Positions 1 to 64,000 of a DNA stretch of 64,000 nucleotides are shown here, in pieces. This stretch comes from Streptosporangiaceae bacterium (GTDB taxonomy: Bacteria; Actinomycetota; Actinomycetes; Streptosporangiales; Streptosporangiaceae). The DNA is taken from contig JASHQL010000156.1 of assembly GCA_030039155.1 (NCBI GenBank), positions 162 to 64,161 on the forward strand, in the 5' to 3' direction. The notes beneath the pieces are model-generated. The model saw nothing but the letters and a program-made list of their open reading frames with translations. It ran no database searches and was not told the origin of the DNA. The translations under genes were made by a program, and so were the position numbers. The number at the start of each line of letters is the position of its first letter. The stretch's first letter is position 1.

Positions 1-22
1 GTCGGCCGGCCTGCCGCCAGCG

Positions 23-559
23 GTGCCAGCCAGACCGCGCAAGCGGACACCGCTCTACCTCGGCATCGCCGCGGTCATCGTGGCGGCCGCGGTCGGCGGG
101 TACTTCGCGTTCGGCCGGTCATCGCCAGGCGCCAGCGGCGCCAGGTCAGGCACCGAGTCGTTCTACCTGACCAGCAGCACGCCGGCCAGGCAGACGGTGT
201 ACTCGGCAACGGCGTCTGGCGTCTTCAGCAGCACCGGCACCAGCAAGACGCTGAGCGACAACGTGTCGTCGATGACCTTTCCGAACGGCACGTTCCTGAT
301 CAGTCATCCGTTCGCCACCGCGCACACGTCCGAGTCCGTGAACTCCAGCACCTGCGTGGTCACCTACCGTGAGTCCGGCCCTGACCGGCTGTACCAGGGC
401 ACCGGCAGCTACGCCGGGATCAGCGGGCAGGGACAGTTCAGGTACGTCGGCACCTGGACCGTGGCCAGGGTCAACGGCAGCTGCGACGAGCAAGGTGCCG
501 CCACGGCGGGCACCGTCAAGCTGGTGATCACCGGAACGAGCAACGTCAAGCTGCCGTGA
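23..559 (+). CDS. hypothetical membrane-anchored or secreted protein
   Basis: GTG-start ORF. A basic N-terminus is followed by the hydrophobic helix LYLGIAAVIVAAAVGGYFAF and then a Ser/Thr-rich soluble part. No family recognised. Confidence 0.5.
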   Translation: MPARPRKRTPLYLGIAAVIVAAAVGGYFAFGRSSPGASGARSGTESFYLTSSTPARQTVYSATASGVFSSTGTSKTLSDNVSSMTFPNGTFLISHPFATAHTSESVNSSTCVVTYRESGPDRLYQGTGSYAGISGQGQFRYVGTWTVARVNGSCDEQGAATAGTVKLVITGTSNVKLP

Positions 560-590
560 CGGTCGGCCGACGGCGCTGAGGGTGGCCTGG

Positions 591-1049
591 CTACCGGCTG
601 GCAGGTGGCGGCGAGAGCCAGAACCAGACCGTGGTCCTGGTCTGGTCGCGCAGGTAGCCCCACTGGTCGGCGAGCGTCTGCACCAGGAACAGCCCGTGCC
701 CGTCCGATGCGTAGACGTCGCCCTTGACTACCGGGGCGCACAGCTCTGACCCGGCGTCGCTGACCTCGATCCTGATGCCGCCTTCGGCCTCCAGGATGAC
801 CATCGAGACGCTGCCGCCCAGATACCTGGAGTTGCTGTGCACGACCGCGTTCGTGACCAGCTCAGAGGTGAGGAGCACGGCGGTGTCCAGCAGCGGGTGT
901 AACTCGCCAAGTGCCTTTGCGACGAATTCGCGTGCCTCATGAACCCGCTCAGGACGGCCTGGCAAGGTGAGGCTGCCGAGTACAGCTGCACCAGCCATGC
1001 TGGCCAGGTCCTCAGTCGCGTCGCTTGCGCGGGCGGCCGTTGATGCCAT
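591..1049 (-). CDS. ATP-binding protein, histidine-kinase-like ATPase / anti-sigma-factor-type fold
   Basis: Trimmed to ATG at 1049 (MASTAARAS). Motifs ELVTNAVVHS and DGHGLFLV are typical of the small RsbW/SpoIIAB-like ATPases that sit beside XRE/DUF397 pairs in actinomycetes. Confidence 0.7.
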   Translation of the reverse strand: MASTAARASDATEDLASMAGAAVLGSLTLPGRPERVHEAREFVAKALGELHPLLDTAVLLTSELVTNAVVHSNSRYLGGSVSMVILEAEGGIRIEVSDAGSELCAPVVKGDVYASDGHGLFLVQTLADQWGYLRDQTRTTVWFWLSPPPASR

Positions 1050-1356
1050 TTCCGGTCGCTCCTTCCTGACTATGCAGGAAACCGGCGAGGCGACCATTTG
1101 CACAAAAACCACCGGTCGGCGATTCAGTTGCCCGTACCTGAGCGGGGACGGCGCGGGCAGGTCACCTCGTATTCCATAATGCTGTGACTGTGCAGCGCAC
1201 GCAAGTGCGTCACACAAATCTTGGCAACGAAATTTCAGATGGGATCGCACCACACGCAGGTTCGCTGCTGTATGGTGTGCCCTAAGCCCGCAGGTGCGTG
1301 GTCCGGCGAGTAGTCGCCGGGGGCCATTGCACAGGCAATGTCCAAAGGGGGCCCGC

Positions 1357-2214
1357 GTGGCGATCGGCCCGACGGTGCGGCGCAGGCGGCTCGGCAGCGA
1401 GTTAAGGCGGCTGCGCGAATCTCAGTCCATCAAGCTGGAAGAGGTCGCCGACAGGCTCGGCCTTGCCCCGTCCACCTTGTCGCGGATCGAGACAGGCAAG
1501 GCGCCAACCAGGACCGCCTACCTCAACTCGATGCTCGAGCTGTACGGGGTCGATGACCCGTCGCAGCGCAAGATCCTGCAGGAGATGGCCAGGGAAGGGC
1601 ACAGAAAGGGCTGGTGGACGGTCTGGGACGGGGTGCTGCCCACCGGCTTCGGCATCTACGTCGGGCTCGAGGCCGAGGCGTCGTCGCTGCGCGTCTATGA
1701 GTCCCAGGTCGTGCACGGCCTGCTGCAGACCGAGGAATACGCACGGGCGATCATGACTGCCGTGCGCAGGCGGCAGACGCCGGACGAGATCGAGCGGCTG
1801 GTTCAGCTGCGCATGCAGCGCCAGGAAGTGGTGCTGCGCTCCGACCCCATCGAGCTGTGGGTCATCCTGGACGAGGCCGTGATCAAGCGGACCATGGGCC
1901 CGCCAGAGCTCATGCGCAAGCAGCTCGACTACCTCTGCGAGGCCAGTTCCTGGCCGCACGTGACCCTGCAAGTGCTGACGTTTGGCAGCGGTTTGCACCC
2001 GGCCCTCGGCGGGCCATTCGCAATTATCGAGTTCCCTGAGCGCTTTGACCCTGATGTCGTTTATTCGGAGGGCGTGTCGGGTCAGGCATATGTCGAAGAG
2101 AGAGAGCGAGAGGTCAGGGCGAGATCTGAGGCCTTCGACCTGCTGCGGGCGACGGCTCTTCCTCCGGCCGATTCATTCGAGCTCATCCGCAAAGCCGCAA
2201 CAGAATGCACATGA
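1357..2214 (+). CDS. XRE-family helix-turn-helix regulator with DUF5753-like C-terminal domain (WhiJ-like)
   Basis: GTG at 1357. HTH LGSELRRLRESQSIKLEEVADRLGLAPSTLSRIETGK. C-terminal region with WW..Y.GLEAEA and QTEEYA motifs. Confidence 0.8.
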   Translation: MAIGPTVRRRRLGSELRRLRESQSIKLEEVADRLGLAPSTLSRIETGKAPTRTAYLNSMLELYGVDDPSQRKILQEMAREGHRKGWWTVWDGVLPTGFGIYVGLEAEASSLRVYESQVVHGLLQTEEYARAIMTAVRRRQTPDEIERLVQLRMQRQEVVLRSDPIELWVILDEAVIKRTMGPPELMRKQLDYLCEASSWPHVTLQVLTFGSGLHPALGGPFAIIEFPERFDPDVVYSEGVSGQAYVEEREREVRARSEAFDLLRATALPPADSFELIRKAATECT

Positions 2215-2447
2215 AAGGAATCACGACTATGACAAACCGCCGTTTCGATCTCGACAATGCGGTCTGGATAACCAGCCGCGCCTGCAACAACTCGGCGTGC
2301 GTGCAGGTGGCGCACCTGCCTGGCGGCATGGTGGCGGTCAGGGACTCCAAGGACACCGCCAAGCCCGCGCACCTGTTCGACAGCGAGGAGTGGGCTGCCT
2401 TCGTCACCGGCGTGAAGGCCGGCGAGTTCGACCTGCCTGTCGGCTGA
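2205..2447 (+). CDS. DUF397 domain protein (BldB-like)
   Basis: WITSRACNNSACVQVAHLPGGMVAVRDSKD is the DUF397 signature. Overlaps the XRE stop. An alternative ATG lies at 2229. Confidence 0.8.
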   Translation: MHMKGITTMTNRRFDLDNAVWITSRACNNSACVQVAHLPGGMVAVRDSKDTAKPAHLFDSEEWAAFVTGVKAGEFDLPVG

Positions 2448-2525
2448 CAGCGCAGCGAGGGCGCTGCTGTCCCTGGGGGACGCGGATACCGCAGACCCCA
2501 GTGACCCTGGATGCGCACGCAACCT

Positions 2526-2558
2526 GATGGCCGCCGGGCGGGCAACCCGGCGGCCATC
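2526..2558. terminator. perfect 13-bp stem hairpin between convergent genes
   Basis: gatggccgccggg / cgggcaa loop / cccggcggccatc. Sits between the DUF397 stop (2447) and the minus-strand XRE stop (2572). Confidence 0.55.
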
Positions 2559-2571
2559 AGCATGACCGGTG

Positions 2572-3435
2572 CTAGCTGGCGCCGGCGAACTCCGCCGCTC
2601 GCTTGCGGATGATCTGCTTGGACTCCTCTGGCGTCGCGCTCATGCTGCTGATCCGGTCCATCGCGGCGGCGTACTGATCGACGTCAGATCGCTTGTCCAG
2701 GTACAGGGCGCTGGTGAGCTGCTCCACGTACACGATGTCCGGCAGGTCCTCGAGCGCGAACTGCAGGATGCTGAAGCCGCCAGGCGCGACGAACGCGCCG
2801 AAGCTGGTGAACGGGGTGACCTGGAGCGTCAGGCCAGGCCGCTCGCTGATCTCCAGCAGGTGCGCGAGCTGGTCGCGCATCACCGCGGCGCTGCCGACCG
2901 GCCGCTGCAGCGCGACCTCGTCGATGATCGCCCACAGCCGCAGCCCGCCCGCGGCGAACCTGCGCTGCCGCTCCTTGCGCAGGTACACCAGCCTGTCGGT
3001 CTCGGCGTCCGGGTAGTCAAGCTGCCTGATTACCGCGCCCGCGTAGTCCTCGGTCTGCAGCAGCCCAGGCACGAACTGGGCGTCGAAGCAGCGGATGGTC
3101 TCGGCCGATTCCTCAAGCCCGATGTAGGCCTGGAACCAGCCTGGCAGCACGTCCTGGTACCGGTGCCACCAGCCGGGCTGGTTCGCCTGGCTGGCCAGCG
3201 TCAGCAGCTGCTCGCGCTCGTCCGGGTCGGTGATGCCGTACCGGTTCAGCAGGTCGGCGATGTCGACTTCCCTGACCGCGTTGCGGCCGAGCTCGATCCT
3301 GCTGATCTTGGACTCGGAGCCGCGGATCGCCCGCGCTGCTTCCTGTGCGGTAATGCCACGCGACTCGCGCAGCCTCCTGAGCTGAGCGCCTAACAGGATC
3401 CGCAGAACCGTCGGGGCGCTGACTCCATCTGTCAT
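2572..3435 (-). CDS. XRE-family HTH regulator with DUF5753-like domain, second copy
   Basis: Trimmed to ATG at 3435 (MTDGVSAPT). HTH LGAQLRRLRESRGITAQEAARAIRGSESKISRIELG. Same C-terminal architecture as 1357..2214. Confidence 0.8.
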   Translation of the reverse strand: MTDGVSAPTVLRILLGAQLRRLRESRGITAQEAARAIRGSESKISRIELGRNAVREVDIADLLNRYGITDPDEREQLLTLASQANQPGWWHRYQDVLPGWFQAYIGLEESAETIRCFDAQFVPGLLQTEDYAGAVIRQLDYPDAETDRLVYLRKERQRRFAAGGLRLWAIIDEVALQRPVGSAAVMRDQLAHLLEISERPGLTLQVTPFTSFGAFVAPGGFSILQFALEDLPDIVYVEQLTSALYLDKRSDVDQYAAAMDRISSMSATPEESKQIIRKRAAEFAGAS

Positions 3436-3764
3436 GGGTTGGCACTCCTCCCTCGGCACCTCCGCGCTGACTATGCTGCCACGCTCGCAGGCCCGCCATT
3501 ACGGCTTCCGGGGTGCCGCCCAATAGCGCCGATATTGAAAACGCAATTGCGTCAGGAACATGCTGATAAAGACGCCGATGCTCATAATATCGCAGATGAG
3601 ATTTCAGGCCACCCCAAAGGTGTCCGGACAGCGCAGGCCGAGCCACCGCCGCCGGGCAGCCGCAAGACACCAGGCTGGACCGGCAAACCGTCCGCGGCGG
3701 CCGCAAGAGTACGATCGCGGCTGCGGCGAAACGTGCGCCGCGACCAGAGGGCGAAGGCGGTGCG

Positions 3765-4712
3765 ATGCGGTATCGGGCGATGGGGAACTCGGGCCTCGTG
3801 GTGTCGGTGGTAGGGCTCGGCTGCAACAACTTCGGCCGCCGGCTGAACCTCGAGGCAACCAAGTCGGTCATCGACGCCGCGATCGACGCAGGCATCACGC
3901 TGCTCGACACCGCCGACAGCTATGGCGGCGGCGGGCTGTCCGAGCAGTTCATCGGGGAGGCGCTGGCCGGGCGCCGCGATCAGGTCGTGCTCGCGACCAA
4001 GTTCGGCCACCAGGGCGCGGACCTGGGCTACGGGCCGGCGGCCGGCGCCAAGGGCGGCCGCGGCTACATCAGGCGCGCGGTGGAGCACTCGCTGCGCAGG
4101 CTGCGCACCGACTACATCGACCTGTACCAGATGCACACGCCGGACCCGGTGACGCCGATCGAGGAGACGCTGGCCGCGCTCGGCGAGCTGGTGCAGGCCG
4201 GGAAGGTCCGGTACCTCGGGCACTCCAATTTCACGCCGCTGCAGATGGCGAAGGCGGCCGCCGCGGCGCGGGAGCTGCGCACCGTGCCATTTGTGTCCGC
4301 GCAGAATCACTGGTCGCTGCTCGAGCGCTGGGCCGAGGTCGACGTCGTGCCGGCCGCCATCGACCTGCGGATCGGCATGCTGCCGTACTCGCCGCTGGCG
4401 AACGGCCTGCTGACCGGCAAGGTCAGGCGCGGCAAGCCGCCCGCGGCCGGCACCAGGCTGGCGGGCCGGGACGACTACGTGACCGAGCAGAAGCTGGACA
4501 AGGTCGAGGCGCTTGCCGAGTGGGCGCAGCAGCGCGACCGCACGCTGCTTGACATCGCGGTCGGCGGGCTTGCCGCACTGCCCGGCTGCACCTCGGTGAT
4601 CGCCGGGGCGACAAGCCCGGAGCAGGTGCGGGCCAACGCAGCGGCCGGCGAGTGGATCCCGACCGCCGAGGAACTCGCCGAGATCGACAAGATCTCTCCG
4701 ATCGTCAGCTGA
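3765..4712 (+). CDS. aldo/keto reductase
   Basis: N-terminus MRYRAMGNSGLVVSVVGLGCNNFG, DTADSYGGG and YIDLYQMH motifs. Confidence 0.85.
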   Translation: MRYRAMGNSGLVVSVVGLGCNNFGRRLNLEATKSVIDAAIDAGITLLDTADSYGGGGLSEQFIGEALAGRRDQVVLATKFGHQGADLGYGPAAGAKGGRGYIRRAVEHSLRRLRTDYIDLYQMHTPDPVTPIEETLAALGELVQAGKVRYLGHSNFTPLQMAKAAAAARELRTVPFVSAQNHWSLLERWAEVDVVPAAIDLRIGMLPYSPLANGLLTGKVRRGKPPAAGTRLAGRDDYVTEQKLDKVEALAEWAQQRDRTLLDIAVGGLAALPGCTSVIAGATSPEQVRANAAAGEWIPTAEELAEIDKISPIVS

Positions 4713-4734
4713 GCACGCACACGGGAGCCCGCCG

Positions 4735-5700
4735 ATGAAGGCCGCACTGTACCGGAGCACCGGCGCCGCTGGCGAGGTGCTGCGGGTCGAGGAGGTCGGG
4801 CGGCCAGAGCCGGGCCCAGGCCAGGTGCGGGTCAAGGTCGAGCTGTCCGGCATCAACCCGACCGACTGGAAGTCGCGCAGCGGGGCCACGCCGCGCCCGA
4901 TCGACGGGTTCCAGATCCCGCACCACGACGGCGCAGGCGTGATCGACGCGGTCGGCGAGGGCGTCGGCCAGGCGCGCATCGGCGAGCGCGTCTGGGTCTG
5001 GCTGGCGGCCGGCAGCAGGTGGGGGACCGCGGCGCAGTGGACGGTGGTGCCGGCCAGGCAGGCGGTGCCGCTGCCAGGCAACGTGCCGGCTGAGCTTGCG
5101 GTCAGTCTCGGCGTGCCCGCGATGACCGCGCACCGGTGCCTGTTCGCTGACGGCCCGGTGGCCGGCCAGCACGTGCTGGTGGCCGGCGGCGCCGGCGCTG
5201 TCGGGCATTTCGCGATCGAGCTGGCCAAGCACGCAGGCGCCAGCGTGGCGGCCACCGTCAGCGGGCCGGAGAAGGCCGCGCTGGCCAGGCAGGCCGGCGC
5301 TGACCTGGTGGTCAACTACCGCGAGGCCGGCGCGGTCGATCAGCTCAGCGAGTTCGCGCCGCGGATGGACCGGATCATCGAGCTGGCGCTCGGCGCCAAC
5401 CTCGACCTGGACCTGGCGCTGTCCGGGCCGCAGACCGTCATCGTGGACTACGCGGCCGAGCCCGCCGATCCGGTGCTGCCGGTGCGCAGCTGCATGACGG
5501 CCAACGTCACGCTCAGGTTCGTGCTGCTGTACGGCGTGCCAGCGGCCGCGATGGACCTGGCGGTCGCCGACATCAGCGCCGCCCTGGCGGCCGGCGCGCT
5601 GACCGCGCTGCCGGTCACCAGGTTCGGCCTTGACCAGATCGCCGAGGCGCAGGAGGCGGTGCGGGCCGGCGCCGTCGGCAAGGTCGTCGTCGTCCCCTGA
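4735..5700 (+). CDS. NADPH:quinone reductase-like MDR (zinc-independent) oxidoreductase
   Basis: GVNPTDW-type motif (SGINPTDWKSRSG) and nucleotide-binding VLVAGGAGAVG. Length about 320 aa. Confidence 0.8.
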   Translation: MKAALYRSTGAAGEVLRVEEVGRPEPGPGQVRVKVELSGINPTDWKSRSGATPRPIDGFQIPHHDGAGVIDAVGEGVGQARIGERVWVWLAAGSRWGTAAQWTVVPARQAVPLPGNVPAELAVSLGVPAMTAHRCLFADGPVAGQHVLVAGGAGAVGHFAIELAKHAGASVAATVSGPEKAALARQAGADLVVNYREAGAVDQLSEFAPRMDRIIELALGANLDLDLALSGPQTVIVDYAAEPADPVLPVRSCMTANVTLRFVLLYGVPAAAMDLAVADISAALAAGALTALPVTRFGLDQIAEAQEAVRAGAVGKVVVVP

Positions 5701-5747
5701 CCGGGCAAACCCATTTTGCCGGGAACGTGCGGTCGCCAGGGCCGGTG

Positions 5748-7040
5748 TCAGGGGCTGAGCCGGTGCAGGTCCCGCGGGAACAGCGTGACCTGCCTGACGT
5801 TCGCCGCGCCGGTCAGCAGGGCGGTCCACCGCTCCATCCCGATCGCCCAGCCGCCGTGCGGCGGCATGCCGTGCTCGAACACCTGCAGATAGCCGGCGTA
5901 CGGCTCGGTCGGTTCGCCGCGGGCCGCCAGCGCCTCGACGTAGTCCTCGTGCCGGTGCAGCCGCTGGCCGCCGGTGACGATCTCGGTACCGCGCAGCAGC
6001 AAGTCGAACCCGTTGCTGTAGCCGGGCCGCGCCGGGTCCGGGTGGGTGTAGAACGGCTTGCTCGCCAGCGGGTAGCCGGTCACGTACAGCAGCTCGCTGC
6101 CGTGCTCGCGCTCCGCCCACTCGCACAGCCACCGCTCGTGGGCCGGCGCCAGGTCAGGCTCGCCGGTCACGTCCTCGCCGGTCGCGCTGGAGATGAGCTC
6201 GAGCGCCTCGGTGAAGTGCAGGTGCGGGATCTGCGCGGGAACCTCGGGCACCCGCGCGCCGAGCAGCTCCATTGCGGAACTCGCCCGTTCCGTAACACTC
6301 GCGGCCATCCCGGCGATGACCTGGCGCAACACCGCCATCACCTCGAAGTGGTCGGTAATGAACCCGAACTCCGCGTCCAGGCTGGTGTACTCGGCCAGGT
6401 GCCTGACGGTGTCCGACGGCTCGGCCCTGAAGGCAGGCCCGACCTCATAGACGCGCTCGAACACCCCGACCATGGCCTGCTTGTAGAACTGCGGCGACTG
6501 GGCCAGGTAGGCGGGCCGGCCGAAGTAGTCGAGGCCGAACACGTTGGCGCCAGACTCGGTCGCCGACCCGACGGTCTTCGGCGTGTGCACCTCGGTGAAG
6601 CCGAGGCCGTCCAGCGCGGCGCGGAAGCCCGCGACGCTGGCCGCGGCTACCTCGAAACCTGACCGCAGCACCGGGTGCCGCAGCGTGGTGGGCGCATGGT
6701 CGAGGATCGTCGGCAGCGACGCGGCCAGCACCGGCCGGTACAGGTCGAACGGCGGCGGCTCGGCCGGTCCTGACAGCTGCGTGATAGCCGGCTCGGTCAG
6801 CTCGGCCCCGCCTGGTGCCTGCGCGTTCGAGGTGACCAGGCCCTCGATCTGCAGCACGGTCTCCTCGCCGAACGGCACGACGGCGCCGGCCGGCAGCACG
6901 ACCTGGGCCAGGCCCGACCGGTCGCGCAGGATGAGGAACGTCACCGACTTGAGCTCTCGGCGCCGGTGCAGCCAGCCGGCGATCGTGACGCGCTCGCCGA
7001 CGTGCGCTGGCAGGTCGGCGGACAGAACTCGTGAGATCAT
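5748..7040 (-). CDS. aspS: aspartate--tRNA ligase, short archaeal/type-2 form (possibly non-discriminating)
   Basis: Trimmed to ATG at 7040 (MISRVLSADL). OB-fold N-terminus with GWLHRRRELKSVTFLILRDRSG. Class II motifs FRAEPS and GGWAIGMERW. About 430 aa. Confidence 0.8.
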   Translation of the reverse strand: MISRVLSADLPAHVGERVTIAGWLHRRRELKSVTFLILRDRSGLAQVVLPAGAVVPFGEETVLQIEGLVTSNAQAPGGAELTEPAITQLSGPAEPPPFDLYRPVLAASLPTILDHAPTTLRHPVLRSGFEVAAASVAGFRAALDGLGFTEVHTPKTVGSATESGANVFGLDYFGRPAYLAQSPQFYKQAMVGVFERVYEVGPAFRAEPSDTVRHLAEYTSLDAEFGFITDHFEVMAVLRQVIAGMAASVTERASSAMELLGARVPEVPAQIPHLHFTEALELISSATGEDVTGEPDLAPAHERWLCEWAEREHGSELLYVTGYPLASKPFYTHPDPARPGYSNGFDLLLRGTEIVTGGQRLHRHEDYVEALAARGEPTEPYAGYLQVFEHGMPPHGGWAIGMERWTALLTGAANVRQVTLFPRDLHRLSP

Positions 7041-7423
7041 CACAGCTCCCTCTGGGGATGTGTGCGACCCCTTGGGAGTGCGGGCGATAAGGGAACTCGC
7101 GGTGCCACCGCACTTTCGCCGGCCGGCAAGCCGGCTCGGCCTCGTTGGCCCGGTCACGGGGGCAGGGCGGCGGGGCATTGGGCCTGCCGCTGGCCGCGGC
7201 CGCCGTTCCTCCCCGCACTCGGGAGTGTCTTCGCCGCCCGGCGGCGAGGCCGCATTCTCAGCTGCCTGCGGCTCTCTGCTGCTCGCCCGACCCGGCGCTA
7301 CTTGTCTCCGTCAGCGCGTTGCCGCAGAGAATACGCGACCGCAGTGCGGCCGGCGACTCAATATGGCGCGGCTCACACAGCCGGCAACTGCCCGCGCCCG
7401 GATCGGCGGCCTACCCTGAAAAT

Positions 7424-8104
7424 ATGTACCTGCCACGCCATTTCACCCAGACCGACCTTGCCGAGATCGCCGCGTTCGTTGACGCGGCCGCGGCCGCGGA
7501 CCTGGTCACCTTCGACGGCACCAGGCCGGTCGCCACCCGGCTGCCGGTGATCTGGGACAGGCCCGCTGACTGGATCCAGCAGGGCGACAACGGGCGGCTG
7601 CTCGGGCACATCGCGATCGCCAACGACCAGTGGCAGACCGCCCAGCCAGGCGCGCAGGCGCTGGCCATCGTGCACGGGCCGCAGGCCTACATCTCGCCGG
7701 CCTGGTACGAGAGCAAGGCGCGGCACGGCCGGGTGGTGCCGACCTGGAACTACCAGGTGGTGCACCTGACCGGCACGCTGACCGTGCACCAGGACAGCGA
7801 GTGGCTGCGCAGCTTCGTCACCAGGCTCACCGCGCTGCACGAGTCAGGGCGCGCGCACCCCTGGGCAGTCACCGACGCGCCGCCCGATTACGTGACCGGC
7901 CAGCTGCGCGCGATCGTCGGCATGGAACTGCAGATCAGCACCATCGAGGCCAAGCAGAAGCTGAGCCAGAACCGCAGCGCGGCCGACCAGGCAGGCGTGG
8001 TGCACGGCCTGCGCGCGGAGCACGGCGACGACCTTGCTGCACTGGCGGTCGCCGACCTGATGGCGGCCAACCTCGAACGCGAGGAGCAGCCAGCCGACGC
8101 CTAG
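7424..8104 (+). CDS. FMN-binding negative transcriptional regulator (PaiB family)
   Basis: ATG at 7424. MYLPRHFTQTD N-terminus, YISPAWY and VPTWNY motifs, and KLSQNR near the C-terminus. Confidence 0.8.
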   Translation: MYLPRHFTQTDLAEIAAFVDAAAAADLVTFDGTRPVATRLPVIWDRPADWIQQGDNGRLLGHIAIANDQWQTAQPGAQALAIVHGPQAYISPAWYESKARHGRVVPTWNYQVVHLTGTLTVHQDSEWLRSFVTRLTALHESGRAHPWAVTDAPPDYVTGQLRAIVGMELQISTIEAKQKLSQNRSAADQAGVVHGLRAEHGDDLAALAVADLMAANLEREEQPADA

Positions 8105-8295
8105 CGCCGCCCGAGCCTCTCCCAGACCCAGCCCAGTCCCGCACGTGATCATGGGCTCCAGTGGCATAGAGCGCGCTGGAGGCCATGATCACGGCCCAGG
8201 TATACCCGCGTGGACAGCTCACGCGGGGCCGGCAGATACTGGCATCCCGGCCGTCGGTTCCTGGCCGGTGCTGCGGATACGAGGGGCACGGCCGC

Positions 8296-8802
8296 ATGTC
8301 ACAGGACAACTGGCCTGGTCAGCCGGGCTATCGGCAACCGGCGCCTGGCCCGTACTGGCAGCCGGGCGCTGGCGCCCCGGCTGCGCCCGGATACCAGCCA
8401 GCTGGTTACCAGCCGGCCGGCCAGTACGGCCCGCCATCGGATGAGCACGTCTGGGCGCTGTGCGCCTACCTGACCACGCTGGTCGCCAGCTTTGTCGGAC
8501 CGCTGGTGATCTACCTGATCAAGAAGGACGAGTCGCCGTTCGTCCGGCGGCACGCGGCCCAGTCGCTGAACCTGGTCATTACCGCGTTGATCTACGGCAT
8601 CGCCTTGTTCGTGCTCATCATCGGCGTCGCGTTCGGCCTGTTCGTGTCGAAGGCCGCGGTGGCCGGCTTCGTGATCCTGATCATCGCGTACCTGGCGCTG
8701 GCCATCGCGCACCTGATTTACCTGGTCATGGCCTGCGTGAAGGCCGGCCAGCGGCAGGACTACCAGGTCCCGGCGTGGATCGCCTTCCGGCTGGTCCGCT
8801 GA
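8296..8802 (+). CDS. DUF4870-like membrane protein with Pro/Gln/Tyr-rich N-terminus
   Basis: ATG at 8296. PGYQPAGYQPAGQYGPP low-complexity head, then HAAQSLN plus hydrophobic helices. Confidence 0.7.
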   Translation: MSQDNWPGQPGYRQPAPGPYWQPGAGAPAAPGYQPAGYQPAGQYGPPSDEHVWALCAYLTTLVASFVGPLVIYLIKKDESPFVRRHAAQSLNLVITALIYGIALFVLIIGVAFGLFVSKAAVAGFVILIIAYLALAIAHLIYLVMACVKAGQRQDYQVPAWIAFRLVR

Positions 8803-8809
8803 TGGCGGC

Positions 8810-9286
8810 CTAGATCAGCGTGCTGCGGGCCCCGTCGCACACCTCGATCGCGGCCATGATCGCCTGGAGCTGCTGTACCTGCTCGGGCGTGAGCTTGTCG
8901 AACATCGACGCGCGGACCTGCTCGACGTGACCCGGCGCGGCCGCCTCCAGCGCCGCCATGCCGGCGTCGGTGAGCCTGGCGATCTGGCCGCGGCGGTCGG
9001 TGGCGCAGAGCATCCGCTCGACCCAGCCGCGCTCCTCCAGCCTGGCGACCGCGTGCGAGAGGCGGCTCTTGCTTGACGTGGACGCGTCAGCGAGCTGAGT
9101 CATCCGCAGCGCGTGCCCTGGCGCCTCGGACAGCCTGACCAGGATCTCGTAGTAACCGTGCGGGATCCCCGAGTCGTGCAGCAGCTGGCCCTCGACCGCC
9201 GCGAACAGCGTGGAGCACGCATTGAGGAAGGTCCGCCAGGCGAGCTGCTCGTCGGCGGACAGCCAGCGGGTCTCGGCAGCCGTCAC
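8810..9286 (-). CDS. MarR-family transcriptional regulator
   Basis: Winged HTH region LRMTQLADASTSSKSRLSHAVARLEERGWVER. 158 aa. Divergent from the YceI gene. Confidence 0.85.
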   Translation of the reverse strand: MTAAETRWLSADEQLAWRTFLNACSTLFAAVEGQLLHDSGIPHGYYEILVRLSEAPGHALRMTQLADASTSSKSRLSHAVARLEERGWVERMLCATDRRGQIARLTDAGMAALEAAAPGHVEQVRASMFDKLTPEQVQQLQAIMAAIEVCDGARSTLI

Positions 9287-9396
9287 ACCACGCAGGATAC
9301 CCGAAGTTGTTGAGCATTTGACAATCCTCGGAAGACTGTGATAGTCATTGAGCGTTCAACCAACAAGCCTTCAACATCCAGCGCCAGCGGGAGTGA

Positions 9397-9966
9397 GTGA
9401 TCATGACAGAGGTTTCCACGGTAACCGGGATCCCTGGCTACGTAGCCGGCACCTGGAACATCGACCCGGTGCACTCGGAGGTTGGCTTCTCCGTGCGGCA
9501 CATGATGGTCAGCAAGGTCCGCGGCCGGTTTACCAAGTTCAGCGGCAAGCTGGTGACCGGCGAGCAGCCGGCCGACTCCGAGGTCACGGCGGAGATCGAG
9601 ATGGGCTCGATCGACACCGGCAACGAGCAGCGGGACGCGCACATCAGGTCGGCCGACTTCTTCGAGGTGGAGACCTGGCCGACGATGAGCTACCGGTCCA
9701 CCGGCGTCCGCGAGGACGACGGCGAGTACGTCCTGGACGGGGAGCTGACGCTCAAGGGCGTCACCAGGAGCGTGCCGCTGAAGCTCGAGCTGAACGGCTT
9801 CGGCCCTGACGCTTACGGCGGCACCAGGGCGGGCTTCACCGCGACCGGCGAGATCAACCGGGGCGACTTCGGCGTCAGCTTCAACGCGGTGCTCGAGACC
9901 GGCGGCACCGTGGTGTCCGACAAGGTGCAGCTGCACCTGGAGATCGAGGCAGTGCTCGCCTCCTGA
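9397..9966 (+). CDS. YceI-family protein
   Basis: WNIDPVHSEVGFSVRHMMVSKVRGRF and GNEQRDAHIRSADFF motifs. An alternative ATG lies at 9403. Confidence 0.85.
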   Translation: MIMTEVSTVTGIPGYVAGTWNIDPVHSEVGFSVRHMMVSKVRGRFTKFSGKLVTGEQPADSEVTAEIEMGSIDTGNEQRDAHIRSADFFEVETWPTMSYRSTGVREDDGEYVLDGELTLKGVTRSVPLKLELNGFGPDAYGGTRAGFTATGEINRGDFGVSFNAVLETGGTVVSDKVQLHLEIEAVLAS

Positions 9967-10008
9967 GCCAGCGCCGGACCGCTGCGGCCCTGAACCCGCC
10001 GACCAACA

Positions 10009-10039
10009 GGCCCTGACCCTGCATGCGGGGGTCAGGGCC
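10009..10039. terminator. hairpin between convergent genes
   Basis: ggccctgaccc ... gggtcagggcc (11-bp stem). Sits between the YceI stop (9966) and the minus-strand stop at 10046. Confidence 0.45.
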
Positions 10040-10045
10040 GCAGCG

Positions 10046-11080
10046 TCAGCTGGCTGCCCAGCGGGCGAGCAGCTCGGCCTCCCGCTCGCGGCTGATGCCG
10101 TTGCCAGGCTGCGGCGTCGGCGATTGCTGCTCCGCAGCGCGCAGATCGGCGATGCTGCTCGACAGCGGGCGCAGTCGCAGGCCAGCCGCCAGGGCCCTGG
10201 CCGGGCTGCCGGCGTTGATGTCCACGTCGGGGTCGTCGGCTGACCACAGCGGCAGGATCTCGCCGTCGATCCCCTCGCCGAGCAGGAACTCCTTGCCGAC
10301 CCAGGTCAGCCTGGTGGCTGGCGGCGCCACCTGCGCCGCGATCGCCTCCAGCATGCCGCCGAAGCCGAATGGCTCGGCCGGGCCGCAGGTGTGGAAGACT
10401 CCGGCCTGCTCGCGCTCAAGCAGGCTGACGCAGAAGCTGGCCTGGTCCCGCGCGTCGATCAGCTGGATGGGATCCTCCGGGTCGGCCGGCGCGAGCACCT
10501 CGCCGCCCGCGGCGATCCGCTGCACCCAGTAGGTGAACCGGTACGACCTGTCGTACGGGCCGATCACGTAGGTGGGCCTGATGATCGTGGTGCGGTCGGC
10601 TCCGTGCAGCTGGGCAGCCGCCTGCTCACAGAGCACCTTGAGCCCGCCGTAGGTCTGCAGCGTGACGTCCTCGGTGTCGGGGTCAGCCAGCTCGGCCAGC
10701 GGGGCGTCCTCGTTAAAGCCGGGCGCGACTGGGGTCTTGTACGCCGACATGGACGAGATGTACAGCTGGCGGCCACCGCGGCCATCGAGCACCTCGGCCA
10801 GCTCGTGCACCTGCCGCGGGAAGTAGGCGGACACATCGACTGTCGCGTCCCACTCGCCAGTGGCCAGCGCTGACAGGTCCGACTTGCCCAGGCTGACCAG
10901 GGCGCCCTCGCTGCTGCCCGGGATGGTGCCCCGGTCACCGGTCAGGTGCGTGGCCTCGGGGAACAGGCCGGCCCCGGTCTTGCCGCGGTGAAACACCGTA
11001 ACCTCGTGACCGTTGTCGATCGCGGCCCGTGCGATGTGCCTGCCGACGAAGGCGGTGCCGCCCATGATCAGAATGCGCAT
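10046..11080 (-). CDS. NAD-dependent epimerase/dehydratase family (extended SDR) protein
   Basis: MRILIMGGTAFVGRHI Rossmann N-terminus. 344 aa. Confidence 0.8.
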   Translation of the reverse strand: MRILIMGGTAFVGRHIARAAIDNGHEVTVFHRGKTGAGLFPEATHLTGDRGTIPGSSEGALVSLGKSDLSALATGEWDATVDVSAYFPRQVHELAEVLDGRGGRQLYISSMSAYKTPVAPGFNEDAPLAELADPDTEDVTLQTYGGLKVLCEQAAAQLHGADRTTIIRPTYVIGPYDRSYRFTYWVQRIAAGGEVLAPADPEDPIQLIDARDQASFCVSLLEREQAGVFHTCGPAEPFGFGGMLEAIAAQVAPPATRLTWVGKEFLLGEGIDGEILPLWSADDPDVDINAGSPARALAAGLRLRPLSSSIADLRAAEQQSPTPQPGNGISREREAELLARWAAS

Positions 11081-11205
11081 GCCTGCTATGCCATCACATC
11101 AGCCGGCTGCACCGCTCGCGAGTTTGCTGCGGGCCTACCCGGCAGTCGGCGGCCTCGGCAGCCACCGCGGAGGCCGGCAACGGGCATTTCAAGATACTTT
11201 GAGGC

Positions 11206-12069
11206 ATGACGCAAACCCCTGGGCCGGTCGACCGCATGCTGGCCGGCCTTCGTGACGCCGGCTACCTGGCCGACACCGGGACCGCGACCGTGGTGCATGT
11301 GGCGACCGCGCTGGACAAGCCGGTGCTGATCGAGGGCCCGGCCGGCACCGGCAAGACCCAGCTGGCCAAGAGCCTGGCCATCGCGACCGGCAAGCGGCTG
11401 ATCCGGCTGCAGTGCTACGAGGGGCTTGACGAGTCCAAGGCCATCTACGAGTGGGATTACCGGCGCCAGCTACTGCAGTTGCAGCTGCACCGGACCGACT
11501 CGGCCGGCAACCTGGCCGAGGCCGGGGTGTTCGGCGAGGAGTTCCTGCTGACCAGGCCGCTGCTCGAGGCGATCCGGTCGGCCGAGCCCGTGGTGCTGCT
11601 GATCGACGAGGTGGACCGGCTCGACATGGAGAGCGAGGCGCTGCTGCTCGAGTTGCTGTCCGAGTACCAGGTCTCGATCCCAGAGCTCGGCACCGTGACC
11701 GCGCGGCACATCCCGCAGGTGTTCCTCACCTCGAACAACACCCGCGACCTGTCCGAGGCACTGAAGCGGCGCTGCCTGTACCTGCATCTGGGCTACCCGA
11801 GCGTCGAACGCGAGGCCGACATCATTCGGCTGCACGTTCCCGAAATGAATGAGCACCTGGCCCGCGAGGTCGCGTCGCTGGTCGCGGTGCTGCGGTCAAT
11901 GGACCTGAAAAAACCGCCGTCGATCGCCGAGTCGCTTGACTGGGCGAGAACCCTGCTGACCCTCGGCGCGGACGCGCTGACCGACGAACTGACCCAGCAG
12001 ACCATGTCGGTGCTGCTGAAGTACGAGCGGGACATCCACACCGCGCTGACCGAGCTGTCGCTGGCCTAG
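11206..12069 (+). CDS. MoxR-like AAA+ ATPase (CoxD-like)
   Basis: Walker A GPAGTGKT and Walker B VLLIDEVDR. About 290 aa. Immediately followed by a VWA gene. Confidence 0.85.
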   Translation: MTQTPGPVDRMLAGLRDAGYLADTGTATVVHVATALDKPVLIEGPAGTGKTQLAKSLAIATGKRLIRLQCYEGLDESKAIYEWDYRRQLLQLQLHRTDSAGNLAEAGVFGEEFLLTRPLLEAIRSAEPVVLLIDEVDRLDMESEALLLELLSEYQVSIPELGTVTARHIPQVFLTSNNTRDLSEALKRRCLYLHLGYPSVEREADIIRLHVPEMNEHLAREVASLVAVLRSMDLKKPPSIAESLDWARTLLTLGADALTDELTQQTMSVLLKYERDIHTALTELSLA

Positions 12070-12071
12070 CC

Positions 12072-13448
12072 ATGCAGGATCTGCTCGGCGCCGTGGTCGA
12101 TGAGCTCAGGAGCATGGGCGTGCCGGTTTCCATCGGCGAGCACCTGGACGCGGCACGCGCACTGTCCGCGGTGTCGCTGCAGGACAAGGAGCTGGTCCGG
12201 GCGACCCTGCAATGCGCGCTGATCAAGCGCGCCGAGCACGTGGCCGCGTTCAACCTGGTCTTCGAGCTGTACACGGCGGGCCGCCGGGCCGAGGACGGCG
12301 GCCTGCTCGCCGAGCTGTCCGACGACGAGCTGGCCGCGCTGCTGCGTGCTGTGATCGCCTCCGATGAGCACGCGCTGCGGCGGCAGGTCGCCGACGAGTA
12401 CGTGCGCAGGTTCGGCGGTCTGGCGCCCGGCGATGCGGTGGCCGGCGTGTTCACCACCATCGCGGTCACCGAGGCGGCCGACCTGGCGGCGCTGCGAGCC
12501 GGCCTCGCGGCGGCTGGCGGGGAAGGAGACGGCGGGGGCGGCGGCGGCGGCACGACCGGCTGGAGCCGGAGCGCGCTGCTGCAGGACCGGCTCGACCGGG
12601 CCGACGCCGACCGGGCGGTCGACCGGTTCCAGGCAGAACTGCAATCGGCGGTGCGCCGCGCGCTGGTCGCCGACCGGGGGGCGCGCGCGGTGCGGGCCAC
12701 CATGCGGGCCGGGCTGGCCGAGCACGCCGATATCGGCACCGCGTCCGCCGCCGAGCGGGAGGAAATGGCCGCGGCGATCGCGCCGATTGCCAGGCAGCTC
12801 ACCAAGGTGCTTGCGCGCAAGTCGCTGCACCGCAAGCGCCGGCTCAGCATCCGCAGGACCGTGCGCAGGGCGATGGGCACCGGCGGCGTGCCGTTCCGGC
12901 TGGTGACCGACCCTGCTCCGCCGCCGCGCCCTGACCTCGTGGTGCTCGCCGACATGTCCGGCTCGGTCGCGACGTTCTCCAAGTTCACCCTGGACCTGCT
13001 CGTCGCGCTTGACAGCAGGCTGAGCAGGCTGCGGGTGTTCTCGTTCGTGGACGGCCTGGCCGAGATCACCGGACTGGTCCGCGACGCCAGGTCCGCTGGG
13101 GCGCAGCTGCTGCCCGCCGATGCTGCCAGGGACGCGATCCGGCTCGGCGGCTCCGACTACGGCTACGTGCTGCGCGACTTCGCGGCGCAGTACGCGCACC
13201 AGCTGTCGGCCAGGTCGGTGCTGCTGGTGGTGGGCGACGCGCGCACCAACTACCTGGACCCGGCGGAGAGCTCGTTCGCGCAGATCCGCCGGCGGGTGGG
13301 CCAGGTGTACTGGCTCAACCCGGAACGGCGCAGGTACTGGGATCAGGGAGACTCGGTGATGAGCAGGTACGCGCCGTACTGCGACCAGGTACAGGAGTGC
13401 AGGACGCTGCGGCAGATCGCCGACTTCGTCCAGTCACTGGCCGCCTGA
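12072..13448 (+). CDS. VWA-domain protein (CoxE-like)
   Basis: Starts 3 nt after the MoxR stop. C-terminal MIDAS-like DMSGS (VLADMSGSV). Gly-rich linker GGEGDGGGGGGG. Confidence 0.8.
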   Translation: MQDLLGAVVDELRSMGVPVSIGEHLDAARALSAVSLQDKELVRATLQCALIKRAEHVAAFNLVFELYTAGRRAEDGGLLAELSDDELAALLRAVIASDEHALRRQVADEYVRRFGGLAPGDAVAGVFTTIAVTEAADLAALRAGLAAAGGEGDGGGGGGGTTGWSRSALLQDRLDRADADRAVDRFQAELQSAVRRALVADRGARAVRATMRAGLAEHADIGTASAAEREEMAAAIAPIARQLTKVLARKSLHRKRRLSIRRTVRRAMGTGGVPFRLVTDPAPPPRPDLVVLADMSGSVATFSKFTLDLLVALDSRLSRLRVFSFVDGLAEITGLVRDARSAGAQLLPADAARDAIRLGGSDYGYVLRDFAAQYAHQLSARSVLLVVGDARTNYLDPAESSFAQIRRRVGQVYWLNPERRRYWDQGDSVMSRYAPYCDQVQECRTLRQIADFVQSLAA

Positions 13449-13473
13449 CCTGGACCAGCCGCCCGCAGGCCGG

Positions 13474-13890
13474 CTACCAGGCGTAGATCCTGGCCGGCAG
13501 CTTCCGCATCGGCGACCGGTCGTCGCCGGCCCAGACGATCAGGACCGGCAGGTCGTCGGGATCCCGGCCCTCGACCGCGATCACGTCCTCGTCCGTGCGG
13601 GTCTCCAGGTGGCCTGACAGCCGCCGGAGCGCCTCGGCCATCCGGTCGAGGTCCGACCTGCTCGCCGTGCTCCAGGCCAGGTACTGGACACCGACGGAGC
13701 CGAGCGACCGTTCCGCGCCATCGCCGAGCGCGCGCAGTGCCAGCTGTGATCCGCCGGCCGACTCCAGCAGCACGGCGGTCGTGTTGCGGTCCACCACCTC
13801 CAGGTCAAGCAGCTCGCGATAGAAGGCGACTGACTTCTCCAGGTTCCGCACAAAGATCACGGCTGCTCGCAGCCGGACTCCATCGGCCAT
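13474..13890 (-). CDS. VOC/glyoxalase-family protein
   Basis: Trimmed to ATG at 13890. The motif VIFVRNLEKSVAFYRELLDLEV is typical of glyoxalase/bleomycin-resistance fold proteins. Confidence 0.7.
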   Translation of the reverse strand: MADGVRLRAAVIFVRNLEKSVAFYRELLDLEVVDRNTTAVLLESAGGSQLALRALGDGAERSLGSVGVQYLAWSTASRSDLDRMAEALRRLSGHLETRTDEDVIAVEGRDPDDLPVLIVWAGDDRSPMRKLPARIYAW

Positions 13891-13986
13891 CCGCTGACCT
13901 CCGCTCGCGCCTTGTGCCTGCCGGTGCCGGCCCCGGTCCCGCTCCGGTCCGCGCACCGGGGACGCGGCTCGGTACCATCCTGCACG

Positions 13987-15048
13987 TTAGCCAGCCGCGA
14001 GTATCGCCGAGTGCAGGTCAAGCAGGGCCGGCACGTCGTCGCGTTGCACCCGGCCCATGCCGCACTCGGTACAGATGCCCCAGCTTCCCTCGGTCTCCGG
14101 CCCGCTCGCCAGCGCGGCGTCGATCAGCCGCACCTGCTCGGCCGTGGTGCCGGGCGCCTGGTCGGCCGGGTGATAGGGCACGAGCGCGAAGTTCAGCTCG
14201 GTCTCCAGGCCGACGGCCAGGTCGGCGAGCGGCGCGAAGTAGCCCTCCTGGTGCTGGTACTGCGGCACGGTGAAGGACACGAAGCTGACCGGGCGGTCTG
14301 CCGCGATCTGGACCGAGTTCACCACCCGGACCTGCAGCGCCAGCGACTCAGGCTGGGTGAAGTGCTGGTGCCCGTAGTCGCCGTAGCACAGGTGCAGGCC
14401 GGCCGGGATGTCGGCCGGCACCTGGTCGATGCAGTGCGCGAGGCCGGCCACGATCGGCTCGAAGGCCTCGTCGCCGCCTGGTCCGAAACTCCCCTCGAGC
14501 ACGCCGAACTCGACGGCGACGTCCCACTGCACCGCCACGTCGTCGTGCGGGACCGCGGCGAGCAGCCGGTCGAGGTCGGCGAACATTGCCTGCTCGTACG
14601 AGGGAAGCAGGGCCGGCTGCTGCTCCGGCACCAGATAGGCGCCGATCGAGGCCAGCGGGGTCGGGTATTCCACCTGGAACCGGACGCCGCGGGGGATGAC
14701 GCCTTGATCACGGAGCTGACTGAACGTCGCGTACGACCCGAGGTAGGCGTCGGCGTAACCGATATCCGGCCAGGTCATCTCGGCCGGATCGACGCCGTCG
14801 GCCAGCCGCAGCTTCGGCATGCCCTCGTAGTCGCCATCGACCACCGCGTCCAGCGGGCCTGCCGGTACCAGCGACGGCCACTGCAGGAACTTCTGCATCT
14901 GGAAGAAGATCCAGTTGCCCCGGTCGCCGGTCTCGCCGTCTGGCAGCCGCCGCAGGCCGGCCGGCACCCGCGTGGTGATCTCGCGCATCACCGTCTCGGC
15001 GTCGGGCAGGTTGACACTTCCGTTGAAATGAGCGTGCGTTGGCGGCAT
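13987..15048 (-). CDS. hypothetical protein, possibly MetE-C-terminal/UROD-like fold
   Basis: Coding-like composition. HLCYGDYGH and CTECGMG resemble the Zn-ligand motifs of cobalamin-independent methionine-synthase-like proteins. The assignment is tentative. Confidence 0.5.
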   Translation of the reverse strand: MPPTHAHFNGSVNLPDAETVMREITTRVPAGLRRLPDGETGDRGNWIFFQMQKFLQWPSLVPAGPLDAVVDGDYEGMPKLRLADGVDPAEMTWPDIGYADAYLGSYATFSQLRDQGVIPRGVRFQVEYPTPLASIGAYLVPEQQPALLPSYEQAMFADLDRLLAAVPHDDVAVQWDVAVEFGVLEGSFGPGGDEAFEPIVAGLAHCIDQVPADIPAGLHLCYGDYGHQHFTQPESLALQVRVVNSVQIAADRPVSFVSFTVPQYQHQEGYFAPLADLAVGLETELNFALVPYHPADQAPGTTAEQVRLIDAALASGPETEGSWGICTECGMGRVQRDDVPALLDLHSAILAAG

Positions 15049-15105
15049 TCCGTTGGCTCCCTCCCGAGTCTGTCCCGAGTATCCACGATCGCCCGGCAGG
15101 CTCGC

Positions 15106-15447
15106 TCACCAGCCGAGCTCCCGCAGCCTGGCGTCGGTGATCCCGAAGTAGTGCCCGACTTCGTGAATCACCGTCCGGCGGACCTGCTCGACGACCTGCT
15201 CCCTGGTGTCACAGATGGCGCAGATGGCCCGCTGGTAGATCGTGATGCGATCCGGCAGCACGCCCGCGTAGTTGGTGGTGCGGCTGGTCAGCGGCACGCC
15301 CTGGTAGAGCCCGAGCAGGCCCGGCCGTCCTGGGCCGTGCTCCACCACCACGGCCACGTTCTGCATGAGCTGGCTGAACTCGGCCGGCAGCCCGTCCACG
15401 GCAGTGCCGACCATCTGCTCGAAGTCGCCGGGATCGACGCTGATCAC
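15106..15447 (-). CDS. small zincin-like metallopeptidase family protein
   Basis: HEVGHYFG (HExxH) near the C-terminus. 113 aa. Architecture of the DUF1025-type metallopeptidase family. Confidence 0.75.
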   Translation of the reverse strand: MISVDPGDFEQMVGTAVDGLPAEFSQLMQNVAVVVEHGPGRPGLLGLYQGVPLTSRTTNYAGVLPDRITIYQRAICAICDTREQVVEQVRRTVIHEVGHYFGITDARLRELGW

Positions 15448-15506
15448 CCCTCCATTCTCTGGCCTGCCTTGCTGGCGGAAGAATCGGCGGTGTGCCCGCG
15501 AGCGAG

Positions 15507-16064
15507 ATGACCTTCCGGCTGCTCGATGGCCGGCAGGCCGCCGAGCTGGTGGCCGACGTGCAGGCGCTGCACGCCGAGGTGTACCTGGCTGCCGGTTCCG
15601 GCGATGGCGAGGCCGGCGGCTTCGCCGCCAGGTTCGCGGTACAGCGCCGCCAGCCTGGTTTTGCGATGGCGGTGGCGCGCAGCGGCGGCTACCTGGTCGG
15701 CTGCGCCGCGGGGATGCCGCTGCGGCCGTCCACCTCGTGGTGGCGCGACCTCACCAGCAAGCTGCCTGACGAGCTCACCGCCGAGCATGCCGGGCGCACG
15801 TTCGCGCTGACCGAGCTGATGGTCAGGGCGTCCTGGCGGCGGCAGGGCATCGGCAGGGCGCTGCACGACCTGCTGCTTGGCGGCCGCGCGGAGGAACGGG
15901 CCACGCTCGTCGTGCCGCCGGCAACGCCCGCTGCGCAGTCCCTGCAGCGCTGGGGCTGGCGGCGGGTCGGCCGGACGCACGACCGGGGGGCTGCCGGGCC
16001 GGCCGCGGACGTGCTGGTCGCCGCGCTCCCGCTGGACAGCTCGCGCCCGGCCGGTGACCGGTGA
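15507..16064 (+). CDS. GNAT-family N-acetyltransferase
   Basis: ATG at 15507. Acetyl-CoA motif WRRQGIGRALHDLLL. Confidence 0.7.
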   Translation: MTFRLLDGRQAAELVADVQALHAEVYLAAGSGDGEAGGFAARFAVQRRQPGFAMAVARSGGYLVGCAAGMPLRPSTSWWRDLTSKLPDELTAEHAGRTFALTELMVRASWRRQGIGRALHDLLLGGRAEERATLVVPPATPAAQSLQRWGWRRVGRTHDRGAAGPAADVLVAALPLDSSRPAGDR

Positions 16065-16065
16065 G

Positions 16066-16944
16066 CTACCTGGCGAGCACCTGGCCGATCCAGCCGGTCA
16101 TCTCGGCGTACACCTCGGCCCTGTTGGTCTCGTTCAGGATCTCGTGCCGTGCGTCCTGGTAGGTGCGCACGGTCACGTCGGTCAGGCCCGCCGCCCGGTA
16201 CCGGTCGGTGAGCGGGCCGATCAGGGTGAGGCCGCCGTTCACCGGGTCGGCCTCGCCCACCGCGATGTAGACGGGCAGGTCGCCGCGCATCTTCGCGACC
16301 TGCTCGGCTGCGGCCAGCCGCCTGGCCCCGACGAACATCGCCTTCGCCGACGCGGTGTCGACGCCGAACCCGCACAGCGGGTCGGCCAGGTAGCCGTCGA
16401 CGATAGCGTCGTCCCGGCTCAGCCAGTCGAAGCTGGTCCTGGCCGGCTCGAACGGGGCGTTGAACATGGACAGGTCGAGCGGCTCGTCCAGGTTGAGCGC
16501 GGGCTCAAGCAGGTCGATTACCGCGGTACCGGTGAGGATCGCGGCGTCCACGTCCGCGCTGTGGTCAAGCAGGTGCTGCTGCACGGCGAACGAGCCCATG
16601 CTGTGCCCGAGCAGGATCAGCGGCAGGCCAGGATGCTCGGCACGGGCCAGCGCGGTCAGCCTGCCGATGTCCCCGACCAGGTTCTGCCAGCCGTCCTCGC
16701 CGAGCTCGCCGAGCTGGCCGGGCTCCGCGGACCCGCCGTGCCCGCGGTGATCCTGGGCGTACACCACCAGGCCGTGCCGGGTCAGCTCGCGGGCGAACTC
16801 CTGGTAGCGCCGCGCGTGCTCGCCCATCCCGTGCGTGAGCTGGACGATGCCGACGGGCTCGCCTTCGGTGTCCCACCGGTACGCGGCGATCTCCCGGCCG
16901 TCGGCTGAGGGGTAGCTGAAGCTGCTATCTGGCATGCGCGACAT
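16066..16944 (-). CDS. alpha/beta hydrolase (lysophospholipase / monoacylglycerol-lipase-like)
   Basis: HGMGEH, DHRGHGGS and nucleophile elbow GHSMGS. Start at 16944 or 16935. Confidence 0.8.
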   Translation of the reverse strand: MSRMPDSSFSYPSADGREIAAYRWDTEGEPVGIVQLTHGMGEHARRYQEFARELTRHGLVVYAQDHRGHGGSAEPGQLGELGEDGWQNLVGDIGRLTALARAEHPGLPLILLGHSMGSFAVQQHLLDHSADVDAAILTGTAVIDLLEPALNLDEPLDLSMFNAPFEPARTSFDWLSRDDAIVDGYLADPLCGFGVDTASAKAMFVGARRLAAAEQVAKMRGDLPVYIAVGEADPVNGGLTLIGPLTDRYRAAGLTDVTVRTYQDARHEILNETNRAEVYAEMTGWIGQVLAR

Positions 16945-17143
16945 TGTGCTGAGGTCCGGCCCGAGCCGCAATGGCGCATGGCTTGACCTCGCCCTTTGGG
17001 CAGCCGCCTACCGCCGCTCCGCGGTCAGCCAGGTCCGCGCTGGCTCGGGCCACCTGGAGGCCGGGCTCGGCTGCCCCGCCGACGATCAGCTGATCTGCGA
17101 CATCGCATTCCCGCTCGGCGACGCGGTGGTGTAGTCGTGGTAC

Positions 17144-18139
17144 ATGGACCCGGTGCGGGCGCTGCGGCAGATCGCCTTCCAGCTTGAGCGGTCAGGCGCG
17201 CCTACCTACCGGGTGCAGGCGTTCCGCCGGGCGGCGCGGGTGCTGAGCGAGCTGCCGCCTGGCGAGCTGGCCAGCCGGATCGGTGACGGCACGCTGCAGG
17301 CGCTGCCCGGCATCGGGCCGTCCACCGCCGAGGTCATCGGGCAGGCGGCCGGCGGCCAGCAGCCCGCGTACCTGACCCGCCTGCTTGACGCCGAGGTGCT
17401 GCCGGAGCAGACCGCGATGCGCCGGGCGCTGCGCGGCGACTGCCACTCGCACTCGGACTGGTCCGACGGCGGCAGCCCGCCCGGCGAGATGGCGCAGGCA
17501 GCACTGGAACTCGGGCACGAGTGGATCGCGCTGACCGATCACTCGCCGCGGCTGACCGTCGCCAACGGCCTGTCCGCCGAGCGGCTCGAAGAGCAGCTCG
17601 CGCTGGTCGACCGGCTGAACGGCGAGTTCGCGCCGCTGCGGATGCTGACCGGCATCGAGGTGGACATCCTCGAGGACGGCAGCCTGGACCAGCGGCCTGA
17701 CCTGCTGGAACGGCTGGACATGGTGGTGGCCAGCGTGCACTCGCAGCTGCGGATGCCGGAACCGGAGATGACCGCGAGGATGGTCGCCGCGGTCGGCAAC
17801 CCGCACGTCGACGTGCTCGGGCACTGCACCGGCCGGATGATCCTCGGCCGCGGCCGGCCGGAGTCCGCCTTCGACCCGGTGGCGGTGTTCACCGCCTGCC
17901 AGCAGCACGGTGTCGCCGTCGAGATCAACTGCCGGCCGGAACGCCAGGACCCGCCGGACCGGCTGATCGAGCTGGCCGCGGAACTCGGCTGCCTGTTCGC
18001 CATCGACAGCGACGCGCACGCGCCCGGTCAGCTCGACTGGCTGGACAACGGCTGCGAGCGGGCCGAGGCGATGGGCATCACGCCGGAGCAGGTCATCAAC
18101 ACCAGGCCGGCGGCCGGGCTGGCCGCGCACCGCGGCTAG
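17144..18139 (+). CDS. PHP-domain protein with N-terminal helix-hairpin-helix region (PolX-C-terminal-like)
   Basis: LPGIGPSTAE HhH motif. PHP metal ligands CHSHSDWSDG, LTDHS and DSDAH. Confidence 0.75.
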   Translation: MDPVRALRQIAFQLERSGAPTYRVQAFRRAARVLSELPPGELASRIGDGTLQALPGIGPSTAEVIGQAAGGQQPAYLTRLLDAEVLPEQTAMRRALRGDCHSHSDWSDGGSPPGEMAQAALELGHEWIALTDHSPRLTVANGLSAERLEEQLALVDRLNGEFAPLRMLTGIEVDILEDGSLDQRPDLLERLDMVVASVHSQLRMPEPEMTARMVAAVGNPHVDVLGHCTGRMILGRGRPESAFDPVAVFTACQQHGVAVEINCRPERQDPPDRLIELAAELGCLFAIDSDAHAPGQLDWLDNGCERAEAMGITPEQVINTRPAAGLAAHRG

Positions 18140-18169
18140 CCCGAGACCGGCGGTGGTCAAGCGGCGTCG

Positions 18170-19039
18170 TCACCGCAGGGCGGCGCGGTGCAGCGCGGCC
18201 TGGTACAGCACGATGGATGCGGCGGCCGCGGCGTTGAGCGAGCTGGCCGAGCCGGTGATGGGAATCCGCAGCGTGTCATCGCAGGCATCGCGCCAGGCGG
18301 AGCTGAGGCCGGTGGTCTCGCTGCCGATCACGGCGACCGTCGGCTGACCGAAGTCATGCTCGGCGAGCCGCCGCGCCGCGCGCTCGTCGGTGCCGGCCAG
18401 GCGGGCACCGATGCCGGCGGCGCGGATGGCCGCGATCCAGTCAAGCACCTGGGCGTGCGACGGCACCCGGACGACCGGCAGCGCGAACAGCGAGCCGGTG
18501 CTGGCCCTGACCGTCCTCGGGTCGTACACATCGGCCGCGTGGCCGGTGACGATCACCCCAGATGCGCCGAAGGCGTCGGCTGACCTGATCGTGCTGCCGA
18601 TGTTGCCAGGGCTGGCTGGCCGGTCCAGCACGATCGCGAGCAGCCCCTGGTCAGCGGGGATGCGGGCCAGGTCGTCCGGCGGCAGTGCCGCGACCGCGAG
18701 CAGCTCTGGCAGCCCCTCGGTCTTCTCGCCAAGCGCGGCCATCAGCTCAGCCGAGACCGCCACCTGGCTGGCCTGAACCTGGTCGAGCAGCTGCCGTGCC
18801 CACCCGGACAGCTTGACTCCGTCGGCGTAGAGCAGGGCGCGGAGCGGCCACCGGTGCCGGACGGCCAGCGAGATCGGGCGCACGCCCTGGACCAGGAACT
18901 CCCCGGCGCGCTGCCGCTTAGCGCGGTTGCTCAGCAGCGCCTCCCACTGCTGGAACCGCGCGTTGCGGGTACTGACCCGCTGGGCACCAGGCACGCCAGG
19001 CAGTCTGGCGGCCGGCTTGACATGTGACCAAACGGTCAC
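18170..19039 (-). CDS. TrmH/SpoU-family RNA 2'-O-methyltransferase
   Basis: SpoU motifs PGNIGSTIRSADAFG, VIGSETTGLS and IPITGSASSLNAAAAASI. The N-terminal start (GTG at 19039) is uncertain. Confidence 0.75.
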   Translation of the reverse strand: MTVWSHVKPAARLPGVPGAQRVSTRNARFQQWEALLSNRAKRQRAGEFLVQGVRPISLAVRHRWPLRALLYADGVKLSGWARQLLDQVQASQVAVSAELMAALGEKTEGLPELLAVAALPPDDLARIPADQGLLAIVLDRPASPGNIGSTIRSADAFGASGVIVTGHAADVYDPRTVRASTGSLFALPVVRVPSHAQVLDWIAAIRAAGIGARLAGTDERAARRLAEHDFGQPTVAVIGSETTGLSSAWRDACDDTLRIPITGSASSLNAAAAASIVLYQAALHRAALR

Positions 19040-19052
19040 CTATTCTCCTGGC

Positions 19053-19805
19053 GTGGACGAGGTGTTCAAGGCACTGGCCGACCCGACCAGGCGCGAGCTG
19101 CTCGACGAGCTGTTCCGGGCCGACGGGCAGACGCTGAGTGCCCTTGAGGAGCGGTTCCCGATGACGCGGTTCGGCGTCATGAAGCACCTGCGCCAGCTCG
19201 AGGACGCGGGGCTCGTCGTGACCAGGCGGCGCGGCCGGGAGAAGCTGCACTTCCTCAACCCGGTCCCGATCCGGCTCATCCACGACCGGTGGGTGAGCAA
19301 ATACGCCGAGCCGTGGGTCGCCGGGCTCAGCGGCCTGAAGCGAGAACTGGAGTCTTCGATGGAGAAGGTGTTCGAGATCTACATCCGGACCACGCCGGAG
19401 CGCCTCTGGGACGCGATCACCGACCCGCAGATCCGGGCCAAGTACAACTTCGGCGCCGGGGTCACCTCGGACTGGACGCCCGGATCGGACTACACCATGG
19501 AGGTCAAGGCCAGGGGACTGGTGCTCGGCGAGGGCACGAACCTCGAGGTCGAGCCGCCACGGCGGCTGGTGCAGACCATGACGGCCCTGTGGGGCGAGGA
19601 CGTGCGGGCAGCGGGCACCAGCAGGATCACCTGGGACATCGAGCCGGTCGGGGACTCCTGCAGGCTCTGCGTCACCCACGACCAGCTGCCCGAGGACGCC
19701 AGCGAACAGCTCTACGGCGGCTGGCCGATGATCCTCTCCGGCCTGAAGACCTGGCTGGAGACCGGCGAGCTGCTCACCACGCCCGGCTCGCTGATGTACG
19801 CCTGA
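19053..19805 (+). CDS. ArsR/SmtB-family HTH fused to SRPBCC (AHSA1-like) domain
   Basis: GTG at 19053. FKALADPTRRELLDEL and GVMKHLRQLEDAGLV, followed by an Aha1/SRPBCC-like C-terminal half. Confidence 0.8.
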   Translation: MDEVFKALADPTRRELLDELFRADGQTLSALEERFPMTRFGVMKHLRQLEDAGLVVTRRRGREKLHFLNPVPIRLIHDRWVSKYAEPWVAGLSGLKRELESSMEKVFEIYIRTTPERLWDAITDPQIRAKYNFGAGVTSDWTPGSDYTMEVKARGLVLGEGTNLEVEPPRRLVQTMTALWGEDVRAAGTSRITWDIEPVGDSCRLCVTHDQLPEDASEQLYGGWPMILSGLKTWLETGELLTTPGSLMYA

Positions 19806-19820
19806 CCAGGCCAGCACGCC

Positions 19821-19910
19821 GGTCACCGGCCAGGACGCTGGTCACCGGCCAGGACGCTGGTCACCGGCCAGGACGCCGGTCACCGGCCAGGACGCCGGTC
19901 ACCGGCCAGG
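19821..19910. repeat. 19-bp tandem repeat, 4 full copies plus a 14-bp partial copy
   Basis: ggtcaccggccaggacgcY repeated head to tail at 19821, 19840, 19859, 19878 and 19897 (partial). A degenerate copy lies at 19806-19820. Intergenic. Confidence 0.9.
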
Positions 19911-19966
19911 GATAGGGCACTGGCGTTGGTTGCGCGTTCAAGCTCGAGGGCTAGGCTTTCCGGCTT

Positions 19967-20680
19967 GTGACCGACCTACCAGGGCAGCAAGCGCCAGCAG
20001 CATTCCGCCAGCACCGGTTTACCCCGCCGCCCGGGGCGACTGACCTGCTGCTGGTGCGGCACGGCCAGTCCGAGGCCTATCTGGACGGCACGCTGTTCCC
20101 GCTGGTAGGCGGCCAGGGCGATCCGCCGTTGTCAGACCTCGGGCACGAGCAGGCCAGGCTGGTCGGTGCCCGGCTCGCCGGGGCCGGGATCTCGGCCATC
20201 TACGTGAGCAACCTGCGGCGGACCGCGCAGACCGCGGCGCCGCTGGCCGGCCTGCTCGGCCTGCAGCCGCAGGTCGACGCAGGGCTGCGCGAGGTGCACC
20301 TTGGGGAGTGGGAAGGCGGCGTGTTCCGCAAGATGGTCGCCACCGGCCATCCGATCGCCGAGCGGATGAGCGCCGAGGAGCGGTGGGACGTGATCCCAGG
20401 TGCGGAGCCTGCGGGCGCGCTGGCCGACCGGGTGCGTGCCACGATCCTGCGGATCGCCGCGAGCCACCCCGGTCAGTGCGTCGCCGCCTTCACGCACGGC
20501 GGCATCATCGGGCAGGCGCTCGCGCTCGCCACCGGATCGCGCCCGTTCGCGTTCCTCGGGTCGGACAACGCGTCGGTGTCCCGGCTCGTCATCACCGGCA
20601 ACCGGTGGATCACCAGGAGCTTCAACGACACCGCGCACCTGGAAGCGGCGGACCAGGCGTCACCGGCCCAGCCGGCCTGA
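19967..20680 (+). CDS. histidine phosphatase (phosphoglycerate-mutase-like) family protein
   Basis: GTG start. LLLVRHGQSE catalytic RHG motif and a later THGG motif. Confidence 0.8.
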   Translation: MTDLPGQQAPAAFRQHRFTPPPGATDLLLVRHGQSEAYLDGTLFPLVGGQGDPPLSDLGHEQARLVGARLAGAGISAIYVSNLRRTAQTAAPLAGLLGLQPQVDAGLREVHLGEWEGGVFRKMVATGHPIAERMSAEERWDVIPGAEPAGALADRVRATILRIAASHPGQCVAAFTHGGIIGQALALATGSRPFAFLGSDNASVSRLVITGNRWITRSFNDTAHLEAADQASPAQPA

Positions 20681-20692
20681 CCGGCCGGCGGC

Positions 20693-21088
20693 TCAGCGCT
20701 GGATGGTCGCCAGCTCGCGCGCCATCAGCTCGATCAGCTTCTCCAGCCCGCGCAACGGCCGGGCCAGCACGGTGATGCTGGTGAGCTTGCCGTCGGCGTT
20801 CCACCGCAGCAGGTCGACGCCCTGGACGAACCGGCCGTCAAGCTCGGCCGCAAACTCCAGCGCCGCGCTTGCCTCGTCGAACCACTCGCCGACGTACCGC
20901 AGCGACGGGCCGAGCACCGCGAACGCGGCCGTCAGGTACCAGGTAGTGAGCGCCTTGCCGTCTTGCGGCGCGAACACGGCCGGCGACCTGAACACCACAT
21001 CGTCTGCCAGCAGGTCGTCGAGCAGGGCCGGGTCGCCCGCCGCGACCGCTGCATGCCAGGAGCGCAGGGCAGGTGGCCGATCGGTCAT
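20693..21088 (-). CDS. NTF2/SnoaL-like family protein
   Basis: 131 aa. LLADDVVFRSPAVF-type SnoaL pattern. Confidence 0.65.
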   Translation of the reverse strand: MTDRPPALRSWHAAVAAGDPALLDDLLADDVVFRSPAVFAPQDGKALTTWYLTAAFAVLGPSLRYVGEWFDEASAALEFAAELDGRFVQGVDLLRWNADGKLTSITVLARPLRGLEKLIELMARELATIQR

Positions 21089-21168
21089 GCCGCCAGTCTG
21101 ACAGCAGTGAAGTTCTTACCCCAAAAACGGTCCACGAACTTCACTGCTCTCTGGGCATACTGGCCGAC

Positions 21169-22179
21169 GTGCAGAACCCGGCGGTGGTGTTCACCGCGCC
21201 AGGCGAGGTGACGCTGCAGGACCTGCCGGTGCCAGAGCCCGGCCCCGGTGAGGTCTTGCTGCGCACCAGCCGGACGCTGATCAGCACGGGCACCGAGCTG
21301 ACCATCCTGTCCGGCAGGTTCCCGGCGGACTCCGCCTGGGGCCGGTACGGCCGGTTCCCGTTCGCCGCCGGGTACAGCGCGGCCGGCCAGGTGGCCGCCG
21401 TCGGGCCTGACGTCCGGCAGGTTCAGGTCGGCGACCTGGTGGCCGCCAGCACGCCGCACGCCAGGTACGCGACGGCCACTGCGGGTTCGCTGGTGGCGGC
21501 CGGCGATGCGGCGGACCAGCTCGACTACCTGCCGTTCACCAACCTCGGCTGCACGGCGATGAACGGCGTGCGCAGGTCGGGCGCCAGCCTGGGCGATGCA
21601 GTGGTGATCTTCGGGCTCGGCATCGTCGGCCAGCTCGCCATGCGGCTGTGCTACCTGACCGGCGCCCGTCCGGTGATCGGCGTCGACGTGGCCGCCCTGC
21701 GGCTGGCCGCCGTTCCCGGCTGGCCTGGCGTGGCGGCGGTCGACGCTTCAGCCGGGGATGTGGCGGGCCGGGTTGCCGAACTCACCGGCGGCCGGATGGC
21801 GGACGTGGTGTTCGAGGTCACCGGCGACCCGGAGCTGATACCCGGCGAGTTCGCCGCGCTGAAGCCGCGCGACGGGCGCTTCGTCGTGCTCAGCAGCCCG
21901 CGCGGCCCGACCACGATCGATCTGCACGATCTGTGCAACTCGCCGAGCCACACCATCATCGGCGCGCATACGACCTCACAGCCGGCCGTCGAGACATTGG
22001 CCAGCCCGTGGACGCGTGCCCGTAACGGCGAGCTGTTCGCCCGGCTGCTGGCCGGCCGCGAGCTGGACCTGGGCCCGCTGGTCACGCACCGGTGGCCGGC
22101 CGGCGATGCGGTCGCTGCCTACCAGCTGCTCGTCGCCGACCGGAGCAGGGCGCTCGGTGTCGTGCTCAGCTGGGATTGA
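21169..22179 (+). CDS. MDR-family zinc-type alcohol dehydrogenase-like oxidoreductase
   Basis: GTG at 21169. GEVLLRTSRTLISTGTE and Rossmann motif VIFGLGIVGQLA. Confidence 0.75.
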   Translation: MQNPAVVFTAPGEVTLQDLPVPEPGPGEVLLRTSRTLISTGTELTILSGRFPADSAWGRYGRFPFAAGYSAAGQVAAVGPDVRQVQVGDLVAASTPHARYATATAGSLVAAGDAADQLDYLPFTNLGCTAMNGVRRSGASLGDAVVIFGLGIVGQLAMRLCYLTGARPVIGVDVAALRLAAVPGWPGVAAVDASAGDVAGRVAELTGGRMADVVFEVTGDPELIPGEFAALKPRDGRFVVLSSPRGPTTIDLHDLCNSPSHTIIGAHTTSQPAVETLASPWTRARNGELFARLLAGRELDLGPLVTHRWPAGDAVAAYQLLVADRSRALGVVLSWD

Positions 22180-23182
22180 GGACCGGGCGTACCTCGCCGA
22201 CCCGGACCGGGCGGTGCTCGCGCAGCGAGACCGCTGCCGCCTCGGCCGCCAGCTCTGACTCGATCGCGTCGGCCACCGGGCACGGCGAGGCCATGCCGCC
22301 GGCCACTAGCTGCGCGAAGGCGGCCAGCTCGGCCCGGTACGCCTGGGCGAAGCGCTCCATGAACGTCGGGTAGGCCGGCCCGCGCGGGAACTGCGCGCCT
22401 GCCTCAAGCGACCCGAGCGGCAGCCGGTCGTCAAGCCCGGCCGCGACGCTGTCCGCCGAACCGTGCAGCTCCAGCCTGGTGTCGTAGCCGCGGCCGTTGT
22501 ACCGGGTGTTGGAGATCACCGCGAGCGTGCCGTCGTCCAGCGTGACCACGCACGCCCCGGTGTCGACGTCGGGGATGTCCGCGATCCACTGCTCGCCCTT
22601 GTTGCTGCCGGTGGCGTAGACCTCGGCCACTTCGCGGCCGGTCACCCAGCGGATGATGTCGAAGTCGTGCACGGTGCAGTCCCGGTACATCCCGCCCGAG
22701 CTTTCCAGGTAGGCGTGCGACGGGGGATAGGGATCGAGCGTCGTGGACCTGATCGAATGCAGCCAGCCGAGCCTGCCCGCACGCAGGTCAGCTCGCGCCC
22801 GGATGCAGGCGGGGTCGAACCTGCGCTGATAGCCGATCTGGATCCGGTCCGCCCAGTCCTGCACGTCGCGGGCAAGCTCTGCCGCCTCTGCGGCGCTGTG
22901 CGCCACCGGCTTCTCGCAGAACACCGGGATGCGGGCGGCGGCCGCCTGGCGCAGCAGGTCCGGGTGCGTGCCGGTGCTGGTGGCGATGACCAGTCCGTCG
23001 ATGCCCGAGTGCCACAGCGCGGCCGCGTCCTCGGCTGTCTCCGCGTGCCATCGCCCGGCTAGCTGGCCGGCCATGCCAGGCAGCAGGTCGGCCACGACGA
23101 GGCCGTCGACGGCCGGCAGCGCGGACAGGATGTCGGCGTGATAGGCACCGATCCGGCCGAGGCCGAGCAGCCCGAGCCTCAT
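22166..23182 (-). CDS. Gfo/Idh/MocA-family oxidoreductase (inositol-dehydrogenase-like)
   Basis: Trimmed to ATG at 23182. MRLGLLGLGRIGAYH Rossmann N-terminus and EKP motif (FCEKPVA). Confidence 0.8.
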   Translation of the reverse strand: MRLGLLGLGRIGAYHADILSALPAVDGLVVADLLPGMAGQLAGRWHAETAEDAAALWHSGIDGLVIATSTGTHPDLLRQAAAARIPVFCEKPVAHSAAEAAELARDVQDWADRIQIGYQRRFDPACIRARADLRAGRLGWLHSIRSTTLDPYPPSHAYLESSGGMYRDCTVHDFDIIRWVTGREVAEVYATGSNKGEQWIADIPDVDTGACVVTLDDGTLAVISNTRYNGRGYDTRLELHGSADSVAAGLDDRLPLGSLEAGAQFPRGPAYPTFMERFAQAYRAELAAFAQLVAGGMASPCPVADAIESELAAEAAAVSLREHRPVRVGEVRPVLNPS

Positions 23183-23472
23183 GGCGTGGCCGCGCCGTGG
23201 GTGACCGGCAGGATCTCGACCAGCCGCCGCCACCTAGGGCTGTAGGTCACCTCCGCCAATTCGCCCACCGCGATGCGGTGGTACTGGTCGTCGGTGACCT
23301 GGTAGGAGTGCCCCGCTGCGGAGATGCCGTCGTCCACGCAGAGGTAATACCGGTCGGGCTCCTCGCTGTCGGTAACCTTCCAGCGCTTCACGATCTCGCC
23401 GGTATAGCTCGCGCGGTCTGGCAGGCTCATCCGGCGAGCATACGCAGGCAGCCAAAGCCCGAGGATCACCAT
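23179..23472 (-). CDS. hypothetical protein, possibly the displaced C-terminus of the upstream membrane protein
   Basis: ORF from ATG at 23472 (MVILGLWLPAYARR...). A hydrophobic start is followed by a soluble tail, with an alternative ATG at 23430. It overlaps the end of 23466..24275 in another frame. Confidence 0.4.
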   Translation of the reverse strand: MVILGLWLPAYARRMSLPDRASYTGEIVKRWKVTDSEEPDRYYLCVDDGISAAGHSYQVTDDQYHRIAVGELAEVTYSPRWRRLVEILPVTHGAATP

Positions 23473-24275
23473 GCCGCCGGCCGCGGCCGGGGCGGCCCGA
23501 TGAGCAGGCCCTGCGCGTGATTGTGGTCGGCAGCCAGGCCGATGGCGGAGCTGACGATGGTCCCGGCGGCCGTGTAGAACCCGAGCGGCAACAGCGGCCA
23601 CAGCGTGCTCCACCGCGGCGGTGCCTGCAACCGGCCGACGCAGACCGGGTGCCAGCTGCCGCCGGAACAGGACCAGGCCTGGCCCTTCGGCAGCGGCATG
23701 CCGGGCGTCGCGGCGGCCGGCCGGACGCCCTGCTGCCGGTACCGCCTGGCTGCGGCCACTCCGGCTGGCGTGGGCCGCCAGCGGATCAGCAGCAACGGCG
23801 CGACAAGCGCGATCCCGAGGACGTCGCCGGCCACCACCGCGGCGTGCCCGGCCTGGTGGCTGACCTGCGACGCGATGATGACGGCCAGGCCGCCCGCGAG
23901 CGCCAGGGCCAGCAGGACCCAGCACACCGTGCGGCCAGGCGAGCGCCTTGCCAGGCCCGCCTGCCTGGCCTGACTGCCGAGCGCGTCGGTCAGTTCCTTG
24001 CGCCACTGGGTGAAGTCATCGCCGTCGTCGCTGAGCAGCACGGGCAGCGGCACGGCTCCGCGCCCGGCCGCCCGGCTGCGCACCCGGTCCACGGTGAGCT
24101 GCTCGAAGGGCAGCAGCGGCCGGCCTGACGGCGGTGCGGCTGCGGCAACCCCGATCGAGAGCACGCCGTCCGGATCCGGCTGCGACCTGAGCACGCCGCC
24201 TGCCGCCAGCGCGAGGACGACGGTGGTGCCGACCTGCGGCGAGTACCTGCAGTTGCTGACCAGGAACGCGATCAC
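23466..24275 (-). CDS. hypothetical multi-pass membrane protein
   Basis: GTG at 24275, just downstream of the enoyl-CoA hydratase stop. Hydrophobic helices VCWVLLALALAGGLAVIIA, VLGIALVAPLLLI and LWPLLPLGFYTAAGTIVSSAIGL. Confidence 0.5.
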   Translation of the reverse strand: MIAFLVSNCRYSPQVGTTVVLALAAGGVLRSQPDPDGVLSIGVAAAAPPSGRPLLPFEQLTVDRVRSRAAGRGAVPLPVLLSDDGDDFTQWRKELTDALGSQARQAGLARRSPGRTVCWVLLALALAGGLAVIIASQVSHQAGHAAVVAGDVLGIALVAPLLLIRWRPTPAGVAAARRYRQQGVRPAAATPGMPLPKGQAWSCSGGSWHPVCVGRLQAPPRWSTLWPLLPLGFYTAAGTIVSSAIGLAADHNHAQGLLIGPPRPRPAAW

Positions 24276-24300
24276 CGCGTCCGGCGGCGGTGCGGGTGAG

Positions 24301-25119
24301 CTAGCGGCCGGTGAACCGGGGCTGCCGCTTCTCGGCGAATGCGCGCTGGCCCTCCAGGTAGTCCTGCGAGCCGAAGCAGGCCTCGACCATGGCCGCCACC
24401 CTGGCCAGGTCGCGGCGGTCGGCTGGCTTGCCCGCCTCCCGGATCGCGGCCTTCGCGGCAGTGACCGTGAGCGGGGCGTTCCCGGCGATGTCAGCGGCAA
24501 GGTCGGTCACCTCCCGCTTCAGGAACGGTCCTGGCACGATCCGGTTCACCAGGCCCATCTGCAGCGCCTCGGCTGCGGAGAAGCGCCTGGCCGAGAACAA
24601 GATCTCCGCGGTCCTTGCCGGGCCGACCAGGTTGATCAGCGCGGTGACGCCGCCGAAGCCGTAGCCGAGGCCGAGCCTGGCGGCCGGGATGCCGAACTGG
24701 CTGTCGTCCGCGGCGATGCGGATATCCGCCTGCAGCGCGGTGAGCAGGCCGCCGCCCATGCAGAAGCCGCGGATCATCGCGATCACGGGCTTATCCAGGC
24801 CGGCCCAGGCCTGGCCGATCGCGGCCATGCTGGCGTCGAACTCTGCGCGCGCCGCCGCGGAGGTGCGCTGCTCGGCGAACTCGGAGATGTCGGCTCCGGA
24901 CACGAACGCCTTGTCGCCGGACCCGGTGATGACCACGACCCGGACCCCGTCGTCGCCCTGCAGCGCGGCCAGCGCGGCTGGCAGCGCAACCCGCATCTGC
25001 GCCGACATCGCGTTTCGCTTCAGCGGGTTGTTGAAGGTCAGCGTGGCAATCCCGGCGCTGACGTCGATCAGCAGCATGTCGGTGCCGGTCTGGTACTGGC
25101 TGCCGCCAGGTGCGGTCAT
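24301..25119 (-). CDS. enoyl-CoA hydratase/isomerase (crotonase) family protein
   Basis: ATLTFNNPLKRNAMS, FVSGADISEF and MIRGFCMGGG motifs. An alternative ATG lies at 25077. Confidence 0.85.
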   Translation of the reverse strand: MTAPGGSQYQTGTDMLLIDVSAGIATLTFNNPLKRNAMSAQMRVALPAALAALQGDDGVRVVVITGSGDKAFVSGADISEFAEQRTSAAARAEFDASMAAIGQAWAGLDKPVIAMIRGFCMGGGLLTALQADIRIAADDSQFGIPAARLGLGYGFGGVTALINLVGPARTAEILFSARRFSAAEALQMGLVNRIVPGPFLKREVTDLAADIAGNAPLTVTAAKAAIREAGKPADRRDLARVAAMVEACFGSQDYLEGQRAFAEKRQPRFTGR

Positions 25120-25129
25120 GTGCGTCCCT

Positions 25130-26323
25130 TCAGATCACCCGCTGGCTGCGGAGCGCGCCGATCTCGGCCGCGGAGTAGCCAAGCTCGGCAAGCACCTCGC
25201 CGGTGTGCGCGCCGGCGTCCGGGCTCGGCGTCCGCACGGTGCCGCCGGCGGCGGCTGGCCCGCCGGTCATCCGCACCGCGTTCCTGAGTATGTCGAGCCT
25301 GCCGAGGTCAGGGTGCTGCACCGCGCCGGTCATGGCCAGGTGCCGCACCTGCGGATCGGCGAATACCTCGTCCATCCGGTAGACCGGTCCGCATGGCACT
25401 CCTGCCTGGTTCAGCGCCGTCACCCAGAAGGCGGTGGTATTGCCGCGCAGCCGGTCGCCGAGCAGGTCGTTCAGCGCGTCGCGATTCGCGTGCCGCCTGG
25501 CGGCGGTGTCGAACCGCGGGTCGGCCGGCAGGCCGGGCAAGCCGGCCACCTCGCACAGGCTGCGCAGCAGCCGCCCGCCTGGCGCGCCCAGGTTGACCCA
25601 GCCATCGGCGGTGCGGAAGCAGCCCATCGGCACCCCGAGCGGGTGGTGGTTGCCCGCCGGGCCTGGCACCTCATGGTCGACCGTCCAGCGGGCTGCCTGG
25701 AAGTCCATCATCGCGATCATGGACTCCAGCAGCGAGGTCTGTACCCAGCAGCCCTCGCCGGTGCTGTCCCTGTCATGCAGCGCGACCAGCACGCCGATCG
25801 CGAGGTACAGGCCCGCTGCCAGGTCGGCGACCGGGATCCCGGCCCTGACCGGCTCGGCGCCGAGCCCGGTGACGCTCATCAGGCCGCCCATGCCCTGGGC
25901 GATCTGGTCCACCCCGCCGCGGCCGCCGTACGGGCCGTCCTGGCCGAACCCGGAGATCGACCCGTAGACCAGCCGCGGATTGCGCGCGTGCACCGCCTCG
26001 AAGCCGAAGCCGAGCCGGTGCTTGACCGGCGGGCGCATGTTCTCGATCAGCACGTCCGCGGTGTCCACCAGGCGCATCAGCACGTCCTGCGCGGCCGGTG
26101 CCTTGAGATTGAGCGACAGCGACCGCTTGTTGCGGTGCAGCTGCTGGAAGTCGCTGTCATGGCGGGCGCCGCCGGTGCTTGGCTGGCCGGCATCGGCCGG
26201 CGGCAGGTCGATCCTGATCACGTCGGCGCCCCAGTCGGCGAGCTGGCGTACGCAGGTCGGCCCGGCCCGCGCCACGGTCAGGTCGATGACCCTGATGTCA
26301 GCGAGCGGGAGCTTGGCGGCCAT
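25130..26323 (-). CDS. family III CoA-transferase (CaiB/BaiF-like)
   Basis: Trimmed to ATG at 26323. IRVIDLTVARAGPTCVRQLADWGADVIRI N-terminus and GFGQDGPY motif. Confidence 0.85.
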   Translation of the reverse strand: MAAKLPLADIRVIDLTVARAGPTCVRQLADWGADVIRIDLPPADAGQPSTGGARHDSDFQQLHRNKRSLSLNLKAPAAQDVLMRLVDTADVLIENMRPPVKHRLGFGFEAVHARNPRLVYGSISGFGQDGPYGGRGGVDQIAQGMGGLMSVTGLGAEPVRAGIPVADLAAGLYLAIGVLVALHDRDSTGEGCWVQTSLLESMIAMMDFQAARWTVDHEVPGPAGNHHPLGVPMGCFRTADGWVNLGAPGGRLLRSLCEVAGLPGLPADPRFDTAARRHANRDALNDLLGDRLRGNTTAFWVTALNQAGVPCGPVYRMDEVFADPQVRHLAMTGAVQHPDLGRLDILRNAVRMTGGPAAAGGTVRTPSPDAGAHTGEVLAELGYSAAEIGALRSQRVI

Positions 26324-26356
26324 GCCGGTACCGGCCTTCCGTGCGCAGCCTGGGCG

Positions 26357-26385
26357 TTGACGAATCAAATGAACAGATTTTTAAT
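26357..26385 (+). promoter_or_regulatory. candidate sigma70-type promoter for the R2-like/SCP2 operon
   Basis: TTGACG (26357-26362), a 17-nt spacer, then TTTAAT (26380-26385). Lies in an AT-rich patch about 40 nt upstream of RBS aggagg and ATG 26425. Confidence 0.4.
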
Positions 26386-26424
26386 AGCACGTACGAGAAG
26401 CACTGTCAGCAGGAGGCCGCAGGC

Positions 26425-27429
26425 ATGACCGAACGCAAGAGCCCGACGGCTGTGCTGCACGAAGGCCCGCGTGCGCTCACCGACGAGCAGGTCCGCGAGA
26501 TCGAGGAGACCGAGCTCGACGGCGTGCTCGCCGTCGACATCGACGACGTGATCGAGTACGTGCACCGGGACCTGAAGTCGCTGCCCGACTTCATGACGCT
26601 GTACCGCAGGTACCTGAAGCAGCGCTGGGACGTGTACGACCTGGACTTCACCCAGGACAAGATCGACTGGACCGAGAAGATGACCGCCGAGGAGCGTGAG
26701 TCGTTCACCGCCATCTCGTCCGGGTTCCACCACGGTGAGCGGCAGGTGGAGATCGAGCTGCCGGTGTTCATGATCGGCGCGAGCGAGGAGGAGAAGGTCC
26801 ACATCGCCGCGCAGATCGAGGACGAGGCGCGGCACACGGTGTTCTTCGACCGGTTCTACCGCGAGGTCGTCGGCCTGGACGGCGACGACATCATGGACGT
26901 GCTCGACGCGTCGTTCCCCTGGGTGTCGGAGACGTTTGTCGGGCCGTTCGGGCTGCTTGCCTATCAGGCCGACGAGGTGCGGCTCAACCCGTACGACGAG
27001 CGGGCCAGGGTGCGGTACGGCACCACCTACTTCCTGTGGATCGAGGGCGTGCTGGCGCTGTCGGTGATGAAGGTGACGCTGTCCTACGCGCGCTGGCGCG
27101 GGGTCCTGCCCGCCTACTACACCGGCTTCACCGCCACCTGCCGGGACGAGTCGCGGCACGTGCAGGGCGGCATGAAGTACCTGCAGGACGCGGTCCGCAA
27201 GGACCCCACGATGATCCACGAGATCCACAACACGCTGCGCACGATCCTGTCGATGTCGGGGGTGGCCAGCCGCCGGATCTACTTCGAGCCGCTTGGCTGG
27301 ACCGAGGAAGAGGTGAACCTGCTGTTCATCCAGCAGCTCCGCCGCAAGCTCAACGACGTCGGCATCGACCTGGCGCCTGACCTGGAAGAGATGCTCAACT
27401 ACGTCAAGCCAGAGCTGGCAGGCGGCTGA
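26425..27429 (+). CDS. ferritin-like di-metal carboxylate protein, RNR-R2 / R2-like ligand-binding-oxidase family
   Basis: RBS aggagg, then ATG at 26425. ExxH motifs EDEARH and RDESRH. About 334 aa. Confidence 0.7.
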   Translation: MTERKSPTAVLHEGPRALTDEQVREIEETELDGVLAVDIDDVIEYVHRDLKSLPDFMTLYRRYLKQRWDVYDLDFTQDKIDWTEKMTAEERESFTAISSGFHHGERQVEIELPVFMIGASEEEKVHIAAQIEDEARHTVFFDRFYREVVGLDGDDIMDVLDASFPWVSETFVGPFGLLAYQADEVRLNPYDERARVRYGTTYFLWIEGVLALSVMKVTLSYARWRGVLPAYYTGFTATCRDESRHVQGGMKYLQDAVRKDPTMIHEIHNTLRTILSMSGVASRRIYFEPLGWTEEEVNLLFIQQLRRKLNDVGIDLAPDLEEMLNYVKPELAGG

Positions 27430-27432
27430 GCG

Positions 27433-27906
27433 ATGACCGAGCCGAAGTTCTTCACCAAGGAATGGGCCGACGCGGTCAGGGAGGCGCTGATCGCCGGGCC
27501 GCCAGAGCAGGCGCGCGTCGGCAAGCTGCAGGAGTACTGGGACTTCTTCGATCTGGTCAAGAGCCTGTATCCGGCGTCCTGGGCGCTTGGCTGCCGTGAC
27601 CTGCCAGCCGAGCTCGGCGACGGCCCGGCGTACCTGCTCGTGCAGTGGGGCGGCGGCACCGTCAGCAACGCCGCGATCATCGGGCCAGACGAGCCGGTCG
27701 AGGCCACGTTCGTGCTGAACATGGACTACGCGGACTGGAAGGCGCTGCATGAGGGCTATGACGCGCAGCGAACCGTGATGTACCGCAAGATCCTGCTCGA
27801 GGACGGGCCGCTGCTCGAGTTCTTCAAGCCGATCTACTTCTTCGTCGAGTGCCTCGCGGTCATTGGCGCGCTGCCTGCGCAGTACCCGGAGCTGACCAAG
27901 TCGTAA
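27433..27906 (+). CDS. SCP2 sterol/lipid-binding-domain protein
   Basis: Starts 4 nt after the previous stop. FFTKEWADAVREAL and YRKILLEDG-type SCP2 pattern. 157 aa. Confidence 0.6.
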   Translation: MTEPKFFTKEWADAVREALIAGPPEQARVGKLQEYWDFFDLVKSLYPASWALGCRDLPAELGDGPAYLLVQWGGGTVSNAAIIGPDEPVEATFVLNMDYADWKALHEGYDAQRTVMYRKILLEDGPLLEFFKPIYFFVECLAVIGALPAQYPELTKS

Positions 27907-29843
27907 CCGAAGCGGGCTGCAAGCGACTCAGCCTCGGTCCTTGCGCCGTCGATCGTCTGCCCTAGCGCCAGCGAAGGGCGATGCCGTACCGCCGAGCACT
28001 CCAGGCAGAAAGCTTCAAGCAACTCCTCCGGCACCGATGCGGGAATGACAGGCGTGTAGTCGGTCACGAGTGACAGCATCCGGCCGTCGATTGGCAGCAG
28101 CCAGCCCAGGCTCACCAACCTGTCAATGACTGGCAGCGCTTCGTGCTCGGACAACCCGCTGGTCAGGTCGGCCAGCCTTACGCCGCGGTCTGCGCGCTGC
28201 AGGATCTCCAGCGTGCAGCCGTCGATGCGGTCCCTGGCGATAGTTGCGACTGGTCGTGTATCGAAAACCCAGCAGCCGTCCGGTTTCTCAACCCGTAGCA
28301 GAGCGCTTGACTCGTAGCTCGCTTGCCAGTCGTCCACTAGCTCGCGCAGGACCCGCCCGTACTCTTCCGGATCCTTGCCCCCGTCGGGCACAAAGTCAAA
28401 ATAATAGACCAGGTCATTCAGATCATCCATTGGATGACCATAAATGTACTGATATGGCTCCGGTGGCCAGCGCCTGGCCACGCCTAGCGCTCGTCCATTG
28501 AAGTCAAGCGGGCTAAAGCGATCGAGTCGCACGCGGCATGCAAATGGCGGCCGCAGATGATGGAGCATCGGAAGTATCTTGAACATCTCGAGATAGTCTT
28601 GCATGTCTTCTCGAGGGAAGCCGTAGAGCAGGTTCCACATCGGGCGGATGCCCAGTTCTTCACACCATTTCAACAGGCGGATGTTGTGGTAAGCGTCAAC
28701 GCCCTTCCGCATCAGTTTCAGGATCGGCGTGCTGAGGCTCTCGATGCCTGGCTGAACGCACCGTATCCCGGCACTATGCATCAGTTCGACCTGTTCACGG
28801 GTCACTTTCGACTTGATCTCATAGAAGATCTTGGCGGGAAGCTTGCGCTCGGCGAGCGCAGGCAGCAGCGTCCGGAAATAGTGGAAGTCCAGAATGTTGT
28901 CGACCGCATTCACGTTGTTGACGCCGTATTGCAGGGCTGACTCAATATCGTGGATAACGCGCTCCGGGCTCTTGCTGCGGAAGAACAAACTGTCGCCGTT
29001 AAGGCCGCAGAATGTGCAGTGTTGCTGGGCTCCATACCAGCATCCGCGACTGGTCTCGATCGGGATCTCGATGTCACCGCCGGACAGCGGCAGGCGTGCC
29101 TGCTCAATTTGCCTGAACCAGTCCTCGTACCGAGGCGTCGGCAGCGCGTCGAGGTCCTGCCACCTGGCAGGTTTACGGGCTTTCGGCTGAGCGCTGGACA
29201 GCATTCCTGGTATCTGTGTCTCGGGACTGCCGGCGTCGTCAAGGTGCTGGGCCAGGTTCAGGAGCGCGGTTTCGCCTTCGCCGGGGCAGACGTAGTCCAC
29301 GGCGGGGAAGAGTCGCAGCACAGACTCGCCCATGACGTCCTCACATGACGCGCCACCGAGCACAATCTTGGACCGGCCGCCCAGCATCTTGAGGCGCTCC
29401 GCCATCGCCAGGCTTGGCGCGAGGTTGAAGGTCGTGTTGAATCCGACGAGATCGAAGTCGCCTTTGGCGATGCCGAGGCTTTCGTCGCGCACCAGATCGC
29501 GTGCCTCTGCGGCCAGATCTGGGAGTATGTTGATGAGCCATTCCGGTACATTCTTTGCCAGCAGGTGACGTTCGATGACCAGACGCATCGCCGGTTCGAT
29601 TTCGTCGCCATGGCCGGGCCACATGGCCGAGAAAACCATCTCGCCGTATAGCGTCTCTGCAGGCATCTGCTCGGAAGCCATGCGGTAGAGATTCAGTCCG
29701 ATGCGGCGAGCGTACTCGACGTTGAGGTACCTGATCTCGGCAGTGTGGCCGTTCGCCTCCAGGACGCCCCGCAGCAGGCTCAGAGCGATTGATGGTCGGC
29801 TGACTGACTGGAATGGCATTTGCACCAAGACTACGTTGGCCAT
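27834..29843 (-). CDS. B12-binding-domain radical SAM enzyme, RiPP-maturation (C-methyltransferase-like) type, paralog 1
   Basis: Trimmed to ATG at 29843 (MANVVLVQMPFQ). Rossmann-like N-terminal half (KIVLGGASCE). Cluster motif GCWYGAQQHCTFCGLNG. About two-thirds identical by eye to 41517..43475. Confidence 0.85.
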   Translation of the reverse strand: MANVVLVQMPFQSVSRPSIALSLLRGVLEANGHTAEIRYLNVEYARRIGLNLYRMASEQMPAETLYGEMVFSAMWPGHGDEIEPAMRLVIERHLLAKNVPEWLINILPDLAAEARDLVRDESLGIAKGDFDLVGFNTTFNLAPSLAMAERLKMLGGRSKIVLGGASCEDVMGESVLRLFPAVDYVCPGEGETALLNLAQHLDDAGSPETQIPGMLSSAQPKARKPARWQDLDALPTPRYEDWFRQIEQARLPLSGGDIEIPIETSRGCWYGAQQHCTFCGLNGDSLFFRSKSPERVIHDIESALQYGVNNVNAVDNILDFHYFRTLLPALAERKLPAKIFYEIKSKVTREQVELMHSAGIRCVQPGIESLSTPILKLMRKGVDAYHNIRLLKWCEELGIRPMWNLLYGFPREDMQDYLEMFKILPMLHHLRPPFACRVRLDRFSPLDFNGRALGVARRWPPEPYQYIYGHPMDDLNDLVYYFDFVPDGGKDPEEYGRVLRELVDDWQASYESSALLRVEKPDGCWVFDTRPVATIARDRIDGCTLEILQRADRGVRLADLTSGLSEHEALPVIDRLVSLGWLLPIDGRMLSLVTDYTPVIPASVPEELLEAFCLECSAVRHRPSLALGQTIDGARTEAESLAARFGYDLVSSGYCAGSAPMTARHSTKK

Positions 29844-29892
29844 CGATTTTCGCCTTTCCTGCCGCGGGAAGCTTGCTGCTCGGGAGCCCGGC

Positions 29893-31245
29893 TCATGCTG
29901 CCCGCTGCCAGCCGATGCCGTCAGCGGACGGGACCAGGCTGCCCGGCACGACGGCCACAGCGCCCTGGCTGGCCGCTGTGCGGGCAGCGTAGGAATGCTC
30001 GGAGTCACCTGGAACGAGTGCGGGATCGTCAGAAGCTGCACCACCGACGAGTTCTATGAACGCGACAATGTCCGCCAGAGCCGAGCCGGTGAGCCGCTTC
30101 GCCGCCCAGAAGTACGAATGCTCGCTGAGACTCTCGATATAGAACGCTCTGAGGAACTGATAGAAAAACCTGTATTCTGTTCGGTACCTGCGTTCGAACT
30201 CGGCCAGTGCCTGCTCTTCCGGGATCGCGCCGGCCAGGCTGCTGTTGATGGCCCGTGCGGCCAGCAGCGCCCCATAAGTGGCCAGGTGGACACCGGAGGA
30301 GAGAACCGGGTCAACGAAGCACGCGGTGTCGCCGACTAGGACCATGCCAGGCCGGTGAAAGCGATCGTGGCAATACGAGTAGTCGCGCCGGATGCGGACG
30401 TGCCCGTAGGGTCCGTCGGTGACGCGGCTTGCGGTCGACAGATATTGCCTGATCAGCGGGCAGGACGCGATGAGCCCGGCGAGGGCGCCAGCTGGATCTC
30501 CCTGGATGCTGGGCGCGAGGTCACCGGGGATCACCGCGCCGACGCTGGTCAGGGTCGCACTGAGCGGGATGTACCAGAACCAGCCGTTGTCGAATGCTAC
30601 CGACAGGATGTTGCCGGAGTGCGGCTCGGGCAGCCGCTTCCCGTTCTCGAAGTAGCCGAACACGGCGATGTTGCGGAAGAAGTCCGAATAGTGACGCTGA
30701 CCTGCCATCCGGCGATAGATCCGGCTGCGGTGCCCGCAGGCGTCGGCGACGAACCTGGCCAGGGCGGTACGCACCCGGCCGTCATCGTCGGTGTACCTGA
30801 TGCCTTGCACCCGACTCTGCCCGACGACGATGTCAATCGCTGAACATCCTTCATGCACGTCAACCCCGGCGCGCCGGGCGTTGTTGAGGAGGATGGCATC
30901 GAACCGCATCCGTTCGACCTGGTAGGCGTAGGAATTGCCGTGCGAGAAGGCGGGCAGGTCGCGAAATTCGAACGTCCATGGCTCAGGGTTGCTGCCCCAT
31001 CTGAATGTTCCGCCATGCTTCACGATGAAACGGCCGGCTTCAAGTTCGTCGCTAACACCGAGGAGGCGGCATATCCCATGGACAGTGGCCGGCAGCAAAG
31101 ACTCACCGATCTGATATCGCGGGAAGTGCTCCTTTTCCAGCAGCAGAACCCGCTGACCTCGCATGGCCACCAGTGCGGCCAGAGTCGCGCCGGCCGGCCC
31201 GCCGCCAGCCACGATCAGGTCATACCGCTCAGAGGCCAGCGTCAC
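29893..31245 (-). CDS. flavin-dependent halogenase
   Basis: RBS AGGGAG, then GTG at 31245. YDLIVAGGGPAG FAD motif, FPRYQIGESLLP, and the halogenase signature GWFWYIPL (WxWxIP). Confidence 0.8.
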   Translation of the reverse strand: MTLASERYDLIVAGGGPAGATLAALVAMRGQRVLLLEKEHFPRYQIGESLLPATVHGICRLLGVSDELEAGRFIVKHGGTFRWGSNPEPWTFEFRDLPAFSHGNSYAYQVERMRFDAILLNNARRAGVDVHEGCSAIDIVVGQSRVQGIRYTDDDGRVRTALARFVADACGHRSRIYRRMAGQRHYSDFFRNIAVFGYFENGKRLPEPHSGNILSVAFDNGWFWYIPLSATLTSVGAVIPGDLAPSIQGDPAGALAGLIASCPLIRQYLSTASRVTDGPYGHVRIRRDYSYCHDRFHRPGMVLVGDTACFVDPVLSSGVHLATYGALLAARAINSSLAGAIPEEQALAEFERRYRTEYRFFYQFLRAFYIESLSEHSYFWAAKRLTGSALADIVAFIELVGGAASDDPALVPGDSEHSYAARTAASQGAVAVVPGSLVPSADGIGWQRAA

Positions 31246-33772
31246 TGATGGCTCCCTCGATGTTGAGCGCACGGCAGCGCAGCGTACGCAGGATGTCGTC
31301 TTGGCCCTCGGTGAGCAGGCGGCGCAGGGCGGCGGGCGGATCGGTGGTGGCGATGTAGGCATCGGTCGCGTCCACTGTCTGCTGGCTGAATGGGCAGGCC
31401 GGATACAGGCCGGCGACGAAGTCTTGCGCCATTGCGGTTGGCCACGTGCGCCAGACCACATCGATCGCACTGAAATAGTCGTCCAGGTAGGGCTCGGTCA
31501 GCGCACGCTGGTCGGGGTAGGCAAACCCGGCCAGCAGCGCACGGAACAGCGCAAGCGGAAGCTCGCCGCTGGTTAGCTTCCGCCACGCGGCCCGCTTGGC
31601 ATCAGCTGCAGGTATCGCTGCGTGACACGTTGCGGCATGCCGTTCACCGGCATCGGTGGCATCGCGGCTCCGCTCGCGGTCGATCTGGCTGGCCCCGGCC
31701 TTACCCCTGCTGACCAACCTGGTCAGCAGCGTCCAGCGCAGGTCGGTGTCGACGAGCAGACCGCTCAGCGCAGCCGAGCCGTCCAGCAGGCCGGCTAGGA
31801 ACGCCAGGTCATCGTCGCGGGTGGCAACCTCGGCAAGCGCTCGCAGGTACGTGAGCTGAGTGTCTGATCCGGCGGGTGCCTGGCTGAGGAGCCCGCGCAG
31901 CGTCGTGGCAATCAGCTCGAGCCCGGTCTCCTGCCAGGCCGGGTCGGCGTAGCGCCTCACCGCCACGCCGGCCTGGCCGAGCAGAGCTTGCGCCATGCTC
32001 ACGTCGGGGACAGTGCCGACGCCTGAGGCGACGAGCTTGACATATTCGCGCGCTGCCATTTCTCCGTCTCGGCACATGTCCCAGGCGGCAGACCAGCACA
32101 ACGCGGCCGGGAGCGAGTCGGCGAAGCCGCCGATGTTGCCGAGAAGCGTGCGCAGCGACCGCTGGTCGAGCCTGATCTTGGCGTAGCTCAGGTCGTCGTC
32201 GTTCACCAGCAGCAGGTCTGGGCAGGATTCCCCGATCATCGCTGGCAACATCGTCAGTTCGCCGGCGACATCGACCTCGACTCGCCCGGTACGAGCCAGG
32301 GCACCGCATGACCGGTTGTACAGCCCGATGGCTATGCGGTGCGACCGCAGGACTGGGTGCTGTCGCGGAGCTTCCTGCAGGACGGCGAATGAGGTGAAGC
32401 GGCCGGCCTCATCGAGGGTGAACGATGGCCGCAAGGTATTGACCCCAGCAGTTTCCAGCCACTGCCGGGACCAGGAAGTTAGCTCACGGCCTGAGGCTGC
32501 CTCAAGTGCCGAGAGCAGGTCAGCCAGCGTCGCGTTTCCCCATGCGTGCGCGGCAAAGTACCTCCGCACGCCGACCAGGAAGTTCTCCCGACCCACCCAG
32601 GCGACAAGCTGTTTGAGCACAGCCGCGCCCTTGGCGTAGGTGATGCCGTCGAAATTGACCTCGACAGCTGCGATGTCCGGGATGTCGGCTGAGATCGGGT
32701 GCGTGGTGGCCAACTGGTCCTGGCGATACGCCCAGGCCTTGTAGAGCTGGGCGAACGTCGTCCATCCGGACGACCAGCGAGTAGCCTCCACCTCGGCAAG
32801 CGTGCCGGCCCAGGTCGCGAACGACTCATTCAGCCAGAGATCATCCCACCAGCGCATGGTGACCAGGTCGCCGAACCACATGTGCGCCATCTCATGCAGG
32901 ATGGTCTCCGCCCGGCCCTGGCGGACGAAGTCGGTGACCCTAGACCGGAAGAGGAACTGCTCGGTGAACGTCACGGCGCCAGGGTTTTCCATGGCGCCCT
33001 CTTTGAATTCCGGCACGAATAGCTGATCATACTTTCCGAACGGATACTTGGTCCCGAAGATATTGTGAAAGAAACCAAAGCCTTGCTTGGTGATCGTGAA
33101 AATCTCGTCCGGATCAAGATACTCGGCCAGCGACTGGCGGCAGAAAATGCCCAGCGGAATGCCGTCGCACTCGTCCTTTGCCAGGTGATAGGGACCCGCG
33201 GCGACCGCCGTGATGTAAGTTGGCATCGGCGGGGTAGCCGGGAACCTCCAGCAGATCCCGTCCTGAACTGGTTCGGTCAAGTCCGGCGCCATGTTAGAGA
33301 CCACGGTCCAGTCCGCTGGCGCGGTGACTGTGAAGGCGAAGCTGGCCTTCAGGTCGGGTTGATCGAAGCACGCATAGACCCGGTGCGCGTCGAACGCCTC
33401 AAGGTCGGAGTACAGGTACGCCCGACCGTCAGCCGGATCGATAAACCTGTGCAGTCCAGCGCCCGTGCGCGAATACTCGCATTCAGCGTCGACCGCGAGG
33501 ACATTCTCTGCGCACAGACCGGTCAGCGCTATGCGGTGGCCGTCGAATGCTGCCGGGTCCACCGGCTCGCCGTTCAGCGTGATGCGGTGAACGCCGGCGG
33601 CCGTCAAGTTCACGAAGGTCGTGGCATCAGGCGCGCGGCTGCTGAACCTGATCAGGCTTGACGATGCGAATGTGCCGGCCGCGCTGGTCAGGTCGAGGTC
33701 AACCTGGTACGAGTCGACCCGGACAAGCGCGGCACGCTGCCGCGCTTCCTGCAGGGTCAGGTCAGCTGACAT
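31229..33772 (-). CDS. pepN: M1-family aminopeptidase N
   Basis: GAMEN exopeptidase motif (EGAMENPG) and HEMAHMWFGDLVTMRWWDDLWLNESFA (HExxH-x18-E). 847 aa. Confidence 0.9.
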   Translation of the reverse strand: MSADLTLQEARQRAALVRVDSYQVDLDLTSAAGTFASSSLIRFSSRAPDATTFVNLTAAGVHRITLNGEPVDPAAFDGHRIALTGLCAENVLAVDAECEYSRTGAGLHRFIDPADGRAYLYSDLEAFDAHRVYACFDQPDLKASFAFTVTAPADWTVVSNMAPDLTEPVQDGICWRFPATPPMPTYITAVAAGPYHLAKDECDGIPLGIFCRQSLAEYLDPDEIFTITKQGFGFFHNIFGTKYPFGKYDQLFVPEFKEGAMENPGAVTFTEQFLFRSRVTDFVRQGRAETILHEMAHMWFGDLVTMRWWDDLWLNESFATWAGTLAEVEATRWSSGWTTFAQLYKAWAYRQDQLATTHPISADIPDIAAVEVNFDGITYAKGAAVLKQLVAWVGRENFLVGVRRYFAAHAWGNATLADLLSALEAASGRELTSWSRQWLETAGVNTLRPSFTLDEAGRFTSFAVLQEAPRQHPVLRSHRIAIGLYNRSCGALARTGRVEVDVAGELTMLPAMIGESCPDLLLVNDDDLSYAKIRLDQRSLRTLLGNIGGFADSLPAALCWSAAWDMCRDGEMAAREYVKLVASGVGTVPDVSMAQALLGQAGVAVRRYADPAWQETGLELIATTLRGLLSQAPAGSDTQLTYLRALAEVATRDDDLAFLAGLLDGSAALSGLLVDTDLRWTLLTRLVSRGKAGASQIDRERSRDATDAGERHAATCHAAIPAADAKRAAWRKLTSGELPLALFRALLAGFAYPDQRALTEPYLDDYFSAIDVVWRTWPTAMAQDFVAGLYPACPFSQQTVDATDAYIATTDPPAALRRLLTEGQDDILRTLRCRALNIEGAISDAGL

Positions 33773-33789
33773 CTCCGGTCCCTTCGTCC

Positions 33790-34434
33790 CTAGCTGGCGA
33801 GCAGCATTCGCACCGATCCCAGCAGCCTGAGCCCAGCCTGACGGCGCTCGCCTTCGGCCGCGCCCAGCAGTCGTGCCACCTCAATGAGGTCGCAGAGTTC
33901 GCTGGTGGCCGAGGTAAGCAGCGACCGCGCGGCCCGGCTCCGCTGCACGATCCGCAACGCCGCGGCGGACTGCGTCGCGAACAGCGATAGCAACTCCAGT
34001 TGGGTCAGCTGAGACCGGCTGAGCTGCTGAGAGTCAAGAACCTCGAGGACGCCGATGGGTTCCTCATCGCAGATCACCGGGCTCGCCATCAGCGTGGCCG
34101 GCACGTAGTTCGTGGACTCCGCGATCTCTTTGGCGAACCGGTCATCGCCGTCCAGGTTGTCGACGATGACTGGCTGGCCTGACTCGAGCACCCACCCGGC
34201 GATGCCCCTGCTGGCCGGAAACCGCGTCCCGACGAGGAAGTCTGCTCCTTCGCCGGCCACGGCCTCGAACACCAGGTCGCCACTCGCGGTGTCGAGCAGG
34301 AAGATCGAACTGGCCGCTGCGTCGAAGATGGCACGCGCGGTGAGCACCACTGAATCCAGGAGCATGCGCTGATCTTCTTCAGAATCGAGCACAGCCAGCG
34401 ACATTGCCGCAGCCAGGGCGTTGTTATTGGTCAT
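33790..34434 (-). CDS. GAF-domain protein with short helical C-terminal extension
   Basis: ATG at 34434 overlaps the S8 stop (ATGA). The GAF-like core runs from SSIFLLDTASGDLVFEAVAG through RGIAGWVLESGQPVIV to PIGVLEVLD. No ANTAR or HTH seen. Confidence 0.75.
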   Translation of the reverse strand: MTNNNALAAAMSLAVLDSEEDQRMLLDSVVLTARAIFDAAASSIFLLDTASGDLVFEAVAGEGADFLVGTRFPASRGIAGWVLESGQPVIVDNLDGDDRFAKEIAESTNYVPATLMASPVICDEEPIGVLEVLDSQQLSRSQLTQLELLSLFATQSAAALRIVQRSRAARSLLTSATSELCDLIEVARLLGAAEGERRQAGLRLLGSVRMLLAS

Positions 34435-35267
34435 CGGGCACCTCGCACATTCGCGGCCGTGAGGTACAGCATGTTCTTGACCTGGAAGGCGGTCAGCTCG
34501 GGATTCTTGCTCAGAATCAATGCGCAATAGCCGGCGATGTGCGGGGTGGCAAAGCTGTTTCCGGTGCAGCGGCGCGTGCCGCCGCCAAGCCATGCCACTT
34601 CCACGTCGACTCCGTGCGCGAAGAACTCAACAGGCGGATGCGGGTTATAGAAGAACTGGCCACTATCTCCGGTGTCATGGCTGCCGACGGAAATGACCGA
34701 GGAGAAGCGCCAGGGATAACTCTCGACTCTGAGGTTGTGCGCCGAGGCGACAAGCGCGGTCTTGCGGAAGTAAGCGTCGTCGGCCAGCACGCGAAGGGCA
34801 TCGGCAAATTTCTGCCTCGTCGTGGAGAGGCTGAGGTTGACGACGTCGAACCGCTGCGCTACGGCCCACGCCAAGCCAGCCATGAGGGCGTCGCCGGTGC
34901 CAGAAAGGCCATGACTCAGTACTCGGACGCTATGAATCTCGCAGTCCGGCGCTACCGAGCGCACGACGCCGGCGCACGCCGTACCGTGACCGCTCAGGTC
35001 GTCTGCTCCGACCGGCACAACTGCCCACCCGCCGTCGGCCTGCCGCTCGACGGCATGCGACCCCTGAACCGGCCCGACTCGTGGATGGCCGCCTTCTACG
35101 CCGCTGTCGACGATGCAGACGCGGACGCCACTTCCGGTAGCGTCGCCCCACGCCTCATGCGCAGTCACCGGAGATGGCCATCTGGTGGCCTCGGCCAGGT
35201 TTGCGCGATCGCGGCCGACGATGTTCCAGGTGAGGGGCGGCCTGGCCAGCCGCGTGGTGTCCATCAC
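34431..35267 (-). CDS. S8-family (subtilisin-like) serine peptidase without signal peptide
   Basis: Catalytic triad motifs VDSGV, HGTACAG and GNSFATPH. GTG at 35267 or ATG at 35264. The start overlaps the upstream stop. Confidence 0.85.
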   Translation of the reverse strand: MMDTTRLARPPLTWNIVGRDRANLAEATRWPSPVTAHEAWGDATGSGVRVCIVDSGVEGGHPRVGPVQGSHAVERQADGGWAVVPVGADDLSGHGTACAGVVRSVAPDCEIHSVRVLSHGLSGTGDALMAGLAWAVAQRFDVVNLSLSTTRQKFADALRVLADDAYFRKTALVASAHNLRVESYPWRFSSVISVGSHDTGDSGQFFYNPHPPVEFFAHGVDVEVAWLGGGTRRCTGNSFATPHIAGYCALILSKNPELTAFQVKNMLYLTAANVRGAR

Positions 35268-38200
35268 TACCTTCCTTCAAGCAGTTGCCGTGCCCAGCCG
35301 ACGCCCACGACATGCCCTTTCCGGCTGAACCACGTCGCTGCCTGCCTGGCCATGTCCGCTGAGCCTGCACGGTCGCCGAGGTCGTGCAAGGCGATGGCCG
35401 TATCCAGGCACGCTGTCGCCCGAACTTCCGGCGAGTCGGTGCGTCGCGAGGCGGCCAGCGCTAGCGCGGACAACTGGCCTACCTCGTGGGTCAGTCCCTG
35501 CCGTGCCATGGTGCGGGCCTGCACGCCGCGACGGTCGGCGGCCGCGGCAGGCATGTCGTCGGATACCGGCGCGAAAGCTAGCTCGGCCGCCTCCGCCAGG
35601 TGCCCGCGTAGCAACTGGATCCGAGCAAGGTCCCGCGCGGCCGTCTCGGTCAGCTGCAGGTCCCCGAGATCTTTGGAGTCGATGTATGCGCGCCGCACGA
35701 TGGACTCTGCCGACTCGAGGTCGCCGGCCATCAGCCGGGTCGCGCCGACGAAGATCGGCAGAGCCACGTGCGCGCGGGCGTTGTCGAGGCCGCTGACTAT
35801 GTGGCCGGCCTCAACGAGGAACGCGTGGGCCTGATCATGCTCGGCAGCCATGGCTGCCAGCATTGCCAGCGGACAGAGCAAGGCAGCTCGTACCGTGCGG
35901 TGCGTGACCGCGTGCGCGCCGAGCAGGTCCCTGCAGCGTGCGATCGCCTGTGCGGCAGCCAGCGGCCCTGCCCAGAGCGAGACGCCAAGCGCGCCGAGGA
36001 CTGTGGCCTGCTCAAGAGCGGCGTCCAGCCGGATCGCCTGGTCTAGGGCAAGGCTGAGGGCCCTGACGGCGCTGGCGTGCCGGCCCTTGCTCTGTTTCGC
36101 GACGCCAATTCGCAGCCAGGCCCTGGCGACTCCCAGGTAGTCGCCTGCCTGTTCGAAGACTGGCAGGGCCTGGCGGGCGGCCTTGACCGACGCGCTGAAC
36201 TGCCTGGGCTGGCCAAGGTAGGCAAGCTGCATTTCGGCATGCGCCTTGATGGCTGGATTGTGCCCGGCAAGTGCTCGGTCACGGGCAGCGGCGAGGTCTC
36301 GCCGCCCGGCCTCGATCTCGCCTGCCATCAGCGCGGCTTCACCCGCCCGCAGAAGCAGCTCGGCGAGACGCTGGTCGTCAGCCGCGCAGAGCTGCAATGC
36401 CCGTCCGAGCAATCCCGATGCGTGCCGCGGATCGCCGCTGCCGAGTGCACGATTGCCGGCTGACCGCAGCGCGTCGATGGCCCGGTCAGCTAGCTGACTG
36501 CGCGTCGCCTCGGGCGTTCCGACTTCCCTGCCGAGCAGCCATGCGCGCTCCCAGTGCGTGCCAGCGATCTCGGCGTCCCCGCCGCTGGCGCTCAACCAGG
36601 CTGCCAGCCGCTCATGTCCGGCGGCGCGCCATCCCTTCGGCATCGAGTCATAAGCGACCTCATGGATCAGAGCGCTGTCGAACCGGTAGGTGGCTGCAGG
36701 CCAGGCAGCGATCTGCCGGATCAGCCGACGCTGCACGAGCGCTGCCAGGCCCTTGGCCAGTCTCGCTGCCAAGTCATCTTCGGCAATGGCAGCGAGTTCT
36801 GCGGCCGTGAAGTCGCGTCCGACCACGGCGGCCAGCCCGAGGATCCTGCGCTCACTGGTGGCGAGCAGGTCCAGCCGGTAGGAGATCAGGCCGTTGATGC
36901 TGACCGGCATCGCCTCAGACGTGCCGCTTCTGGCGACGTTGATGACCTGTTCAAGGTAGAGCGGATTGCCCTCTGCCCGGGCCACCGCGCGTTCTGCCAG
37001 CTCGGCGTCGTGAGCCATCACTTCGTCGAGCTTGGCGGCCAGAACGCGGCAGTCATCATCGCTTAGCGGGCGCAGCATGTCGGCGCGAGCATTCGGTCGG
37101 TGGCCGTTTCGTGCCCGTTCCTGTGTGGGCGTCTCGGGGCGAGCAAGCCACAGCACGGTCACAGCGACTCCAGACAGCCGGGCAGCCAAGCCGTTGACCG
37201 CATTCACAAGCTCCTGGCCCGCCATGTGCATGTCATCGAGAACGAGCACAAGCGGCCGGCCCCTGCCGATCTCGCCGAGCACGCGGCGAAGAGCCCACAC
37301 GGTCTCTGCCGGCGAGATTCCGGGCGAGTCATCGGCCAGTAGTCCCGCCCGCAGCATCGCCAGCGCTTCGGCTACCTCGGCGTCAGGGTGCGTTGGCTGG
37401 TCCCACTGAGCCAGCAGCTTCCTGACTGCCTCGGCCAGCGCCAGCAGTGAGCCGCCGGTGCCATAACCAGGGCAACTGCCGTCGGCGACTAGGGCGCTGG
37501 CGGAACGGGCCCACGCCGTGAACTCAGCGGCCAGCCGAGACTTGCCGATCCCCGCGTCGCCGTACAGGGTCACCAGCTGGCAGCTGCAGTCGCGTACCGC
37601 CAGGCTGTATGCGTGCCGCAGCGCAGCCATCTCGTCCAGGCGGTTCACCATGGGCAGATCGAAGCGGCGCGGGATGGCTGGTGCCCCATCGCTCACGCTG
37701 ACAAGACGGCCAGGCGTGATCTGGTGCGCGAAGCCCTTCAGCGTCAGCGGAGCTGCCGCCTCCTGGTCGGCGACGCCGTCAAGAGCCTTGCGGGTGAGCG
37801 GGCCGAGCAGGATCTCCCCGGCGTTGGCATGTTGCTCGAGCCGCGCCGCCAGGTTCACGGTCTCGCCGGAAACGAGCGTTGCGGCTGCTGCCAGGTCGTA
37901 GGCTGCCACGACCGGCCCGGTGTTCACGCCAATGCGCACATCGAGAGTGACGTGCAGGTCCTTGGCAGCCTCGGCATTGAGGCCAACCAGCGCCTGCCGC
38001 ATCTGCGCAGCCGCTCGAACCGCGCGCAGCGCGTCGTCCTCGTGCACGACGGGAACTCCGAACACCGCCATCACCGCATCCCCGATGTACTTCTCGACCA
38101 CCCCGCCATGCCGCTCGATACAGCTGCTCATGAGGTCGAAGTACCGGAGCATGAGTTCGCGCAGGGGCTCGGGATCAAGGGCGCGGCTCAGTTCCGTGGA

Positions 38201-38335
38201 GCCGACCAGATCGCAGAACAGCACAGTGACGGTCTTGCGAATTGTCAGGCCCTGCTCCCGCCGAGCTCGTTCGCCGCACGACGGGCAGAACTTAGCCTTG
38301 GCCGGCAGCTCTGTCAGGCAGGTCGCGCAGAGCAC
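35267..38335 (-). CDS. zinc-ribbon / class III adenylate-guanylate cyclase / AAA(STAND) ATPase / TPR-like multidomain protein
   Basis: GTG at 38335. CATCLTELPAKAKFCPSCG. Cyclase motifs FCDLVGST, YIGDAVMAVFG, GVNTGPVV and GETVNLAARLE. Walker A GDAGIGKSRL and Walker B LVLVLDDMH. Long Ala/Leu-rich helical repeat tail. No C-terminal HTH. Confidence 0.85.
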   Translation of the reverse strand: MLCATCLTELPAKAKFCPSCGERARREQGLTIRKTVTVLFCDLVGSTELSRALDPEPLRELMLRYFDLMSSCIERHGGVVEKYIGDAVMAVFGVPVVHEDDALRAVRAAAQMRQALVGLNAEAAKDLHVTLDVRIGVNTGPVVAAYDLAAAATLVSGETVNLAARLEQHANAGEILLGPLTRKALDGVADQEAAAPLTLKGFAHQITPGRLVSVSDGAPAIPRRFDLPMVNRLDEMAALRHAYSLAVRDCSCQLVTLYGDAGIGKSRLAAEFTAWARSASALVADGSCPGYGTGGSLLALAEAVRKLLAQWDQPTHPDAEVAEALAMLRAGLLADDSPGISPAETVWALRRVLGEIGRGRPLVLVLDDMHMAGQELVNAVNGLAARLSGVAVTVLWLARPETPTQERARNGHRPNARADMLRPLSDDDCRVLAAKLDEVMAHDAELAERAVARAEGNPLYLEQVINVARSGTSEAMPVSINGLISYRLDLLATSERRILGLAAVVGRDFTAAELAAIAEDDLAARLAKGLAALVQRRLIRQIAAWPAATYRFDSALIHEVAYDSMPKGWRAAGHERLAAWLSASGGDAEIAGTHWERAWLLGREVGTPEATRSQLADRAIDALRSAGNRALGSGDPRHASGLLGRALQLCAADDQRLAELLLRAGEAALMAGEIEAGRRDLAAARDRALAGHNPAIKAHAEMQLAYLGQPRQFSASVKAARQALPVFEQAGDYLGVARAWLRIGVAKQSKGRHASAVRALSLALDQAIRLDAALEQATVLGALGVSLWAGPLAAAQAIARCRDLLGAHAVTHRTVRAALLCPLAMLAAMAAEHDQAHAFLVEAGHIVSGLDNARAHVALPIFVGATRLMAGDLESAESIVRRAYIDSKDLGDLQLTETAARDLARIQLLRGHLAEAAELAFAPVSDDMPAAAADRRGVQARTMARQGLTHEVGQLSALALAASRRTDSPEVRATACLDTAIALHDLGDRAGSADMARQAATWFSRKGHVVGVGWARQLLEGR

Positions 38336-38363
38336 GTCGGCTTCGCCTCTCGGTCGTCCGGCG

Positions 38364-39209
38364 TTACAAGAAGAGGCCGCCGGCGACGTCGCCGGAATGC
38401 GCCACGACGTCTGCACGGCCGGCTTGAAACTGCTCGATGTCGGCCAGCACCGCAGCCTCGCCATCAGACAGGCCGGGAAAGCGCGCCCTGGCGTCAGCTA
38501 TGGCTTCCTTCCTGTGCACCGCTATCTCGTCGGCGGGACTCCCGGCTGCGGGTTCGACGCTTGCCAGCTCAGCAAACAGCGCAATCGCCTTGCTCGCCGT
38601 GTGCAAAGCGCTGAACCCGACCAGTGCGCGCAGCCGCGGTTCAAGGGTCAACCGATCGAGCAAGGCGAAGACCGCTTGCCCGTGTGCTGCATCAGATGCC
38701 GAGTGCCCCGATAGGGCAGCCGTCACATCCTGGCGGCCGGTGGCGGCGCGGATGTGCTCGAGTAGCTGGTCTGCCGGGGGGTTGCCCTCAAGCACGGCGA
38801 GGCAGCCGAGCAGCGCGACCGGATGAACGTCGGCGATCAGCTGATACTGTGCGCCCAGCAGGTCGGTGATCGCCGGCGTCGGCAGCGCGCCGGTCGCCCG
38901 CGATGGGTCCTGGCCTAGCGCGGTCAGGTCGGCGATCACCCACCGGTCGTGACCCCGTTCCTCGCGGACGTGCTGGGTGAAGAAGCCGACAAGCGGCCCA
39001 TTGAGCTTGTCGCCTGGATGTTGCAGACATTGGCGACGAGCGAATCTCAGCAGCGGGACGGCAGCTCGCGCGACCGGATACATGGCGGTGAGGTAGCGAG
39101 CATACGCTGGAGCCAGATCTGGGCTGCGCCAGAACAGATCTGCGGCAATATCAATTGCCGGACGAGCTAGATCGATCTTAGCTCGCAGAATCTCGCCTTC
39201 TCCGGTCAC
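38364..39209 (-). CDS. heme-oxygenase-like iron-containing redox enzyme family protein (TenA/PqqC/HDO fold)
   Basis: GTG at 39209. The HVREERGHDRW motif (E-x2-H type metal ligands) and all-helical composition are typical of the Haem_oxygenase_2 / iron-containing redox enzyme family. Confidence 0.65.
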   Translation of the reverse strand: MTGEGEILRAKIDLARPAIDIAADLFWRSPDLAPAYARYLTAMYPVARAAVPLLRFARRQCLQHPGDKLNGPLVGFFTQHVREERGHDRWVIADLTALGQDPSRATGALPTPAITDLLGAQYQLIADVHPVALLGCLAVLEGNPPADQLLEHIRAATGRQDVTAALSGHSASDAAHGQAVFALLDRLTLEPRLRALVGFSALHTASKAIALFAELASVEPAAGSPADEIAVHRKEAIADARARFPGLSDGEAAVLADIEQFQAGRADVVAHSGDVAGGLFL

Positions 39210-39406
39210 CGGATGCCGACCTCACTACGCAGCCATGCCGATGAGACTGCATGTGGACTTTGTCGGCAGCGTATGAAATGTCGAGGCAGCGAAACTATCG
39301 GCCAATTGGCGGATTTCCGCAGAACAGTGTCCCCCCAGGCGGGGCGCACTCTCGGCCAGGTGGCGGGGGTCGGAACGGGGCCGGATGGGCCTGACAGCTA
39401 GCCTGA

Positions 39407-40042
39407 CTACTCGTCGGGCGCAGTCCTCATTATGATCTCCAGCCGACTATGCAGGCCTAACTTATCGAGGATGCTTTCGATATGGGACTTGACTGTTGAC
39501 CGCGCGATGGAAAGCGCATCAGCGATCTGCGGGTTCGTCATCCCGAGCCGCACCAGCTCAAAGACCTCCCGCTCCCGTCTGGTGAGCTTCCTGCCTGCGT
39601 TGTCCCGGTCGCTGTCAATCTCATCGAGGACGGCGGCGTGGGCGAGTACCTCGTCGACGCCATCGCGCGGAAGCGGCATGTAGCCCGCCATCATCAGTGA
39701 GGCCATGGCGGCCAGGTGACTGGACACCACCTTGCTTCTGATGATGACGCACAGTCCGCTGCGGATGAGTTTCGACGCCCAGTCGCTGGTGCTGGCAACC
39801 AGCACCAGCACTGGCACCGCCACGGCCTTGTCGGCGAGACTGAGCCGAAACAGCGAACCCGCAGTCTCCGCGGTAATCGTCTCCAGGCAGATGACATACA
39901 GGTCCGGTCTTGGCAAATCTGACAGTGGATCGATATTGCGGTCGGCAGCAACGACCTGGACCGCAACGTCGCTGACGCTGGCAAGGGCGTTCTGAACGCC
40001 GCTGAGAACGAACTCATCGTCCCCAGCGACGACTATGCGCAT
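39407..40042 (-). CDS. LuxR-family regulator with atypical receiver-like N-terminal domain
   Basis: RBS GGAGGAGG upstream of ATG at 40042. C-terminal HTH LTRREREVFELVRLGMTNPQIADALSIARSTVKSHIESILDKLG. N-terminus MRIVVAGDDEF is receiver-like. Confidence 0.85.
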   Translation of the reverse strand: MRIVVAGDDEFVLSGVQNALASVSDVAVQVVAADRNIDPLSDLPRPDLYVICLETITAETAGSLFRLSLADKAVAVPVLVLVASTSDWASKLIRSGLCVIIRSKVVSSHLAAMASLMMAGYMPLPRDGVDEVLAHAAVLDEIDSDRDNAGRKLTRREREVFELVRLGMTNPQIADALSIARSTVKSHIESILDKLGLHSRLEIIMRTAPDE

Positions 40043-40152
40043 CCCCTTCCGCCTCCTCCCCGTTTCCGGGTCAGCGAGTGACAGCGGGTGTTGCTAGCAG
40101 CATTCCTCCGTCGTGCCTATAGCCAGCTTGCCATCGGCAAGCATTCCGTCAA

Positions 40153-40169
40153 TACCGCCACTGGCGGTA
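40153..40169. promoter_or_regulatory. perfect 17-bp palindrome, candidate operator
   Basis: TACCGCCA-C-TGGCGGTA. Lies about 110 nt upstream of the LuxR start and just downstream of the MFS stop. The one-base centre is too small for a hairpin loop. Confidence 0.35.
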
Positions 40170-40201
40170 GCAATCCCGGCAATATAGCCTATATCATACG
40201 T

Positions 40202-41464
40202 TTAGGTAACAGCTTCCGGCTGCCCGCGCTGCTTCTTCTGCTCCGATCTCAACGTGCTGAGCTTGCGGGAGGCCAGCACGGCTGAGGCCATGGCTACTGC
40301 GACCGCGGCCACCCCGGCGATGACGAACGTTGGCCGCGGACCGAATGCCTGTCCTATCGTGCCGCCAAGCACCAGGGCCACGACCATGCCGACCTGAACA
40401 AGGCCATTGAGCGACGCGATTGCCTTGCCCCGGTCCGCCTCGGGAGTGCGGCCGATCAGCACCGCACCGAAAGTGGCGTTGAGCGCGGTATTCGCCAGGC
40501 CGATGAGGAGGCCGAAGCAGAGGTAGACCGCGAAGTCCGGGGACAGGCCTGCGCCGATGCAGCCGAGCCCGACGAGCGCGAATCCAGCGAAGGTGATGGT
40601 CACTTGCCACGTGACCGCCTTGGCCCTGGCCGCGACCACCGAGCCAGCCACTCCGCCGACCGCCGCGGCGATCTCCGATAGTCCGTACAGGGACGCAGAG
40701 GTATGCAGGGACACGCGGACGAGGAAGACATCGACGACGTTCACGCCGCCGATCACCACGATCGTCGCGGTGAGTGCCCACATCATCGGCCAGACTATTG
40801 CGTCCTGCCTGATCGCGGAGAAGCCAGCAAACACCCTGGTGAAGGCTCTGGCGGCAGACGGCCGAGTGATGCCTTCCCGGTGTCCGGAGCGACGGGTTTG
40901 CACCAGCATCGCAGCGCAGGTCAGCAGCGCAAACGTAGCGGTGTCGACGAGCACGGCGGTGCGCATGCCAGTCAGTCCGAACAGCAGCCCGCCCAGGCCG
41001 GCACCGGCTGGGGCACCGACCGCGGCAAGACCGGACTGCAAGGCCACGAAGCTGCCGATCTTGTCTTCGCCCACGACTCTGGGCATCAGCGCCGTCCAGG
41101 TGGGCACAGTGAACGCCTGGCCAACCTGGATGGCGAAGACGAGCAGGAATACCGCGACCAGGTCGGAGGTGAAGGCAAGCGCGCAGCAGGCTAGCGTCTG
41201 CGCCGCCGTCGCGATGGCGAGCACGGTCCTGGAGTCGTAGGTGTCCGCAACATGGCCTGCGATACCTATCAGCAGCACCAGTGGCAGTGACTCCACGCCC
41301 AGCATCACTGCCACTGGCCAGATACCGATATGGGCACGCTCGAGGTACAGCAGCAACACGATGGCCAGCACGCTGTCCCCGAGCAGCGAGACGGCACGCG
41401 CCGGTACCACGATCCGGACATCGCGGATGCGCCAGAGCTGTCGTGGCGGGGCCTGCTCGGTCAC
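40202..41464 (-). CDS. MFS transporter
   Basis: GTG at 41464, 9 nt after RBS GGAAGGAG. About 12 hydrophobic helices, for example LLGDSVLAIVLLLYL and GVAAVAVAMASAVLA. Confidence 0.8.
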   Translation of the reverse strand: MTEQAPPRQLWRIRDVRIVVPARAVSLLGDSVLAIVLLLYLERAHIGIWPVAVMLGVESLPLVLLIGIAGHVADTYDSRTVLAIATAAQTLACCALAFTSDLVAVFLLVFAIQVGQAFTVPTWTALMPRVVGEDKIGSFVALQSGLAAVGAPAGAGLGGLLFGLTGMRTAVLVDTATFALLTCAAMLVQTRRSGHREGITRPSAARAFTRVFAGFSAIRQDAIVWPMMWALTATIVVIGGVNVVDVFLVRVSLHTSASLYGLSEIAAAVGGVAGSVVAARAKAVTWQVTITFAGFALVGLGCIGAGLSPDFAVYLCFGLLIGLANTALNATFGAVLIGRTPEADRGKAIASLNGLVQVGMVVALVLGGTIGQAFGPRPTFVIAGVAAVAVAMASAVLASRKLSTLRSEQKKQRGQPEAVT

Positions 41465-41516
41465 CTCACTCACCTCCTTCCTGGCCGGTCCGGCCGGGTC
41501 GCGGTGCCGAGCGGCT

Positions 41517-43475
41517 TCAGGGCACCGGCAGGTAGTCCGGCCGCCGTGCCAGCAGTGACCGGGCATCCGCCAGGTCAGCCGGTGAACCGGGCAGTACGCT
41601 CGAGATCGCGCGATGACGGATGGTGGCTAGCTCTAGGCAGTAGTCCTCCAGCAAGCCTGGGGGCAGCGACTTGGGGACCACGGGCGTGTAGTTGACGATC
41701 AGCGAGAGGATCCGGTCATCCACCTCGAGCAGCCAACCGATGTCCAGCAGCCCGGCTAGGGCTTTGACGCCAGCATCCCCTGCCCCGTCAAGCAGGTCGG
41801 CACGGCGCACACCGCGGTCGGACCGCTGGACGAGGTCAAGCTCGAGCGGCTCGAGGCAGCGCCGTGCCACCAGCGCGCCTGGCCTGGTATCAAACACCTG
41901 GCATCCGTCTGGCGTCTCGGCGCGCAGCAGTGCGCTGCCCGGATACTCGTCGCGCCACTCCTGCACGATCGAGTTCAGCACTACCCCATACTCTTCAGGG
42001 TTGTTGCCGTCGTCCGGTTCGAACTCAAAGTAGTAGGCCAGGTCGTCCAGTGCTGAGTCCGGCAGGCCGTAGACGAGCCGGTAAGCCCTGGACGGCCTGC
42101 GGTTGGCGACCCCCAGGGCCTTCCCGTCAAAGTGCAGCGGGCTGAACCGGTCCAGGCGCACCCGCCCGCCGGCTTCCGGCGGCTGCAGGTGGAAGAGTCG
42201 AGGCAGCATGCCGAACATTTGCAGGTAATCCTGCTTGCGCTCACGCGGGAACCCGTACAGCAGGTTCCAGGTCGCGGCAATGCCCAGCTCCTCTCCCCAT
42301 TTGAGCAGCCGGATGTTGTGGTACGCCTGCACACCCTTGCGCATGAGCATGAGCACCGGCGTGCTCATGCTCTCAATCCCCGGCTGAACGCTGCGGATGC
42401 CCGCCCGGCGCATGAGCACCAGCTGATCCCTGGTGACCTTGGACTTGATCTCATAGAACAGGTGCGCAGAGTGCTCGCGTTTGGCCAGTTCCGGTAGCAC
42501 CGTGCGGAAGTAACGGAAATCAAGGATGTTGTCCACCGCGTGTACGTTCTGGATACCGTACGAAAGCGCGGCGTGGATCTCCCGCAGCACATTGTCCGGG
42601 CTCTTGCTGCGGAACTGGAGGTTCTCTCCGTTCAGCCCGCAGAAGGTGCAATGCTGCTGCGCCCCGTACCAGCAGCCCCGGCTGGTCTCGATCGGGATCA
42701 GCAGCTCTGACTCCGCTATGCCGAGGTCGGCGCGGGCGAGCTGGCCAAGCCAGTCTTCAAACCGCGGCTGCGGCAACGCGTCCAGGTTCTGTGGCGGAAC
42801 AGGCCTGGCAACGCTCGGATGCGCGCGGGACAGCATCCCGGGGATGGCCGTGGCGTCGTCGGCGTGCCGTGCGATGGCGTTCGCCAGATTGAGCAGCGCC
42901 TGCTCGCCTTCGCCTGGGCAGACGTAGTCCACCCAGGGAAAGAGTCGCATCACGGCCGCGCCCATGCCCGCTTCGCAGGAGGCGCCGCCGAGCACAACCG
43001 GCACGCTCGGGTTGGCCGCCTTGAAATAGCGGGCCATCGACAGACTAGGCGCCAAGTTGAAGGTGGTGCTGAAGCATACGAGGTCGAAGCGGCGGTCGAT
43101 GATCTTCCGGCTCTCGGTACTGACGAGGTCGCGTGCCTCCGCCACCAGCGCAGGCAGGAGCTGCCCGATCCACGGGGGAACCCGCTTCCAGGCCGAATAG
43201 CGCGCTAGCTCCTCAGGGCTAGGCTCCCGGTCCTGCCCATCAGGATCCAGCCAGACCGGGGCGAACACGAGGTCGCTGAGGAGAATGTCGGCAGGCAGCC
43301 GCTCAGAGATCGTGGTGTAGAGGTTGACGCCGATGCGGCGGGCGAACTTCATGTTCAGGTAGCTGATTTCGACTATGTGGCCGTGCTGCTCGAGCACCGC
43401 TCGCAGCAGGCTCGGGCCGAGCGCGGGCCTGCGGACAGCCTGGAACGGCATCTGCGGGAACAAGATCCTGGTCAT
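41517..43475 (-). CDS. B12-binding-domain radical SAM enzyme, RiPP-maturation type, paralog 2
   Basis: MTRILFPQMPFQ, VVLGGASCE and GCWYGAQQHCTFCGLNG. Collinear similarity to 27834..29843 along the whole length. Confidence 0.85.
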   Translation of the reverse strand: MTRILFPQMPFQAVRRPALGPSLLRAVLEQHGHIVEISYLNMKFARRIGVNLYTTISERLPADILLSDLVFAPVWLDPDGQDREPSPEELARYSAWKRVPPWIGQLLPALVAEARDLVSTESRKIIDRRFDLVCFSTTFNLAPSLSMARYFKAANPSVPVVLGGASCEAGMGAAVMRLFPWVDYVCPGEGEQALLNLANAIARHADDATAIPGMLSRAHPSVARPVPPQNLDALPQPRFEDWLGQLARADLGIAESELLIPIETSRGCWYGAQQHCTFCGLNGENLQFRSKSPDNVLREIHAALSYGIQNVHAVDNILDFRYFRTVLPELAKREHSAHLFYEIKSKVTRDQLVLMRRAGIRSVQPGIESMSTPVLMLMRKGVQAYHNIRLLKWGEELGIAATWNLLYGFPRERKQDYLQMFGMLPRLFHLQPPEAGGRVRLDRFSPLHFDGKALGVANRRPSRAYRLVYGLPDSALDDLAYYFEFEPDDGNNPEEYGVVLNSIVQEWRDEYPGSALLRAETPDGCQVFDTRPGALVARRCLEPLELDLVQRSDRGVRRADLLDGAGDAGVKALAGLLDIGWLLEVDDRILSLIVNYTPVVPKSLPPGLLEDYCLELATIRHRAISSVLPGSPADLADARSLLARRPDYLPVP

Positions 43476-43495
43476 CGCTCCATCGCTGCTGCACG

Positions 43496-45268
43496 TCAGA
43501 CCGCGTCCGCGAGCTGTGGCACGCGGATGCGTCGCACTGTCTTCTTCTTCGTGTCGGCTGAGTAGAGCCAGTGACCGCGGCGGGCGGCCTCGAGATCGGC
43601 AAGCGGCCTGGTATCGAGGCCGGTGCAGTCAAGCCAGCTGAGCAACGGCGTCTGCGGATCGAGCAGCACGCTGACACCAAGCCAGTGCTCGAATTCCAGG
43701 ACCTGCAGCAGGACCTCGGTTCGTTCCTGGCCAAGGCCGAGGTGGCCGAGGAACTGCCGGAGCTCCGCATACACGCGCGATGCGCCAGTGGCCGGGTCGA
43801 ATGCCTGGGTAGCCGCAGACGGCGTGCCGCGCTCCTCGTGCCGCACCCAGCGCACGAACTCGGTGCCGAGCTCCGGGCCGAGCAGATCCCAGAGCAATCG
43901 CAGAGTGTTTCCGAACGGTCCCAGGTGCAGGATGAACCAGTAGATGTATCGGTAATGCGCGCGCGAGGTGTACTCGTTGGGAAAGTAGTAGAAGCTGCTG
44001 AAGATTCTTGGGTACCGGCGGATCTGCTCTTCCTCCCATGGCGTGACGGTCCACATGACCGCTACATCATTCAGGCGGCCGTCGAACTGCAACTGGTCTT
44101 CGTACTCGGCGGTCAGCTCGGTGCCGGCTAGCGGCGACAGTGAGTGAACTTGAACGTTGCGCATGGCCGGGCGCCACGAGCGAAATTCGAAGTAGAGATT
44201 CAGCGTGTCGGCAAGGTCGTCCGGGGTCTCGGCTGGGAAGCCGATGATCAGCGAGGCAGTTACGCCGATCTGGCGCTCCCACGCGGACCGCACCGCGATC
44301 TTGATGTCCGCTACCTTCAGGCCCTTCTTGATGGCCTGCTGCATGTTTTCCGAGCCCGACTCGACGCCGAAGAAGATCCGGCGGCATCCGGCTTCGTACA
44401 TCAGGTCAAGCAGGCTGTCGTCGATCCGGTCGGTGCGGGCACTGCACGCCCAGTCAAGGTGGAGATCTTCGCTGATCAGCCGTTTGCAGAGGTCCGCTAC
44501 CAGCCTGCGGTTCGTCGTGAACATGTCGTGCACGAACTCGAAATGGCTGCTGGCATGCTGCTCTCGCACCTTCTGCAGCTCGGCGATGATCATGTCGGCG
44601 CTGCGGAAGCGGAACCGGCGCTGGAAGAAAACCTTCGTCGAGCAGAACGTGCACTTATACGGGCAGCCGCGGCCGATCTCGACCGAGACTCCGCGGGCCC
44701 CCCCGTCAATTGGCGGTGGTGTGAGCGTGTAGTCGATGGGCCGGATGTCGTCGGCATCGATCAGCTGCGCTGGCTGGAGCTGCAGCGGGAGCAGCGTCAG
44801 GCGCGAAGCGCCTGGCGGGATGTAGATAAGGCCGGGGCGCACTGAGCGCTGACCGGTCGTGATCGCTTCCCAGAGGAACGTCACGACACTTTCCGCCTCG
44901 CCGATGACGATTCCGTCGATGAATTCATAGGCGGCCATGAGTTCACCGGGCACGCTGCTGGCCTGGGGCCCGCCGAGCACGACAGGCAAGCGGGGATGAA
45001 GTTCCTTGATCCGTTTCGCCAACGTCAGTGTCCGGGGCAGCGTGCCGCAGATCGTGCCAAGGCCAACCAGCCCAACATCCGGGCCGATGTGCAGGCCCGC
45101 AAGGAACTCTTCGAGATCGGTGTTGTCGGATGGCAGATAGTGAATGTCGACAGTCAGTCCGTGGTCTTCTTTGAGAATCGTGCCGACGACCATGACGCCC
45201 AGCGGCATCTCAGCCTGAAACTCGTCAGCTGTGCTGTTGACGAGTATCGCTCTGCTGCTGGGCGTCAC
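43496..45268 (-). CDS. class-B (B12-binding) radical SAM enzyme, distinct subfamily
   Basis: GTG at 45268, 4 nt after the upstream stop. B12-domain pattern PVVLGGPQAS. Canonical cluster GRGCPYKCTFCS. Confidence 0.85.
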   Translation of the reverse strand: MTPSSRAILVNSTADEFQAEMPLGVMVVGTILKEDHGLTVDIHYLPSDNTDLEEFLAGLHIGPDVGLVGLGTICGTLPRTLTLAKRIKELHPRLPVVLGGPQASSVPGELMAAYEFIDGIVIGEAESVVTFLWEAITTGQRSVRPGLIYIPPGASRLTLLPLQLQPAQLIDADDIRPIDYTLTPPPIDGGARGVSVEIGRGCPYKCTFCSTKVFFQRRFRFRSADMIIAELQKVREQHASSHFEFVHDMFTTNRRLVADLCKRLISEDLHLDWACSARTDRIDDSLLDLMYEAGCRRIFFGVESGSENMQQAIKKGLKVADIKIAVRSAWERQIGVTASLIIGFPAETPDDLADTLNLYFEFRSWRPAMRNVQVHSLSPLAGTELTAEYEDQLQFDGRLNDVAVMWTVTPWEEEQIRRYPRIFSSFYYFPNEYTSRAHYRYIYWFILHLGPFGNTLRLLWDLLGPELGTEFVRWVRHEERGTPSAATQAFDPATGASRVYAELRQFLGHLGLGQERTEVLLQVLEFEHWLGVSVLLDPQTPLLSWLDCTGLDTRPLADLEAARRGHWLYSADTKKKTVRRIRVPQLADAV

Positions 45269-45272
45269 CTCG

Positions 45273-46241
45273 TCAGACCTCGCCGTAGTACAGGGCCCGT
45301 AGCGTGTCGACCTGATCTCGGATTCTCTCGGCCGCGGCGTTCACCTTCGACTTGTTCTCCTCCTGCAGGAGCAGATGGCATGAACCGCACGGAGACCTCG
45401 CCAGAACCTCGTCATCAGGGTCGTCCCTGATGACGCCCGATTGGACGGCAAGCTGCCGCGCGCCGATGGTCCTGATCGTCTGCAACACACGACTATTACT
45501 GCGGGCATCCACCGCGTCCTTCAGCGGCGTGTTCTTCACATGCCCGAACCTGAGGTCATGGGGCCCGCGGACATACATGCTCTCGCCGCAGCAGCCGAAG
45601 ATCCCCCCGGTGCTGCGGATCATGAGCGTGGAGGCAGCAAGGCAAGGTTCGCGCTCCGGGAACATGGGGAAGACGCCGGGCTTCAGCTTGGTCGCGCGGC
45701 CAACCCGCATGACGCCGGAGAAGTGCACCCGCATGCGCTCGTCGTCGGTACCGAGGCCAAGTTCCTTGAGGATCTCCTCGAATTCCTCGCCTTCGGTATA
45801 GGTATATCGGATTACCGCGTCGATGCCGAGTTCCCTGGCCTCCTGCAGTGCGCGGCCTATGGCTCGCCTTGGAACGGCGGTTGCGTGATAGACATCGGCG
45901 CTGATGCCGAGTTTGCGCACGTCCAGGATCGAGTGCAGCACCTGCTGGCGTTCGGTGGAATCAACGGACCACGTGCCGTTGGTCGTCACCGAGTAGGCTA
46001 GGCCGAGGTCGCGGACGAGGCCGATCGCGTAGTAGAGCAGGTCTCGGACGTAGAAGACCTCGCCGCCGGTGAACCCTACTTCCGCCAGCGGATCGATCTC
46101 CTTGACCTGTTCAAGGACCGCCTTCAAGTATCCGCGGTCCAGCTTCGTCGTCACCTTTGGTGATGAGTTTGTCGAGCAATGCTGACACGCGAGATCACAA
46201 GACTCGGTCAGCTGGACCCCGACGCGGAGATTCTCGAACAT
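45273..46241 (-). CDS. radical SAM enzyme with C-terminal auxiliary-cluster-like Cys motifs (twitch/SPASM-like)
   Basis: ATG at 46241. CDLACQHC (CxxxCxxC) and GFTGGE. C-terminal Cys motifs EREPC, GIFGCCGE and SPCGSCH. Confidence 0.8.
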   Translation of the reverse strand: MFENLRVGVQLTESCDLACQHCSTNSSPKVTTKLDRGYLKAVLEQVKEIDPLAEVGFTGGEVFYVRDLLYYAIGLVRDLGLAYSVTTNGTWSVDSTERQQVLHSILDVRKLGISADVYHATAVPRRAIGRALQEARELGIDAVIRYTYTEGEEFEEILKELGLGTDDERMRVHFSGVMRVGRATKLKPGVFPMFPEREPCLAASTLMIRSTGGIFGCCGESMYVRGPHDLRFGHVKNTPLKDAVDARSNSRVLQTIRTIGARQLAVQSGVIRDDPDDEVLARSPCGSCHLLLQEENKSKVNAAAERIRDQVDTLRALYYGEV

Positions 46242-46322
46242 CGCACGATGCCTTCCGCGGTCCGATGGCAAGTGTTTTGGATCAGGTAACCCTCAGCAAG
46301 CAGTGATGTACCTGGCGCGTTC

Positions 46323-46553
46323 TTAGCTGACGTATACCGCCCCCACGCGGATCGCGGACTGGTCCATCATGTGCGCGGTGACGAGGTCCGATTCCTCGAC
46401 TTCGCTGATGTTGAGATCTCGCAGCATTGCCTTCTCGTGGTCGGTCAGTTCGAGTTCGCCCAGCGCCGCCGTCGAGTCAGCGCGGAACGCGTCGCGGAAG
46501 CTCTCGTCGGTCAGCAGCTGATTGATGACCTGCTTCACTACCTGGGATGACAC
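46323..46553 (-). CDS. candidate RiPP precursor peptide (76 aa) with LigA/NHLP-clan-like helical leader
   Basis: RBS GAGGAG 7 nt upstream of GTG at 46553. VSSQVVKQVINQLLTDESFRDAFRADSTAALGELELTDHEKAMLRDLNISEVEESDLVTAHMMDQSAIRVGAVYVS. It is the first gene of the collinear cluster, 81 nt upstream of a radical SAM gene. Confidence 0.65.
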   Translation of the reverse strand: MSSQVVKQVINQLLTDESFRDAFRADSTAALGELELTDHEKAMLRDLNISEVEESDLVTAHMMDQSAIRVGAVYVS

Positions 46554-46618
46554 AGCGGCACTCCTCGCTAGACTGGGCCGCTTGGACGAGTGAGCAGAAT
46601 TGCGGCCGCCTTCGCCGC

Positions 46619-46648
46619 AACGTACGTCGCCGTAACCGGGCAATTCAA
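46619..46648 (-). promoter_or_regulatory. candidate promoter for the precursor operon
   Basis: On the minus strand: TTGAAT (46648-46643), an 18-nt spacer, then TACGTT (46624-46619, TAnnnT type). About 65 nt upstream of the GTG. Confidence 0.25.
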
Positions 46649-46681
46649 TCGGTCAACTGGCCGGTTGCCCTGGATGGGCCA

Positions 46682-46717
46682 CCGCCAGATGTCCGCAAGT
46701 CCTAGGCCATCTGGCGG
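46682..46717. promoter_or_regulatory. inverted repeat (10-bp perfect arms, 16-nt spacer): terminator of the upstream gene or an operator
   Basis: ccgccagatg ... catctggcgg. Lies between the TOPRIM-gene stop (46794) and the precursor promoter region. Confidence 0.3.
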
Positions 46718-46793
46718 ATACCCGACCGGCTAAGTCGAAGCCCGCAAGGCACACCTGGCAATGGTGCTGAGGATCAGCCTGGCGCCCGGCTGG

Positions 46794-47456
46794 CTACCCG
46801 CGGCTGAGCAGCGCGGCGAGCGGGTGCGGCAGCCGGTCCAGGTCAAGCGCCCCGGCCAGCAGGCGCGCATACCTGCTCTTGCGCATCGCGCCGCTGCCCA
46901 TGAACCGCCGCAGCTGCGGGCCGGCCGGCCGGCCGCGCCACTGCGGCTGCCGCTGCATGCTGCGGAACGAGCCGAGGTCACCCTGCGAGTCGACGAGCGC
47001 CTCTACCTGGTCGGTGCCGATCGCCCGGATGAGCTCGTCCTCCAGGTCCTTGACGCACACGTAGAAGCCGAGCCGCTCCATCTCGGCCCGCGACTCTGGC
47101 GAGCCGAGGCCGGCGCTGGCCAGGGCACGCCTGACGACGTGCTCCTCGCCGGTGTCGCACAGCCCGGCCAGCCTGAGGCCCGCGCCGGCCGGGCCGAACT
47201 GCCGCAGGAAGCGCGTCATCCCGTGCGCTCCGCCGGCCGGCAGCACCACCAGGCGCTCCGCCTCGAGGTCACGGCCGAGGCGGGCGGCGAGCGTCTCCAC
47301 CGCGATCTGGTCGCTGACGCCCTCGACGAGGACGATCGCCTGCGCGGCCGCGGCTTTCGCCAGCGCCGCCGCCGTCGCCTCGGTCGCGGCGGCCGGTCCG
47401 TGCACGTAGCCGTCGAGCAGCCGGCTGGCCAGCTCGCGCCGGCTGGTGATATCCAT
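46794..47456 (-). CDS. stand-alone TOPRIM (OLD-nuclease C-terminal-like) domain protein
   Basis: Trimmed to ATG at 47456. IVLVEGVSDQ (Toprim Glu) and GLCDTGEE (acidic cluster). About 220 aa with no ATPase domain. Confidence 0.6.
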   Translation of the reverse strand: MDITSRRELASRLLDGYVHGPAAATEATAAALAKAAAAQAIVLVEGVSDQIAVETLAARLGRDLEAERLVVLPAGGAHGMTRFLRQFGPAGAGLRLAGLCDTGEEHVVRRALASAGLGSPESRAEMERLGFYVCVKDLEDELIRAIGTDQVEALVDSQGDLGSFRSMQRQPQWRGRPAGPQLRRFMGSGAMRKSRYARLLAGALDLDRLPHPLAALLSRG

Positions 47457-47491
47457 CGAAATCGTCCCGTTCTGGCGTCCAGCATACCGAG

Positions 47492-48331
47492 GTGACCCGG
47501 TCGCCCGGGCATGACCTGCGGCTTTACACTCGCGCTGTGACATCGCCGCAGCAACCGGCCACCGCGGCCGACCCGGAAGTAGCCGCCACCGTTCGGCTGC
47601 TGCACCGCCGTCACGGCTGGGCCGCGCTGACCGTGACCGGCTTCTTCGCGTTCGCCTTAGGCGAGGGCGCCTACTCCAGCGCGCAGTCGCAGGGCACGCC
47701 GCCGCCGACCTGGTTCCTTGGCCTGGTAATCGCGCTCGGCGCGATGTTCGCCGTCGGCATCGTCGGGTGGGCGGTGGACAGTTCGCTGCTGCGGCGCAAG
47801 CACCCAGACATCCAGGCGCAGGCCGCGCCGATCGCCGCGCGGCACCCGAGCCGGCGCCTGCACCACTTCCCGCCGCGGCACGCGCTGCTCTGGGCAGCGC
47901 GCTGGGTCGGGCTGCTGGTGCTGCTCGGCGTGGCGGTGGTCACCGTGCCCGGTGTCGTGGACGGCGTCGCGTTCCTGACCGGCGCCGATAAGACCGTCAC
48001 GTTCGATCCGGTCTCCTACCAGACGAGCTGCGGTCAGTACGGCTGCCAGACCGGCACCGACGGCATCCTGGAAACCGGCGGCGCGGGTACCAGTGTGACC
48101 TGGCCGGATATGGTGCCGCTGAACAAGCCGTTCGGGGTCCGCGAGCCGGTGTGGCGGTGGGGGCTAGGTGAGGCGCTCATCAGCGGCGACGGCATCGCCA
48201 TCGCCGCTGTCGTGATCAGCCTGGGGATCGAGGGACTGGCCGTCTGGGTGCTGGTCAGCCTGGTCAGGCTGAGCAGAAACTGGATACGCCACCGGCGTCA
48301 GCAGACGCCAGCAGCCGTTGCGGTCGGCTGA
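47492..48331 (+). CDS. hypothetical membrane protein
   Basis: Four hydrophobic helices: ALTVTGFFAFALG, FLGLVIALGAMFAVGIVGW, WVGLLVLLGVAVVTVPGVV and IAIAAVVISLGIEGLAVWVLVSL. The start is uncertain. Confidence 0.5.
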   Translation: MTRSPGHDLRLYTRAVTSPQQPATAADPEVAATVRLLHRRHGWAALTVTGFFAFALGEGAYSSAQSQGTPPPTWFLGLVIALGAMFAVGIVGWAVDSSLLRRKHPDIQAQAAPIAARHPSRRLHHFPPRHALLWAARWVGLLVLLGVAVVTVPGVVDGVAFLTGADKTVTFDPVSYQTSCGQYGCQTGTDGILETGGAGTSVTWPDMVPLNKPFGVREPVWRWGLGEALISGDGIAIAAVVISLGIEGLAVWVLVSLVRLSRNWIRHRRQQTPAAVAVG

Positions 48332-48344
48332 TTCAGCCGGACCA

Positions 48345-48620
48345 TCAGATTCCGATGTGCTTGAGCACGCCGCCGAGCACGCGCGCGCCGAGCGCGCCGG
48401 CCGCGCCGGTCACTACTGCCTTGGTAATGGTCTTGCTGTGCTCGTCGCCGAAGCCCCTGGCCGCCTGCCTAATCGAGCCGGCGGTCGAGCTGAAGCCCTC
48501 GGCGAAGGCGCCGTTGTCGGTCACGGCGTCGTAGGCGCCCTTCGTGACTCCGGCGGCAATCGCAACTGGGGTGACAGCCAGCACGCTCACATCTGCCCAG
48601 AACTCGTTCTTGTTCTCCAC
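48345..48620 (-). CDS. small hypothetical protein (about 91 aa)
   Basis: GTG at 48620 (VENKNEFWADVSV...). Gly/Ala-rich with a hydrophobic segment. Coding-like third-position bias. No family recognised. Confidence 0.4.
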   Translation of the reverse strand: MENKNEFWADVSVLAVTPVAIAAGVTKGAYDAVTDNGAFAEGFSSTAGSIRQAARGFGDEHSKTITKAVVTGAAGALGARVLGGVLKHIGI

Positions 48621-48752
48621 GTTGTCTCTTCCCTCGACTCGAGACGGTTGGCTCGCACGCGCCGTGGCCGTCGGGCGGGTGCTCACCTGAGATGATCCTG
48701 ACACGCGCCGCGCCACCGCGCGAATCGGCTTGCCGTGGCGCAGCCTGGGCGG

Positions 48753-49760
48753 CTACCAAGCGTAGTGTTCCGGAGCCGGACGGTAGCCGGGGAAGATGGT
48801 ATCCAACCGCTCGAGCACCTTGCCGTCCAGGCTCAGCGACACCGCTCGCTGCGCGTCTTCGAGCTGCCCGAGCGTGCGCGGCCCGATGATCGGCCCGGTG
48901 ACGCCGTCCTGGTGCAGCAGCCAGGCCAGCGCGACGCTGCCCGGCTGCTCGCCGATCTCCTCGCACAAGCTCTCGTACGCCTCGATCTGCTCCCGGTGCC
49001 GTTCGACGGCCTCGCGGGCCCGGTCGGCCAGCCGCCGGCGGCCGTCCCGCTGCTGCCTGAGCACGCCGCCGAGCATGCCGCCCTGCAGCGGCGACCACGG
49101 GATCACGCCGACGCCGAACGATCGCGCGGCTGGCAGCACCTCAAGCTCGATCTGCCGGGTCATCAGGTTGTAGATCGACTGCTCGCTGACCAGCCCGAAG
49201 AAGTTACGGGCCGCGGCGGTACCGCAGGCCTGCGCGATATGCCAGCCGGCGAAGTTGGACGAGCCGACATAGAGGATCTTGCCCTGGCTGACCAGTACCT
49301 CCATGGCCTGCCAGATCTCGTCCCACGGCGTGTCCCTGTCGACGTGATGCATCTGGTACACGTCGATGTAGTCGGTCCGCAGTCGGCGCAGCGAAGCCTC
49401 GCAGGCGCGCCGGATGTTCAGCGCGGACAGCCGGTCCTGGTTGGGCCAGTCACCCATCGCCCCGTACAGCTTGGTCGCCAGCACGGTACGCTCCCGGCGG
49501 CCGCCGCCAGCGGCGAACCAGTCGCCGATGATCTCCTCGGTCCAGCCGGCGTGCGACTGGTCGTTGCCCGCGACCTGGCCCGGCGGGGACTGCGCCCCGC
49601 CATACCGGTTGGCTGTGTCAAAGAAGTTGATGCCGAGCTCGTGCGCCCTGTCCATGATCGCGTGCGCGTCCGCCGGAGCGGTGAGCGGCCCGAAGTTCAT
49701 CGTGCCGAGGCACAGGCGGCTGACCCGGAGGCCGGAACGGCCAAGGTGAATGAAGTCCAT
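48753..49760 (-). CDS. aldo/keto reductase
   Basis: MDFIHLGRSGLRVSRLCLGTMNFG, DTANRYGG and YIDVYQMHH motifs. Confidence 0.85.
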   Translation of the reverse strand: MDFIHLGRSGLRVSRLCLGTMNFGPLTAPADAHAIMDRAHELGINFFDTANRYGGAQSPPGQVAGNDQSHAGWTEEIIGDWFAAGGGRRERTVLATKLYGAMGDWPNQDRLSALNIRRACEASLRRLRTDYIDVYQMHHVDRDTPWDEIWQAMEVLVSQGKILYVGSSNFAGWHIAQACGTAAARNFFGLVSEQSIYNLMTRQIELEVLPAARSFGVGVIPWSPLQGGMLGGVLRQQRDGRRRLADRAREAVERHREQIEAYESLCEEIGEQPGSVALAWLLHQDGVTGPIIGPRTLGQLEDAQRAVSLSLDGKVLERLDTIFPGYRPAPEHYAW

Positions 49761-49784
49761 GCGTCCTAGCGTCGCACGGCAGCC

Positions 49785-50075
49785 TCACGCCGATTCGATG
49801 ACCGGATACAGCTTCCGCTCCGGCGGCGCCACGGTGTGCCCGGCCAGGTACCGATCGAGCCGCGGCGCCATGATGGCAGCGGCGGCGTTGGCCTGCTCTT
49901 CCGAAGCCCACAGCACGTATATGTAGTACTGGCCGCTCTGCGCGTCGCCGAAGCAGCTAGCCGCCTGGCACCCTGGCAGCCTGCTGACATCGGGCACGAG
50001 ATCGCGGGCCAGTTCGGCGGCCACCGACTCGTTGCCGTTGTGCAGGGTGAAGCTCACCAGCCGCGCATACATCAA
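49785..50075 (-). CDS. antibiotic-biosynthesis-monooxygenase (ABM/Dabb-fold)-like small protein
   Basis: 96 aa. The YIYVLWASEEQANAA pattern is typical of ABM-domain proteins. Confidence 0.55.
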   Translation of the reverse strand: MMYARLVSFTLHNGNESVAAELARDLVPDVSRLPGCQAASCFGDAQSGQYYIYVLWASEEQANAAAAIMAPRLDRYLAGHTVAPPERKLYPVIESA

Positions 50076-50178
50076 GACCCCCCCGGTGTCTGGTGGCCAC
50101 GATGATAGCGAGCGCGGTCACCGCACCGGGACAAGCTCGCCAGCAAGCCGGCGATGACATCCATCGGCGGGCGATTCG

Positions 50179-51084
50179 TCAGCGGCGAGTCGCCGTGCCG
50201 AGGCTGACCGCGTTGGCCGACACGATCGCGGCGATCGCGATCCAGTCGGCCGGCTGCAGCGCCTGGCCGAGCACCAGCAGGCCGGTCAGCGCCGCGAACA
50301 CCGGATTCGCGCTCATGAACACGCCGAAGTACCTGGCCGAGACGCGGCGCAGCGCGAGCAGGTCGGTGACCATGGGGATGGCCGAGCACAGCAGGCCGGC
50401 CACGGCCGCGCGGCCGAGTGCGACGGCGGTGACCGGCTGGCTGGCCAGGATCCAGATGCCGGCCGGCAGGTACAGCAGCGCCGACAGCCCGGCTGCTGCC
50501 GCCGGTCCCTGCGCGCCGTCCAGCCGGGTGCCGAGCGTCCGGTTCACCAGGATGTAGCAGGCCCAGCAGGCCGCGGCCAGCACGGCGAGGGCCAGGCCCG
50601 GGTAGTCGGTGCTCGGCTGCGGCCTGGCCAGCACCAGCACGGCGGCGGCCGCGACCAGCGCGCAGCCGAGGTCGAGCAGCCTGCGGGTGGCTAGCAGCGC
50701 CACCGTCAGCGGGCCGAGAAACTCCAGCGTCACCGCCAGGCCGAGGCCGATGCGGGCAATCGCCAGGTAGAGCGACAGGTTCATCACCGCGAAGATCAGC
50801 GCGAGGGCCAGCACCGGGAGCCACTGCTGCCGGGTGAACGACCGGTACCTGGGCCGGACGGTGCCGAGCAGGATGGCGGCGGCAACCCACTGCCGGATGG
50901 CCACGACGCCTGCCGGGCCGAGCACGGGGAAGGCCAGCGCCGCGGTCGCCGCGCCGAACTGGTTGGACAGCGCGCTGGCGGTCATCAGCGCGACGCCGGT
51001 GACCCGCTCGGGACGCTGAGCCACCGCGTGGCCGGCCGCCTGGCTGGCCGGCGCTGCGCTGCGGGTGTCCGCCGAGGTGCTCAT
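50179..51084 (-). CDS. EamA/DMT-family transporter
   Basis: About 10 hydrophobic helices with two-fold EamA-like organisation. Divergent from the LysR gene. Confidence 0.8.
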   Translation of the reverse strand: MSTSADTRSAAPASQAAGHAVAQRPERVTGVALMTASALSNQFGAATAALAFPVLGPAGVVAIRQWVAAAILLGTVRPRYRSFTRQQWLPVLALALIFAVMNLSLYLAIARIGLGLAVTLEFLGPLTVALLATRRLLDLGCALVAAAAVLVLARPQPSTDYPGLALAVLAAACWACYILVNRTLGTRLDGAQGPAAAAGLSALLYLPAGIWILASQPVTAVALGRAAVAGLLCSAIPMVTDLLALRRVSARYFGVFMSANPVFAALTGLLVLGQALQPADWIAIAAIVSANAVSLGTATRR

Positions 51085-51152
51085 GGCAGCAGCATGCAGC
51101 GCGCTTATGCATACGCAAAATGCATGCGCTGTGGTATCTATACGCTGAGATT

Positions 51153-52025
51153 ATGAATGAGCTTGAGCTCAGGCACCTGCGCTGCCTGGTGGCGATCGTG
51201 GAGACCGGCAGCTTCACCGACGCGGCGATCGAGCTCGGCGTGTCGCAGGCCGCGGTGTCCAGGAACCTGCTCGCGCTCGAGCAGCTGCTCGGCGTGCGGC
51301 TGCTGCACCGCACCAGCCGCAGCGTCACGCCGACCACCGCGGGCGTGCAGGCGCTCGCGCAGGCCAGGCAGGTACTCGCCGCCGCCGACAACCTGGTCGC
51401 GGCGGCGACCACCGGGCACACCAGGCTGCGGATCGGGCACGCCTGGTCGGCGATGGGCCGGCACACCCTGGAGTTCCAGCGCCACTGGGCAGCCAGGTAC
51501 CCGGACGTGCAGCTCGAGCTGATCAGGACCAACTCGGCGACCGGCGGGCTGGCCGAGGGCCTGTGCGACATGGCGGTGCTGCGCACCGAGGCCGACGCCG
51601 GGCGGTTCGCCAGCGAAACCGTCGGCTACGAGCCGCGGTACTGCGCGCTGGCCGCCGACGACCCGTGGGCACGCAGGCGCTCGATCAGGCTGGCCGAGGT
51701 GCCGCAGCGCACGTTGCTCATTGACCGGCGGACCGGGACCACCACCCCGGAGCTGTGGCCGCAGGACGCCAGGCCGAAGATCCAGGACACCAGGGACATC
51801 GACGACTGGCTCGCCATCATCGCGGCCGGCGGTGGCATCGGCATTACGCCGGAGGGCACCACCGCCCAGTACCAGCGAGATGGCGTGGTGTTCAGGCCGC
51901 TGCGCGACGCGCCTCCCGTTCCGGTCAAGATGATCTGGCGGCGGCATGACCCGCATCCGTCGACGCACGCCGCGATCGCGCTGCTCGCCGACCTGTACCG
52001 CGGCCCGCGGCAGGTCAGACCGTGA
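51153..52025 (+). CDS. LysR-family transcriptional regulator
   Basis: ATG at 51153. LRHLRCLVAIVETGSFTDAAIELGVSQAAVSRNLLALEQLLGVRLLHR. Confidence 0.9.
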   Translation: MNELELRHLRCLVAIVETGSFTDAAIELGVSQAAVSRNLLALEQLLGVRLLHRTSRSVTPTTAGVQALAQARQVLAAADNLVAAATTGHTRLRIGHAWSAMGRHTLEFQRHWAARYPDVQLELIRTNSATGGLAEGLCDMAVLRTEADAGRFASETVGYEPRYCALAADDPWARRRSIRLAEVPQRTLLIDRRTGTTTPELWPQDARPKIQDTRDIDDWLAIIAAGGGIGITPEGTTAQYQRDGVVFRPLRDAPPVPVKMIWRRHDPHPSTHAAIALLADLYRGPRQVRP

Positions 52026-52506
52026 GCGTCAGGATGTTGACGTGCTCGTGCGGGCGGTCGAAGGAGTCGGTAAGCGTCCACCCGCACGCCTGGTAGAAGC
52101 CGACTGCCTCATCGCCGGTGGCCACCCAGAATTGCCGGTAGCCGTGCTGCGCTACGGCCCAGGCCAGCAGCGCCTGCAGCAGCAGCCGGCCGATGCCGCG
52201 GCCGCGCAGTTCCGGCCGGACGATCATGCCCATGATCCAGGGCGACACCTGCTGGCGCTCCGGCGGCTCGAACTCGCCGAGCGCGACCGCGCCGGCCGCG
52301 GCGCCGGCCCGGTCGGCGGCGACGAACGTGACCGGCAGGGCGTCGTGCCCTGCCTCCTGCGTGGTGATGTCGGTCCACTCCGCCAGGTCTGGGCTGTCCG
52401 GCCAGTTGCCCCATTCTGCCCACCGCAGGCGCGCGACCTCAGGAATCAGGCCTGGCTCATCGGCCAGCAGCCTGATCCGCACGGGATCTGATACGTCGGA
52501 CGTCAC
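52015..52506 (-). CDS. GNAT-family N-acetyltransferase
   Basis: VRPELRGRGIGRLLLQALL acetyl-CoA-binding motif. 163 aa. Confidence 0.8.
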   Translation of the reverse strand: MTSDVSDPVRIRLLADEPGLIPEVARLRWAEWGNWPDSPDLAEWTDITTQEAGHDALPVTFVAADRAGAAAGAVALGEFEPPERQQVSPWIMGMIVRPELRGRGIGRLLLQALLAWAVAQHGYRQFWVATGDEAVGFYQACGWTLTDSFDRPHEHVNILTLTV

Positions 52507-52648
52507 TGGCCGAGGTTAGCCCGGCGCGGAACGCCGGCGGCACGGGATGGCACGGGATGGCACGCCATCTTCAGTGAGAGCCGATCCGGCTCGGACACTG
52601 GCGCGGGCCGGCTTGGGGACGGCCGGCGCCCACGCATGGAGGTGCACG

Positions 52649-53083
52649 ATGCCCGTAGATGTCTCGGCCGTGCTCGGCCACCAGCAACTCGCGGCGGCGA
52701 CGGTAAACCCGCGCGGCAGCTTCCGACGCCGGATGGCCTTCCAGGGCGGGCTGACTGGTGCGCTGGCCGGCCAGTTGCTGACCGGCAAGCACCCGACCAA
52801 GGGCCAGAATCAGACACCGCGGTTCGGGGCGGTCGGCGTGCTTGCGGTCACCGAATACGAGGTGGCGCTCTGCAAGCGCGCCAAGCAGAGCGCGGTGTAC
52901 GCGCGGATGCCGCTCAGCGAGGTGAGCAGCGCGGAGTACCGGAGGGGCCTGGTGGGTCAGGTCACGATCACGTTCCGCAACGGCGATACCTGGTACCTGG
53001 AAGCCAGCGTGTTCTTCAAGAAGGGCGCGAAGGCGGTCGTCGCCGTGCTGCACGACCGGGCAGGCGTCACGGCGGCAGCCTGA
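52649..53083 (+). CDS. hypothetical protein
   Basis: RBS ggagg, then ATG at 52649. 144 aa. No family recognised. Confidence 0.45.
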   Translation: MPVDVSAVLGHQQLAAATVNPRGSFRRRMAFQGGLTGALAGQLLTGKHPTKGQNQTPRFGAVGVLAVTEYEVALCKRAKQSAVYARMPLSEVSSAEYRRGLVGQVTITFRNGDTWYLEASVFFKKGAKAVVAVLHDRAGVTAAA

Positions 53084-53136
53084 CGCCCGGGCCGGGGGCG
53101 TCGGCGCGACCCGGCCGGCTACGGCAGGATGGCTGG

Positions 53137-53931
53137 ATGGCTGCCCGTCGCGCTCCCCGGCATGATCACGACGCTGGCGGCCCGGCGGAGATCCTGGCGG
53201 CCAAGGCCGCGGTGCGCGATGAAGTATGGGCGGCGATGCGCGCGGCCGGTGTCGCGCGGTTCCCGGGTGCCGAGGGCCGGATCCCGAACTTCACCGGCGC
53301 CGAGGCTGCCGCGGAGCGGCTGCGCGGCACGCCGGAGTGGCAGGCGGCACGCACGGTGAAGGCCAACCCTGACTCCCCGCAGCTGCCGGTCCGCCAGCGC
53401 GCGCTGCAAGACGGCAAGACCGTCTACATGGCGGTGCCGCGGCTGGCCGAGGACGAGCCGTTCTTCGCGCTCGACCCTGACCACCTGAGCGTGCCGCCGC
53501 GCGCCGCCGCGTCCATCAGCGGGGCAGCCAGGCACGCAAGGAAGGTGTCGCTCGCCGAAGTCGAGCCGGTCGACCTGGTGGTGATGGGCAGCGTCGCGGC
53601 CGGCCAGGACGGAGCGCGGCTCGGCAAGGGCGGCGGCTTCGCCGACCTGGAGTTCGCGCTCGCCAGCGCGGCCGGCCTGATCGGCCCGGCCACCGTCACC
53701 GTGACGACCGTGCACGAGCTGCAGGTCCGGCCGGCCGGCTCGATCCCGCTCACCGCGCACGACGTGCCGGTCGACCTGGTGGTGACGCCTGAGCGGGTCA
53801 TCGACTGCCGGGGTGCTGGCCGCCCGGAGCGGCCGGCGGCCGGCCTGGTCTGGGCCGATCTGACCGGCGAGAAGATAGCCGCCATCCCGCTGCTGGCCGC
53901 GCTGAGCCAGGCACGTTCCCGTCCTGAATAG
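53137..53931 (+). CDS. 5-formyltetrahydrofolate cyclo-ligase family protein
   Basis: ATG at 53137. The KAAVRDEVWAAMR, GRIPNF, MAVPRL and GKGGGFADLE pattern is typical of the 5-FTHF cyclo-ligase fold. Confidence 0.65.
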   Translation: MAARRAPRHDHDAGGPAEILAAKAAVRDEVWAAMRAAGVARFPGAEGRIPNFTGAEAAAERLRGTPEWQAARTVKANPDSPQLPVRQRALQDGKTVYMAVPRLAEDEPFFALDPDHLSVPPRAAASISGAARHARKVSLAEVEPVDLVVMGSVAAGQDGARLGKGGGFADLEFALASAAGLIGPATVTVTTVHELQVRPAGSIPLTAHDVPVDLVVTPERVIDCRGAGRPERPAAGLVWADLTGEKIAAIPLLAALSQARSRPE

Positions 53932-53940
53932 CGGAACTGG

Positions 53941-54798
53941 CTAGCGCGGTGCGGTCTGCGCTGACATCCGCCTGAACGCGTCCTCGGTTGCCGATCCCGG
54001 CGCCGCGCAGTACACGATCAGCCGCTGCCCGGTGTCGCCGATGTGCATGACCTGGCACTCGAAGTCGAGCAGGCCCTCGTCCGGGTGCCGCACCTGCTTG
54101 CGCATCGGCCCGCGTGCCTCGACCTCGTGTGCCGCCCACATCTGCGCGAACATCGGCGACAGGCCGAGCATCTCGGTGACCAGGCTGTCGATCTGCGGAT
54201 CGGCCGGGTAGCGGGCGTAGGAGGCGCGCAGGTCGGCGACGGTGGCCCTGGTGAAGTGCACGAACTGCTCGTCAGACCAGGCCACATCGGTGGCGGAGCG
54301 GCGGAAGGTCCAGCGGATCATGTTCCGGTCCTGGTGCCGGGACAGGTCGCCGATGAAACGGGTGGCGAGCTGGTTCCAGGCCAGCACGTTGTACGCGGCG
54401 TCGACCACGTAGCCGGGCGTGTGCCGCAGGCTGTCGAGCAGGTGCCGGATGCCGGGCGTGATCTCGCGGCTGGGCTCCGCCTGCCGCGGCGGCGCCTCGT
54501 CCGCCATCCGGAACAGGTACTCGCGCTCGCCGGTGCTGAGCATGAGCGCCCTGGCGAGCGCGTTCAGCACCTGCCGTGACGGCCGCGGGCCGCGGCCCTG
54601 CTCGAGCCTGATGTAGTAGTCGACCGAGATGCCGGCCAGCTGGGCGACCTCCTGACGGCGCAGCCCTGGCGTCCGGCGCTGCCCGGTGGCCGGCAGCCCG
54701 GCATCCTTCGGCGACACCCTGGCGCGCCTGGCCCGGAGAAACTCGGCAACCTCGGCGCGCTCCCTGGCCCGTTCCGGCTGGCCGGCGGTGCTGCTCAT
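53941..54798 (-). CDS. MmyB-like XRE-family transcriptional regulator
   Basis: ATG at 54798. GLRRQEVAQLAGISVDYYIRLEQGR and an MmyB-type C-terminal sensor region. Divergent from the SDR gene. Confidence 0.8.
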   Translation of the reverse strand: MSSTAGQPERARERAEVAEFLRARRARVSPKDAGLPATGQRRTPGLRRQEVAQLAGISVDYYIRLEQGRGPRPSRQVLNALARALMLSTGEREYLFRMADEAPPRQAEPSREITPGIRHLLDSLRHTPGYVVDAAYNVLAWNQLATRFIGDLSRHQDRNMIRWTFRRSATDVAWSDEQFVHFTRATVADLRASYARYPADPQIDSLVTEMLGLSPMFAQMWAAHEVEARGPMRKQVRHPDEGLLDFECQVMHIGDTGQRLIVYCAAPGSATEDAFRRMSAQTAPR

Positions 54799-54901
54799 GC
54801 CTGCCAGCTTGCCACCGGGCCGGACGGCCAGGGTGGTACCGGTAGTCCCAGGCTCGGCCGGTCTCTTCGGGCCGGGCTGGCCGCGACCATAGCGTGGCCG
54901 T

Positions 54902-55663
54902 ATGACAGCGAAGATCGCCCTGGTCACCGGGGCCAACAAGGGGATCGGGTTCGAGACAGCCGGTCAGCTCGCGGCCGCCGGGATGACCGTGCTGATCGGC
55001 GCCCGTGACGAGGGGCGGGGCAGGGCGGCCGAGCAGGCGCTGCGCGACGGCGGCGCTGACGCGCACTTCGTCCAGCTCGACGTGACCGACGCCAAGTCGG
55101 TCCAGCGGGCGGCGGAGCGGATCGAGGCGGAGTACGGCAGGCTGGACGTTCTGGTGAACAACGCCGGCACCGCGAGCGTCGCCCGGTTGCGCGGCCTGCC
55201 GAGCCAGACGTCGCTTGCCGACATGCGGGCGGTGTACGAGATCAACGTGTTCGGCATCGTGACCGTGACCAACGCGATGCCGCCGCTGCTGCGCCGCGCG
55301 GAAGCCGCCCGGATCGTCAACGTGTCCAGCGAGGTCGGCTCGATCACCTCGCAGACCGACCCGGCCAGCCCGCTCAGCCAGATGCCGGCCTCGGCGCAGT
55401 ACCCGTCATCGAAGGCCGCGGTCAACATGCTCACCGCGATGTACGCCAAGGAACTGAAGGACACCCCGATCAAGGTCAACGCCGCGAACCCCGGCTACAC
55501 CGACACCGACTTCAACGACCACCGCGGCTTCCGGTCGGCGGCCGAGGGCGCGGAGCCCAGCGTGTACCTGGCAACGCTGCCAGCCGGCGGACCGAGCGGC
55601 ATCCTGTGGGGCCACATCTGGAAGGCCGACGGCAGCGGCGGCTACGGCCAGCTCGGCTGGTAG
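54902..55663 (+). CDS. SDR-family oxidoreductase
   Basis: TGANKGIG, NNAG and YPSSK (YxxxK) motifs. Confidence 0.85.
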   Translation: MTAKIALVTGANKGIGFETAGQLAAAGMTVLIGARDEGRGRAAEQALRDGGADAHFVQLDVTDAKSVQRAAERIEAEYGRLDVLVNNAGTASVARLRGLPSQTSLADMRAVYEINVFGIVTVTNAMPPLLRRAEAARIVNVSSEVGSITSQTDPASPLSQMPASAQYPSSKAAVNMLTAMYAKELKDTPIKVNAANPGYTDTDFNDHRGFRSAAEGAEPSVYLATLPAGGPSGILWGHIWKADGSGGYGQLGW

Positions 55664-55697
55664 CACGCGGAGCCTGCGGGCTGTTAGCGTCGGCGCC

Positions 55698-56414
55698 GTG
55701 AGCGAGCGCCCGCCAGCGCACGGAACGGCCCGGGCTGACCAGGACGGCATGCCGCGCTACCCGGCCCCGGCTGGCCCGATTATCTGGGCGCTGCCAGAGC
55801 CGCAGCCGCCGCCGAGGCGGCGGCTGATCGCCAGGTCGGCCGTCGTCCCGCTGGCCAGGGTGATCGCCGCCGGGTCGGCGGCGGGCTGGGTCGCGGCCGC
55901 CGTGGTGTTTGCCTGCACCTTCGTCGCGCCGCGCGCAGTCTCCGGTCTTGACAGCGTCAGGACCGTCACCGACCTGATGTTCGGAGCCCTGGATTCCGCG
56001 GTCGTGCTCTGCCTGCTGCTCATGAGCAGGACAGCGCCGGGTGACCGGCCGGCCCGGGCCCTGCGGCAGGCGTCGCGGCGCGCGCATCCGGTCCGCGGCT
56101 GGCGCCCGCGGCTGAGCCGGGTGCTGCAGTTCTTCTGGCTGACGCCGGTGGCGCCCGCGCTGCCGCGGTGGGCCCGCAGGCTGCTCGCAGCGGCGCTCTG
56201 GGCCAGCACGGTGGTTGGGTTCTGGCAGCTCGCGGACGGTTCCAGCCCGGCCGATCGGACCGTGCAAGGCCAGCGAGCCGACGCGGCCATCTGGCTGGCA
56301 CATCTCATCGTCTGGTGCGTGCTCGGCTGCGCCGTGCTCAGCCGCCGTCGCGGTTCCGACATCCGCTGGCAGCAGCTCCAGGCGCACCGGGTGGCCGGCC
56401 GCCGGGCGCCTTGA
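55698..56414 (+). CDS. hypothetical membrane protein
   Basis: GTG-start ORF with several hydrophobic helices (WVAAAVVFACTFVAP, AVVLCLLLM, IWLAHLIVWCVLGCAVL). Arg-rich loops. No family recognised. Confidence 0.4.
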   Translation: MSERPPAHGTARADQDGMPRYPAPAGPIIWALPEPQPPPRRRLIARSAVVPLARVIAAGSAAGWVAAAVVFACTFVAPRAVSGLDSVRTVTDLMFGALDSAVVLCLLLMSRTAPGDRPARALRQASRRAHPVRGWRPRLSRVLQFFWLTPVAPALPRWARRLLAAALWASTVVGFWQLADGSSPADRTVQGQRADAAIWLAHLIVWCVLGCAVLSRRRGSDIRWQQLQAHRVAGRRAP

Positions 56415-56463
56415 CATGCGGGGTTAGCGTGGAGGCAGCACGTCGTGGCAGGGAGATCAGACA

Positions 56464-56805
56464 ATGCCCGGATCAGGCCATCCGCTGCATGCAGTAGCCC
56501 TCATCAACCAGCCGCTCGGCACTCCGCTGATGGCGATCGCGGCCTATCTGGTGGTGCTCATCACCATGCTCGTGCTCGGCGTGTTCATGGGCTGGGACCG
56601 GTCAGGCCGACGTGGCGACGGCGGCAGGGGAGGCACCCGCAGGCCGCCGGAGCGCCAGCCTGGCCCTGATGACGGCGGGCGGCCGCTTGACCCGGCCGAG
56701 CCGTCGCTGGCCGACCACCTCGCGGCCTGGGAGAGCCAGCTCGCCGCCGGCGGCGACCAGGTGAAGACGCCAGACCAGGAAGACGCCCCGGTCGGCACGA
56801 GCTGA
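56464..56805 (+). CDS. small hypothetical membrane protein
   Basis: One strong helix (MAIAAYLVVLITMLVLGVFMGW) followed by a Gly/Arg/Pro-rich tail. Weak support. Confidence 0.3.
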   Translation: MPGSGHPLHAVALINQPLGTPLMAIAAYLVVLITMLVLGVFMGWDRSGRRGDGGRGGTRRPPERQPGPDDGGRPLDPAEPSLADHLAAWESQLAAGGDQVKTPDQEDAPVGTS

Positions 56806-56899
56806 AGCCAGCGGTACCTCGGCCCGGCGCGCTCCATCCTGCAGCAGCCTGTTGGAGTGGCGCTACGCCGTTGCCGCCTCGGTGCGCACCGGGCCTGAC

Positions 56900-58102
56900 T
56901 CAGTCAACGCCGGCGGCGGCCAGGCGGCGCAGGGCGAGTTCGGCGTAGAGCGCGACGCCGTCGGCGAGGACCGAGTCGTCGAACGCGGCCTCGGCCGAGT
57001 GGTTCGACGGCGCGGTCTGCGGGTCCAGGTCAGGCGGGCAGGCGCCGAGCAGGACGAACGCGCCCGGCACCTGCTGCAGCACGAACGAGAAGTCCTCAGA
57101 GCCGGTGAGCGGCTGGCCGGGTACCGCCACCCGGCCGGCGCCGAACACGTCGGCCGCGGCCTCGGTGGCGAAGGCCGCCTCGGCGGCGTCGTTCGCGGTG
57201 ACCGGATAGCCCTCCGCGTACTCCGCGTCCGCGGACAGCCCGTGCGCCTCCGCGATGCTGTGCACCAGCCGGACCGTGCCCTGCCGGAGCCGGCTGCGTG
57301 CCGCAGGGCTGTAGGACCTGACCGTGGCCTCGAACGTGGCAGTGTCTGGTATCACGTTGCGCGCGGTGCCGGCATGGATCATGCCGACGGTGATCACGAC
57401 GGGGTCGAACACGTCGAACCGGCGGGTGACGAAGGTCTGCAGCGCCGTCACCATCTCGCAGGCCGCCGGGATCGGGTCGGCGTTGCGGTGCGGGATCGAG
57501 GCGTGCCCGCCGCGGCCGCGCACGGTCACCGTCAGCGAGTCAGAGGCGGCCAGCGCCGGGCCCGGCCTGGTCGCGATCGTGCCGAGGTCGAGCAGGTGCG
57601 AGAAGACGTGGATCGCGTACCCGGCAACCGGCCGCTGGCCGGCGGCATCGAGGACGCCTTCGTCGATCATGAACCTTGCCCCGAAGGCGCCTTCCTCGCC
57701 CGGCTGGAACATGAACAGCACGGTTCCTGGCAGCTCCGGCTGCCTGGCGGACAGCAGCCTGGCGGCGCCGGCCAGCATCGCCACGTGCAGGTCGTGCCCG
57801 CAGGCGTGCATCGCCCCTTCGACCTCCGACGCGAACGGCAGGCCGGTGGCCTCGGTGACCGGCAGCGCGTCCATGTCCCCGCGCAGCAGCACGACCGGTC
57901 CTGGCTGCCCGCCGCGCAGCACCGCGGTCACCGAGCTGAGCTGCCGGCCAACCGTGACCTCGACCGGCAGCCCGGCGAGCGCGTCGAGGATCTTGGCCTG
58001 CGTCCGCGGCAGCTGCAGGCCGATCTCCGGGTCACGGTGGATCGCGTGCCGCAGCTCGGTCACATCGGCTGCCAGCTTTGCTGCCTCATCACGAACCGTC
58101 AT
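56900..58102 (-). CDS. M20-family amidohydrolase (aminoacylase / hippurate-hydrolase-like)
   Basis: ATG at 58102. LRHAIHRDPE, MHACGHD and FQPGEEG motifs. Confidence 0.85.
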   Translation of the reverse strand: MTVRDEAAKLAADVTELRHAIHRDPEIGLQLPRTQAKILDALAGLPVEVTVGRQLSSVTAVLRGGQPGPVVLLRGDMDALPVTEATGLPFASEVEGAMHACGHDLHVAMLAGAARLLSARQPELPGTVLFMFQPGEEGAFGARFMIDEGVLDAAGQRPVAGYAIHVFSHLLDLGTIATRPGPALAASDSLTVTVRGRGGHASIPHRNADPIPAACEMVTALQTFVTRRFDVFDPVVITVGMIHAGTARNVIPDTATFEATVRSYSPAARSRLRQGTVRLVHSIAEAHGLSADAEYAEGYPVTANDAAEAAFATEAAADVFGAGRVAVPGQPLTGSEDFSFVLQQVPGAFVLLGACPPDLDPQTAPSNHSAEAAFDDSVLADGVALYAELALRRLAAAGVD

Positions 58103-59000
58103 GTTCACCGTCCCAATCGGAATGCCTGGCATGCCAGGCCGCGCCCACGGCCGCCGAGGTACCGGAATCCTCCGACCTTACGACGTCAAGCTCTGCCGCC
58201 ACCGCACCAAGTCCGCGCCGCAGCGGCCCGGCCAGCAACGACCAGGACGCGGTCAGCCCGCCGCCGACCACCAGCAGCTCCGCGCCGAACCTCGCGAGCC
58301 ACGGCGCGAGTGCCTGCCCGAGCCGCAGGCAGGCAGTCTCCAGGACGGCCGACGCGGCAGCGTCACCGGCAACCGCGCGAGCAGCCACCGCACCCGCGTC
58401 AAGGCCGTCACCGGCCGGCACCCTGGCGCGGTAGGCGGCGGCGATCGCCCGGTTGCTGACCGTCTCCTCGAGCGGGCGGCCGTCGATCAGCAGCCGGTAG
58501 ACATGCCCGCCGGGTGGCACCGACGGCCCGGCCGAGACCGCGGTGCCGGCGTCAAGGAACGCGGAGCCGACGCCGGTGCCGAGGGTGATCGCGACGACCC
58601 GCCGGCGGCCACGGGCCGCGCCGGCCACCCACTCGCCGAGCCCGAACGCGTCCGCGTCGTTGACGAACGCGATCCGGCGCGGCGGCGGGCGCAGCCGCGC
58701 GGTCAGCGCTGCTCGCAGGTCCAGGCCGGCCAGCGCGTCGAACTTGCCGACGTCGCGGAACCGGCCGATGCCGTTGCGGTAGTCGAACGGGCCGGGAATG
58801 GCGACCGCCAGCGTCTCGCTGGCCCCCGGCCGGATCTGCCCGGCGCAGGACGCCAATGCCGCGACGATCGCCGAAGCGCTGCCGCCGCCGTCCAGCGCCA
58901 GCCGGTGCGTGGACGAAGGCAGCAGCCGCCAGCCAGCCGGGTCGACCCGGCTGGCCTGCACGTGCGTGCCGCCGACCTCGAGCACCGGGCAGCTGGTCAT
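58089..59000 (-). CDS. ROK-family protein (sugar kinase-like)
   Basis: N-terminal LEVGGTHV and the later LGTGVGSA motif. ATGA overlap with the upstream gene. Its stop overlaps the M20 gene start. Confidence 0.7.
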   Translation of the reverse strand: MTSCPVLEVGGTHVQASRVDPAGWRLLPSSTHRLALDGGGSASAIVAALASCAGQIRPGASETLAVAIPGPFDYRNGIGRFRDVGKFDALAGLDLRAALTARLRPPPRRIAFVNDADAFGLGEWVAGAARGRRRVVAITLGTGVGSAFLDAGTAVSAGPSVPPGGHVYRLLIDGRPLEETVSNRAIAAAYRARVPAGDGLDAGAVAARAVAGDAAASAVLETACLRLGQALAPWLARFGAELLVVGGGLTASWSLLAGPLRRGLGAVAAELDVVRSEDSGTSAAVGAAWHARHSDWDGEHDGS

Positions 59001-60706
59001 CGCACCACCGCCTGCACGACCCGCACCGGCACCGGCCCGTCCGCCACCAGCTGGTAGTCCCCGACCTGAGCCGGGATCACGATGGTCTCCGCGTACGCCA
59101 GCGAGTGCGACCGGCCCGACCAGCGGATGACCGCGCCGGCCCCGTCGACCACGGTCAGCACATGGAACCGGTCGCCGGTCCGCAGCCCGGCGCTCGCAGC
59201 CGGGCTGAGCACCAGCCTGCGAACCTCGAAGAACATCTCGGGCAGCGCGCCGAGCAGCTCGTGCCGCCAGCCGTCGCCGGAGCCGATGGTCCTGGCCGGC
59301 TGGATCAGGTCGGCGCGGACGGCCGGCCCGCTGCGCCCGGCGTTCAGGTTGCGGAAGGCATGCCCGACGTGCACCGGCCGCTGCGTGCCGTCCTGATCCC
59401 GGCGCAGCCAGTCATAGAACCGCAGCGAGTACAGGTAGGGAGTGGCACTGACCTCGAGGACCACGTTTCCCTTGCCGCTGGCATGCGGGGTGCCCGCAGG
59501 CACCAGGAACAGCTGGTGCGGCGAAGCCGGGAACGTCTGCACGAACCGCTCGATGTCGAAGCTGACGCCATGCTCGTCGGCCGCCCGCGCGCACCTGGCG
59601 AACTCATCGACGCACGATTCCGCGCGCAGGCCCAGGTAGATCACGCTGTCCGGTTCGCTCGCCATGACGTAGTAGGACTCGTGCTGGGTGTACGGCCAGC
59701 CGAAGACCTCGCGCATGTCCTGCTCGGTCGGATGGCAGTGCACCGAAAGGTTCCCGCCGTCGAGGGTGTCGAGATAGTCGAACCTGATCGGGAACGACGT
59801 GCCGAACCGCCCGGTGACCTGCGTTCCGAGCACTTGCTCAGGGTGCAAGGACACCAGCAGCTGCAGCGGCACCTCGACAGTGCCGACGCCGGCGTCACCG
59901 AGCAGGATGCCGCTCTCCGGCGCGATCAGCTCATAGCCGAGCGCGGTGTTCCTGGCGTCCGGGTTGATGCCAAGCTCGCGCTGCGCCCAGTGGCCGCCCC
60001 AGGGGGTGGTGTTGAACACCGGGCGGGTGCGGAATGGCTGGCCGGCCAGTGCCCGCAGGCTGTCGCGCAGCTCGCGGCCGCCGAGCCACCGCGGCCTGGC
60101 CGGCTCCTGCATGTCGATCCAGCAGTCGATCCGTGCCGCCATGCCGTCGCGGTGCCGGTCGAGCAGCGGCCAGTCGACGAAGAACAGCCGGCGCAGGGAC
60201 GCTGGACCCGCCTGCGCAGGCTGGCCGAGGTTGCGGCCGCGCCCTGCTGCCACCGCCGCTTCCGCGTAGCGCTTCGGCAGGTCCGCGTACCACAGCAGGT
60301 CATGCCCGACGAGCGCCGCGCCCGGCCCGACTACCAGGGTCAGCCGCCCGGCCCGCCGCGGCGGGTCCGGCAGGGCGTCGAAGAGCTGGCCGATCGGCCC
60401 GGTGGCCAGCGTCGCGAAGTGCGGGTCGCCGCGCAGCCGCGCCGCCGGGGCGGTCCTGGTCAGGATCCGGGCCCACGGCGCTGCATGCTCGCGCAGGTCG
60501 AGCACGTCCGCGCCGACTCCGCCAGCCCGCAGCGCGGCCGTGAGGCCGGCCACCAGCGCGTCCCAGTCGAGCACGGCCGGCCCGTCGACCGCGACGACCC
60601 AGGCGCCATCCGGCAGGCCGGCGCACAGTGCGGCCCAGCCCGAGGACACCTGGCCGCCGGCACACGGGTAGGCCGGCCTCTGGTCATACCGGTTGCCGCT
60701 GGCCAT
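58997..60706 (-). CDS. class I mannose-6-phosphate isomerase-family protein with about 200-aa N-terminal extension
   Basis: Cupin/PMI motifs TPWGGHW, FPIRFDYLDT, LSVHCHP and ESYYV. The N-terminal domain is unassigned. Confidence 0.7.
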   Translation of the reverse strand: MASGNRYDQRPAYPCAGGQVSSGWAALCAGLPDGAWVVAVDGPAVLDWDALVAGLTAALRAGGVGADVLDLREHAAPWARILTRTAPAARLRGDPHFATLATGPIGQLFDALPDPPRRAGRLTLVVGPGAALVGHDLLWYADLPKRYAEAAVAAGRGRNLGQPAQAGPASLRRLFFVDWPLLDRHRDGMAARIDCWIDMQEPARPRWLGGRELRDSLRALAGQPFRTRPVFNTTPWGGHWAQRELGINPDARNTALGYELIAPESGILLGDAGVGTVEVPLQLLVSLHPEQVLGTQVTGRFGTSFPIRFDYLDTLDGGNLSVHCHPTEQDMREVFGWPYTQHESYYVMASEPDSVIYLGLRAESCVDEFARCARAADEHGVSFDIERFVQTFPASPHQLFLVPAGTPHASGKGNVVLEVSATPYLYSLRFYDWLRRDQDGTQRPVHVGHAFRNLNAGRSGPAVRADLIQPARTIGSGDGWRHELLGALPEMFFEVRRLVLSPAASAGLRTGDRFHVLTVVDGAGAVIRWSGRSHSLAYAETIVIPAQVGDYQLVADGPVPVRVVQAVVR

Positions 60707-60789
60707 GGGTTCCCAATCCGGCTACGACCGCCTAAAGTCCGAACATGATCGCCGGCGCCCGCCTGAGCTGGACCGGACCTCCGCTCGCT

Positions 60790-61866
60790 TCATTCGGCGC
60801 TGAGCGCGATGAGCGTGCGCAGCCCCGCACCGCTCCGGCAGCGCGCGAACGCGGCATCGAGATCATCGAGCGGCATCGCGCCGGTGCTCAGCGCCGCCAG
60901 GTCGAGCAGGCCGCGCCGGTACAGCCGGAAGAACCGGTCGAAGTCCACGTGCGGGCGCACGTTGCCGGTCAGGCAGCCGAGAATCCGCGACTGGCTGGGC
61001 ACGAAGGACCTGGCGTCGATCGTGATCGTGGTGCCAGGCGGCACCACGCCGATCAGCGTCGTGGTGCCGCCTTCGCGGGCCAGCCGCACCGCGCTCTCCA
61101 TCGCCTGCGCGGTGCCGGCCGACTCGAAGACATAGTCGAAGCCGTCCGGCTCAAGCGCCCGCACGGCCGGCTCGTCGGCAGGCATGACGTCGGTGGCGCC
61201 GAGCCGCAGCGCGCGGTCGCGCCGCTGCCGGTCTGGGTCGACCATGACGATGCGGTCGGCGCCGGCCAGCCGGCAGCCGAGCAGCACGCTCAGCCCGATG
61301 CTGCCGGCGCCGAGGATCGCCACCTTGGTGCCGTATTCGACCTCGGCGATATTGAAGACCGCGCCGAGCCCGGTGGAGGCGGCGCAGCCGACGATCGCGG
61401 CAACCGGCAGCGGCACGTCCGCCGGTACCGGGATGACCGAGCCCTCCGGCACGATGGTCTGCTCGGCGAAACCGCCCGCGCCGAATCCCTGCACCAGCGG
61501 CACGCCGTCAAGGATCAGCCGCGGCGGCCGCTCGGTGCGCTGGCGGCAGAGCATCGGCCGCCCGGTCTCGCAGTAGCCGCAGTGACCGCAGTTGTGGGTG
61601 AGCGCGACCGCGACCCGGTCGCCTGGCCTGACCGCGGTGACGGCCCGGCCTGTCTCCTCCACCACGCCCGCGGACTCATGCCCGAGCACGACCGGGAACG
61701 TGTCGATGAGCTGGCCATCTGCCCAGGCGACGTCGGTATGGCAGACGCCGGTGGCGACCAGGCGTACCCGGACCTCGTCGTGCTCGAGCGGCGCGAGCTC
61801 GACCGTGCAGATCTCCGCGGCCTGTCCTGGCGCCCGGATCACCGCGGCGCGCGCAGTCCTGCTCAT
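60790..61866 (-). CDS. zinc-dependent alcohol dehydrogenase
   Basis: GVCHTD, GHESAG and CGHCGYCETG (structural Zn) motifs. Rossmann GAGSIG. Confidence 0.85.
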   Translation of the reverse strand: MSRTARAAVIRAPGQAAEICTVELAPLEHDEVRVRLVATGVCHTDVAWADGQLIDTFPVVLGHESAGVVEETGRAVTAVRPGDRVAVALTHNCGHCGYCETGRPMLCRQRTERPPRLILDGVPLVQGFGAGGFAEQTIVPEGSVIPVPADVPLPVAAIVGCAASTGLGAVFNIAEVEYGTKVAILGAGSIGLSVLLGCRLAGADRIVMVDPDRQRRDRALRLGATDVMPADEPAVRALEPDGFDYVFESAGTAQAMESAVRLAREGGTTTLIGVVPPGTTITIDARSFVPSQSRILGCLTGNVRPHVDFDRFFRLYRRGLLDLAALSTGAMPLDDLDAAFARCRSGAGLRTLIALSAE

Positions 61867-61919
61867 GGCCCTGGAATATCATATTGCACTGCATCAGGCC
61901 ACGGCGCGAGGAGGAATCG

Positions 61920-62804
61920 ATGACGCGTCCGCCGATTCCCAAGCGCTTGCTCAGCAGCATGTACATGCCGCCCAACGTGGACGTCATCGCTGAGCAGGAC
62001 GAGCCGGTCAACCAGGTCGACGGCCTGCACTGGCACGACTTTCACAAGCTCGTGTGCGTGATGAGCGGGTCCGGCGTGCACGTGCTGAACGGCGTGTCGC
62101 ATGAGATCACGCCGGGCGTCGCGTTCCTGCTCGCGCCGTCGGACTTTCACGCCTGGCTGCCGAACGGCGAGGGCTGCCTGCTGTACAACATCGACTTCAT
62201 GCCGCGGGTCCTCGCGCCGTACCTGCAGTCCGCGCTGTACGACGCCACCAGGCTGGGCCGCGGCCCGCTGGTGGTGCGCGACATGGCCGATCTCGAGCCG
62301 ATTATGCAGGCCATGGTGAAGGAATGCGGCCGCCTGGCCAGGCCGGACGCGCAGCTTGCCATGGTCTGCCTGCTGCAGTACCTGCTGGTCGAGCTGATCA
62401 GGCGGGCCGATGTGGCCGAGTCGCTCAGCTCGAAGAGCGCCAGCGGCATGCACGAGGGCGTGCGGTGGGCGCTGACCTACATGGAGCAGCACTATCGCGA
62501 CCCGCTGACGCTCAAGGACGTGGCGGCCGAGGCGCGGCTGTCACCGAGCTACTTCAGCCAGCTGTTCCACGAGTTCGTCGGCGTCACCTTCCAGGAGCAC
62601 CTGCAGATGCTGCGGTCCGGCTTCGCCGGCTCGCTGCTGCGCGCCACCGACATGTCGGTCACCGACATCTGCCACGCGTCCGGGTTCAGCGACCTGTCGC
62701 ATTTCGAGCGCGCGTTCAAGGGCCGCTACGGCATGCCGCCGAGTGCCTGGCGGCGCGCGGTCCGGCAGGGCGAGGACCTCGTGCTGCACGGCGTGGGCGC
62801 CTGA
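61920..62804 (+). CDS. AraC-family transcriptional regulator
   Basis: RBS gaggagg, then ATG at 61920. C-terminal HTH pair with SPSYFSQLFHEFVGVTFQE and GFSDLSHFERAFKGRYGMPPS. Confidence 0.85.
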   Translation: MTRPPIPKRLLSSMYMPPNVDVIAEQDEPVNQVDGLHWHDFHKLVCVMSGSGVHVLNGVSHEITPGVAFLLAPSDFHAWLPNGEGCLLYNIDFMPRVLAPYLQSALYDATRLGRGPLVVRDMADLEPIMQAMVKECGRLARPDAQLAMVCLLQYLLVELIRRADVAESLSSKSASGMHEGVRWALTYMEQHYRDPLTLKDVAAEARLSPSYFSQLFHEFVGVTFQEHLQMLRSGFAGSLLRATDMSVTDICHASGFSDLSHFERAFKGRYGMPPSAWRRAVRQGEDLVLHGVGA

Positions 62805-62920
62805 GCCGGGCCGGAAGATACGCGGCATTTGGCCGTGGATAGTGCTAGCCCGGCCGGTTCACCTGGTGTTTCCCTGAAGAAGCTACCGGCCCACGTTGAT
62901 CATGCCTGGAAGGAGGCACG

Positions 62921-63724
62921 ATGCCTGGCGTTTCCGTCGACGGCCGTGCTACGGACGCGCGGTCAGAGTATGAGCGCAACGGCTACGTGATCGTCCGCGA
63001 CGTACTCGATGCCGACCTGATCGGCGAAGCCAGGAACCACGTGGAGTGGCTGCTCGACCAGCACCCAGATACCCGGCCAGAGCTACTCGATACCGAGCTG
63101 GTGAAGGACGACCCGTTCTGGGTGCGGCTGGTCAGCGATGACCGGCTGCTCGACATCGCGGAGCAGTTCATCGGCCCCGACATCGCGCTGTTCGCCTCGC
63201 ATTACGTCGCCAAGCCGCCGTACGACGGGCAGCCGGTGCTGTGGCATCAGGACGGGAGCTACTGGCCGCTTGAGCCGATGGAGGTCGTCTCGCTGTGGCT
63301 CGCCGTGGACGAGTCCACGCCGGAAAACGGCTGCCTGCGGGTGGTGCCAGGGAGCCAGAACACTGATCTTCAGCAGGTGAAGGAGCGGACCGACGTCGCC
63401 AACGTGCTGGGCTCGGCGATGGACGACCAGTTCGTGGATGAGCAGCAGGCCGTCGACCTGGTGCTGCGTGCAGGCGATGTGTCGATACATCACCCGCACG
63501 CGATCCACGGCTCCAATGCGAACACGTCGCCGAACTGGCGCCGTGGCCTGACCATCCGCTACATCCCCACCTCCACGCGCATCATCAAGCGCGGCGATGT
63601 GGAGCGGCTCACCCCGATGCTCATGCGCGGCCGTGCGGTACCTGGCGTGAACGAGTACGCCTCGTGGCCGAAGTACAAGCCCGGACAGCACTTGTACTTC
63701 CGCGGCAGCGAGTCCTGGGCCTGA
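62921..63724 (+). CDS. phytanoyl-CoA dioxygenase (PhyH) family Fe(II)/2-oxoglutarate oxygenase
   Basis: YERNGYVIVRDVL, WHQDGSYW (HxD facial triad) and a distal HGS motif. Confidence 0.8.
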   Translation: MPGVSVDGRATDARSEYERNGYVIVRDVLDADLIGEARNHVEWLLDQHPDTRPELLDTELVKDDPFWVRLVSDDRLLDIAEQFIGPDIALFASHYVAKPPYDGQPVLWHQDGSYWPLEPMEVVSLWLAVDESTPENGCLRVVPGSQNTDLQQVKERTDVANVLGSAMDDQFVDEQQAVDLVLRAGDVSIHHPHAIHGSNANTSPNWRRGLTIRYIPTSTRIIKRGDVERLTPMLMRGRAVPGVNEYASWPKYKPGQHLYFRGSESWA

Positions 63725-63780
63725 CGGTTGAGCCTTTGCCGTGAATTGTGACATTACAGAGCAGAAGGGACCGCATTTAT

Positions 63781-64000
63781 ATGCGCATGATCTTCCGCGA
63801 ACGGCCGAGCCGCCGCAGTGCCGCAGCACTGCTGGCGCTGGCGCTGACCGCGGGCATGGCAACCGCCTGCTCGGCCGGATCTGCCACCGGATCGAGTAAC
63901 AGCGCCCGGTCTCAAGAAGTCATCTTCCAGACCTGCTGCGGATTCAACGAGGACCCCACGAACTTCAACCCGTTCCTGCCCGACAGCCTGAACGACTCGG
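63781..64000 (+). CDS. lipoprotein, probably an ABC-transporter solute-binding protein (5' partial, runs off the window)
   Basis: RBS gaaggga, then ATG at 63781. Signal peptide with lipobox LALALTAGMATAC. The open frame continues to the window end. Confidence 0.55.
   Translation, partial: MRMIFRERPSRRSAAALLALALTAGMATACSAGSATGSSNSARSQEVIFQTCCGFNEDPTNFNPFLPDSLNDS

Follow-up and report, generated by a model that had tools for sequence, protein, structure and literature searches.

Two paralogous PoyB/PoyC-type cobalamin-dependent radical SAM enzymes in a rare actinomycete RiPP gene island

What would two paralogous cobalamin-dependent radical SAM enzymes, set well apart within one actinomycete gene island, do to the peptide encoded beside them? 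The locus that raises this question lies within the window analysed here, a stretch of 64,000 nucleotides from a Streptosporangiaceae bacterium (contig JASHQL010000156.1), in which a low-GC3 island at 27.8-46.6 kb has all of its genes on the minus strand; every feature whose coordinates are given below is on that strand. Our reading, to which we assign a probability of about three in four, is that both genes encode PoyB/PoyC-type (TIGR03975) class B radical SAM peptide C-methyltransferases of a single RiPP cluster.

Family membership and cluster motif of the two paralogs

Paralog 2 (41517..43475; 652 aa) and paralog 1 (27834..29843; 669 aa), which lies at the island's distal end, were compared in a profile search with the NCBIfam model TIGR03975, named "RiPP maturation radical SAM C-methyltransferase" and having a curated cutoff of 281.85 bits. 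Paralog 2 scored 531.5 bits over profile positions 1-605 of 606, and paralog 1 gave an end-to-end match of 549.7 bits. These full-length matches, both far over the cutoff, bear out the initial annotation of the pair as B12-type radical SAM enzymes of a RiPP pathway. A search at E<=1e-20 gave at least 1,997 relatives, many with that same name, and judged by sequence both paralogs are ordinary members of a large, catalogued family of B12-dependent radical SAM enzymes that methylate ribosomal peptides. Moreover, the BLASTP alignment of the two is collinear over the full length, as had been observed from the open reading frames, with 373 of 653 positions identical (57%, which is below the two-thirds estimated earlier by eye) and 71% positives. 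The gap between them amounts to 11,674 bases and eight genes, just as first described (11.7 kb and eight genes).

A B12-type N-terminal half had also been proposed for both enzymes. In keeping with this, the Pfam B12-binding domain PF02310, precomputed for both proteins, was matched in the two with E-values of 3.7e-6 (27.2 bits) and 3.7e-7 (30.4 bits), each slightly under the gathering score of 32.1, and the similarity to TokK spans the cobalamin-binding region. No solved structure of the TIGR03975 family was found in the PDB, where the best sequence matches were TokK (4.5e-5) and 9ccb (1.4e-4).

Both paralogs read GCWYGAQQHCTFCGLNG, within which CWYGAQQHCTFC occupies aa 268-279 of each protein (42639..42674 in paralog 2 and 29007..29042 in paralog 1) and holds, as Cx7Cx2C, the ligands of the radical SAM [4Fe-4S] cluster; the departure from canonical spacing had thus been read correctly. 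Here, we noticed that C-x7-C-x2-C is present in 120/120 of the best relatives (the best 120 of at least 1,997) and C-x3-C-x2-C in none of them, and so the motif is not a matter of chance, nor can it be taken as an oddity of these two genes. The same spacing is published, in reviews and in the clavusporin preprint, for PoyB/PoyC, the bottromycin methyltransferases, and MpcB, and it is described as well for RadicalSAM.org Megacluster-2-5. Because both Cx7Cx2C and a C-terminal recognition domain have already been described for relatives, the novelty initially implied for the motif and the C-terminal tail falls away, both being known hallmarks of the PoyB/PoyC-type family.

The C-terminal winged-helix domain

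Our alignment revealed that the C-terminal segment is conserved throughout the TIGR03975 family. For paralog 2, an AF2 model (pLDDT 95.2) predicts a βββ-ααα-ββ domain at aa 516-591 (41703..41930), a putative leader-recognition (RRE-type) element, in which strands at 516-521, 524-529, and 538-541 precede helices at 543-551, 558-561, and 566-578, with an extra β-hairpin at 582-591 following the last of these. The modelled architecture is that of a β-hairpin and a third strand leading into a winged helix, as the earlier likening of the tail to a winged helix had anticipated. The homologous domain of paralog 1 (about aa 513-594; 28062..28307) was placed by alignment and falls within its TIGR03975 match. 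In a Foldseek search with the 93-residue model, the top 50 matches were all winged-helix domains, on which the helices and wing superpose over about 52-57 residues at 2.3-3.1 Å, with every E-value being 0.1 or higher and hence non-significant. As modelled, then, the segment is a winged-helix-type fold with the βββ-ααα order by which the RRE, a domain of about 90 residues, is defined in the literature (PMC12710340).

The further proposal that this tail could be RRE-like fared unevenly. The predicted βββ-ααα order fits the definition, and published work on relatives points the same way, with RRE-Finder reporting C-terminal RRE fusions in proteusin enzymes and RRE surveys placing the 'PoyB group' among the largest RRE-associated radical SAM groups. 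On the other hand, no RRE-containing PDB entry was among the top 50 Foldseek matches, the two Foldseek searches giving generic winged helices only, while a PDB profile search with the C-terminal domain returned HTH/wHTH proteins only, and the PqqD profile (PF05402) had 0 matches among 36 family members at E<=10. The domain might instead be a structural, oligomerisation, or nucleic-acid-binding module, the leader then being read elsewhere or dispensable. Consistent with such a role, the folds nearest to it belong to DNA-binding regulators and to small-molecule O-methyltransferases such as PigF, RedM, and CalO1, whose winged helices serve in dimerisation; the lack of a PqqD match is in line with it too, and HTH regulators are named as the main false positives of RRE-Finder. 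We nevertheless regard this as unlikely, given that the strand and helix order agrees with even the strict RRE definition, that the domain is conserved in a family whose members adjoin precursors, and that the RRE surveys take in both the PoyB group and the C-terminal fusions of proteusin enzymes.

The precursor peptide

A precursor peptide of 76 aa with an NHLP-like leader is encoded at 46323..46553, beginning with a GTG start after GAGGAG. It scored 39.5 bits against NF038399 ('Os1348 family NHLP clan'; cutoff 40), with a leader of about 53 aa, and 28.8 bits against TIGR04509 (cutoff 34). The conserved C-terminal part reads EESDLVTAHMMDQSAIRVGAVYVS; the core comprises the C-terminal 20 or so residues and includes a conserved Tyr74 located three residues from the end. 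Orthologs are 71-75% identical. A tblastn search of the window for a second precursor, performed with three precursor variants, matched only 46326-46553, and the small ORFs at 26.3-27.9 kb, near paralog 1, include no convincing precursor. A scan of genome contigs identified the precursor only in Streptosporangiaceae NEAU-GS5, and a scan of metagenome contigs gave no confirmed locus. The precursor is rare, being found in a handful of assemblies only.

Third B12 enzyme and YydG-like neighbour

Two genes lie between paralog 2 and the precursor. The first (43496..45268) encodes a third class B radical SAM enzyme, which carries the canonical CPYKCTFC at aa 202-209 (44642-44665) and matches PF02310 (B12-binding; 43.3 bits) and PF04055 (74.2 bits), and to this extent the initial description of it as class B with a canonical motif stands. 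It is 27% identical to paralog 2, and its best PDB sequence matches are 9ccb (6e-20) and AprD4 (2e-18). ApyD, a Tyr Cβ-methyltransferase whose target Tyr adjoins the C-terminus, is its closest named family; the match to the ApyD model NF050148, however, covers profile positions 75-436 of 645 only, and at 251.7 bits against a cutoff of 750 an equivalog relationship was rejected. The second gene (45273..46241; 322 aa) encodes a YydG-like radical SAM enzyme with CDLACQHC, which over aa 4-223 matches YydG in the PDB (8ai6; E 2.7e-18), scores 82 bits against TIGR04078 (cutoff 300), and is probably a peptide epimerase.

Proposed function

We read each paralog as made up of three parts, namely a Rossmann domain for cobalamin at the N-terminus, a radical SAM barrel with its [4Fe-4S] cluster in the family-typical Cx7Cx2C triad, and the conserved winged helix at the C-terminus. 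By analogy with PoyC and other class B methylases, we infer a mechanism in which this winged helix would dock the NHLP-like leader of the one 76-aa precursor. Formed by reductive cleavage of SAM, 5'-dA• would then abstract hydrogen from a side-chain carbon that is not activated, a position that in every characterised relative is the Cβ of Val, Ile, Thr, Pro, Phe, or Met. The resulting substrate radical would receive a methyl group from methylcobalamin, with a second SAM re-methylating cob(I)alamin, and the methyltransferase would presumably act iteratively along the C-terminal core of about 20 residues. Here, paralog 2, the 'core' enzyme that is syntenic across clusters of this type, is probably the ancestral methyltransferase, paralog 1 would most likely serve different residues (compare PoyB with PoyC), and the ApyD-like third enzyme would most likely serve another site still, perhaps the Cβ of the conserved Tyr74. 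Several distinct C-methylations on one core, as the initial annotation envisaged, could be the outcome, although RiPP B12 radical SAM enzymes can also form cross-links, as BipD does.

In line with this last point, one or more of the three B12 enzymes might depart from methylation and use other chemistry, for example a C-C or C-S cross-link (involving Tyr74 or His61) or a rearrangement. RiPP enzymes of this kind include the biaryl-forming BipD and other non-methylating examples, and the chemistries named for the superfamily in the ApyD paper are methylation, C-S, C-P, ring contraction, and C-C cyclisation; in addition, the third enzyme reaches just 252 of the 750 bits set for ApyD and is about as near to AprD4, a diol dehydratase, as to any solved structure. 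Every characterised Cx7Cx2C enzyme cited is, however, a Cβ-methyltransferase, and both paralogs are far over the TIGR03975 cutoff, so that such a departure, improbable overall at perhaps the level of the non-RRE role considered above, is realistic mainly for the third enzyme.

Phylogeny, island context, and the place of paralog 1

In the phylogeny, paralog 2 clades with P0002-P0005 (100% bootstrap), and paralog 1 falls in a sister clade with P0007 (67% identical) and P0008-P0014 (100% bootstrap). Since the paralogs belong to two sister subclades, each supported at 100%, their sequences indicate that they are not a recent in-place duplication, which agrees with the initial interpretation. A recent tandem duplication or gene conversion is likewise rejected by these separate clades and by a nucleotide identity of 65.6% across 1.7 kb that includes no high-identity block. 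The base counts on which that interpretation had been founded, namely 28/60 G+C (28561-28620) in paralog 1 and 35/60 (42181-42240) in paralog 2, were exact on recounting, but the two stretches, taken to be homologous, are about 4 codons out of register with one another. Over the whole genes, GC is 60.4% in paralog 1 and 65.5% in paralog 2, with GC3 values of 74% and 83%, respectively.

The eight genes that separate the paralogs encode, beginning beside paralog 2, an MFS transporter and likely exporter (40202..41464; PF07690, 100.9 bits; 420 aa in sibling assemblies), a LuxR-family regulator (39407..40042; PF00196 GerE, 63 bits), a haem-oxygenase-like 'iron-containing redox enzyme' (38364..39209; PF14518, 39.9 bits) kept in all related loci, a large adenylate/guanylate-cyclase and AAA_16 regulator (35267..38464; PF00211, 79 bits, and PF13191, 63 bits), an S8 subtilase that is a candidate leader peptidase (34431..35267; PF00082, 93 bits) and is kept in the related loci L002 and L009, a GAF-domain protein (33790..34434; PF01590, 60.6 bits), an M1 aminopeptidase that is a candidate for N-terminal trimming (31229..33772; PF01433, 188 bits, and PF11838, 168 bits), and a flavin-dependent halogenase whose start is uncertain (29893..31245; PF04820, 203 bits). 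The coordinates of the cyclase/AAA_16 regulator are those of the maximal ORF, its true start probably being at about 38338. The halogenase scores 252 bits against NF033113 CmlS (cutoff 900), has the motifs GWFWYIP and FVDPVLSSG in its translation, and among the related loci compared occurs only in this version of the cluster.

Synteny of the precursor, the YydG-like enzyme, and a methyltransferase is kept in L001, L002, L009, and L011, and orthologs of paralog 2 are found at the equivalent position in L001, L002, and L009. Paralog 1, by comparison, lies 16.5 kb from the precursor in the same island, and related loci have an arginase at the position that it and the halogenase hold here. Paralog 1 could be viewed as an orphan, or as a remnant that arrived with the halogenase from a related cluster, having its substrate elsewhere in the genome, or else as functionally redundant. 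Its location at the far island end, the arginase in its stead, and GC and GC3 values that are the lowest of the island would suit such an origin, as would its separate subclade, members of which occur as the sole methyltransferase with a divergent precursor (L011) or after an ApyD-like gene (L010). Yet paralog 1 is an intact gene that matches the profile over its whole length and retains the three Cys, the strand and lowered GC3 are common to the rest of the island, and the window has no second precursor of the same family. Moreover, multiple methyltransferases per cluster are normal, as seen with PoyB/PoyC, with the three of bottromycin, and with an independent methyltransferase duplication in L001. 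We therefore hold the exclusion of paralog 1 from this pathway to be the least probable of the departures weighed here, and favour a C-methyltransferase role for both paralogs in the one cluster.

This is a rare RiPP cluster of actinomycetes, previously uncharacterised, whose enzymes are new members of a known family. One might go further and picture the island as a new and rare RiPP type that combines a truncated NHLP-like leader, YydG-type epimerisation, PoyB-type (two) and ApyD-like Cβ-methylations at different sites, halogenation, and haem-oxygenase-like di-iron oxidation, but so complete a picture is speculative and on balance doubtful. If true, the repeated and independent gain of paralogs (in this window and in L001) on a nearly invariant core would amount to a natural experiment on the evolution of regiospecificity among B12 radical SAM methylases that act iteratively. 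The enzymes themselves are of little significance, belonging to a family of thousands with the motif and C-terminal domain already described; what modest value there is comes from the context, a rare conserved cluster that mixes a YydG-like epimerase with PoyB-type methylases. Because the cluster occurs with one, two, or three B12 enzymes on an almost identical core peptide, it is well suited to the question of what governs site choice by such poorly tractable enzymes, and to that of whether the leader really is read by the winged helix.

Comparison with known systems

The closest parallel is the polytheonamide (proteusin) cluster, in which PoyB and PoyC likewise form a pair of paralogous class B radical SAM enzymes within one RiPP cluster. 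Of these two, PoyC has been demonstrated to methylate the Cβ of Val in a B12-dependent reaction, with 5'-dA and SAH as products. PoyB and PoyC share 64.6% sequence similarity, compared with 57% identity and 71% similarity here, both pairs have Cx7Cx2C, and the precursor here would likewise have a leader of the NHLP type; what ties our paralogs to PoyB/PoyC is the family name, a common motif, and published work. The C-terminal RRE-type fusion reported for proteusin enzymes also has a possible counterpart in the C-terminal domain of our paralogs. In contrast, the host is an actinomycete rather than the 'Entotheonella' sponge symbiont, the 76-aa precursor has a core of about 20 residues rather than 49, and the probable epimerase appears YydG-like rather than PoyD-like. 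Unlike in the polytheonamide cluster, no N-methyltransferase or dehydratase is seen here, their place being taken by the halogenase, the haem-oxygenase-like protein, and the ApyD-like enzyme.

Among pheganomycin-type systems, the methyltransferase WP_284581965.1 (Streptomyces sp. 2P-4 plasmid) is 36.8% identical over aa 3-533, bears the same PGAP name, and has the same cluster motif, reading CWWGAKHHCTFC, together with the same C-terminal FDTR...DGKYLSLA pattern. It directly adjoins a RiPP precursor, though one of the 37-aa pheganomycin type and so of a different family, and its cluster has a single methyltransferase and a product in which a non-ribosomal amino acid is ligated to the peptide. 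The actinomycete Cβ-methyltransferases MpcB (clavusporin) and BotRMT1-3 (bottromycin) are B12 radical SAM enzymes that have Cx7Cx2C, as here, and place methyl groups on several carbons that are not activated, whether iteratively or in parallel. MpcB, however, depends on MpcC, a separate protein with DUF5825 that is similar to the C-terminal part of MpcB itself and has no equivalent here, while bottromycin has a follower peptide rather than an NHLP-type leader.

As for the neighbouring enzymes, ApyD (aminopyruvatide) is the best-scoring named family for the third enzyme, and the two have in common class B membership, the canonical motif, and a RiPP cluster, whereas the ApyD profile goes unmatched towards both its N- and its C-terminus and the score is one third of the cutoff. 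A further point in common is the target: the Tyr β-methylated by ApyD adjoins the C-terminus, and our precursor has a conserved Tyr three residues from its end. This cluster has no MNIO, P450, or ApyS-type partners. Lastly, the YydG-like enzyme matches YydG of the YydG/YydF epipeptide system, but the precursor is unrelated to YydF, and here, unlike in that system, the enzyme is combined with B12 methyltransferases.

Two paralogous members of a C-methyltransferase family

Both paralogs are encoded on the minus strand as intact open reading frames, paralog 1 at 27834-29843 (669 aa) and paralog 2 at 41517-43475 (652 aa). As the initial annotation had it, they are collinear, with BLASTP aligning them end to end, though at 57% identity (71% positives), somewhat lower than the two-thirds judged by eye. 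At the DNA level, they are 65.6% identical across 1.7 kb, where no stretch stands out as more similar, and the 11,674 bases and eight genes between them agree with the earlier count. Each belongs to TIGR03975 (RiPP maturation radical SAM C-methyltransferase), scoring 549.7 bits (paralog 1) and 531.5 bits (paralog 2) against a cutoff of 281.85 bits and covering profile positions 1-605 of 606, and each has the cluster-binding triad, a B12-type N-terminal domain, a winged-helix C-terminal domain, and a conserved association with one precursor. This family is very large. Of the candidates scored, at least 1,997 proteins reach E ≤ 1e-20, another 91 plasmid records contain a homolog, and most named relatives are called 'RiPP maturation radical SAM C-methyltransferase' or 'ribosomal peptide maturation radical SAM protein 1'. 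Paralogs 1 and 2 are additions to a well-catalogued enzyme family, with the known hallmarks of that family, and the overall reading in the initial annotation is essentially correct.

Cluster-binding motif

Both paralogs carry GCWYGAQQHCTFCGLNG, whose cysteines are residues 268, 276, and 279. Here, the C-x7-C-x2-C spacing had been read correctly, though it is a hallmark of the whole family rather than an oddity of these genes. Specifically, it is found in 120 of 120 best relatives (C-x3-C-x2-C in 0/120), and has been described for PoyB/PoyC (polytheonamide) and three bottromycin methyltransferases (PMC5682303; PMC11285071), for MpcB (clavusporin) (bioRxiv 2024.01.23.576971), and for the entire B12 megacluster (2-5) at RadicalSAM.org (PMC9477430). 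A methyltransferase from a pheganomycin-type cluster on a Streptomyces plasmid (37% identical) likewise shares both this motif and the C-terminal pattern of the paralogs. We therefore regard Cx7Cx2C as a family signature and not a peculiarity of the locus.

C-terminal domain

The C-terminal segment, previously likened to a winged helix, falls within the TIGR03975 profile match and follows a family-wide consensus (L...D.RP.A......L.G.ER..Y..CD.G...L...L..L...RW....DGRYLSLAV). An AlphaFold2 model of paralog 2 (aa 441-652, 36 homologs) is confident over roughly aa 511-620, and aa 508-600 modeled alone gave a winged-helix fold with a pLDDT of 95.2 and a pTM of 0.84. Its predicted elements are β 516-521, β 524-529, β 538-541, α 543-551, α 558-561, α 566-578, β 582-585, and β 588-591. 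In two Foldseek searches against the PDB, the best 50 matches were all winged-helix domains, including IclR (2g7u), MarR proteins, Sso10a, MotA, ScpB, and SelB, as well as the dimerization winged helices of PigF, RedM, and CalO1, superposing over some 52-57 residues at 2.3-3.1 Å with a probability of up to 0.97 but E-values of only 0.1-0.7. When 36 C-terminal domains were scanned against Pfam, they matched only weak wHTH families (HTH_IclR at 3e-4, TrmB, MarR_2, and DeoR) and not PqqD, while a profile search of PDB sequences with this domain returned HTH proteins alone. Taken as a whole, these results support a winged helix.

That this winged helix is a putative RiPP recognition element (RRE) has just two supports, the first being the predicted βββ-ααα order, which is the strict RRE definition (PMC12710340). 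The second is prior bioinformatic work, in which RRE-Finder reported proteusin enzymes with an RRE fused at the C-terminus (PMC7470986) and a 'PoyB group' was among the six largest groups of RRE-associated radical SAM proteins (PMC10288494). RRE-Finder also cautions that its chief false positives are HTH regulators, which share structural homology with RREs (PMC7470986). An extra tail (DYTPxxPxSxPxxLLExFCLExAAxRHR; 41517-41695, aa 594-652, in paralog 2 and 27834-28061 in paralog 1) extends past the TIGR03975 profile in the two paralogs as well as in their closest relatives; it is predicted with moderate confidence as two helices and is lacking in more distant family members.

Gene island and related loci

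All genes in 27834-46553 lie on the minus strand, and this stretch was marked as an island because its GC3 (0.72-0.83) is lower than that of the flanking genes (0.91-0.93), which are a CoA-transferase (25130-26368), an RNR-small-chain-like gene (26341-27429), and 46794-47543. The window is high-GC actinomycete DNA (flanks ~72% GC, GC3 ~0.91), and the ~19-kb cluster looks like an island of distinct composition that was probably acquired horizontally. Just outside, at 46794-47543, lies a gene of native high GC3 for a protein of 249 aa that carries an OLD-like TOPRIM domain (PF20469, E 2e-8).

From the upstream end, the island encodes the precursor, a YydG-like radical SAM enzyme (45273-46241, -; 322 aa; PDB 8ai6, E 2.7e-18), an ApyD-like enzyme, and paralog 2, followed by the eight intervening genes for an MFS transporter, a LuxR regulator, a haem-oxygenase-like protein, a cyclase/AAA regulator, an S8 subtilase, a GAF protein, an M1 aminopeptidase, and a flavin-dependent halogenase (29893-31245, -; GWFWYIP motif), and lastly paralog 1. 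The radical SAM enzyme adjoining the precursor is closest to the epipeptide epimerase YydG and not recognizable as PoyD-type, and its pairing with PoyB-type methylases is apparently unusual.

The core of this order (precursor, YydG-like radical SAM enzyme, TIGR03975 enzyme, MFS, LuxR, haem-oxygenase-like protein, cyclase, S8, GAF, and M1) recurs in L001 (an Actinomycetota MAG), L002 (Streptosporangiaceae NEAU-GS5), L009 (a JGI contig), and five MAG assemblies that are siblings of the window. L002 and L009 have a single TIGR03975 enzyme, with an arginase after M1 (L002 1-202; L009 15714-15735), at whose place the window carries paralog 1 together with the halogenase; the ApyD-like insertion is a further difference. 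In L001 there is an additional TIGR03975 gene, which is divergent from the precursor. Kept in every related locus is the haem-oxygenase-like 'iron-containing redox enzyme' (PF14518; 38364-39209, -), which may act on the peptide as a di-iron oxidase. The cyclase/AAA_16/TPR, S8, GAF, and M1 genes (33790-38464, -) are kept as a block in L002 and L009, which suggests cyclic-nucleotide-linked regulation and a two-step leader removal.

Origin of the paralogs

By neighbor-joining, paralog 2 groups with its syntenic orthologs P0002-P0005 (65-75% identical), and paralog 1 with P0007 (67% identical) and P0008-P0014; both clades and the pairing of paralog 1 with P0007 have 100% bootstrap. Because the paralogs fall in separate supported clades, they are not a recent in-place duplication, as had been proposed from G+C counts of 28/60 and 35/60, which proved exact (whole-gene GC, 60.4% in paralog 1 vs 65.5% in paralog 2; GC3, 0.74 vs 0.83). 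Instead, paralog 1 was probably acquired from a related cluster or retained as an old duplicate. Within its clade, the L011 member is the sole methyltransferase beside a more divergent precursor, while P0007, the closest relative, lies directly 3' of an ApyD-like gene (L010 1-711, a short metagenomic contig); both genes of such a pair may move together. Since both TIGR03975 genes of L001 (5242-7224 and 9116-11074) are in the paralog-2 clade, that duplication is independent, and this cluster family has acquired additional methyltransferase copies on at least two separate occasions.

Precursor peptide

The sole precursor found in the window (46323-46553, -; 76 aa) has a GTG start behind GAGGAG at the island's upstream end, and ends in EESDLVTAHMMDQSAIRVGAVYVS. 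Its NHLP-clan leader match is at threshold (NF038399, 39.5 vs a cutoff of 40), and the leader appears truncated NHLP-like. Precursors of related loci are 71-75% identical, with a near-invariant tail, EESDLV(V/T)AH(M/L)MDQSA(I/L)R(V/I)G(S/A)VY(V/I)(S/T). This precursor family is rare, with one locus in the species-representative genome set and no confirmed locus in a scan of metagenomes, and is seen in few assemblies (the sibling MAGs, L001, L002, and L009, with a divergent form in L011); the literature searched yielded no characterized product. As the core is without Trp, Tyr74 or His61 would be candidate halogenation sites, and the arginase of related loci may turn the conserved Arg of the core into ornithine.

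Comparison with characterized enzymes

The third class B enzyme (43496-45268, -) has the canonical CPYKCTFC, as had been described, along with clear matches to the B12-binding and Radical_SAM domains, and is only 27% identical to paralog 2. Its nearest named family is ApyD, at a score far under the equivalog cutoff. ApyD β-methylates a Tyr adjoining the C-terminus, and a conserved Tyr lies three residues from the precursor end here; cross-links are also within reach of B12 radical SAM enzymes.

For the paralogs, by analogy with PoyC (PMC5682303) and other characterized Cx7Cx2C enzymes (bioRxiv 2024.01.23.576971; PMC11285071), the precursor leader would dock on the C-terminal domain, 5'-dA• would take a hydrogen from an unactivated side-chain carbon, methylcobalamin would give the methyl, and a second SAM would re-methylate the cofactor, with the cycle presumably iterating over several residues of the core, in which nine positions are Val, Ile, Thr, or Met. 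Because PoyB and PoyC show a spatial division of labor (PMC11285071), paralogs 1 and 2 probably cover different core sites in like manner.

What the first reader, a model, noticed from the sequence alone, without database searches (positions are those of the whole stretch)
45273..46241. Small radical SAM enzyme next to the precursor although the core has no cysteine
- **Motifs:** the 322-aa protein has CDLACQHC plus a C-terminal Cys set (EREPC, GIFGCCGE, SPCGSCH). That is enough for one auxiliary Fe-S cluster (twitch-like) but fewer Cys than a full SPASM domain.
- **Position:** it is the first enzyme gene after the precursor.
- **What is excluded:** because the precursor lacks Cys and Trp, the usual SPASM chemistries are excluded (sactionine or ranthionine thioethers, Lys-Trp or Trp crosslinks).
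- **Options left:** (a) proteusin-type L-to-D epimerisation. (b) A C-C or C-O crosslink from the His or Tyr side chain, since the C-terminal Y-V-S and H-M-M triplets resemble the aromatic-X-X motifs of three-residue cyclophane RiPPs. (c) New chemistry.

The choice between these options is speculation.
Basis: inference. Interest (0 to 1): 0.6.

Follow-up and report, generated by a model that had tools for sequence, protein, structure and literature searches.

The report
EpeE-like peptide epimerase in actinomycete cluster
This small iron-sulfur enzyme is a distant relative of the Bacillus enzyme that flips amino acids in a peptide antibiotic from the L to the D form. Here it sits in a rare actinomycete gene cluster with vitamin-B12-dependent methylating enzymes, a pairing I found described in no paper.

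Summary
It directly follows a 76-aa precursor that has no Cys or Trp.

What it is: a full-length but distant homolog of YydG/EpeE, the radical SAM epimerase that makes the Bacillus subtilis epipeptide.
- Profile against PDB: E 5e-33. hhalign: probability 100%, E 5e-50 over 293 columns.
- AlphaFold model (pLDDT 89.8): the nine best Foldseek hits are all EpeE (TM 0.75). The next hit is CteB (TM 0.54).
- All eight EpeE cysteines are conserved, including the H-atom donor (EpeE C223 = C218 here).

What it is not: a SPASM enzyme, a proteusin (PoyD-type) epimerase, or a member of the YydG equivalog family (82 bits against a cut-off of 300).

The close family is very rare: 19 proteins in the 5.8-billion-sequence database, and 2 of 185,579 species genomes. 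In 9 of 10 loci it lies beside the same precursor family, and in 8 of 10 beside a B12 radical SAM enzyme.

Best reading (0.68): it converts L to D residues at Val/Ile positions in the precursor's C-terminal tail. An earlier follow-up in this scan, on the precursor of this same window, reached the same reading. Nothing has been tested biochemically.

The parts
45273..46241 (-). 322-aa radical SAM enzyme, an EpeE/YydG-like ('T-SPASM') putative peptide epimerase
   Evidence: ORF. TIGR04078 YydG is the best NCBIfam hit at 82 bits. PDB EpeE: E 3e-18 with the single sequence, 5e-33 with the profile. Foldseek top nine hits are all EpeE, TM 0.75. hhalign probability 100%. dN/dS 0.10-0.24.
46176..46199 (-). 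[quoted passage not shown]
   Evidence: Invariant in the family. Aligns to YydG C14/C18/C21.
45642..45644 (-). C200 (EREPC), inferred ligand of the auxiliary [4Fe-4S] cluster
   Evidence: Invariant. Aligns to YydG C206; Cys in 151 of 152 superfamily sequences.
45588..45593 (-). C217-C218 (GCCGE): C217 is an inferred auxiliary-cluster ligand; C218 is the counterpart of EpeE C223, the H-atom donor
   Evidence: Aligns to YydG C222/C223. The role of C223 is described in PMC13012085 and PMC5682303. Both Cys are present in every full-length member of the clade, while 20 of 152 wider relatives lack the second one.
45378..45389 (-). C285-x-x-C288 (SPCGSCH), inferred auxiliary-cluster ligands
   Evidence: Invariant. 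Aligns to YydG C289/C292.
46323..46553 (-). 76-aa precursor peptide: helical NHLP-clan/Frankia-peptide-like leader plus a Cys- and Trp-free tail ...VTAHMMDQSAIRVGAVYVS. Presumed substrate.
   Evidence: NF038399 Os1348-family at 39.2 bits (cut-off 40) and PF14407 weak. A homologous 73-81-aa gene lies next to the enzyme in 9 of 10 related loci.
43496..45268 (-). 590-aa B12-binding radical SAM enzyme, ApyD-like. It starts 4 nt after the epimerase stop codon. Probable peptide C-methyltransferase.
   Evidence: NF050148 ApyD at 252 bits (cut-off 750); Pfam B12-binding plus Radical_SAM. Homologs of 577-595 aa lie adjacent to the enzyme in L002, L003, L058 and L060.
41517..43475 (-). 652-aa RiPP-maturation B12 radical SAM C-methyltransferase (PoyB/PoyC-type family)
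   Evidence: TIGR03975 at 531 bits, above the 282 cut-off. Homologs of 648-677 aa are present in L001, L002, L004, L057 and L058.
40202..41566 (-). MFS transporter, probable exporter (the exact start codon is uncertain)
   Evidence: Pfam MFS_1 and MFS_3. Conserved in L001, L002, L004 and L057.
39407..40042 (-). LuxR-family regulator
   Evidence: Pfam GerE. Present in L001 and L057.

Best explanation
The gene encodes a radical SAM peptide epimerase of the EpeE/YydG structural type. It acts on the C-terminal tail of the adjacent 76-aa precursor.

Inferred mechanism, by homology with EpeE:
1. The [4Fe-4S] cluster bound by C15/C19/C22 reductively cleaves SAM to the 5'-deoxyadenosyl radical.
2. That radical abstracts the C-alpha hydrogen of one or more L-residues in the tail. 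The likely targets are the conserved Val/Ile positions I68, V70 and V73 in ...AIRVGAVYVS.
3. The planar C-alpha radical is quenched from the opposite face by the thiol hydrogen of C218, which gives a D-residue carrying a solvent-derived hydrogen.
4. The thiyl radical is re-reduced through the neighbouring auxiliary [4Fe-4S] cluster, held by C200, C217, C285 and C288.

The downstream B12 radical SAM enzymes then, or beforehand, C-methylate the same tail, and the product leaves through the MFS transporter.

Shown here: homology, fold, conservation of the catalytic cysteines, and conserved gene linkage. Inferred: the reaction itself, the target residues, which four Cys bind the auxiliary cluster, and the order of steps.
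For: - **Sequence homology.** YydG is the best NCBIfam family hit, and the only one that aligns beyond about residue 190: residues 7-246, E 4e-23. EpeE is the only significant full-length PDB relative, at E 3e-18 with the single sequence and 5e-33 with the profile over residues 5-297. hhalign of this family against a YydG-proximal group gives probability 100%, E 5e-50, over 293 columns.
- **Fold.** The AlphaFold2 model has mean pLDDT 89.8 and pTM 0.87. Foldseek against the PDB returns EpeE entries for ranks 1-9 (E ~1e-15, TM 0.73-0.76). Rank 10 is the sactisynthase CteB at E 3e-7, TM 0.54.
- **Catalytic residues.** C15/19/22, C200, C217, C218, C285 and C288 align to YydG C14/18/21, C206, C222, C223, C289 and C292. 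C223 is the established H-atom donor of EpeE (PMC13012085, PMC5682303). The donor Cys is kept in every full-length member of this clade, while 20 of 152 wider superfamily representatives have C[IVM]G at that position. That pattern suggests function-specific retention.
- **Gene linkage.** In 9 of 10 related loci the enzyme lies next to a homologous 73-81-aa precursor, and in 8 of 10 next to a B12 radical SAM enzyme.
- **Substrate tail.** The tail is conserved and rich in Val/Ile, and the V70 column is Val or Ile in all 9 precursors. EpeE epimerises Val and Ile (PMC13012085).
- **Precedent for the pairing.** Epimerisation combined with B12-dependent C-methylation is the known logic of polytheonamide-type proteusins (PMC8326336).
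Against: - Identity to EpeE is only about 22%, and the score is far below the YydG equivalog cut-off (82 against 300 bits). Radical SAM enzymes at this distance often change reaction.
- EpeE D210, important enough to have been crystallised as a D210A mutant, is not conserved: it aligns to a variable S204/T205.
- The aromatic-Val and aromatic-Ile context of the EpeX sites (F-V, W-I; recalled from memory of the YydF sequence) is absent from this tail.
- The precursor family, phylum and accessory genes all differ from epeXEPAB.
- There is no biochemical or expression evidence.
Confidence: 0.68

Rival explanations
1. The enzyme has the EpeE fold but performs a different radical reaction on the same peptide. 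Possibilities include a C-C or C-O crosslink from Tyr74 or His61, an alpha,beta-desaturation, or H-abstraction that prepares a site for the B12 enzymes. This covers the reader's options (b) and (c).
For: The enzyme is only about 22% identical to EpeE and falls below the family cut-off. EpeE D210 is not conserved. The superfamily is large and uncharacterised, with 212 clusters at E<1e-30, and it appears in varied contexts: Asn-synthase-like and LanKC-like neighbours. Tyr74 is conserved in the five closest tails and replaced in the four more distant ones.
Against: The H-atom-donor Cys, which serves to return a hydrogen to the substrate radical, is present in all full-length members of this clade even though other branches of the superfamily have lost it. 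There is no SPASM second auxiliary cluster of the kind used by cyclophane- and crosslink-forming enzymes. His61 probably lies at or before the leader cleavage site, and Tyr74 is missing from L003, L004, L059 and L060.
Confidence: 0.2
2. It is a proteusin-type (PoyD/OspD-family) epimerase, as the reader worded option (a).
For: The cluster looks proteusin-like: an NHLP-clan-like leader and a TIGR03975 C-methyltransferase.
Against: [quoted passage not shown] This protein aligns end to end with EpeE, keeps the second-cluster cysteines, and has no RRE or PqqD hit.
Confidence: 0.02
3. It is a three-residue-cyclophane-forming SPASM enzyme acting on the Y-V-S or H-M-M triplets.
For: An aromatic residue followed by two others is present in the tail (read from the sequence).
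Against: There is no SPASM domain. No cyclophane-maturase family appears among the 25 NCBIfam hits shown, out of 37 below E 0.01, and all SPASM-family hits stop at about residue 120-185. The structural neighbours are EpeE, not SPASM enzymes. H-M-M is not conserved; it is HEM, RDM, QKM or RDL in relatives.
Confidence: 0.03
4. It is a non-peptide radical SAM enzyme, either an activase or a cofactor-maturation enzyme. Some metagenome annotations of homologs read this way ('pyruvate-formate lyase-activating enzyme', 'organic radical activating enzyme').
For: Source names of P0004, P0010 and P0016. Weak N-terminal hits to NrdG, NirJ, AhbD and MoaA models.
Against: Those hits score 20-39 bits against cut-offs of 130-650 and cover only the generic core. 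The gene is consistently linked to a precursor peptide and RiPP enzymes. No glycyl-radical enzyme or cofactor pathway genes lie nearby.
Confidence: 0.03

Closest known systems
EpeE (YydG), the radical SAM epimerase of the Bacillus subtilis epipeptide pathway epeXEPAB (PDB 8AI1-8AI6)
   Same: Similar length (322 against 319 aa) and the same fold: TM 0.75 with a full-length alignment. Both have the CxxxCxxC radical SAM cluster motif, four further Cys that fit a single auxiliary cluster in an extended twitch ('T-SPASM') domain, and the Cys-Cys pair that contains the H-atom donor. Neither has an RRE. Both are encoded directly after a short precursor whose tail is rich in Val/Ile.
   Different: About 22% identity, and 82 bits against the 300-bit equivalog cut-off. 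It belongs to a separate, well-supported clade (support 0.987). D210 is not conserved. The precursor has an unrelated, long, helical NHLP-clan/Frankia-peptide-type leader. There is no EpeP protease and no EpeAB ABC transporter; instead there are B12 radical SAM methyltransferases, an MFS transporter and a LuxR regulator. The hosts are Actinomycetota and a few Pseudomonadota, whereas epipeptides are described as restricted to Bacillota (PMC13012085).
Proteusin pathways (polytheonamide PoyA/B/C/D; OspA/OspD; PlpA/PlpD)
   Same: The pathway logic matches: a long structured NHLP-type leader, radical SAM epimerisation, and B12-dependent radical SAM C-methylation by a TIGR03975-family enzyme.
   Different: The epimerase here belongs to the unrelated EpeE family, not the PoyD family (PMC8326336). 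The precursor scores just under the NHLP-clan cut-offs (39.2 against 40; 25.9 against 34). The core is only about 15 residues long.
ApyD (aminopyruvatide B12 radical SAM enzyme, Tyr C-beta methyltransferase)
   Same: It is the best named relative of the gene immediately downstream (43496-45268), at 252 bits. ApyD methylates a Tyr near the C-terminus (bioRxiv 10.1101/2023.10.30.564719), and this tail has Tyr74 two residues from its end.
   Different: This comparison concerns the neighbouring gene, not the enzyme in question. The score is well below the 750-bit cut-off, and the cluster here has no MNIO or P450 partners.

Membership tests
YydG/EpeE family radical SAM peptide epimerase (NCBIfam TIGR04078 equivalog) | Score at or above the curated equivalog cut-off (300 bits) | tested here: not met
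   82.3 bits, E 4.3e-23, residues 7-246. 81.4 bits in the genome search.
YydG/EpeE family radical SAM peptide epimerase (NCBIfam TIGR04078 equivalog) | Radical SAM CxxxCxxC cluster motif | tested here: met
   C15/C19/C22 align to YydG C14/C18/C21.
YydG/EpeE family radical SAM peptide epimerase (NCBIfam TIGR04078 equivalog) | H-atom-donor cysteine (EpeE C223) in a Cys-Cys pair | tested here: met
   C217-C218 align to C222-C223 in the phmmer, hmmsearch, MAFFT and hhalign alignments. Invariant in the family.
YydG/EpeE family radical SAM peptide epimerase (NCBIfam TIGR04078 equivalog) | One auxiliary [4Fe-4S] cluster in an extended twitch (T-SPASM) C-terminal domain | tested here: met
   Four further conserved Cys (C200, C217, C285, C288) align to YydG C206, C222, C289 and C292. 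The C-terminal domain superposes on EpeE in the full-length Foldseek alignment, TM 0.75. Actual cluster binding is not testable here.
YydG/EpeE family radical SAM peptide epimerase (NCBIfam TIGR04078 equivalog) | epeXEPAB-type operon (EpeX precursor, EpeP membrane protease, EpeAB ABC transporter) in Bacillota | tested here: not met
   The neighbours are an NHLP-clan-like precursor, B12 radical SAM enzymes, an MFS transporter and a LuxR regulator. The relatives are Streptosporangiaceae and a Rhodobacteraceae MAG.
YydG/EpeE family radical SAM peptide epimerase (NCBIfam TIGR04078 equivalog) | Catalysis of L-to-D epimerisation of peptide residues | not testable with these tools
   Needs co-expression in D2O and Marfey analysis, or in vitro reconstitution.
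Proteusin radical SAM epimerases (PoyD/OspD type) | Single [4Fe-4S] cluster, a C-terminal RRE, and no homology to EpeE (PMC8326336) | tested here: not met
   The protein is homologous to EpeE over its full length, keeps the second-cluster cysteines, and shows no RRE or PqqD domain in Pfam. No PoyD/OspD sequence was compared directly.
SPASM-domain RiPP maturases, including three-residue-cyclophane-forming enzymes | SPASM domain (PF13186) with about seven Cys binding two auxiliary clusters | tested here: not met
   There is no PF13186 hit at E<=0.01. Only five C-terminal Cys are present. SPASM-family NCBIfam hits are limited to the N-terminal core.
Radical SAM superfamily (PF04055) | Pfam gathering score | tested here: met
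   40.1 bits against a gathering score of 29.5.

The most novel reading that the evidence does not exclude
The EpeE-type scaffold has been recruited here for chemistry other than simple epimerisation. Examples would be C-alpha or C-beta radical formation that is captured in a crosslink or desaturation, or that is mechanistically coupled to the adjacent B12 radical SAM methyltransferases. That would make this clade the first functionally divergent T-SPASM enzyme and the cluster a new RiPP class.
Probability: 0.15. Interest if true: 0.8.

Novelty: new variant of a known kind. Interest (0 to 1): 0.55.

Why it matters
Two unrelated radical SAM epimerase families are known for ribosomal peptides. 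The PoyD type is paired with B12 C-methyltransferases in proteusins. The EpeE type works alone in the epipeptides of Bacillota.

This cluster puts an EpeE-type enzyme in the proteusin-like setting: a long structured leader plus B12 C-methyltransferases, in actinomycetes. If the prediction holds, three things follow:
- EpeE-type epimerases are not confined to Bacillota.
- The combination of D-residues and C-methylation has been assembled independently from different parts.
- A small, RRE-less epimerase with a short tail substrate of about 15 residues becomes available for peptide engineering.

The work also exposes a large, unnamed superfamily of EpeE-like enzymes: 212 clusters at E<1e-30. EpeE was the only studied member I found, both in the PDB and among the NCBIfam models.

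Tried and rejected
- **Regulatory RNA between precursor and enzyme.** The 81-nt gap folds no better than shuffled sequence (z 0.56), and no terminator-like site was found. Rejected.
- **Whole-collection scan of 185,579 species genomes.** Of 51 loci, only 2 are true full-length members. The other 49 match only part of the N-terminal half (within residues 4-199) at 27-39% identity, so they are generic radical SAM core hits and were discarded.
- **Role of EpeE D210 and the exact auxiliary-cluster ligands.** I tried to read Kubiak et al. 2024 (Nat Chem Biol) and Benjdia et al. 2017 (Nat Chem). Neither paper is held, so the ligand assignment remains an inference.
- **Literature search for this enzyme/precursor/B12 combination.** No description was found. 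The Os1348 paper (PMC7726476) concerns a related leader with a different enzyme set: GNAT, peptidase and SagB-like.
- **Model coordinates.** They were not available to scripts, so I could not measure Cys-Cys geometry in the model.
- **Predicting the epimerised residue from the EpeX site context.** The tail has no aromatic-Val or aromatic-Ile pair, so no site could be predicted this way.

Full report
**1. The observation**

The ORF list shows a minus-strand frame at 45273-46271. The ATG at 46241 follows a ggaagg ribosome-binding site and gives a 322-aa protein, MFENLRVGVQLTESCDLACQHC..., whose N-terminus matches all homologs.

The eight cysteines in them are invariant across the 18 family members aligned.

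The gene is the first one after a 76-codon precursor (46323-46553). That precursor starts at a GTG 7 nt after GAGGAG and has neither Cys nor Trp.

Against five homologs, dN/dS is 0.10-0.24, with dS near saturation. The gene is therefore a maintained coding sequence.

**2. What the protein is**

*Family searches.*
- Pfam finds only the Radical_SAM domain. There is no SPASM domain and no RRE.
- In NCBIfam, the best hit by far is the YydG family radical SAM peptide epimerase, TIGR04078 (E 4e-23, residues 7-246). It is also the only hit that aligns beyond about residue 190. At 82 bits it is well below the 300-bit equivalog cut-off.
- All other hits (viperin-like, tungsten-cofactor maturase, NirJ, AhbD, MoaA, various SPASM maturases) score 20-39 bits and stop within the generic N-terminal core.

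*Solved structures.*
- With the single sequence, the only significant relatives in the PDB are the EpeE (=YydG) entries 8AI1-8AI6, at E 3e-18.
- With a profile of the family this improves to E 5e-33, covering residues 5-297.
- A profile-profile comparison of this family against a group of YydG-proximal sequences gives probability 100% and E 5e-50 over 293 columns.

*Predicted structure.*
- An AlphaFold2 model built on the family alignment is confident: mean pLDDT 89.8, pTM 0.87.
- Foldseek against the PDB returns EpeE chains at ranks 1-9 (E ~1e-15, TM 0.73-0.76, full length).
- The next hit is the sactisynthase CteB, at E 3e-7 and TM 0.54.

**3. Catalytic residues**

I aligned 152 sequences: this protein, its family, superfamily representatives, and YydG residues 4-301 copied from the tool's own PDB alignment. 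The cysteines correspond as follows.

| This protein | YydG/EpeE | Role |
|---|---|---|
| C15, C19, C22 | C14, C18, C21 | radical SAM cluster ligands |
| C200 | C206 | auxiliary cluster ligand (inferred) |
| C217 | C222 | auxiliary cluster ligand (inferred) |
| C218 | C223 | H-atom donor |
| C285 | C289 | auxiliary cluster ligand (inferred) |
| C288 | C292 | auxiliary cluster ligand (inferred) |

EpeE C223 is the established H-atom donor. It quenches the substrate C-alpha radical from the face opposite SAM (PMC13012085, PMC5682303). EpeE has one auxiliary [4Fe-4S] cluster in an extended twitch ('T-SPASM') domain (PMC13012085).

Five C-terminal cysteines therefore fit four cluster ligands plus one H-donor. 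Which four Cys bind the cluster is my inference, because the structural paper was not available.

Other residues are shared with YydG across the superfamily: H21, S26-S27-P28, the T58-G-G-E61 motif, N88, W91, D116, H119, G181, G212, R257 and G260.

One difference stands out. EpeE D210, which was crystallised as a D210A mutant, aligns to a variable Ser/Thr position here.

The H-donor Cys is present in every full-length member of this clade. By contrast, 20 of 152 wider relatives carry C[IVM]G at that position. The residue is therefore not kept by default in this fold, and its retention here points to the same use.

**4. Rarity and relatives**

- The close family has only 19 members (39-100% identity) among 5.8 billion clustered proteins.
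- It makes up about 13 clusters at 50% identity among 1.84 billion representatives.
- It forms a clade with support 0.987, far from YydG in the tree.
- A scan of one genome for each of 185,579 species found true members in only two: Streptosporangiaceae bacterium NEAU-GS5 and a Rhodobacteraceae MAG. The window's own genome may have been left out of that scan.
- Among 300 genomes of the window's taxonomic family, only one other genome has the enzyme, in two copies. Twelve further genomes have only distant YydG-like hits.
- The window's own genome has a single copy.

The surrounding superfamily is large: 212 clusters at E<1e-30 and 2,458 at E<1e-10. All ten representatives I scanned have YydG as their best NCBIfam family, and all fall below its cut-off.

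**5. Genomic context**

I inspected ten related loci.

| Locus | Precursor adjacent | B12 radical SAM adjacent |
|---|---|---|
| L001 | yes | 664 aa |
| L002 | yes | 593 + 657 aa |
| L003 | yes | 577 aa |
| L004 | yes | 677 aa |
| L057 | yes | 648 aa |
| L058 | yes | 589 + 669 aa |
| L059 | yes | cut by the contig end |
| L060 | yes | 595 aa |
| L067 | yes, but frameshifted | none seen; the contig starts at the precursor |
| L068 | none seen; the contig ends just upstream | none; JmjC-like and LanKC-like genes instead |

So the enzyme lies directly beside a homologous 73-81-aa precursor in nine loci, and beside at least one B12-binding radical SAM enzyme in eight.

The nine precursors share a helical leader and a tail of the form [VI]-[AS]-[HR]-x-[ML]-[DE]-x-x-[AG]-[IVL]-[RKT]-[VI]-x-[STA]-[VL]-[YTV]... 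The column of V70 is Val or Ile in all nine. None of the tails has Trp, and only one has a (terminal) Cys.

In the window the operon continues in this order:
- an ApyD-like B12 enzyme (43496-45268), which starts 4 nt after the epimerase stop codon;
- a TIGR03975 C-methyltransferase (41517-43475, 531 bits);
- an MFS transporter;
- a LuxR regulator.

**6. Mechanism proposed**

By homology with EpeE, SAM is cleaved at the C15/C19/C22 cluster. The 5'-deoxyadenosyl radical removes the C-alpha hydrogen of a Val or Ile in the tail. C218 returns a hydrogen from the other face, giving the D-residue. The auxiliary cluster next to C217/C218 helps reduce the thiyl radical, a role proposed for YydG in PMC5682303.

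The B12 enzymes add C-methyl groups. ApyD is a Tyr C-beta methyltransferase (bioRxiv 10.1101/2023.10.30.564719), and TIGR03975 is the PoyB/PoyC-type family.

Homology, fold, residue conservation and gene linkage are shown here. The reaction, its sites and the order of steps are inferred.

**7. Comparison with known systems**

The enzyme works like EpeE but is not a member of the YydG equivalog family. Its score is below the cut-off, its operon is different, its precursor family is different, and it occurs in a different phylum. Epipeptides are described as restricted to Bacillota (PMC13012085).

The pathway resembles proteusins in combining epimerisation, B12-dependent C-methylation and a long structured leader. 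However, proteusin epimerases are unrelated to EpeE, have one cluster, and carry an RRE (PMC8326336).

Option (b), cyclophane formation, has no support.

**8. Novelty**

I found no paper describing this enzyme clade or this gene combination.

An earlier follow-up in this scan, on the precursor of the same window, reached the same reading: D-amino acids plus C-methylation, with epipeptides as the closest known system. That note is not independent evidence. I reached the EpeE assignment before reading it.

I rate the finding a new variant of a known kind and moderately interesting. It is a rare, testable case of an EpeE-type epimerase outside Bacillota, joined to B12 methyltransferases, and it points to a large uncharacterised superfamily.

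Noticed in passing
L001:8395-9372 and L001:10001-10969; also P0002/P0012, which share one 3.6-kb contig: The actinobacterial clade splits into two sister paralog groups. Group A is the window protein plus P0002-P0005. Group B is P0006, P0008, P0009, P0011, P0012 and P0013. Streptosporangiaceae NEAU-GS5 carries one of each, flanking the precursor divergently. The window has only group A. Two epimerases may mean two sets of D-sites.
   Followed up: partly
L068:130-4542: The group-B member P0013 is followed by a JmjC/cupin-like gene and a RamC_N/Pkinase/LANC-like (class III/IV lanthipeptide-synthetase-like) gene instead of B12 radical SAM genes. This may be a different peptide class using the same epimerase type.
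   Followed up: no
L063:1171-2172 (minus strand) and L063:2-1174 (minus strand): In another genome of the same taxonomic family, a distant YydG-like radical SAM enzyme (333 aa, E 2e-33, with the CC pair present) lies directly upstream of an asparagine-synthase-like gene of the kind used as lasso-peptide cyclases.
   Followed up: no
superfamily representatives P0047, P0053, P0054, P0062 and others: 20 of 152 EpeE-like superfamily representatives have C[IVM]G instead of the Cys-Cys pair. They lack the H-donor Cys and may catalyse something other than epimerisation.
   Followed up: partly
window 43496-45268 (minus strand): The 590-aa B12 radical SAM enzyme next to the epimerase is closest to ApyD, a Tyr C-beta methyltransferase (252 bits, below the cut-off). 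The precursor has Tyr74 two residues from its C-terminus, conserved in the five closest tails. Beta-methyl-Tyr is a candidate modification.
   Followed up: partly
window 46794-47543 (minus strand): A 249-aa protein with an OLD-like TOPRIM domain (PF20469, E 2e-8) lies just upstream of the precursor, at the edge of the lower-GC stretch. GC is 0.61-0.68 over 28-46 kb against 0.69-0.73 in the flanks. GC3 is 0.79 in the epimerase gene against 0.91 in a flanking gene.
   Followed up: partly
L067:2-276: The precursor gene upstream of P0006 in this MAG is split by a frameshift, with the leader in one frame and the tail ...AHLMYQSAIRVGAVYVT in another. This is either an assembly error or a decayed gene.
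   Followed up: no
P0030 (679 aa): One metagenomic ORF contains two EpeE-like halves in tandem, with the second matching residues 7-321 of the family profile. It is either a fusion of the two paralogs or a merged gene call.
   Followed up: no
L003:5108-6304 (minus strand): The Rhodobacteraceae locus also carries a separate 398-aa radical SAM/SPASM gene about 1.4 kb upstream of the precursor. It sits among relaxase, resolvase and ArdC-like genes, which suggests the cluster lies on a mobile element there.
   Followed up: no

Follow-up and report, generated by a model that had tools for sequence, protein, structure and literature searches.

The window examined here, a stretch of 64,000 nucleotides, contains a co-directional minus-strand array of genes headed by a short open reading frame encoding a 76-residue peptide, VSSQVVKQVINQLLTDESFRDAFRADSTAALGELELTDHEKAMLRDLNISEVEESDLVTAHMMDQSAIRVGAVYVS, followed by a stop codon (Table 1). 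The reverse strand around its start reads ...tagcGAGGAGtgccgctGTG... and includes a GAGGAG motif at 46566-46561; reading and translation both agree with the preliminary description, in which a GTG at 46553 lies 7 nt past this motif and opens a 76-aa frame that is the first gene of the cluster. The product has no Cys and no Trp, one Tyr, two His and two Gly, and since the two Gly residues are not adjacent there is no Gly-Gly motif, all as previously described. The GC content at codon positions 1, 2 and 3 (0.66, 0.34 and 0.83) is like that of the neighboring genes (window GC 68.9%), and the pairwise whole-gene dN/dS values for four orthologues with 63-75% identity range from 0.12 to 0.37, showing that the gene is under purifying selection. 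The start residue is the same across the orthologues, with ATG as the codon in two of them, an in-frame stop is located two codons upstream of the start in the L009 orthologue, and the identical 76-aa protein has been gene-called on 13 public contigs. We conclude that 46323-46553 is a real, conserved gene. A scan for promoters and terminators around it yielded nothing useful on the coding strand, and no extra copies of the precursor were found within the window.

Table 1. Positions of the precursor gene, its parts, and the other genes of the array.
Feature	Position	Strand	Remarks	Basis
Shine-Dalgarno-like GAGGAG	46561..46566	-	7-nt spacer, then GTG start at 46553	Read from sequence
Precursor peptide gene	46323..46553	-	76 aa plus stop; stop codon 46325-46323	Translation
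Leader domain, residues 1 to ~54	46392..46553	-	Helical, Os1348/LigA/NHLP clan; boundary with core approximate	NF038399, AF2, A5 profile
Tail and putative core, residues 55-76 (SDLVTAHMMDQSAIRVGAVYVS)	46326..46391	-	Most conserved: residues 64-76 (46326-46364)	
EpeE/YydG-like radical SAM enzyme, 322 aa	45273..46241	-	Twitch-type auxiliary-cluster domain; putative peptide epimerase	
B12-binding radical SAM enzyme, 570 aa, ApyD-like	43496..45208	-	Putative C-methyltransferase; start per gene calls	Pfam B12-binding, Radical_SAM
B12-binding radical SAM enzyme, 652 aa	41517..43475	-	RiPP maturation C-methyltransferase type	TIGR03975, 531.5 bits vs cutoff 281.85, full length
MFS transporter, 420 aa	40202..41464	-	Putative exporter	Pfam MFS_1, MFS_3
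LuxR/GerE-type regulator	39407..40042	-	Conserved in L007, L008	Pfam GerE, 63 bits
Heme-oxygenase-like iron protein	38364..39209	-	Conserved in L007, L008	PF14518, 39.9 bits
Adenylate-cyclase/AAA/TPR regulator	35267..38335	-	Homologous architecture adjoins NEAU-GS5 cluster	Pfam
Subtilisin-like S8 protease	34431..35267	-	Candidate leader peptidase, cluster membership uncertain; also adjacent in L007	Pfam Peptidase_S8
M1 aminopeptidase N	31229..33772	-	May trim leader or be housekeeping; also adjacent in L007	TIGR02412, 1016 bits
Flavin-dependent halogenase	29893..31470	-	Candidate partner; ORF limits, start likely near 31245	Pfam Trp_halogenase, 203 bits
Third B12-radical SAM enzyme	27834..30044	-	TIGR03975 type; ORF limits	TIGR03975, 549.2 bits, match from ORF residue 71

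In all 12 distinct loci the peptide gene is positioned directly upstream of a small (~322-345 aa) radical SAM gene, and conservation of the frame at syntenic loci, proposed earlier as a check on the gene, is thus observed, the peptides ranging in identity between 75% and about 25%. The order of peptide, small radical SAM enzyme, and at least one B12-radical SAM enzyme is found in the window and at L007, L008, L013, L023/24, L025, L026/27, L028, L029, and L030, the last of which was found from the radical SAM side and also has a 76-aa gene upstream; L009 and L012, which are on cut contigs, have the peptide followed by the radical SAM gene. L025 and L023 are minimal three-gene cassettes with no protease or transporter nearby, and several of the cassettes lie in mobile-element contexts. 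The named sources are Actinomycetota and one Rhodobacteraceae MAG. A word-indexed homologue search with the peptide gave four matches and later 12, and an exhaustive profile search gave 101, with the tail motif described below present in 27 of them. Scans with the small radical SAM enzyme returned the NEAU-GS5 locus and one unrelated enzyme but nothing else from the genome collection, and generic radical SAM fragments only from the JGI metagenome collection; the locus contexts were therefore taken from exact-protein look-ups.

The N-terminal part of the peptide matches the NCBIfam model NF038399 (Os1348 family NHLP clan) over residues 5-53, just above the cutoff (40.6 bits, cutoff 40; E 2e-10); precursor relatives score 38.8-53.7 bits, and one orthologue (P0003) carries the NCBI name 'Os1348 family NHLP clan protein'. 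TIGR04509 (NHLP-related RiPP peptide) matches residues 2-39 with 30.1 bits, below its cutoff of 34 (E 3.8e-7), and neither TIGR03793 (NHLP) nor TIGR03798 (Nif11) is among the NCBIfam matches at E <= 0.1. The Frankia_peptide model PF14407 scores 20 against a gathering score of 48, with precomputed matches in some of the relatives, and Pfam LigA (PF07746) scores 22.8 against a gathering score of 25.3 (E 9.9e-5). Of the HMM searches suggested with the preliminary description, a leader-family match was therefore obtained with NF038399, whereas TIGR03793 and TIGR03798 gave none and PF07746 remained sub-threshold. The LigA/NHLP-clan similarity described for the leader has statistical support from the E-values of NF038399, TIGR04509, and Pfam LigA; the string quoted for it runs over residues 5-47 and not 5-45.

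Other sub-threshold matches are to nitrile hydratase alpha, protocatechuate 4,5-dioxygenase alpha, and gallate dioxygenase, and together with that to LigA they could be taken to mark a fragment of a LigA-type dioxygenase subunit, or a chance reading frame, unconnected to the radical SAM genes. However, every LigA match falls below its cutoff, there is no LigB-type partner gene nearby, and both the purifying selection and the strict radical SAM synteny over 12 loci contradict this explanation, which we regard as barely credible.

Comparison of the A5 family profile with the PDB gives a match of residues 3-67 to 6lk7_A (E 8.5e-6), an 85-aa chain named 'nitrile hydratase alpha chain' and presumed from its length, its name, and its four chains to be Os1348 (PMC7726476), and a weak but consistent match to the borosin precursor SonA (E about 0.005). 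Assignment of the leader to the LigA/NHLP clan, as made at the outset, is thus correct at clan level. The AF2 model of the precursor is of moderate overall confidence (pLDDT 65.7) and has helices at residues 3-15, 17-25, 27-32, 38-46, and 54-62 (pLDDT 71-80); Foldseek finds no significant match to it, the best being SonA with E about 1, and this structural comparison serves here only to back up what the sequence profile shows.

The tail has a pLDDT below 50 in the same model, i.e. it is unstructured, and is nearly invariant in the four orthologues, with dN/dS values of 0.04-0.11 compared with 0.11-0.56 for the leader. Across the family the tail follows the motif D-x-x-A-I-R-V-G-A/S-x-Y-x-x, with D64, A67, I68, R/K69, V/I70, G/H71, S/A72, V/L/I73, Y74, and I/L/V75 as the family-wide positions, and the mean column entropy over 22 members is 1.72 bits for the core and 1.95 bits for the leader. 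By these measures conservation of the core equals or exceeds that of the leader, contrary to the earlier expectation of a conserved leader joined to a variable core. Residues 47-62, described as a linker, are also conserved across the family. Tyr74 is replaced by Thr or Val, and Gly71 by His, in some members, and there is therefore no universal single target besides the aliphatic positions. We found no simple rule tying core residues to the type of B12-radical SAM enzyme. Strong conservation of a core is atypical of antimicrobial RiPPs; epipeptide cores are likewise conserved (PMC13012085).

The small radical SAM enzyme encoded next to the precursor has TIGR04078 (YydG) as its best NCBIfam family, at 82.1 bits (86-107 bits for its relatives), and because the cutoff is 300 bits we consider it a relative rather than an orthologue of YydG. 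YydG is also its best PDB sequence match (E 2.5e-22), in an alignment that pairs the CC motifs of the two enzymes. In a Foldseek search with the AF2 model (pLDDT 88.5) the top nine matches are all EpeE (8ai1-8ai6; E about 3e-17, TM 0.76), and the next-best enzyme is anSME (E 3e-8, TM 0.56). The CX3CX2C cluster motif is present, C217-C218 align to C222-C223 of EpeE, of which Cys223 is the hydrogen donor, and C15, C19, C22, C217, C218, C285, and C288 are invariant among 19 sequences down to about 20% identity. By its full-length EpeE fold and invariant C-terminal Cys residues, the putative epimerase is of the EpeE/YydG type and not the PoyD type of proteusins, as distinguished by the published description (PMC13012085). 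The proposed proton relay of EpeE, Asp210, corresponds in the HMM alignment to Thr205, where the relatives have Ile or Thr, but this position follows a two-residue insertion and the register may be off; with Thr or Ile at this position, a different radical outcome is possible (the EpeE mechanism is described in PMC13012085). Annotation of this enzyme family goes no further than 'radical SAM protein' or generic names of the activase type; about 20 clusters of it were found among 5.8 billion proteins.

Two B12-radical SAM genes follow, and a second enzyme of the TIGR03975 type is encoded ~12 kb further along the array. The 570-aa enzyme matches NF050148 (ApyD) with 251.7 bits (cutoff 750) over its catalytic half alone. 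ApyD makes beta-methyl-Tyr by methylating C-beta of a near-C-terminal Tyr (PMC11117315). The EpeE-like fold together with the matches to TIGR03975 and ApyD agrees with the chemistry guessed in the preliminary description, namely C-methylation or epimerization. An Rfam scan of the whole window gave no matches, and thus no cobalamin riboswitch in the window.

Among the remaining genes of the array, an MFS transporter gene adjoins the cassette in five loci (the window, L007, L008, L029, and L030). The heme-oxygenase-like protein has 63% identity to the copy at L008 and matches PDB 3dde, which has a heme-oxygenase-like fold (E 3.9e-6); we take it to be of the same fold class as PqqC-type enzymes. 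The halogenase contains the motifs GGGPAG and GWFWYIP and has an orthologue with 74% identity at L007. The unusual conservation of the core, taken with the presence of a halogenase and a heme-oxygenase-like protein, suggests that the product has a fixed target. One further open reading frame, at 26365-27750 on the minus strand, was rejected as a gene for lack of a family match and for its shadow-like composition.

It is possible that the same precursor is subject to other chemistry, in which the EpeE-like enzyme and its partners form a small fixed structure on the conserved RVG(A/S)xYx, for example by cross-linking, by desaturation, or by excision of a residue pair. The result would be a conserved signal or a cofactor-like product, comparable to mycofactocin or PQQ, and not an antimicrobial peptide with D-amino acids. 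In favor of this are a core conserved as much as the leader or more by both dN/dS and entropy, the change at the position of EpeE Asp210 (subject to the alignment register noted above), the heme-oxygenase-like iron protein kept in three actinobacterial loci, and the adjacent LuxR and cyclase-type regulators. However, the invariant Cys pair with its hydrogen donor is a requirement of epimerization, redox partner genes such as accompany cofactor systems are absent, MFS exporters are frequent, the mobile-element contexts are more typical of accessory metabolites, and conservation of the core is shared with the epipeptides; we consider this reading unlikely. In a broader form, which we hold to be similarly doubtful, the locus represents a new RiPP class and not an arms-race antibiotic: the near-invariant A-I-R-V-G-A/S-x-Y-x-x would specify one fixed molecule, the EpeE-fold enzyme would have taken on new radical chemistry alongside the B12-radical SAM enzymes (joined in actinobacteria by the heme-oxygenase-like enzyme and the halogenase), and horizontal transfer would have carried the resulting peptide-derived signal or cofactor from one phylum to another.

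Candidate peptidases differ among the loci, with S8 and M1 enzymes near the cassette in the window and at L007, and M16 peptidases coming after the modifying enzymes at L013 and L030. The S8 protease is QhpE-like with 102 bits, under the cutoff of 165, and the M1 peptidase looks like a housekeeping PepN, judging from its TIGR02412 score. Removal of the leader probably depends on an S8, M1, or M16 peptidase rather than on a GG-specific transporter. It is also conceivable that the peptide is not cleaved at all, and that the 76-aa product is a small folded and possibly dimeric protein that keeps its modified tail, an option also left open in the case of Os1348; the match of the family profile to 6lk7, whose crystals contain a stable helical dimer in which the C-terminus is flexible (PMC7726476), the minimal cassettes that have no peptidase, and the conservation of residues 47-62 are all consistent with this. 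We nonetheless think it quite improbable, as peptidases of three families recur beside the cassette, the recurrent MFS exporters would suit small peptides and not folded proteins, and in SonA and other homologous precursors the LigA domain is a leader.

The interpretation we favor, and think probable, is that the gene encodes the precursor of a RiPP, whose tail is epimerized and C-methylated by the adjacent radical SAM enzymes before the leader is removed and the product exported. The ~50 N-terminal residues would form a helical Os1348/LigA/NHLP-clan leader that binds the modifying enzymes, much as the SonA domain binds to SonM, so presenting the unstructured C-terminal tail, chiefly D64-S76 (DQSAIRVGAVYVS), as the substrate. 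The EpeE/YydG-like enzyme would abstract the C-alpha hydrogen from aliphatic residues (Val, Ile, or Ala), and Cys218, the equivalent of EpeE Cys223, would return a hydrogen from the opposite face to generate D-residues. The B12-radical SAM enzymes (one ApyD-like and two of the TIGR03975 type) would methylate unactivated carbons, for which there are precedents at C-beta of Tyr, here Tyr74 (ApyD), and at Val and Ile side chains. A peptidase, S8 or M1 here and M16 at other loci, may then cut off the leader, and the product would leave by way of the MFS transporter. On this proposal, the system would unite the logic of epipeptides with that of proteusins. Such a set of genes is uncommon, and we found no description of it in the literature on its leader and radical SAM families.

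Several characterized systems share individual features with this locus. ApyA and ApyD of the aminopyruvatide pathway of Burkholderia differ in that MNIO and P450 partners are absent here and the Tyr is missing in some family members, but ApyD is the nearest characterized relative of the 570-aa B12-radical SAM enzyme, and in the present peptide, too, a conserved Tyr lies close to the C-terminus, with two residues after it. SonA, the precursor of the SonA/SonM split borosins, is a helical precursor with a LigA domain and shows how such a domain docks on an enzyme, although that enzyme is an alpha-N-methyltransferase, for which there is no gene here. The leader is also related to Os1348 (Pseudomonas sp. 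Os17, cluster OS3), as reflected in the NF038399 and 6lk7 matches. Os1348 is a small protein encoded first in a putative modification operon that is followed by efflux genes (PMC7726476), and the precursor here is likewise small and first in a putative modification operon. In contrast, the neighbors of Os1348 are GNAT and other non-radical SAM proteins, where radical SAM, B12-radical SAM, and MFS proteins are encoded here, and the present family alone has the C-terminal motif and the radical SAM and B12-radical SAM partners.

With the proteusins (polytheonamides, landornamide, and aeronamide, with an NHLP leader, the epimerase PoyD/OspD, and the B12 C-methyltransferases PoyB/C) the system has in common an NHLP-clan helical leader, TIGR03975-type enzymes that score above the cutoff, and, as we infer, radical epimerization and B12-radical SAM C-methylation of aliphatic residues. 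Proteusin epimerases are without a twitch auxiliary cluster (PMC13012085), however, whereas the putative epimerase here is of the EpeE type that has one; the leader is ~50 aa in length with no TIGR03793 match, the core is short and conserved where theirs are long and variable, and there is neither a GG site nor a peptidase-domain transporter. The predicted chemistry would thus constitute a second, independent route to proteusin-like D-residues and C-methylation.

The epipeptides (precursor EpeX/YydF, radical SAM epimerase EpeE/YydG, EpeP, and EpeAB) of the Bacillota, to which they are described as restricted (PMC13012085), share with this system the full-length EpeE fold of the small radical SAM enzyme, including its cluster motif and the Cys-Cys pair with the hydrogen donor, and a short hydrophobic Val/Ile-rich core of conserved sequence. 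Unlike EpeX, to which it is unrelated, the precursor here matches NHLP-clan models only and has an Os1348/LigA/NHLP-clan leader; the small radical SAM enzyme does not reach the TIGR04078 cutoff, one to three B12-radical SAM enzymes are always present, the EpeP protease and EpeAB ABC transporter are absent, the neighbors being an MFS transporter and S8 and M1 peptidases, and the named sources are outside the Bacillota. The EpeE fold, with its catalytic Cys kept, is here tied to another leader family and to B12-dependent C-methyltransferases, and so has a wider reach than the Bacillota epipeptides. The three-gene cassette is a compact system in which to study cooperation of a putative epimerase and B12-radical SAM methylases on a 13-residue core, and may supply tool enzymes for installing D- and beta-methyl residues.

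The small frame on the reverse strand is a real protein-coding gene. Direct reading and translation bore out the GAGGAG motif, 7-nt gap and GTG start of the preliminary description, as well as its lack of Cys and Trp; the 76-residue product ends in VGAVYVS and contains one Tyr, two His and two non-adjacent Gly. GC content at the three codon positions (0.66/0.34/0.83) equals that of the adjoining genes (window GC 68.9%), and an identical protein was called independently on 13 public MAG contigs with the gene order of the window. Three orthologues (75, 71 and 63% identity) have equal length and start position, with ATG in two, and at locus L009 the start codon is preceded, two codons earlier, by an in-frame stop. 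Pairwise dN/dS among four orthologues is 0.12-0.37, and the frame precedes the radical SAM (rSAM) gene in 12/12 distinct loci, a count that takes in L009 and L012, both cut after the rSAM gene.

Coordinates and features of the gene array in the window and of related genes in homologous loci (L007, NEAU-GS5; L008, Actinomycetota MAG; L030, reached through an rSAM homologue)
Feature	Coordinates	Strand	Place	Remarks
OLD-like TOPRIM protein	46794-47543	-	directly upstream of precursor
Precursor, 76 aa	46323-46553	-
Small rSAM, 322 aa	45273-46241	-	first after precursor
B12-rSAM, 570 aa		-	second	ApyD-like (NF050148), 252 bits
B12-rSAM, 652 aa		-	third	TIGR03975, 531 bits, above cutoff
MFS transporter		-	fourth
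LuxR regulator		-	fifth
Heme-oxygenase-like (HO-like) iron protein	38364-39209	-	sixth	PF14518; EERGH and SDAAH motifs
Cyclase/AAA/TPR regulator		-	seventh
S8 protease	34431-35267	-	further along array
GAF protein		-	after S8 protease
Aminopeptidase N		-	after GAF protein
Flavin-dependent halogenase	29893-31470	-		start probably near 31245; GGGPAG and GWFWYIP motifs
Third B12-rSAM	27834-30044	-	far end, ~16 kb from precursor	TIGR03975, 549 bits; RiPP C-methyltransferase type
461-aa ORF, rejected	26365-27750	-	marks end of minus-strand array	no family match; Arg/Leu/Val/His-rich; probably shadow of plus-strand ORF 26341-27429
Second precursor copy	L008:14352-14545
Second EpeE-like paralogue	L007:8748-9725	-
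Second EpeE-like paralogue	L009:181-1149
Arginase/agmatinase family	L007:599-1540	-		138 bits (agmatinase cutoff 302)
Arginase/agmatinase family	L030:20409-20972

The helical leader of LigA/NHLP-clan type proposed earlier holds at clan level. The Os1348-family model NF038399 matches residues 5-53 at 40.6 bits (cutoff 40) and relatives of the precursor at 38.8-53.7 bits, and the family lies right at the threshold of that model. TIGR04509 (30.1 bits, cutoff 34) and Pfam LigA (22.8 bits, cutoff 25.3) remain below cutoff, and the canonical NHLP and Nif11 models that had been suggested gave no match in the family-model search. Searched exhaustively with a profile, 1.84 billion representative proteins yielded 101 matches at E <= 1e-3, and a 22-member family profile found in the PDB the 85-aa chain 6lk7 (E 8.5e-6), taken to be the Os1348 structure of PMC7726476, and the LigA-domain borosin precursor SonA (E ~0.005). 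SonA was also ranked first by Foldseek, without significance, for the AlphaFold2 model, which has five short helices to residue 62 (pLDDT 71-80), with the tail unstructured (pLDDT < 50). Both a LigA subunit and a chance ORF are excluded in practice.

The best family model for the small rSAM enzyme is the YydG epimerase TIGR04078 (82 bits, far below the equivalog cutoff of 300), and its sole PDB sequence matches are YydG/EpeE (E 2.5e-22). Its confident model (pLDDT 88.5) superimposes over the full length on EpeE structures 8ai1-8ai6 (E ~3e-17, TM 0.76), the next-best enzyme, anSME, reaching just E 3e-8 and TM 0.56. C15/C19/C22, C217-C218 and C285/C288 are invariant in the family and C200 nearly so; C217-C218 align with EpeE C222-C223, and in EpeE it is Cys223 that donates the H atom to complete epimerisation (PMC13012085). 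EpeE carries its auxiliary cluster in a twitch-type domain, and proteusin epimerases have no such domain (PMC13012085). EpeE Asp210 aligns with Thr or Ile, following a 2-residue insertion that may put the register off. The second paralogue in L007 and L009 (61-66% identical) resembles EpeE in having HCC after the cluster motif; the corresponding residues of the first copy are HCS or HCA.

The surprising feature of the system is its conserved core: the variable core anticipated in the preliminary description was not seen, and the tail is at least as conserved as the leader. Residues 55-76 are nearly invariant among four close orthologues, with dN/dS of 0.04-0.11 (leader 0.11-0.56), and in the 22 full-length members (~25-75% identity) the tail has a mean column entropy of 1.72 bits and the leader one of 1.95 bits. 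Conserved positions in this set are D64, A67, I68, R/K69, V/I70, G/H71, S/A72, V/L/I73, Y74 (sometimes T or V) and I/L/V75. The C-terminal motif is present in 27/103 profile-matched sequences, the other 76 sharing the leader alone.

Among characterised enzymes ApyD is closest to the 570-aa B12-rSAM; it converts a Tyr near the C-terminus to (2S,3R)-beta-methyl-Tyr (PMC11117315). TIGR03975, which matches the other two, bears the NCBI name "RiPP maturation radical SAM C-methyltransferase". The halogenase matches CmlS (252 bits) and QhpG (144 bits) best and has a 74% identical orthologue adjoining the NEAU-GS5 cluster; with no Trp in the precursor, candidate substrates are Tyr74, a His or another molecule. 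QhpG is a secondary match, as is QhpE for the S8 protease. In the maturation of quinohemoprotein amine dehydrogenase, which is likewise a radical-SAM peptide-modification system, QhpE serves as the leader protease and QhpG as the flavin monooxygenase. In three actinobacterial loci the HO-like gene comes after the LuxR gene, and the window protein is 63% identical to the copy in the Actinomycetota MAG; we found no literature report in which such an enzyme acts on a RiPP. The conservation of the HO-like protein, the halogenase without a Trp substrate, the apparent non-conservation of Asp210 and the conserved core allow for a different chemistry, or a signal or cofactor-like product, a reading that we consider rather unlikely.

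The order peptide, rSAM, TIGR03975 enzyme, MFS, LuxR and HO-like is repeated in Streptosporangiaceae NEAU-GS5 and an Actinomycetota MAG, and in distant members the minimal module consists of the peptide, an rSAM of ~324-345 aa and one or two B12-rSAMs, which can be of either type. A search begun from an rSAM homologue (58% identity) again found upstream a 76-aa family member ending AAIRVGSVYID; after the rSAM come B12-rSAMs of both types, an M16 peptidase and an MFS transporter. The small rSAM family is rare (~20 clusters in 5.8 billion proteins, all generically annotated), and scans of species-level genomes and JGI metagenomes added almost nothing. The OLD-like TOPRIM protein is not conserved in other loci and is therefore probably unrelated. 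In the Actinomycetota MAG a second precursor copy begins at the contig's very end (…VSSQEVKHVLNQLLTDEDFRSQFQ), and a related protein, P0009, resembles a frameshifted form of such a copy. In L009 a JmjC/cupin hydroxylase gene separates the EpeE-like paralogue from the precursor. Because arginase-family genes adjoin the cluster in two loci (none occurs in the window) and Arg/Lys69 is conserved, a peptide arginase may make ornithine from this residue; ornithine in landornamide is made by a peptide arginase. Relaxase, resolvase, large serine recombinase and transposase genes surround the three-/four-gene cassette in a Rhodobacteraceae MAG (L028) and another metagenome contig (L030), which suggests horizontal transfer.

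The gene probably encodes a RiPP precursor, which supports the original proposal with amendments, and the chemistry is inferred throughout. The helical leader would recruit the EpeE-type epimerase and the B12-dependent C-methyltransferases to a core that is short, conserved and rich in aliphatic residues, and proteolysis and MFS export would follow. A small modified protein left uncleaved is less likely than a different chemistry, and we regard it as improbable. As a lead from genome mining the precursor system is solid and tractable by experiment, and no description of this gene set was found in the searchable literature. Radical-SAM RiPPs with an NHLP-clan leader are an established class, and epipeptides are described as occurring solely in Bacillota (PMC13012085). 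What appears to be new is the combination, in which EpeE-type enzymology is shared with epipeptides and the logic with proteusins, on a third type of leader.
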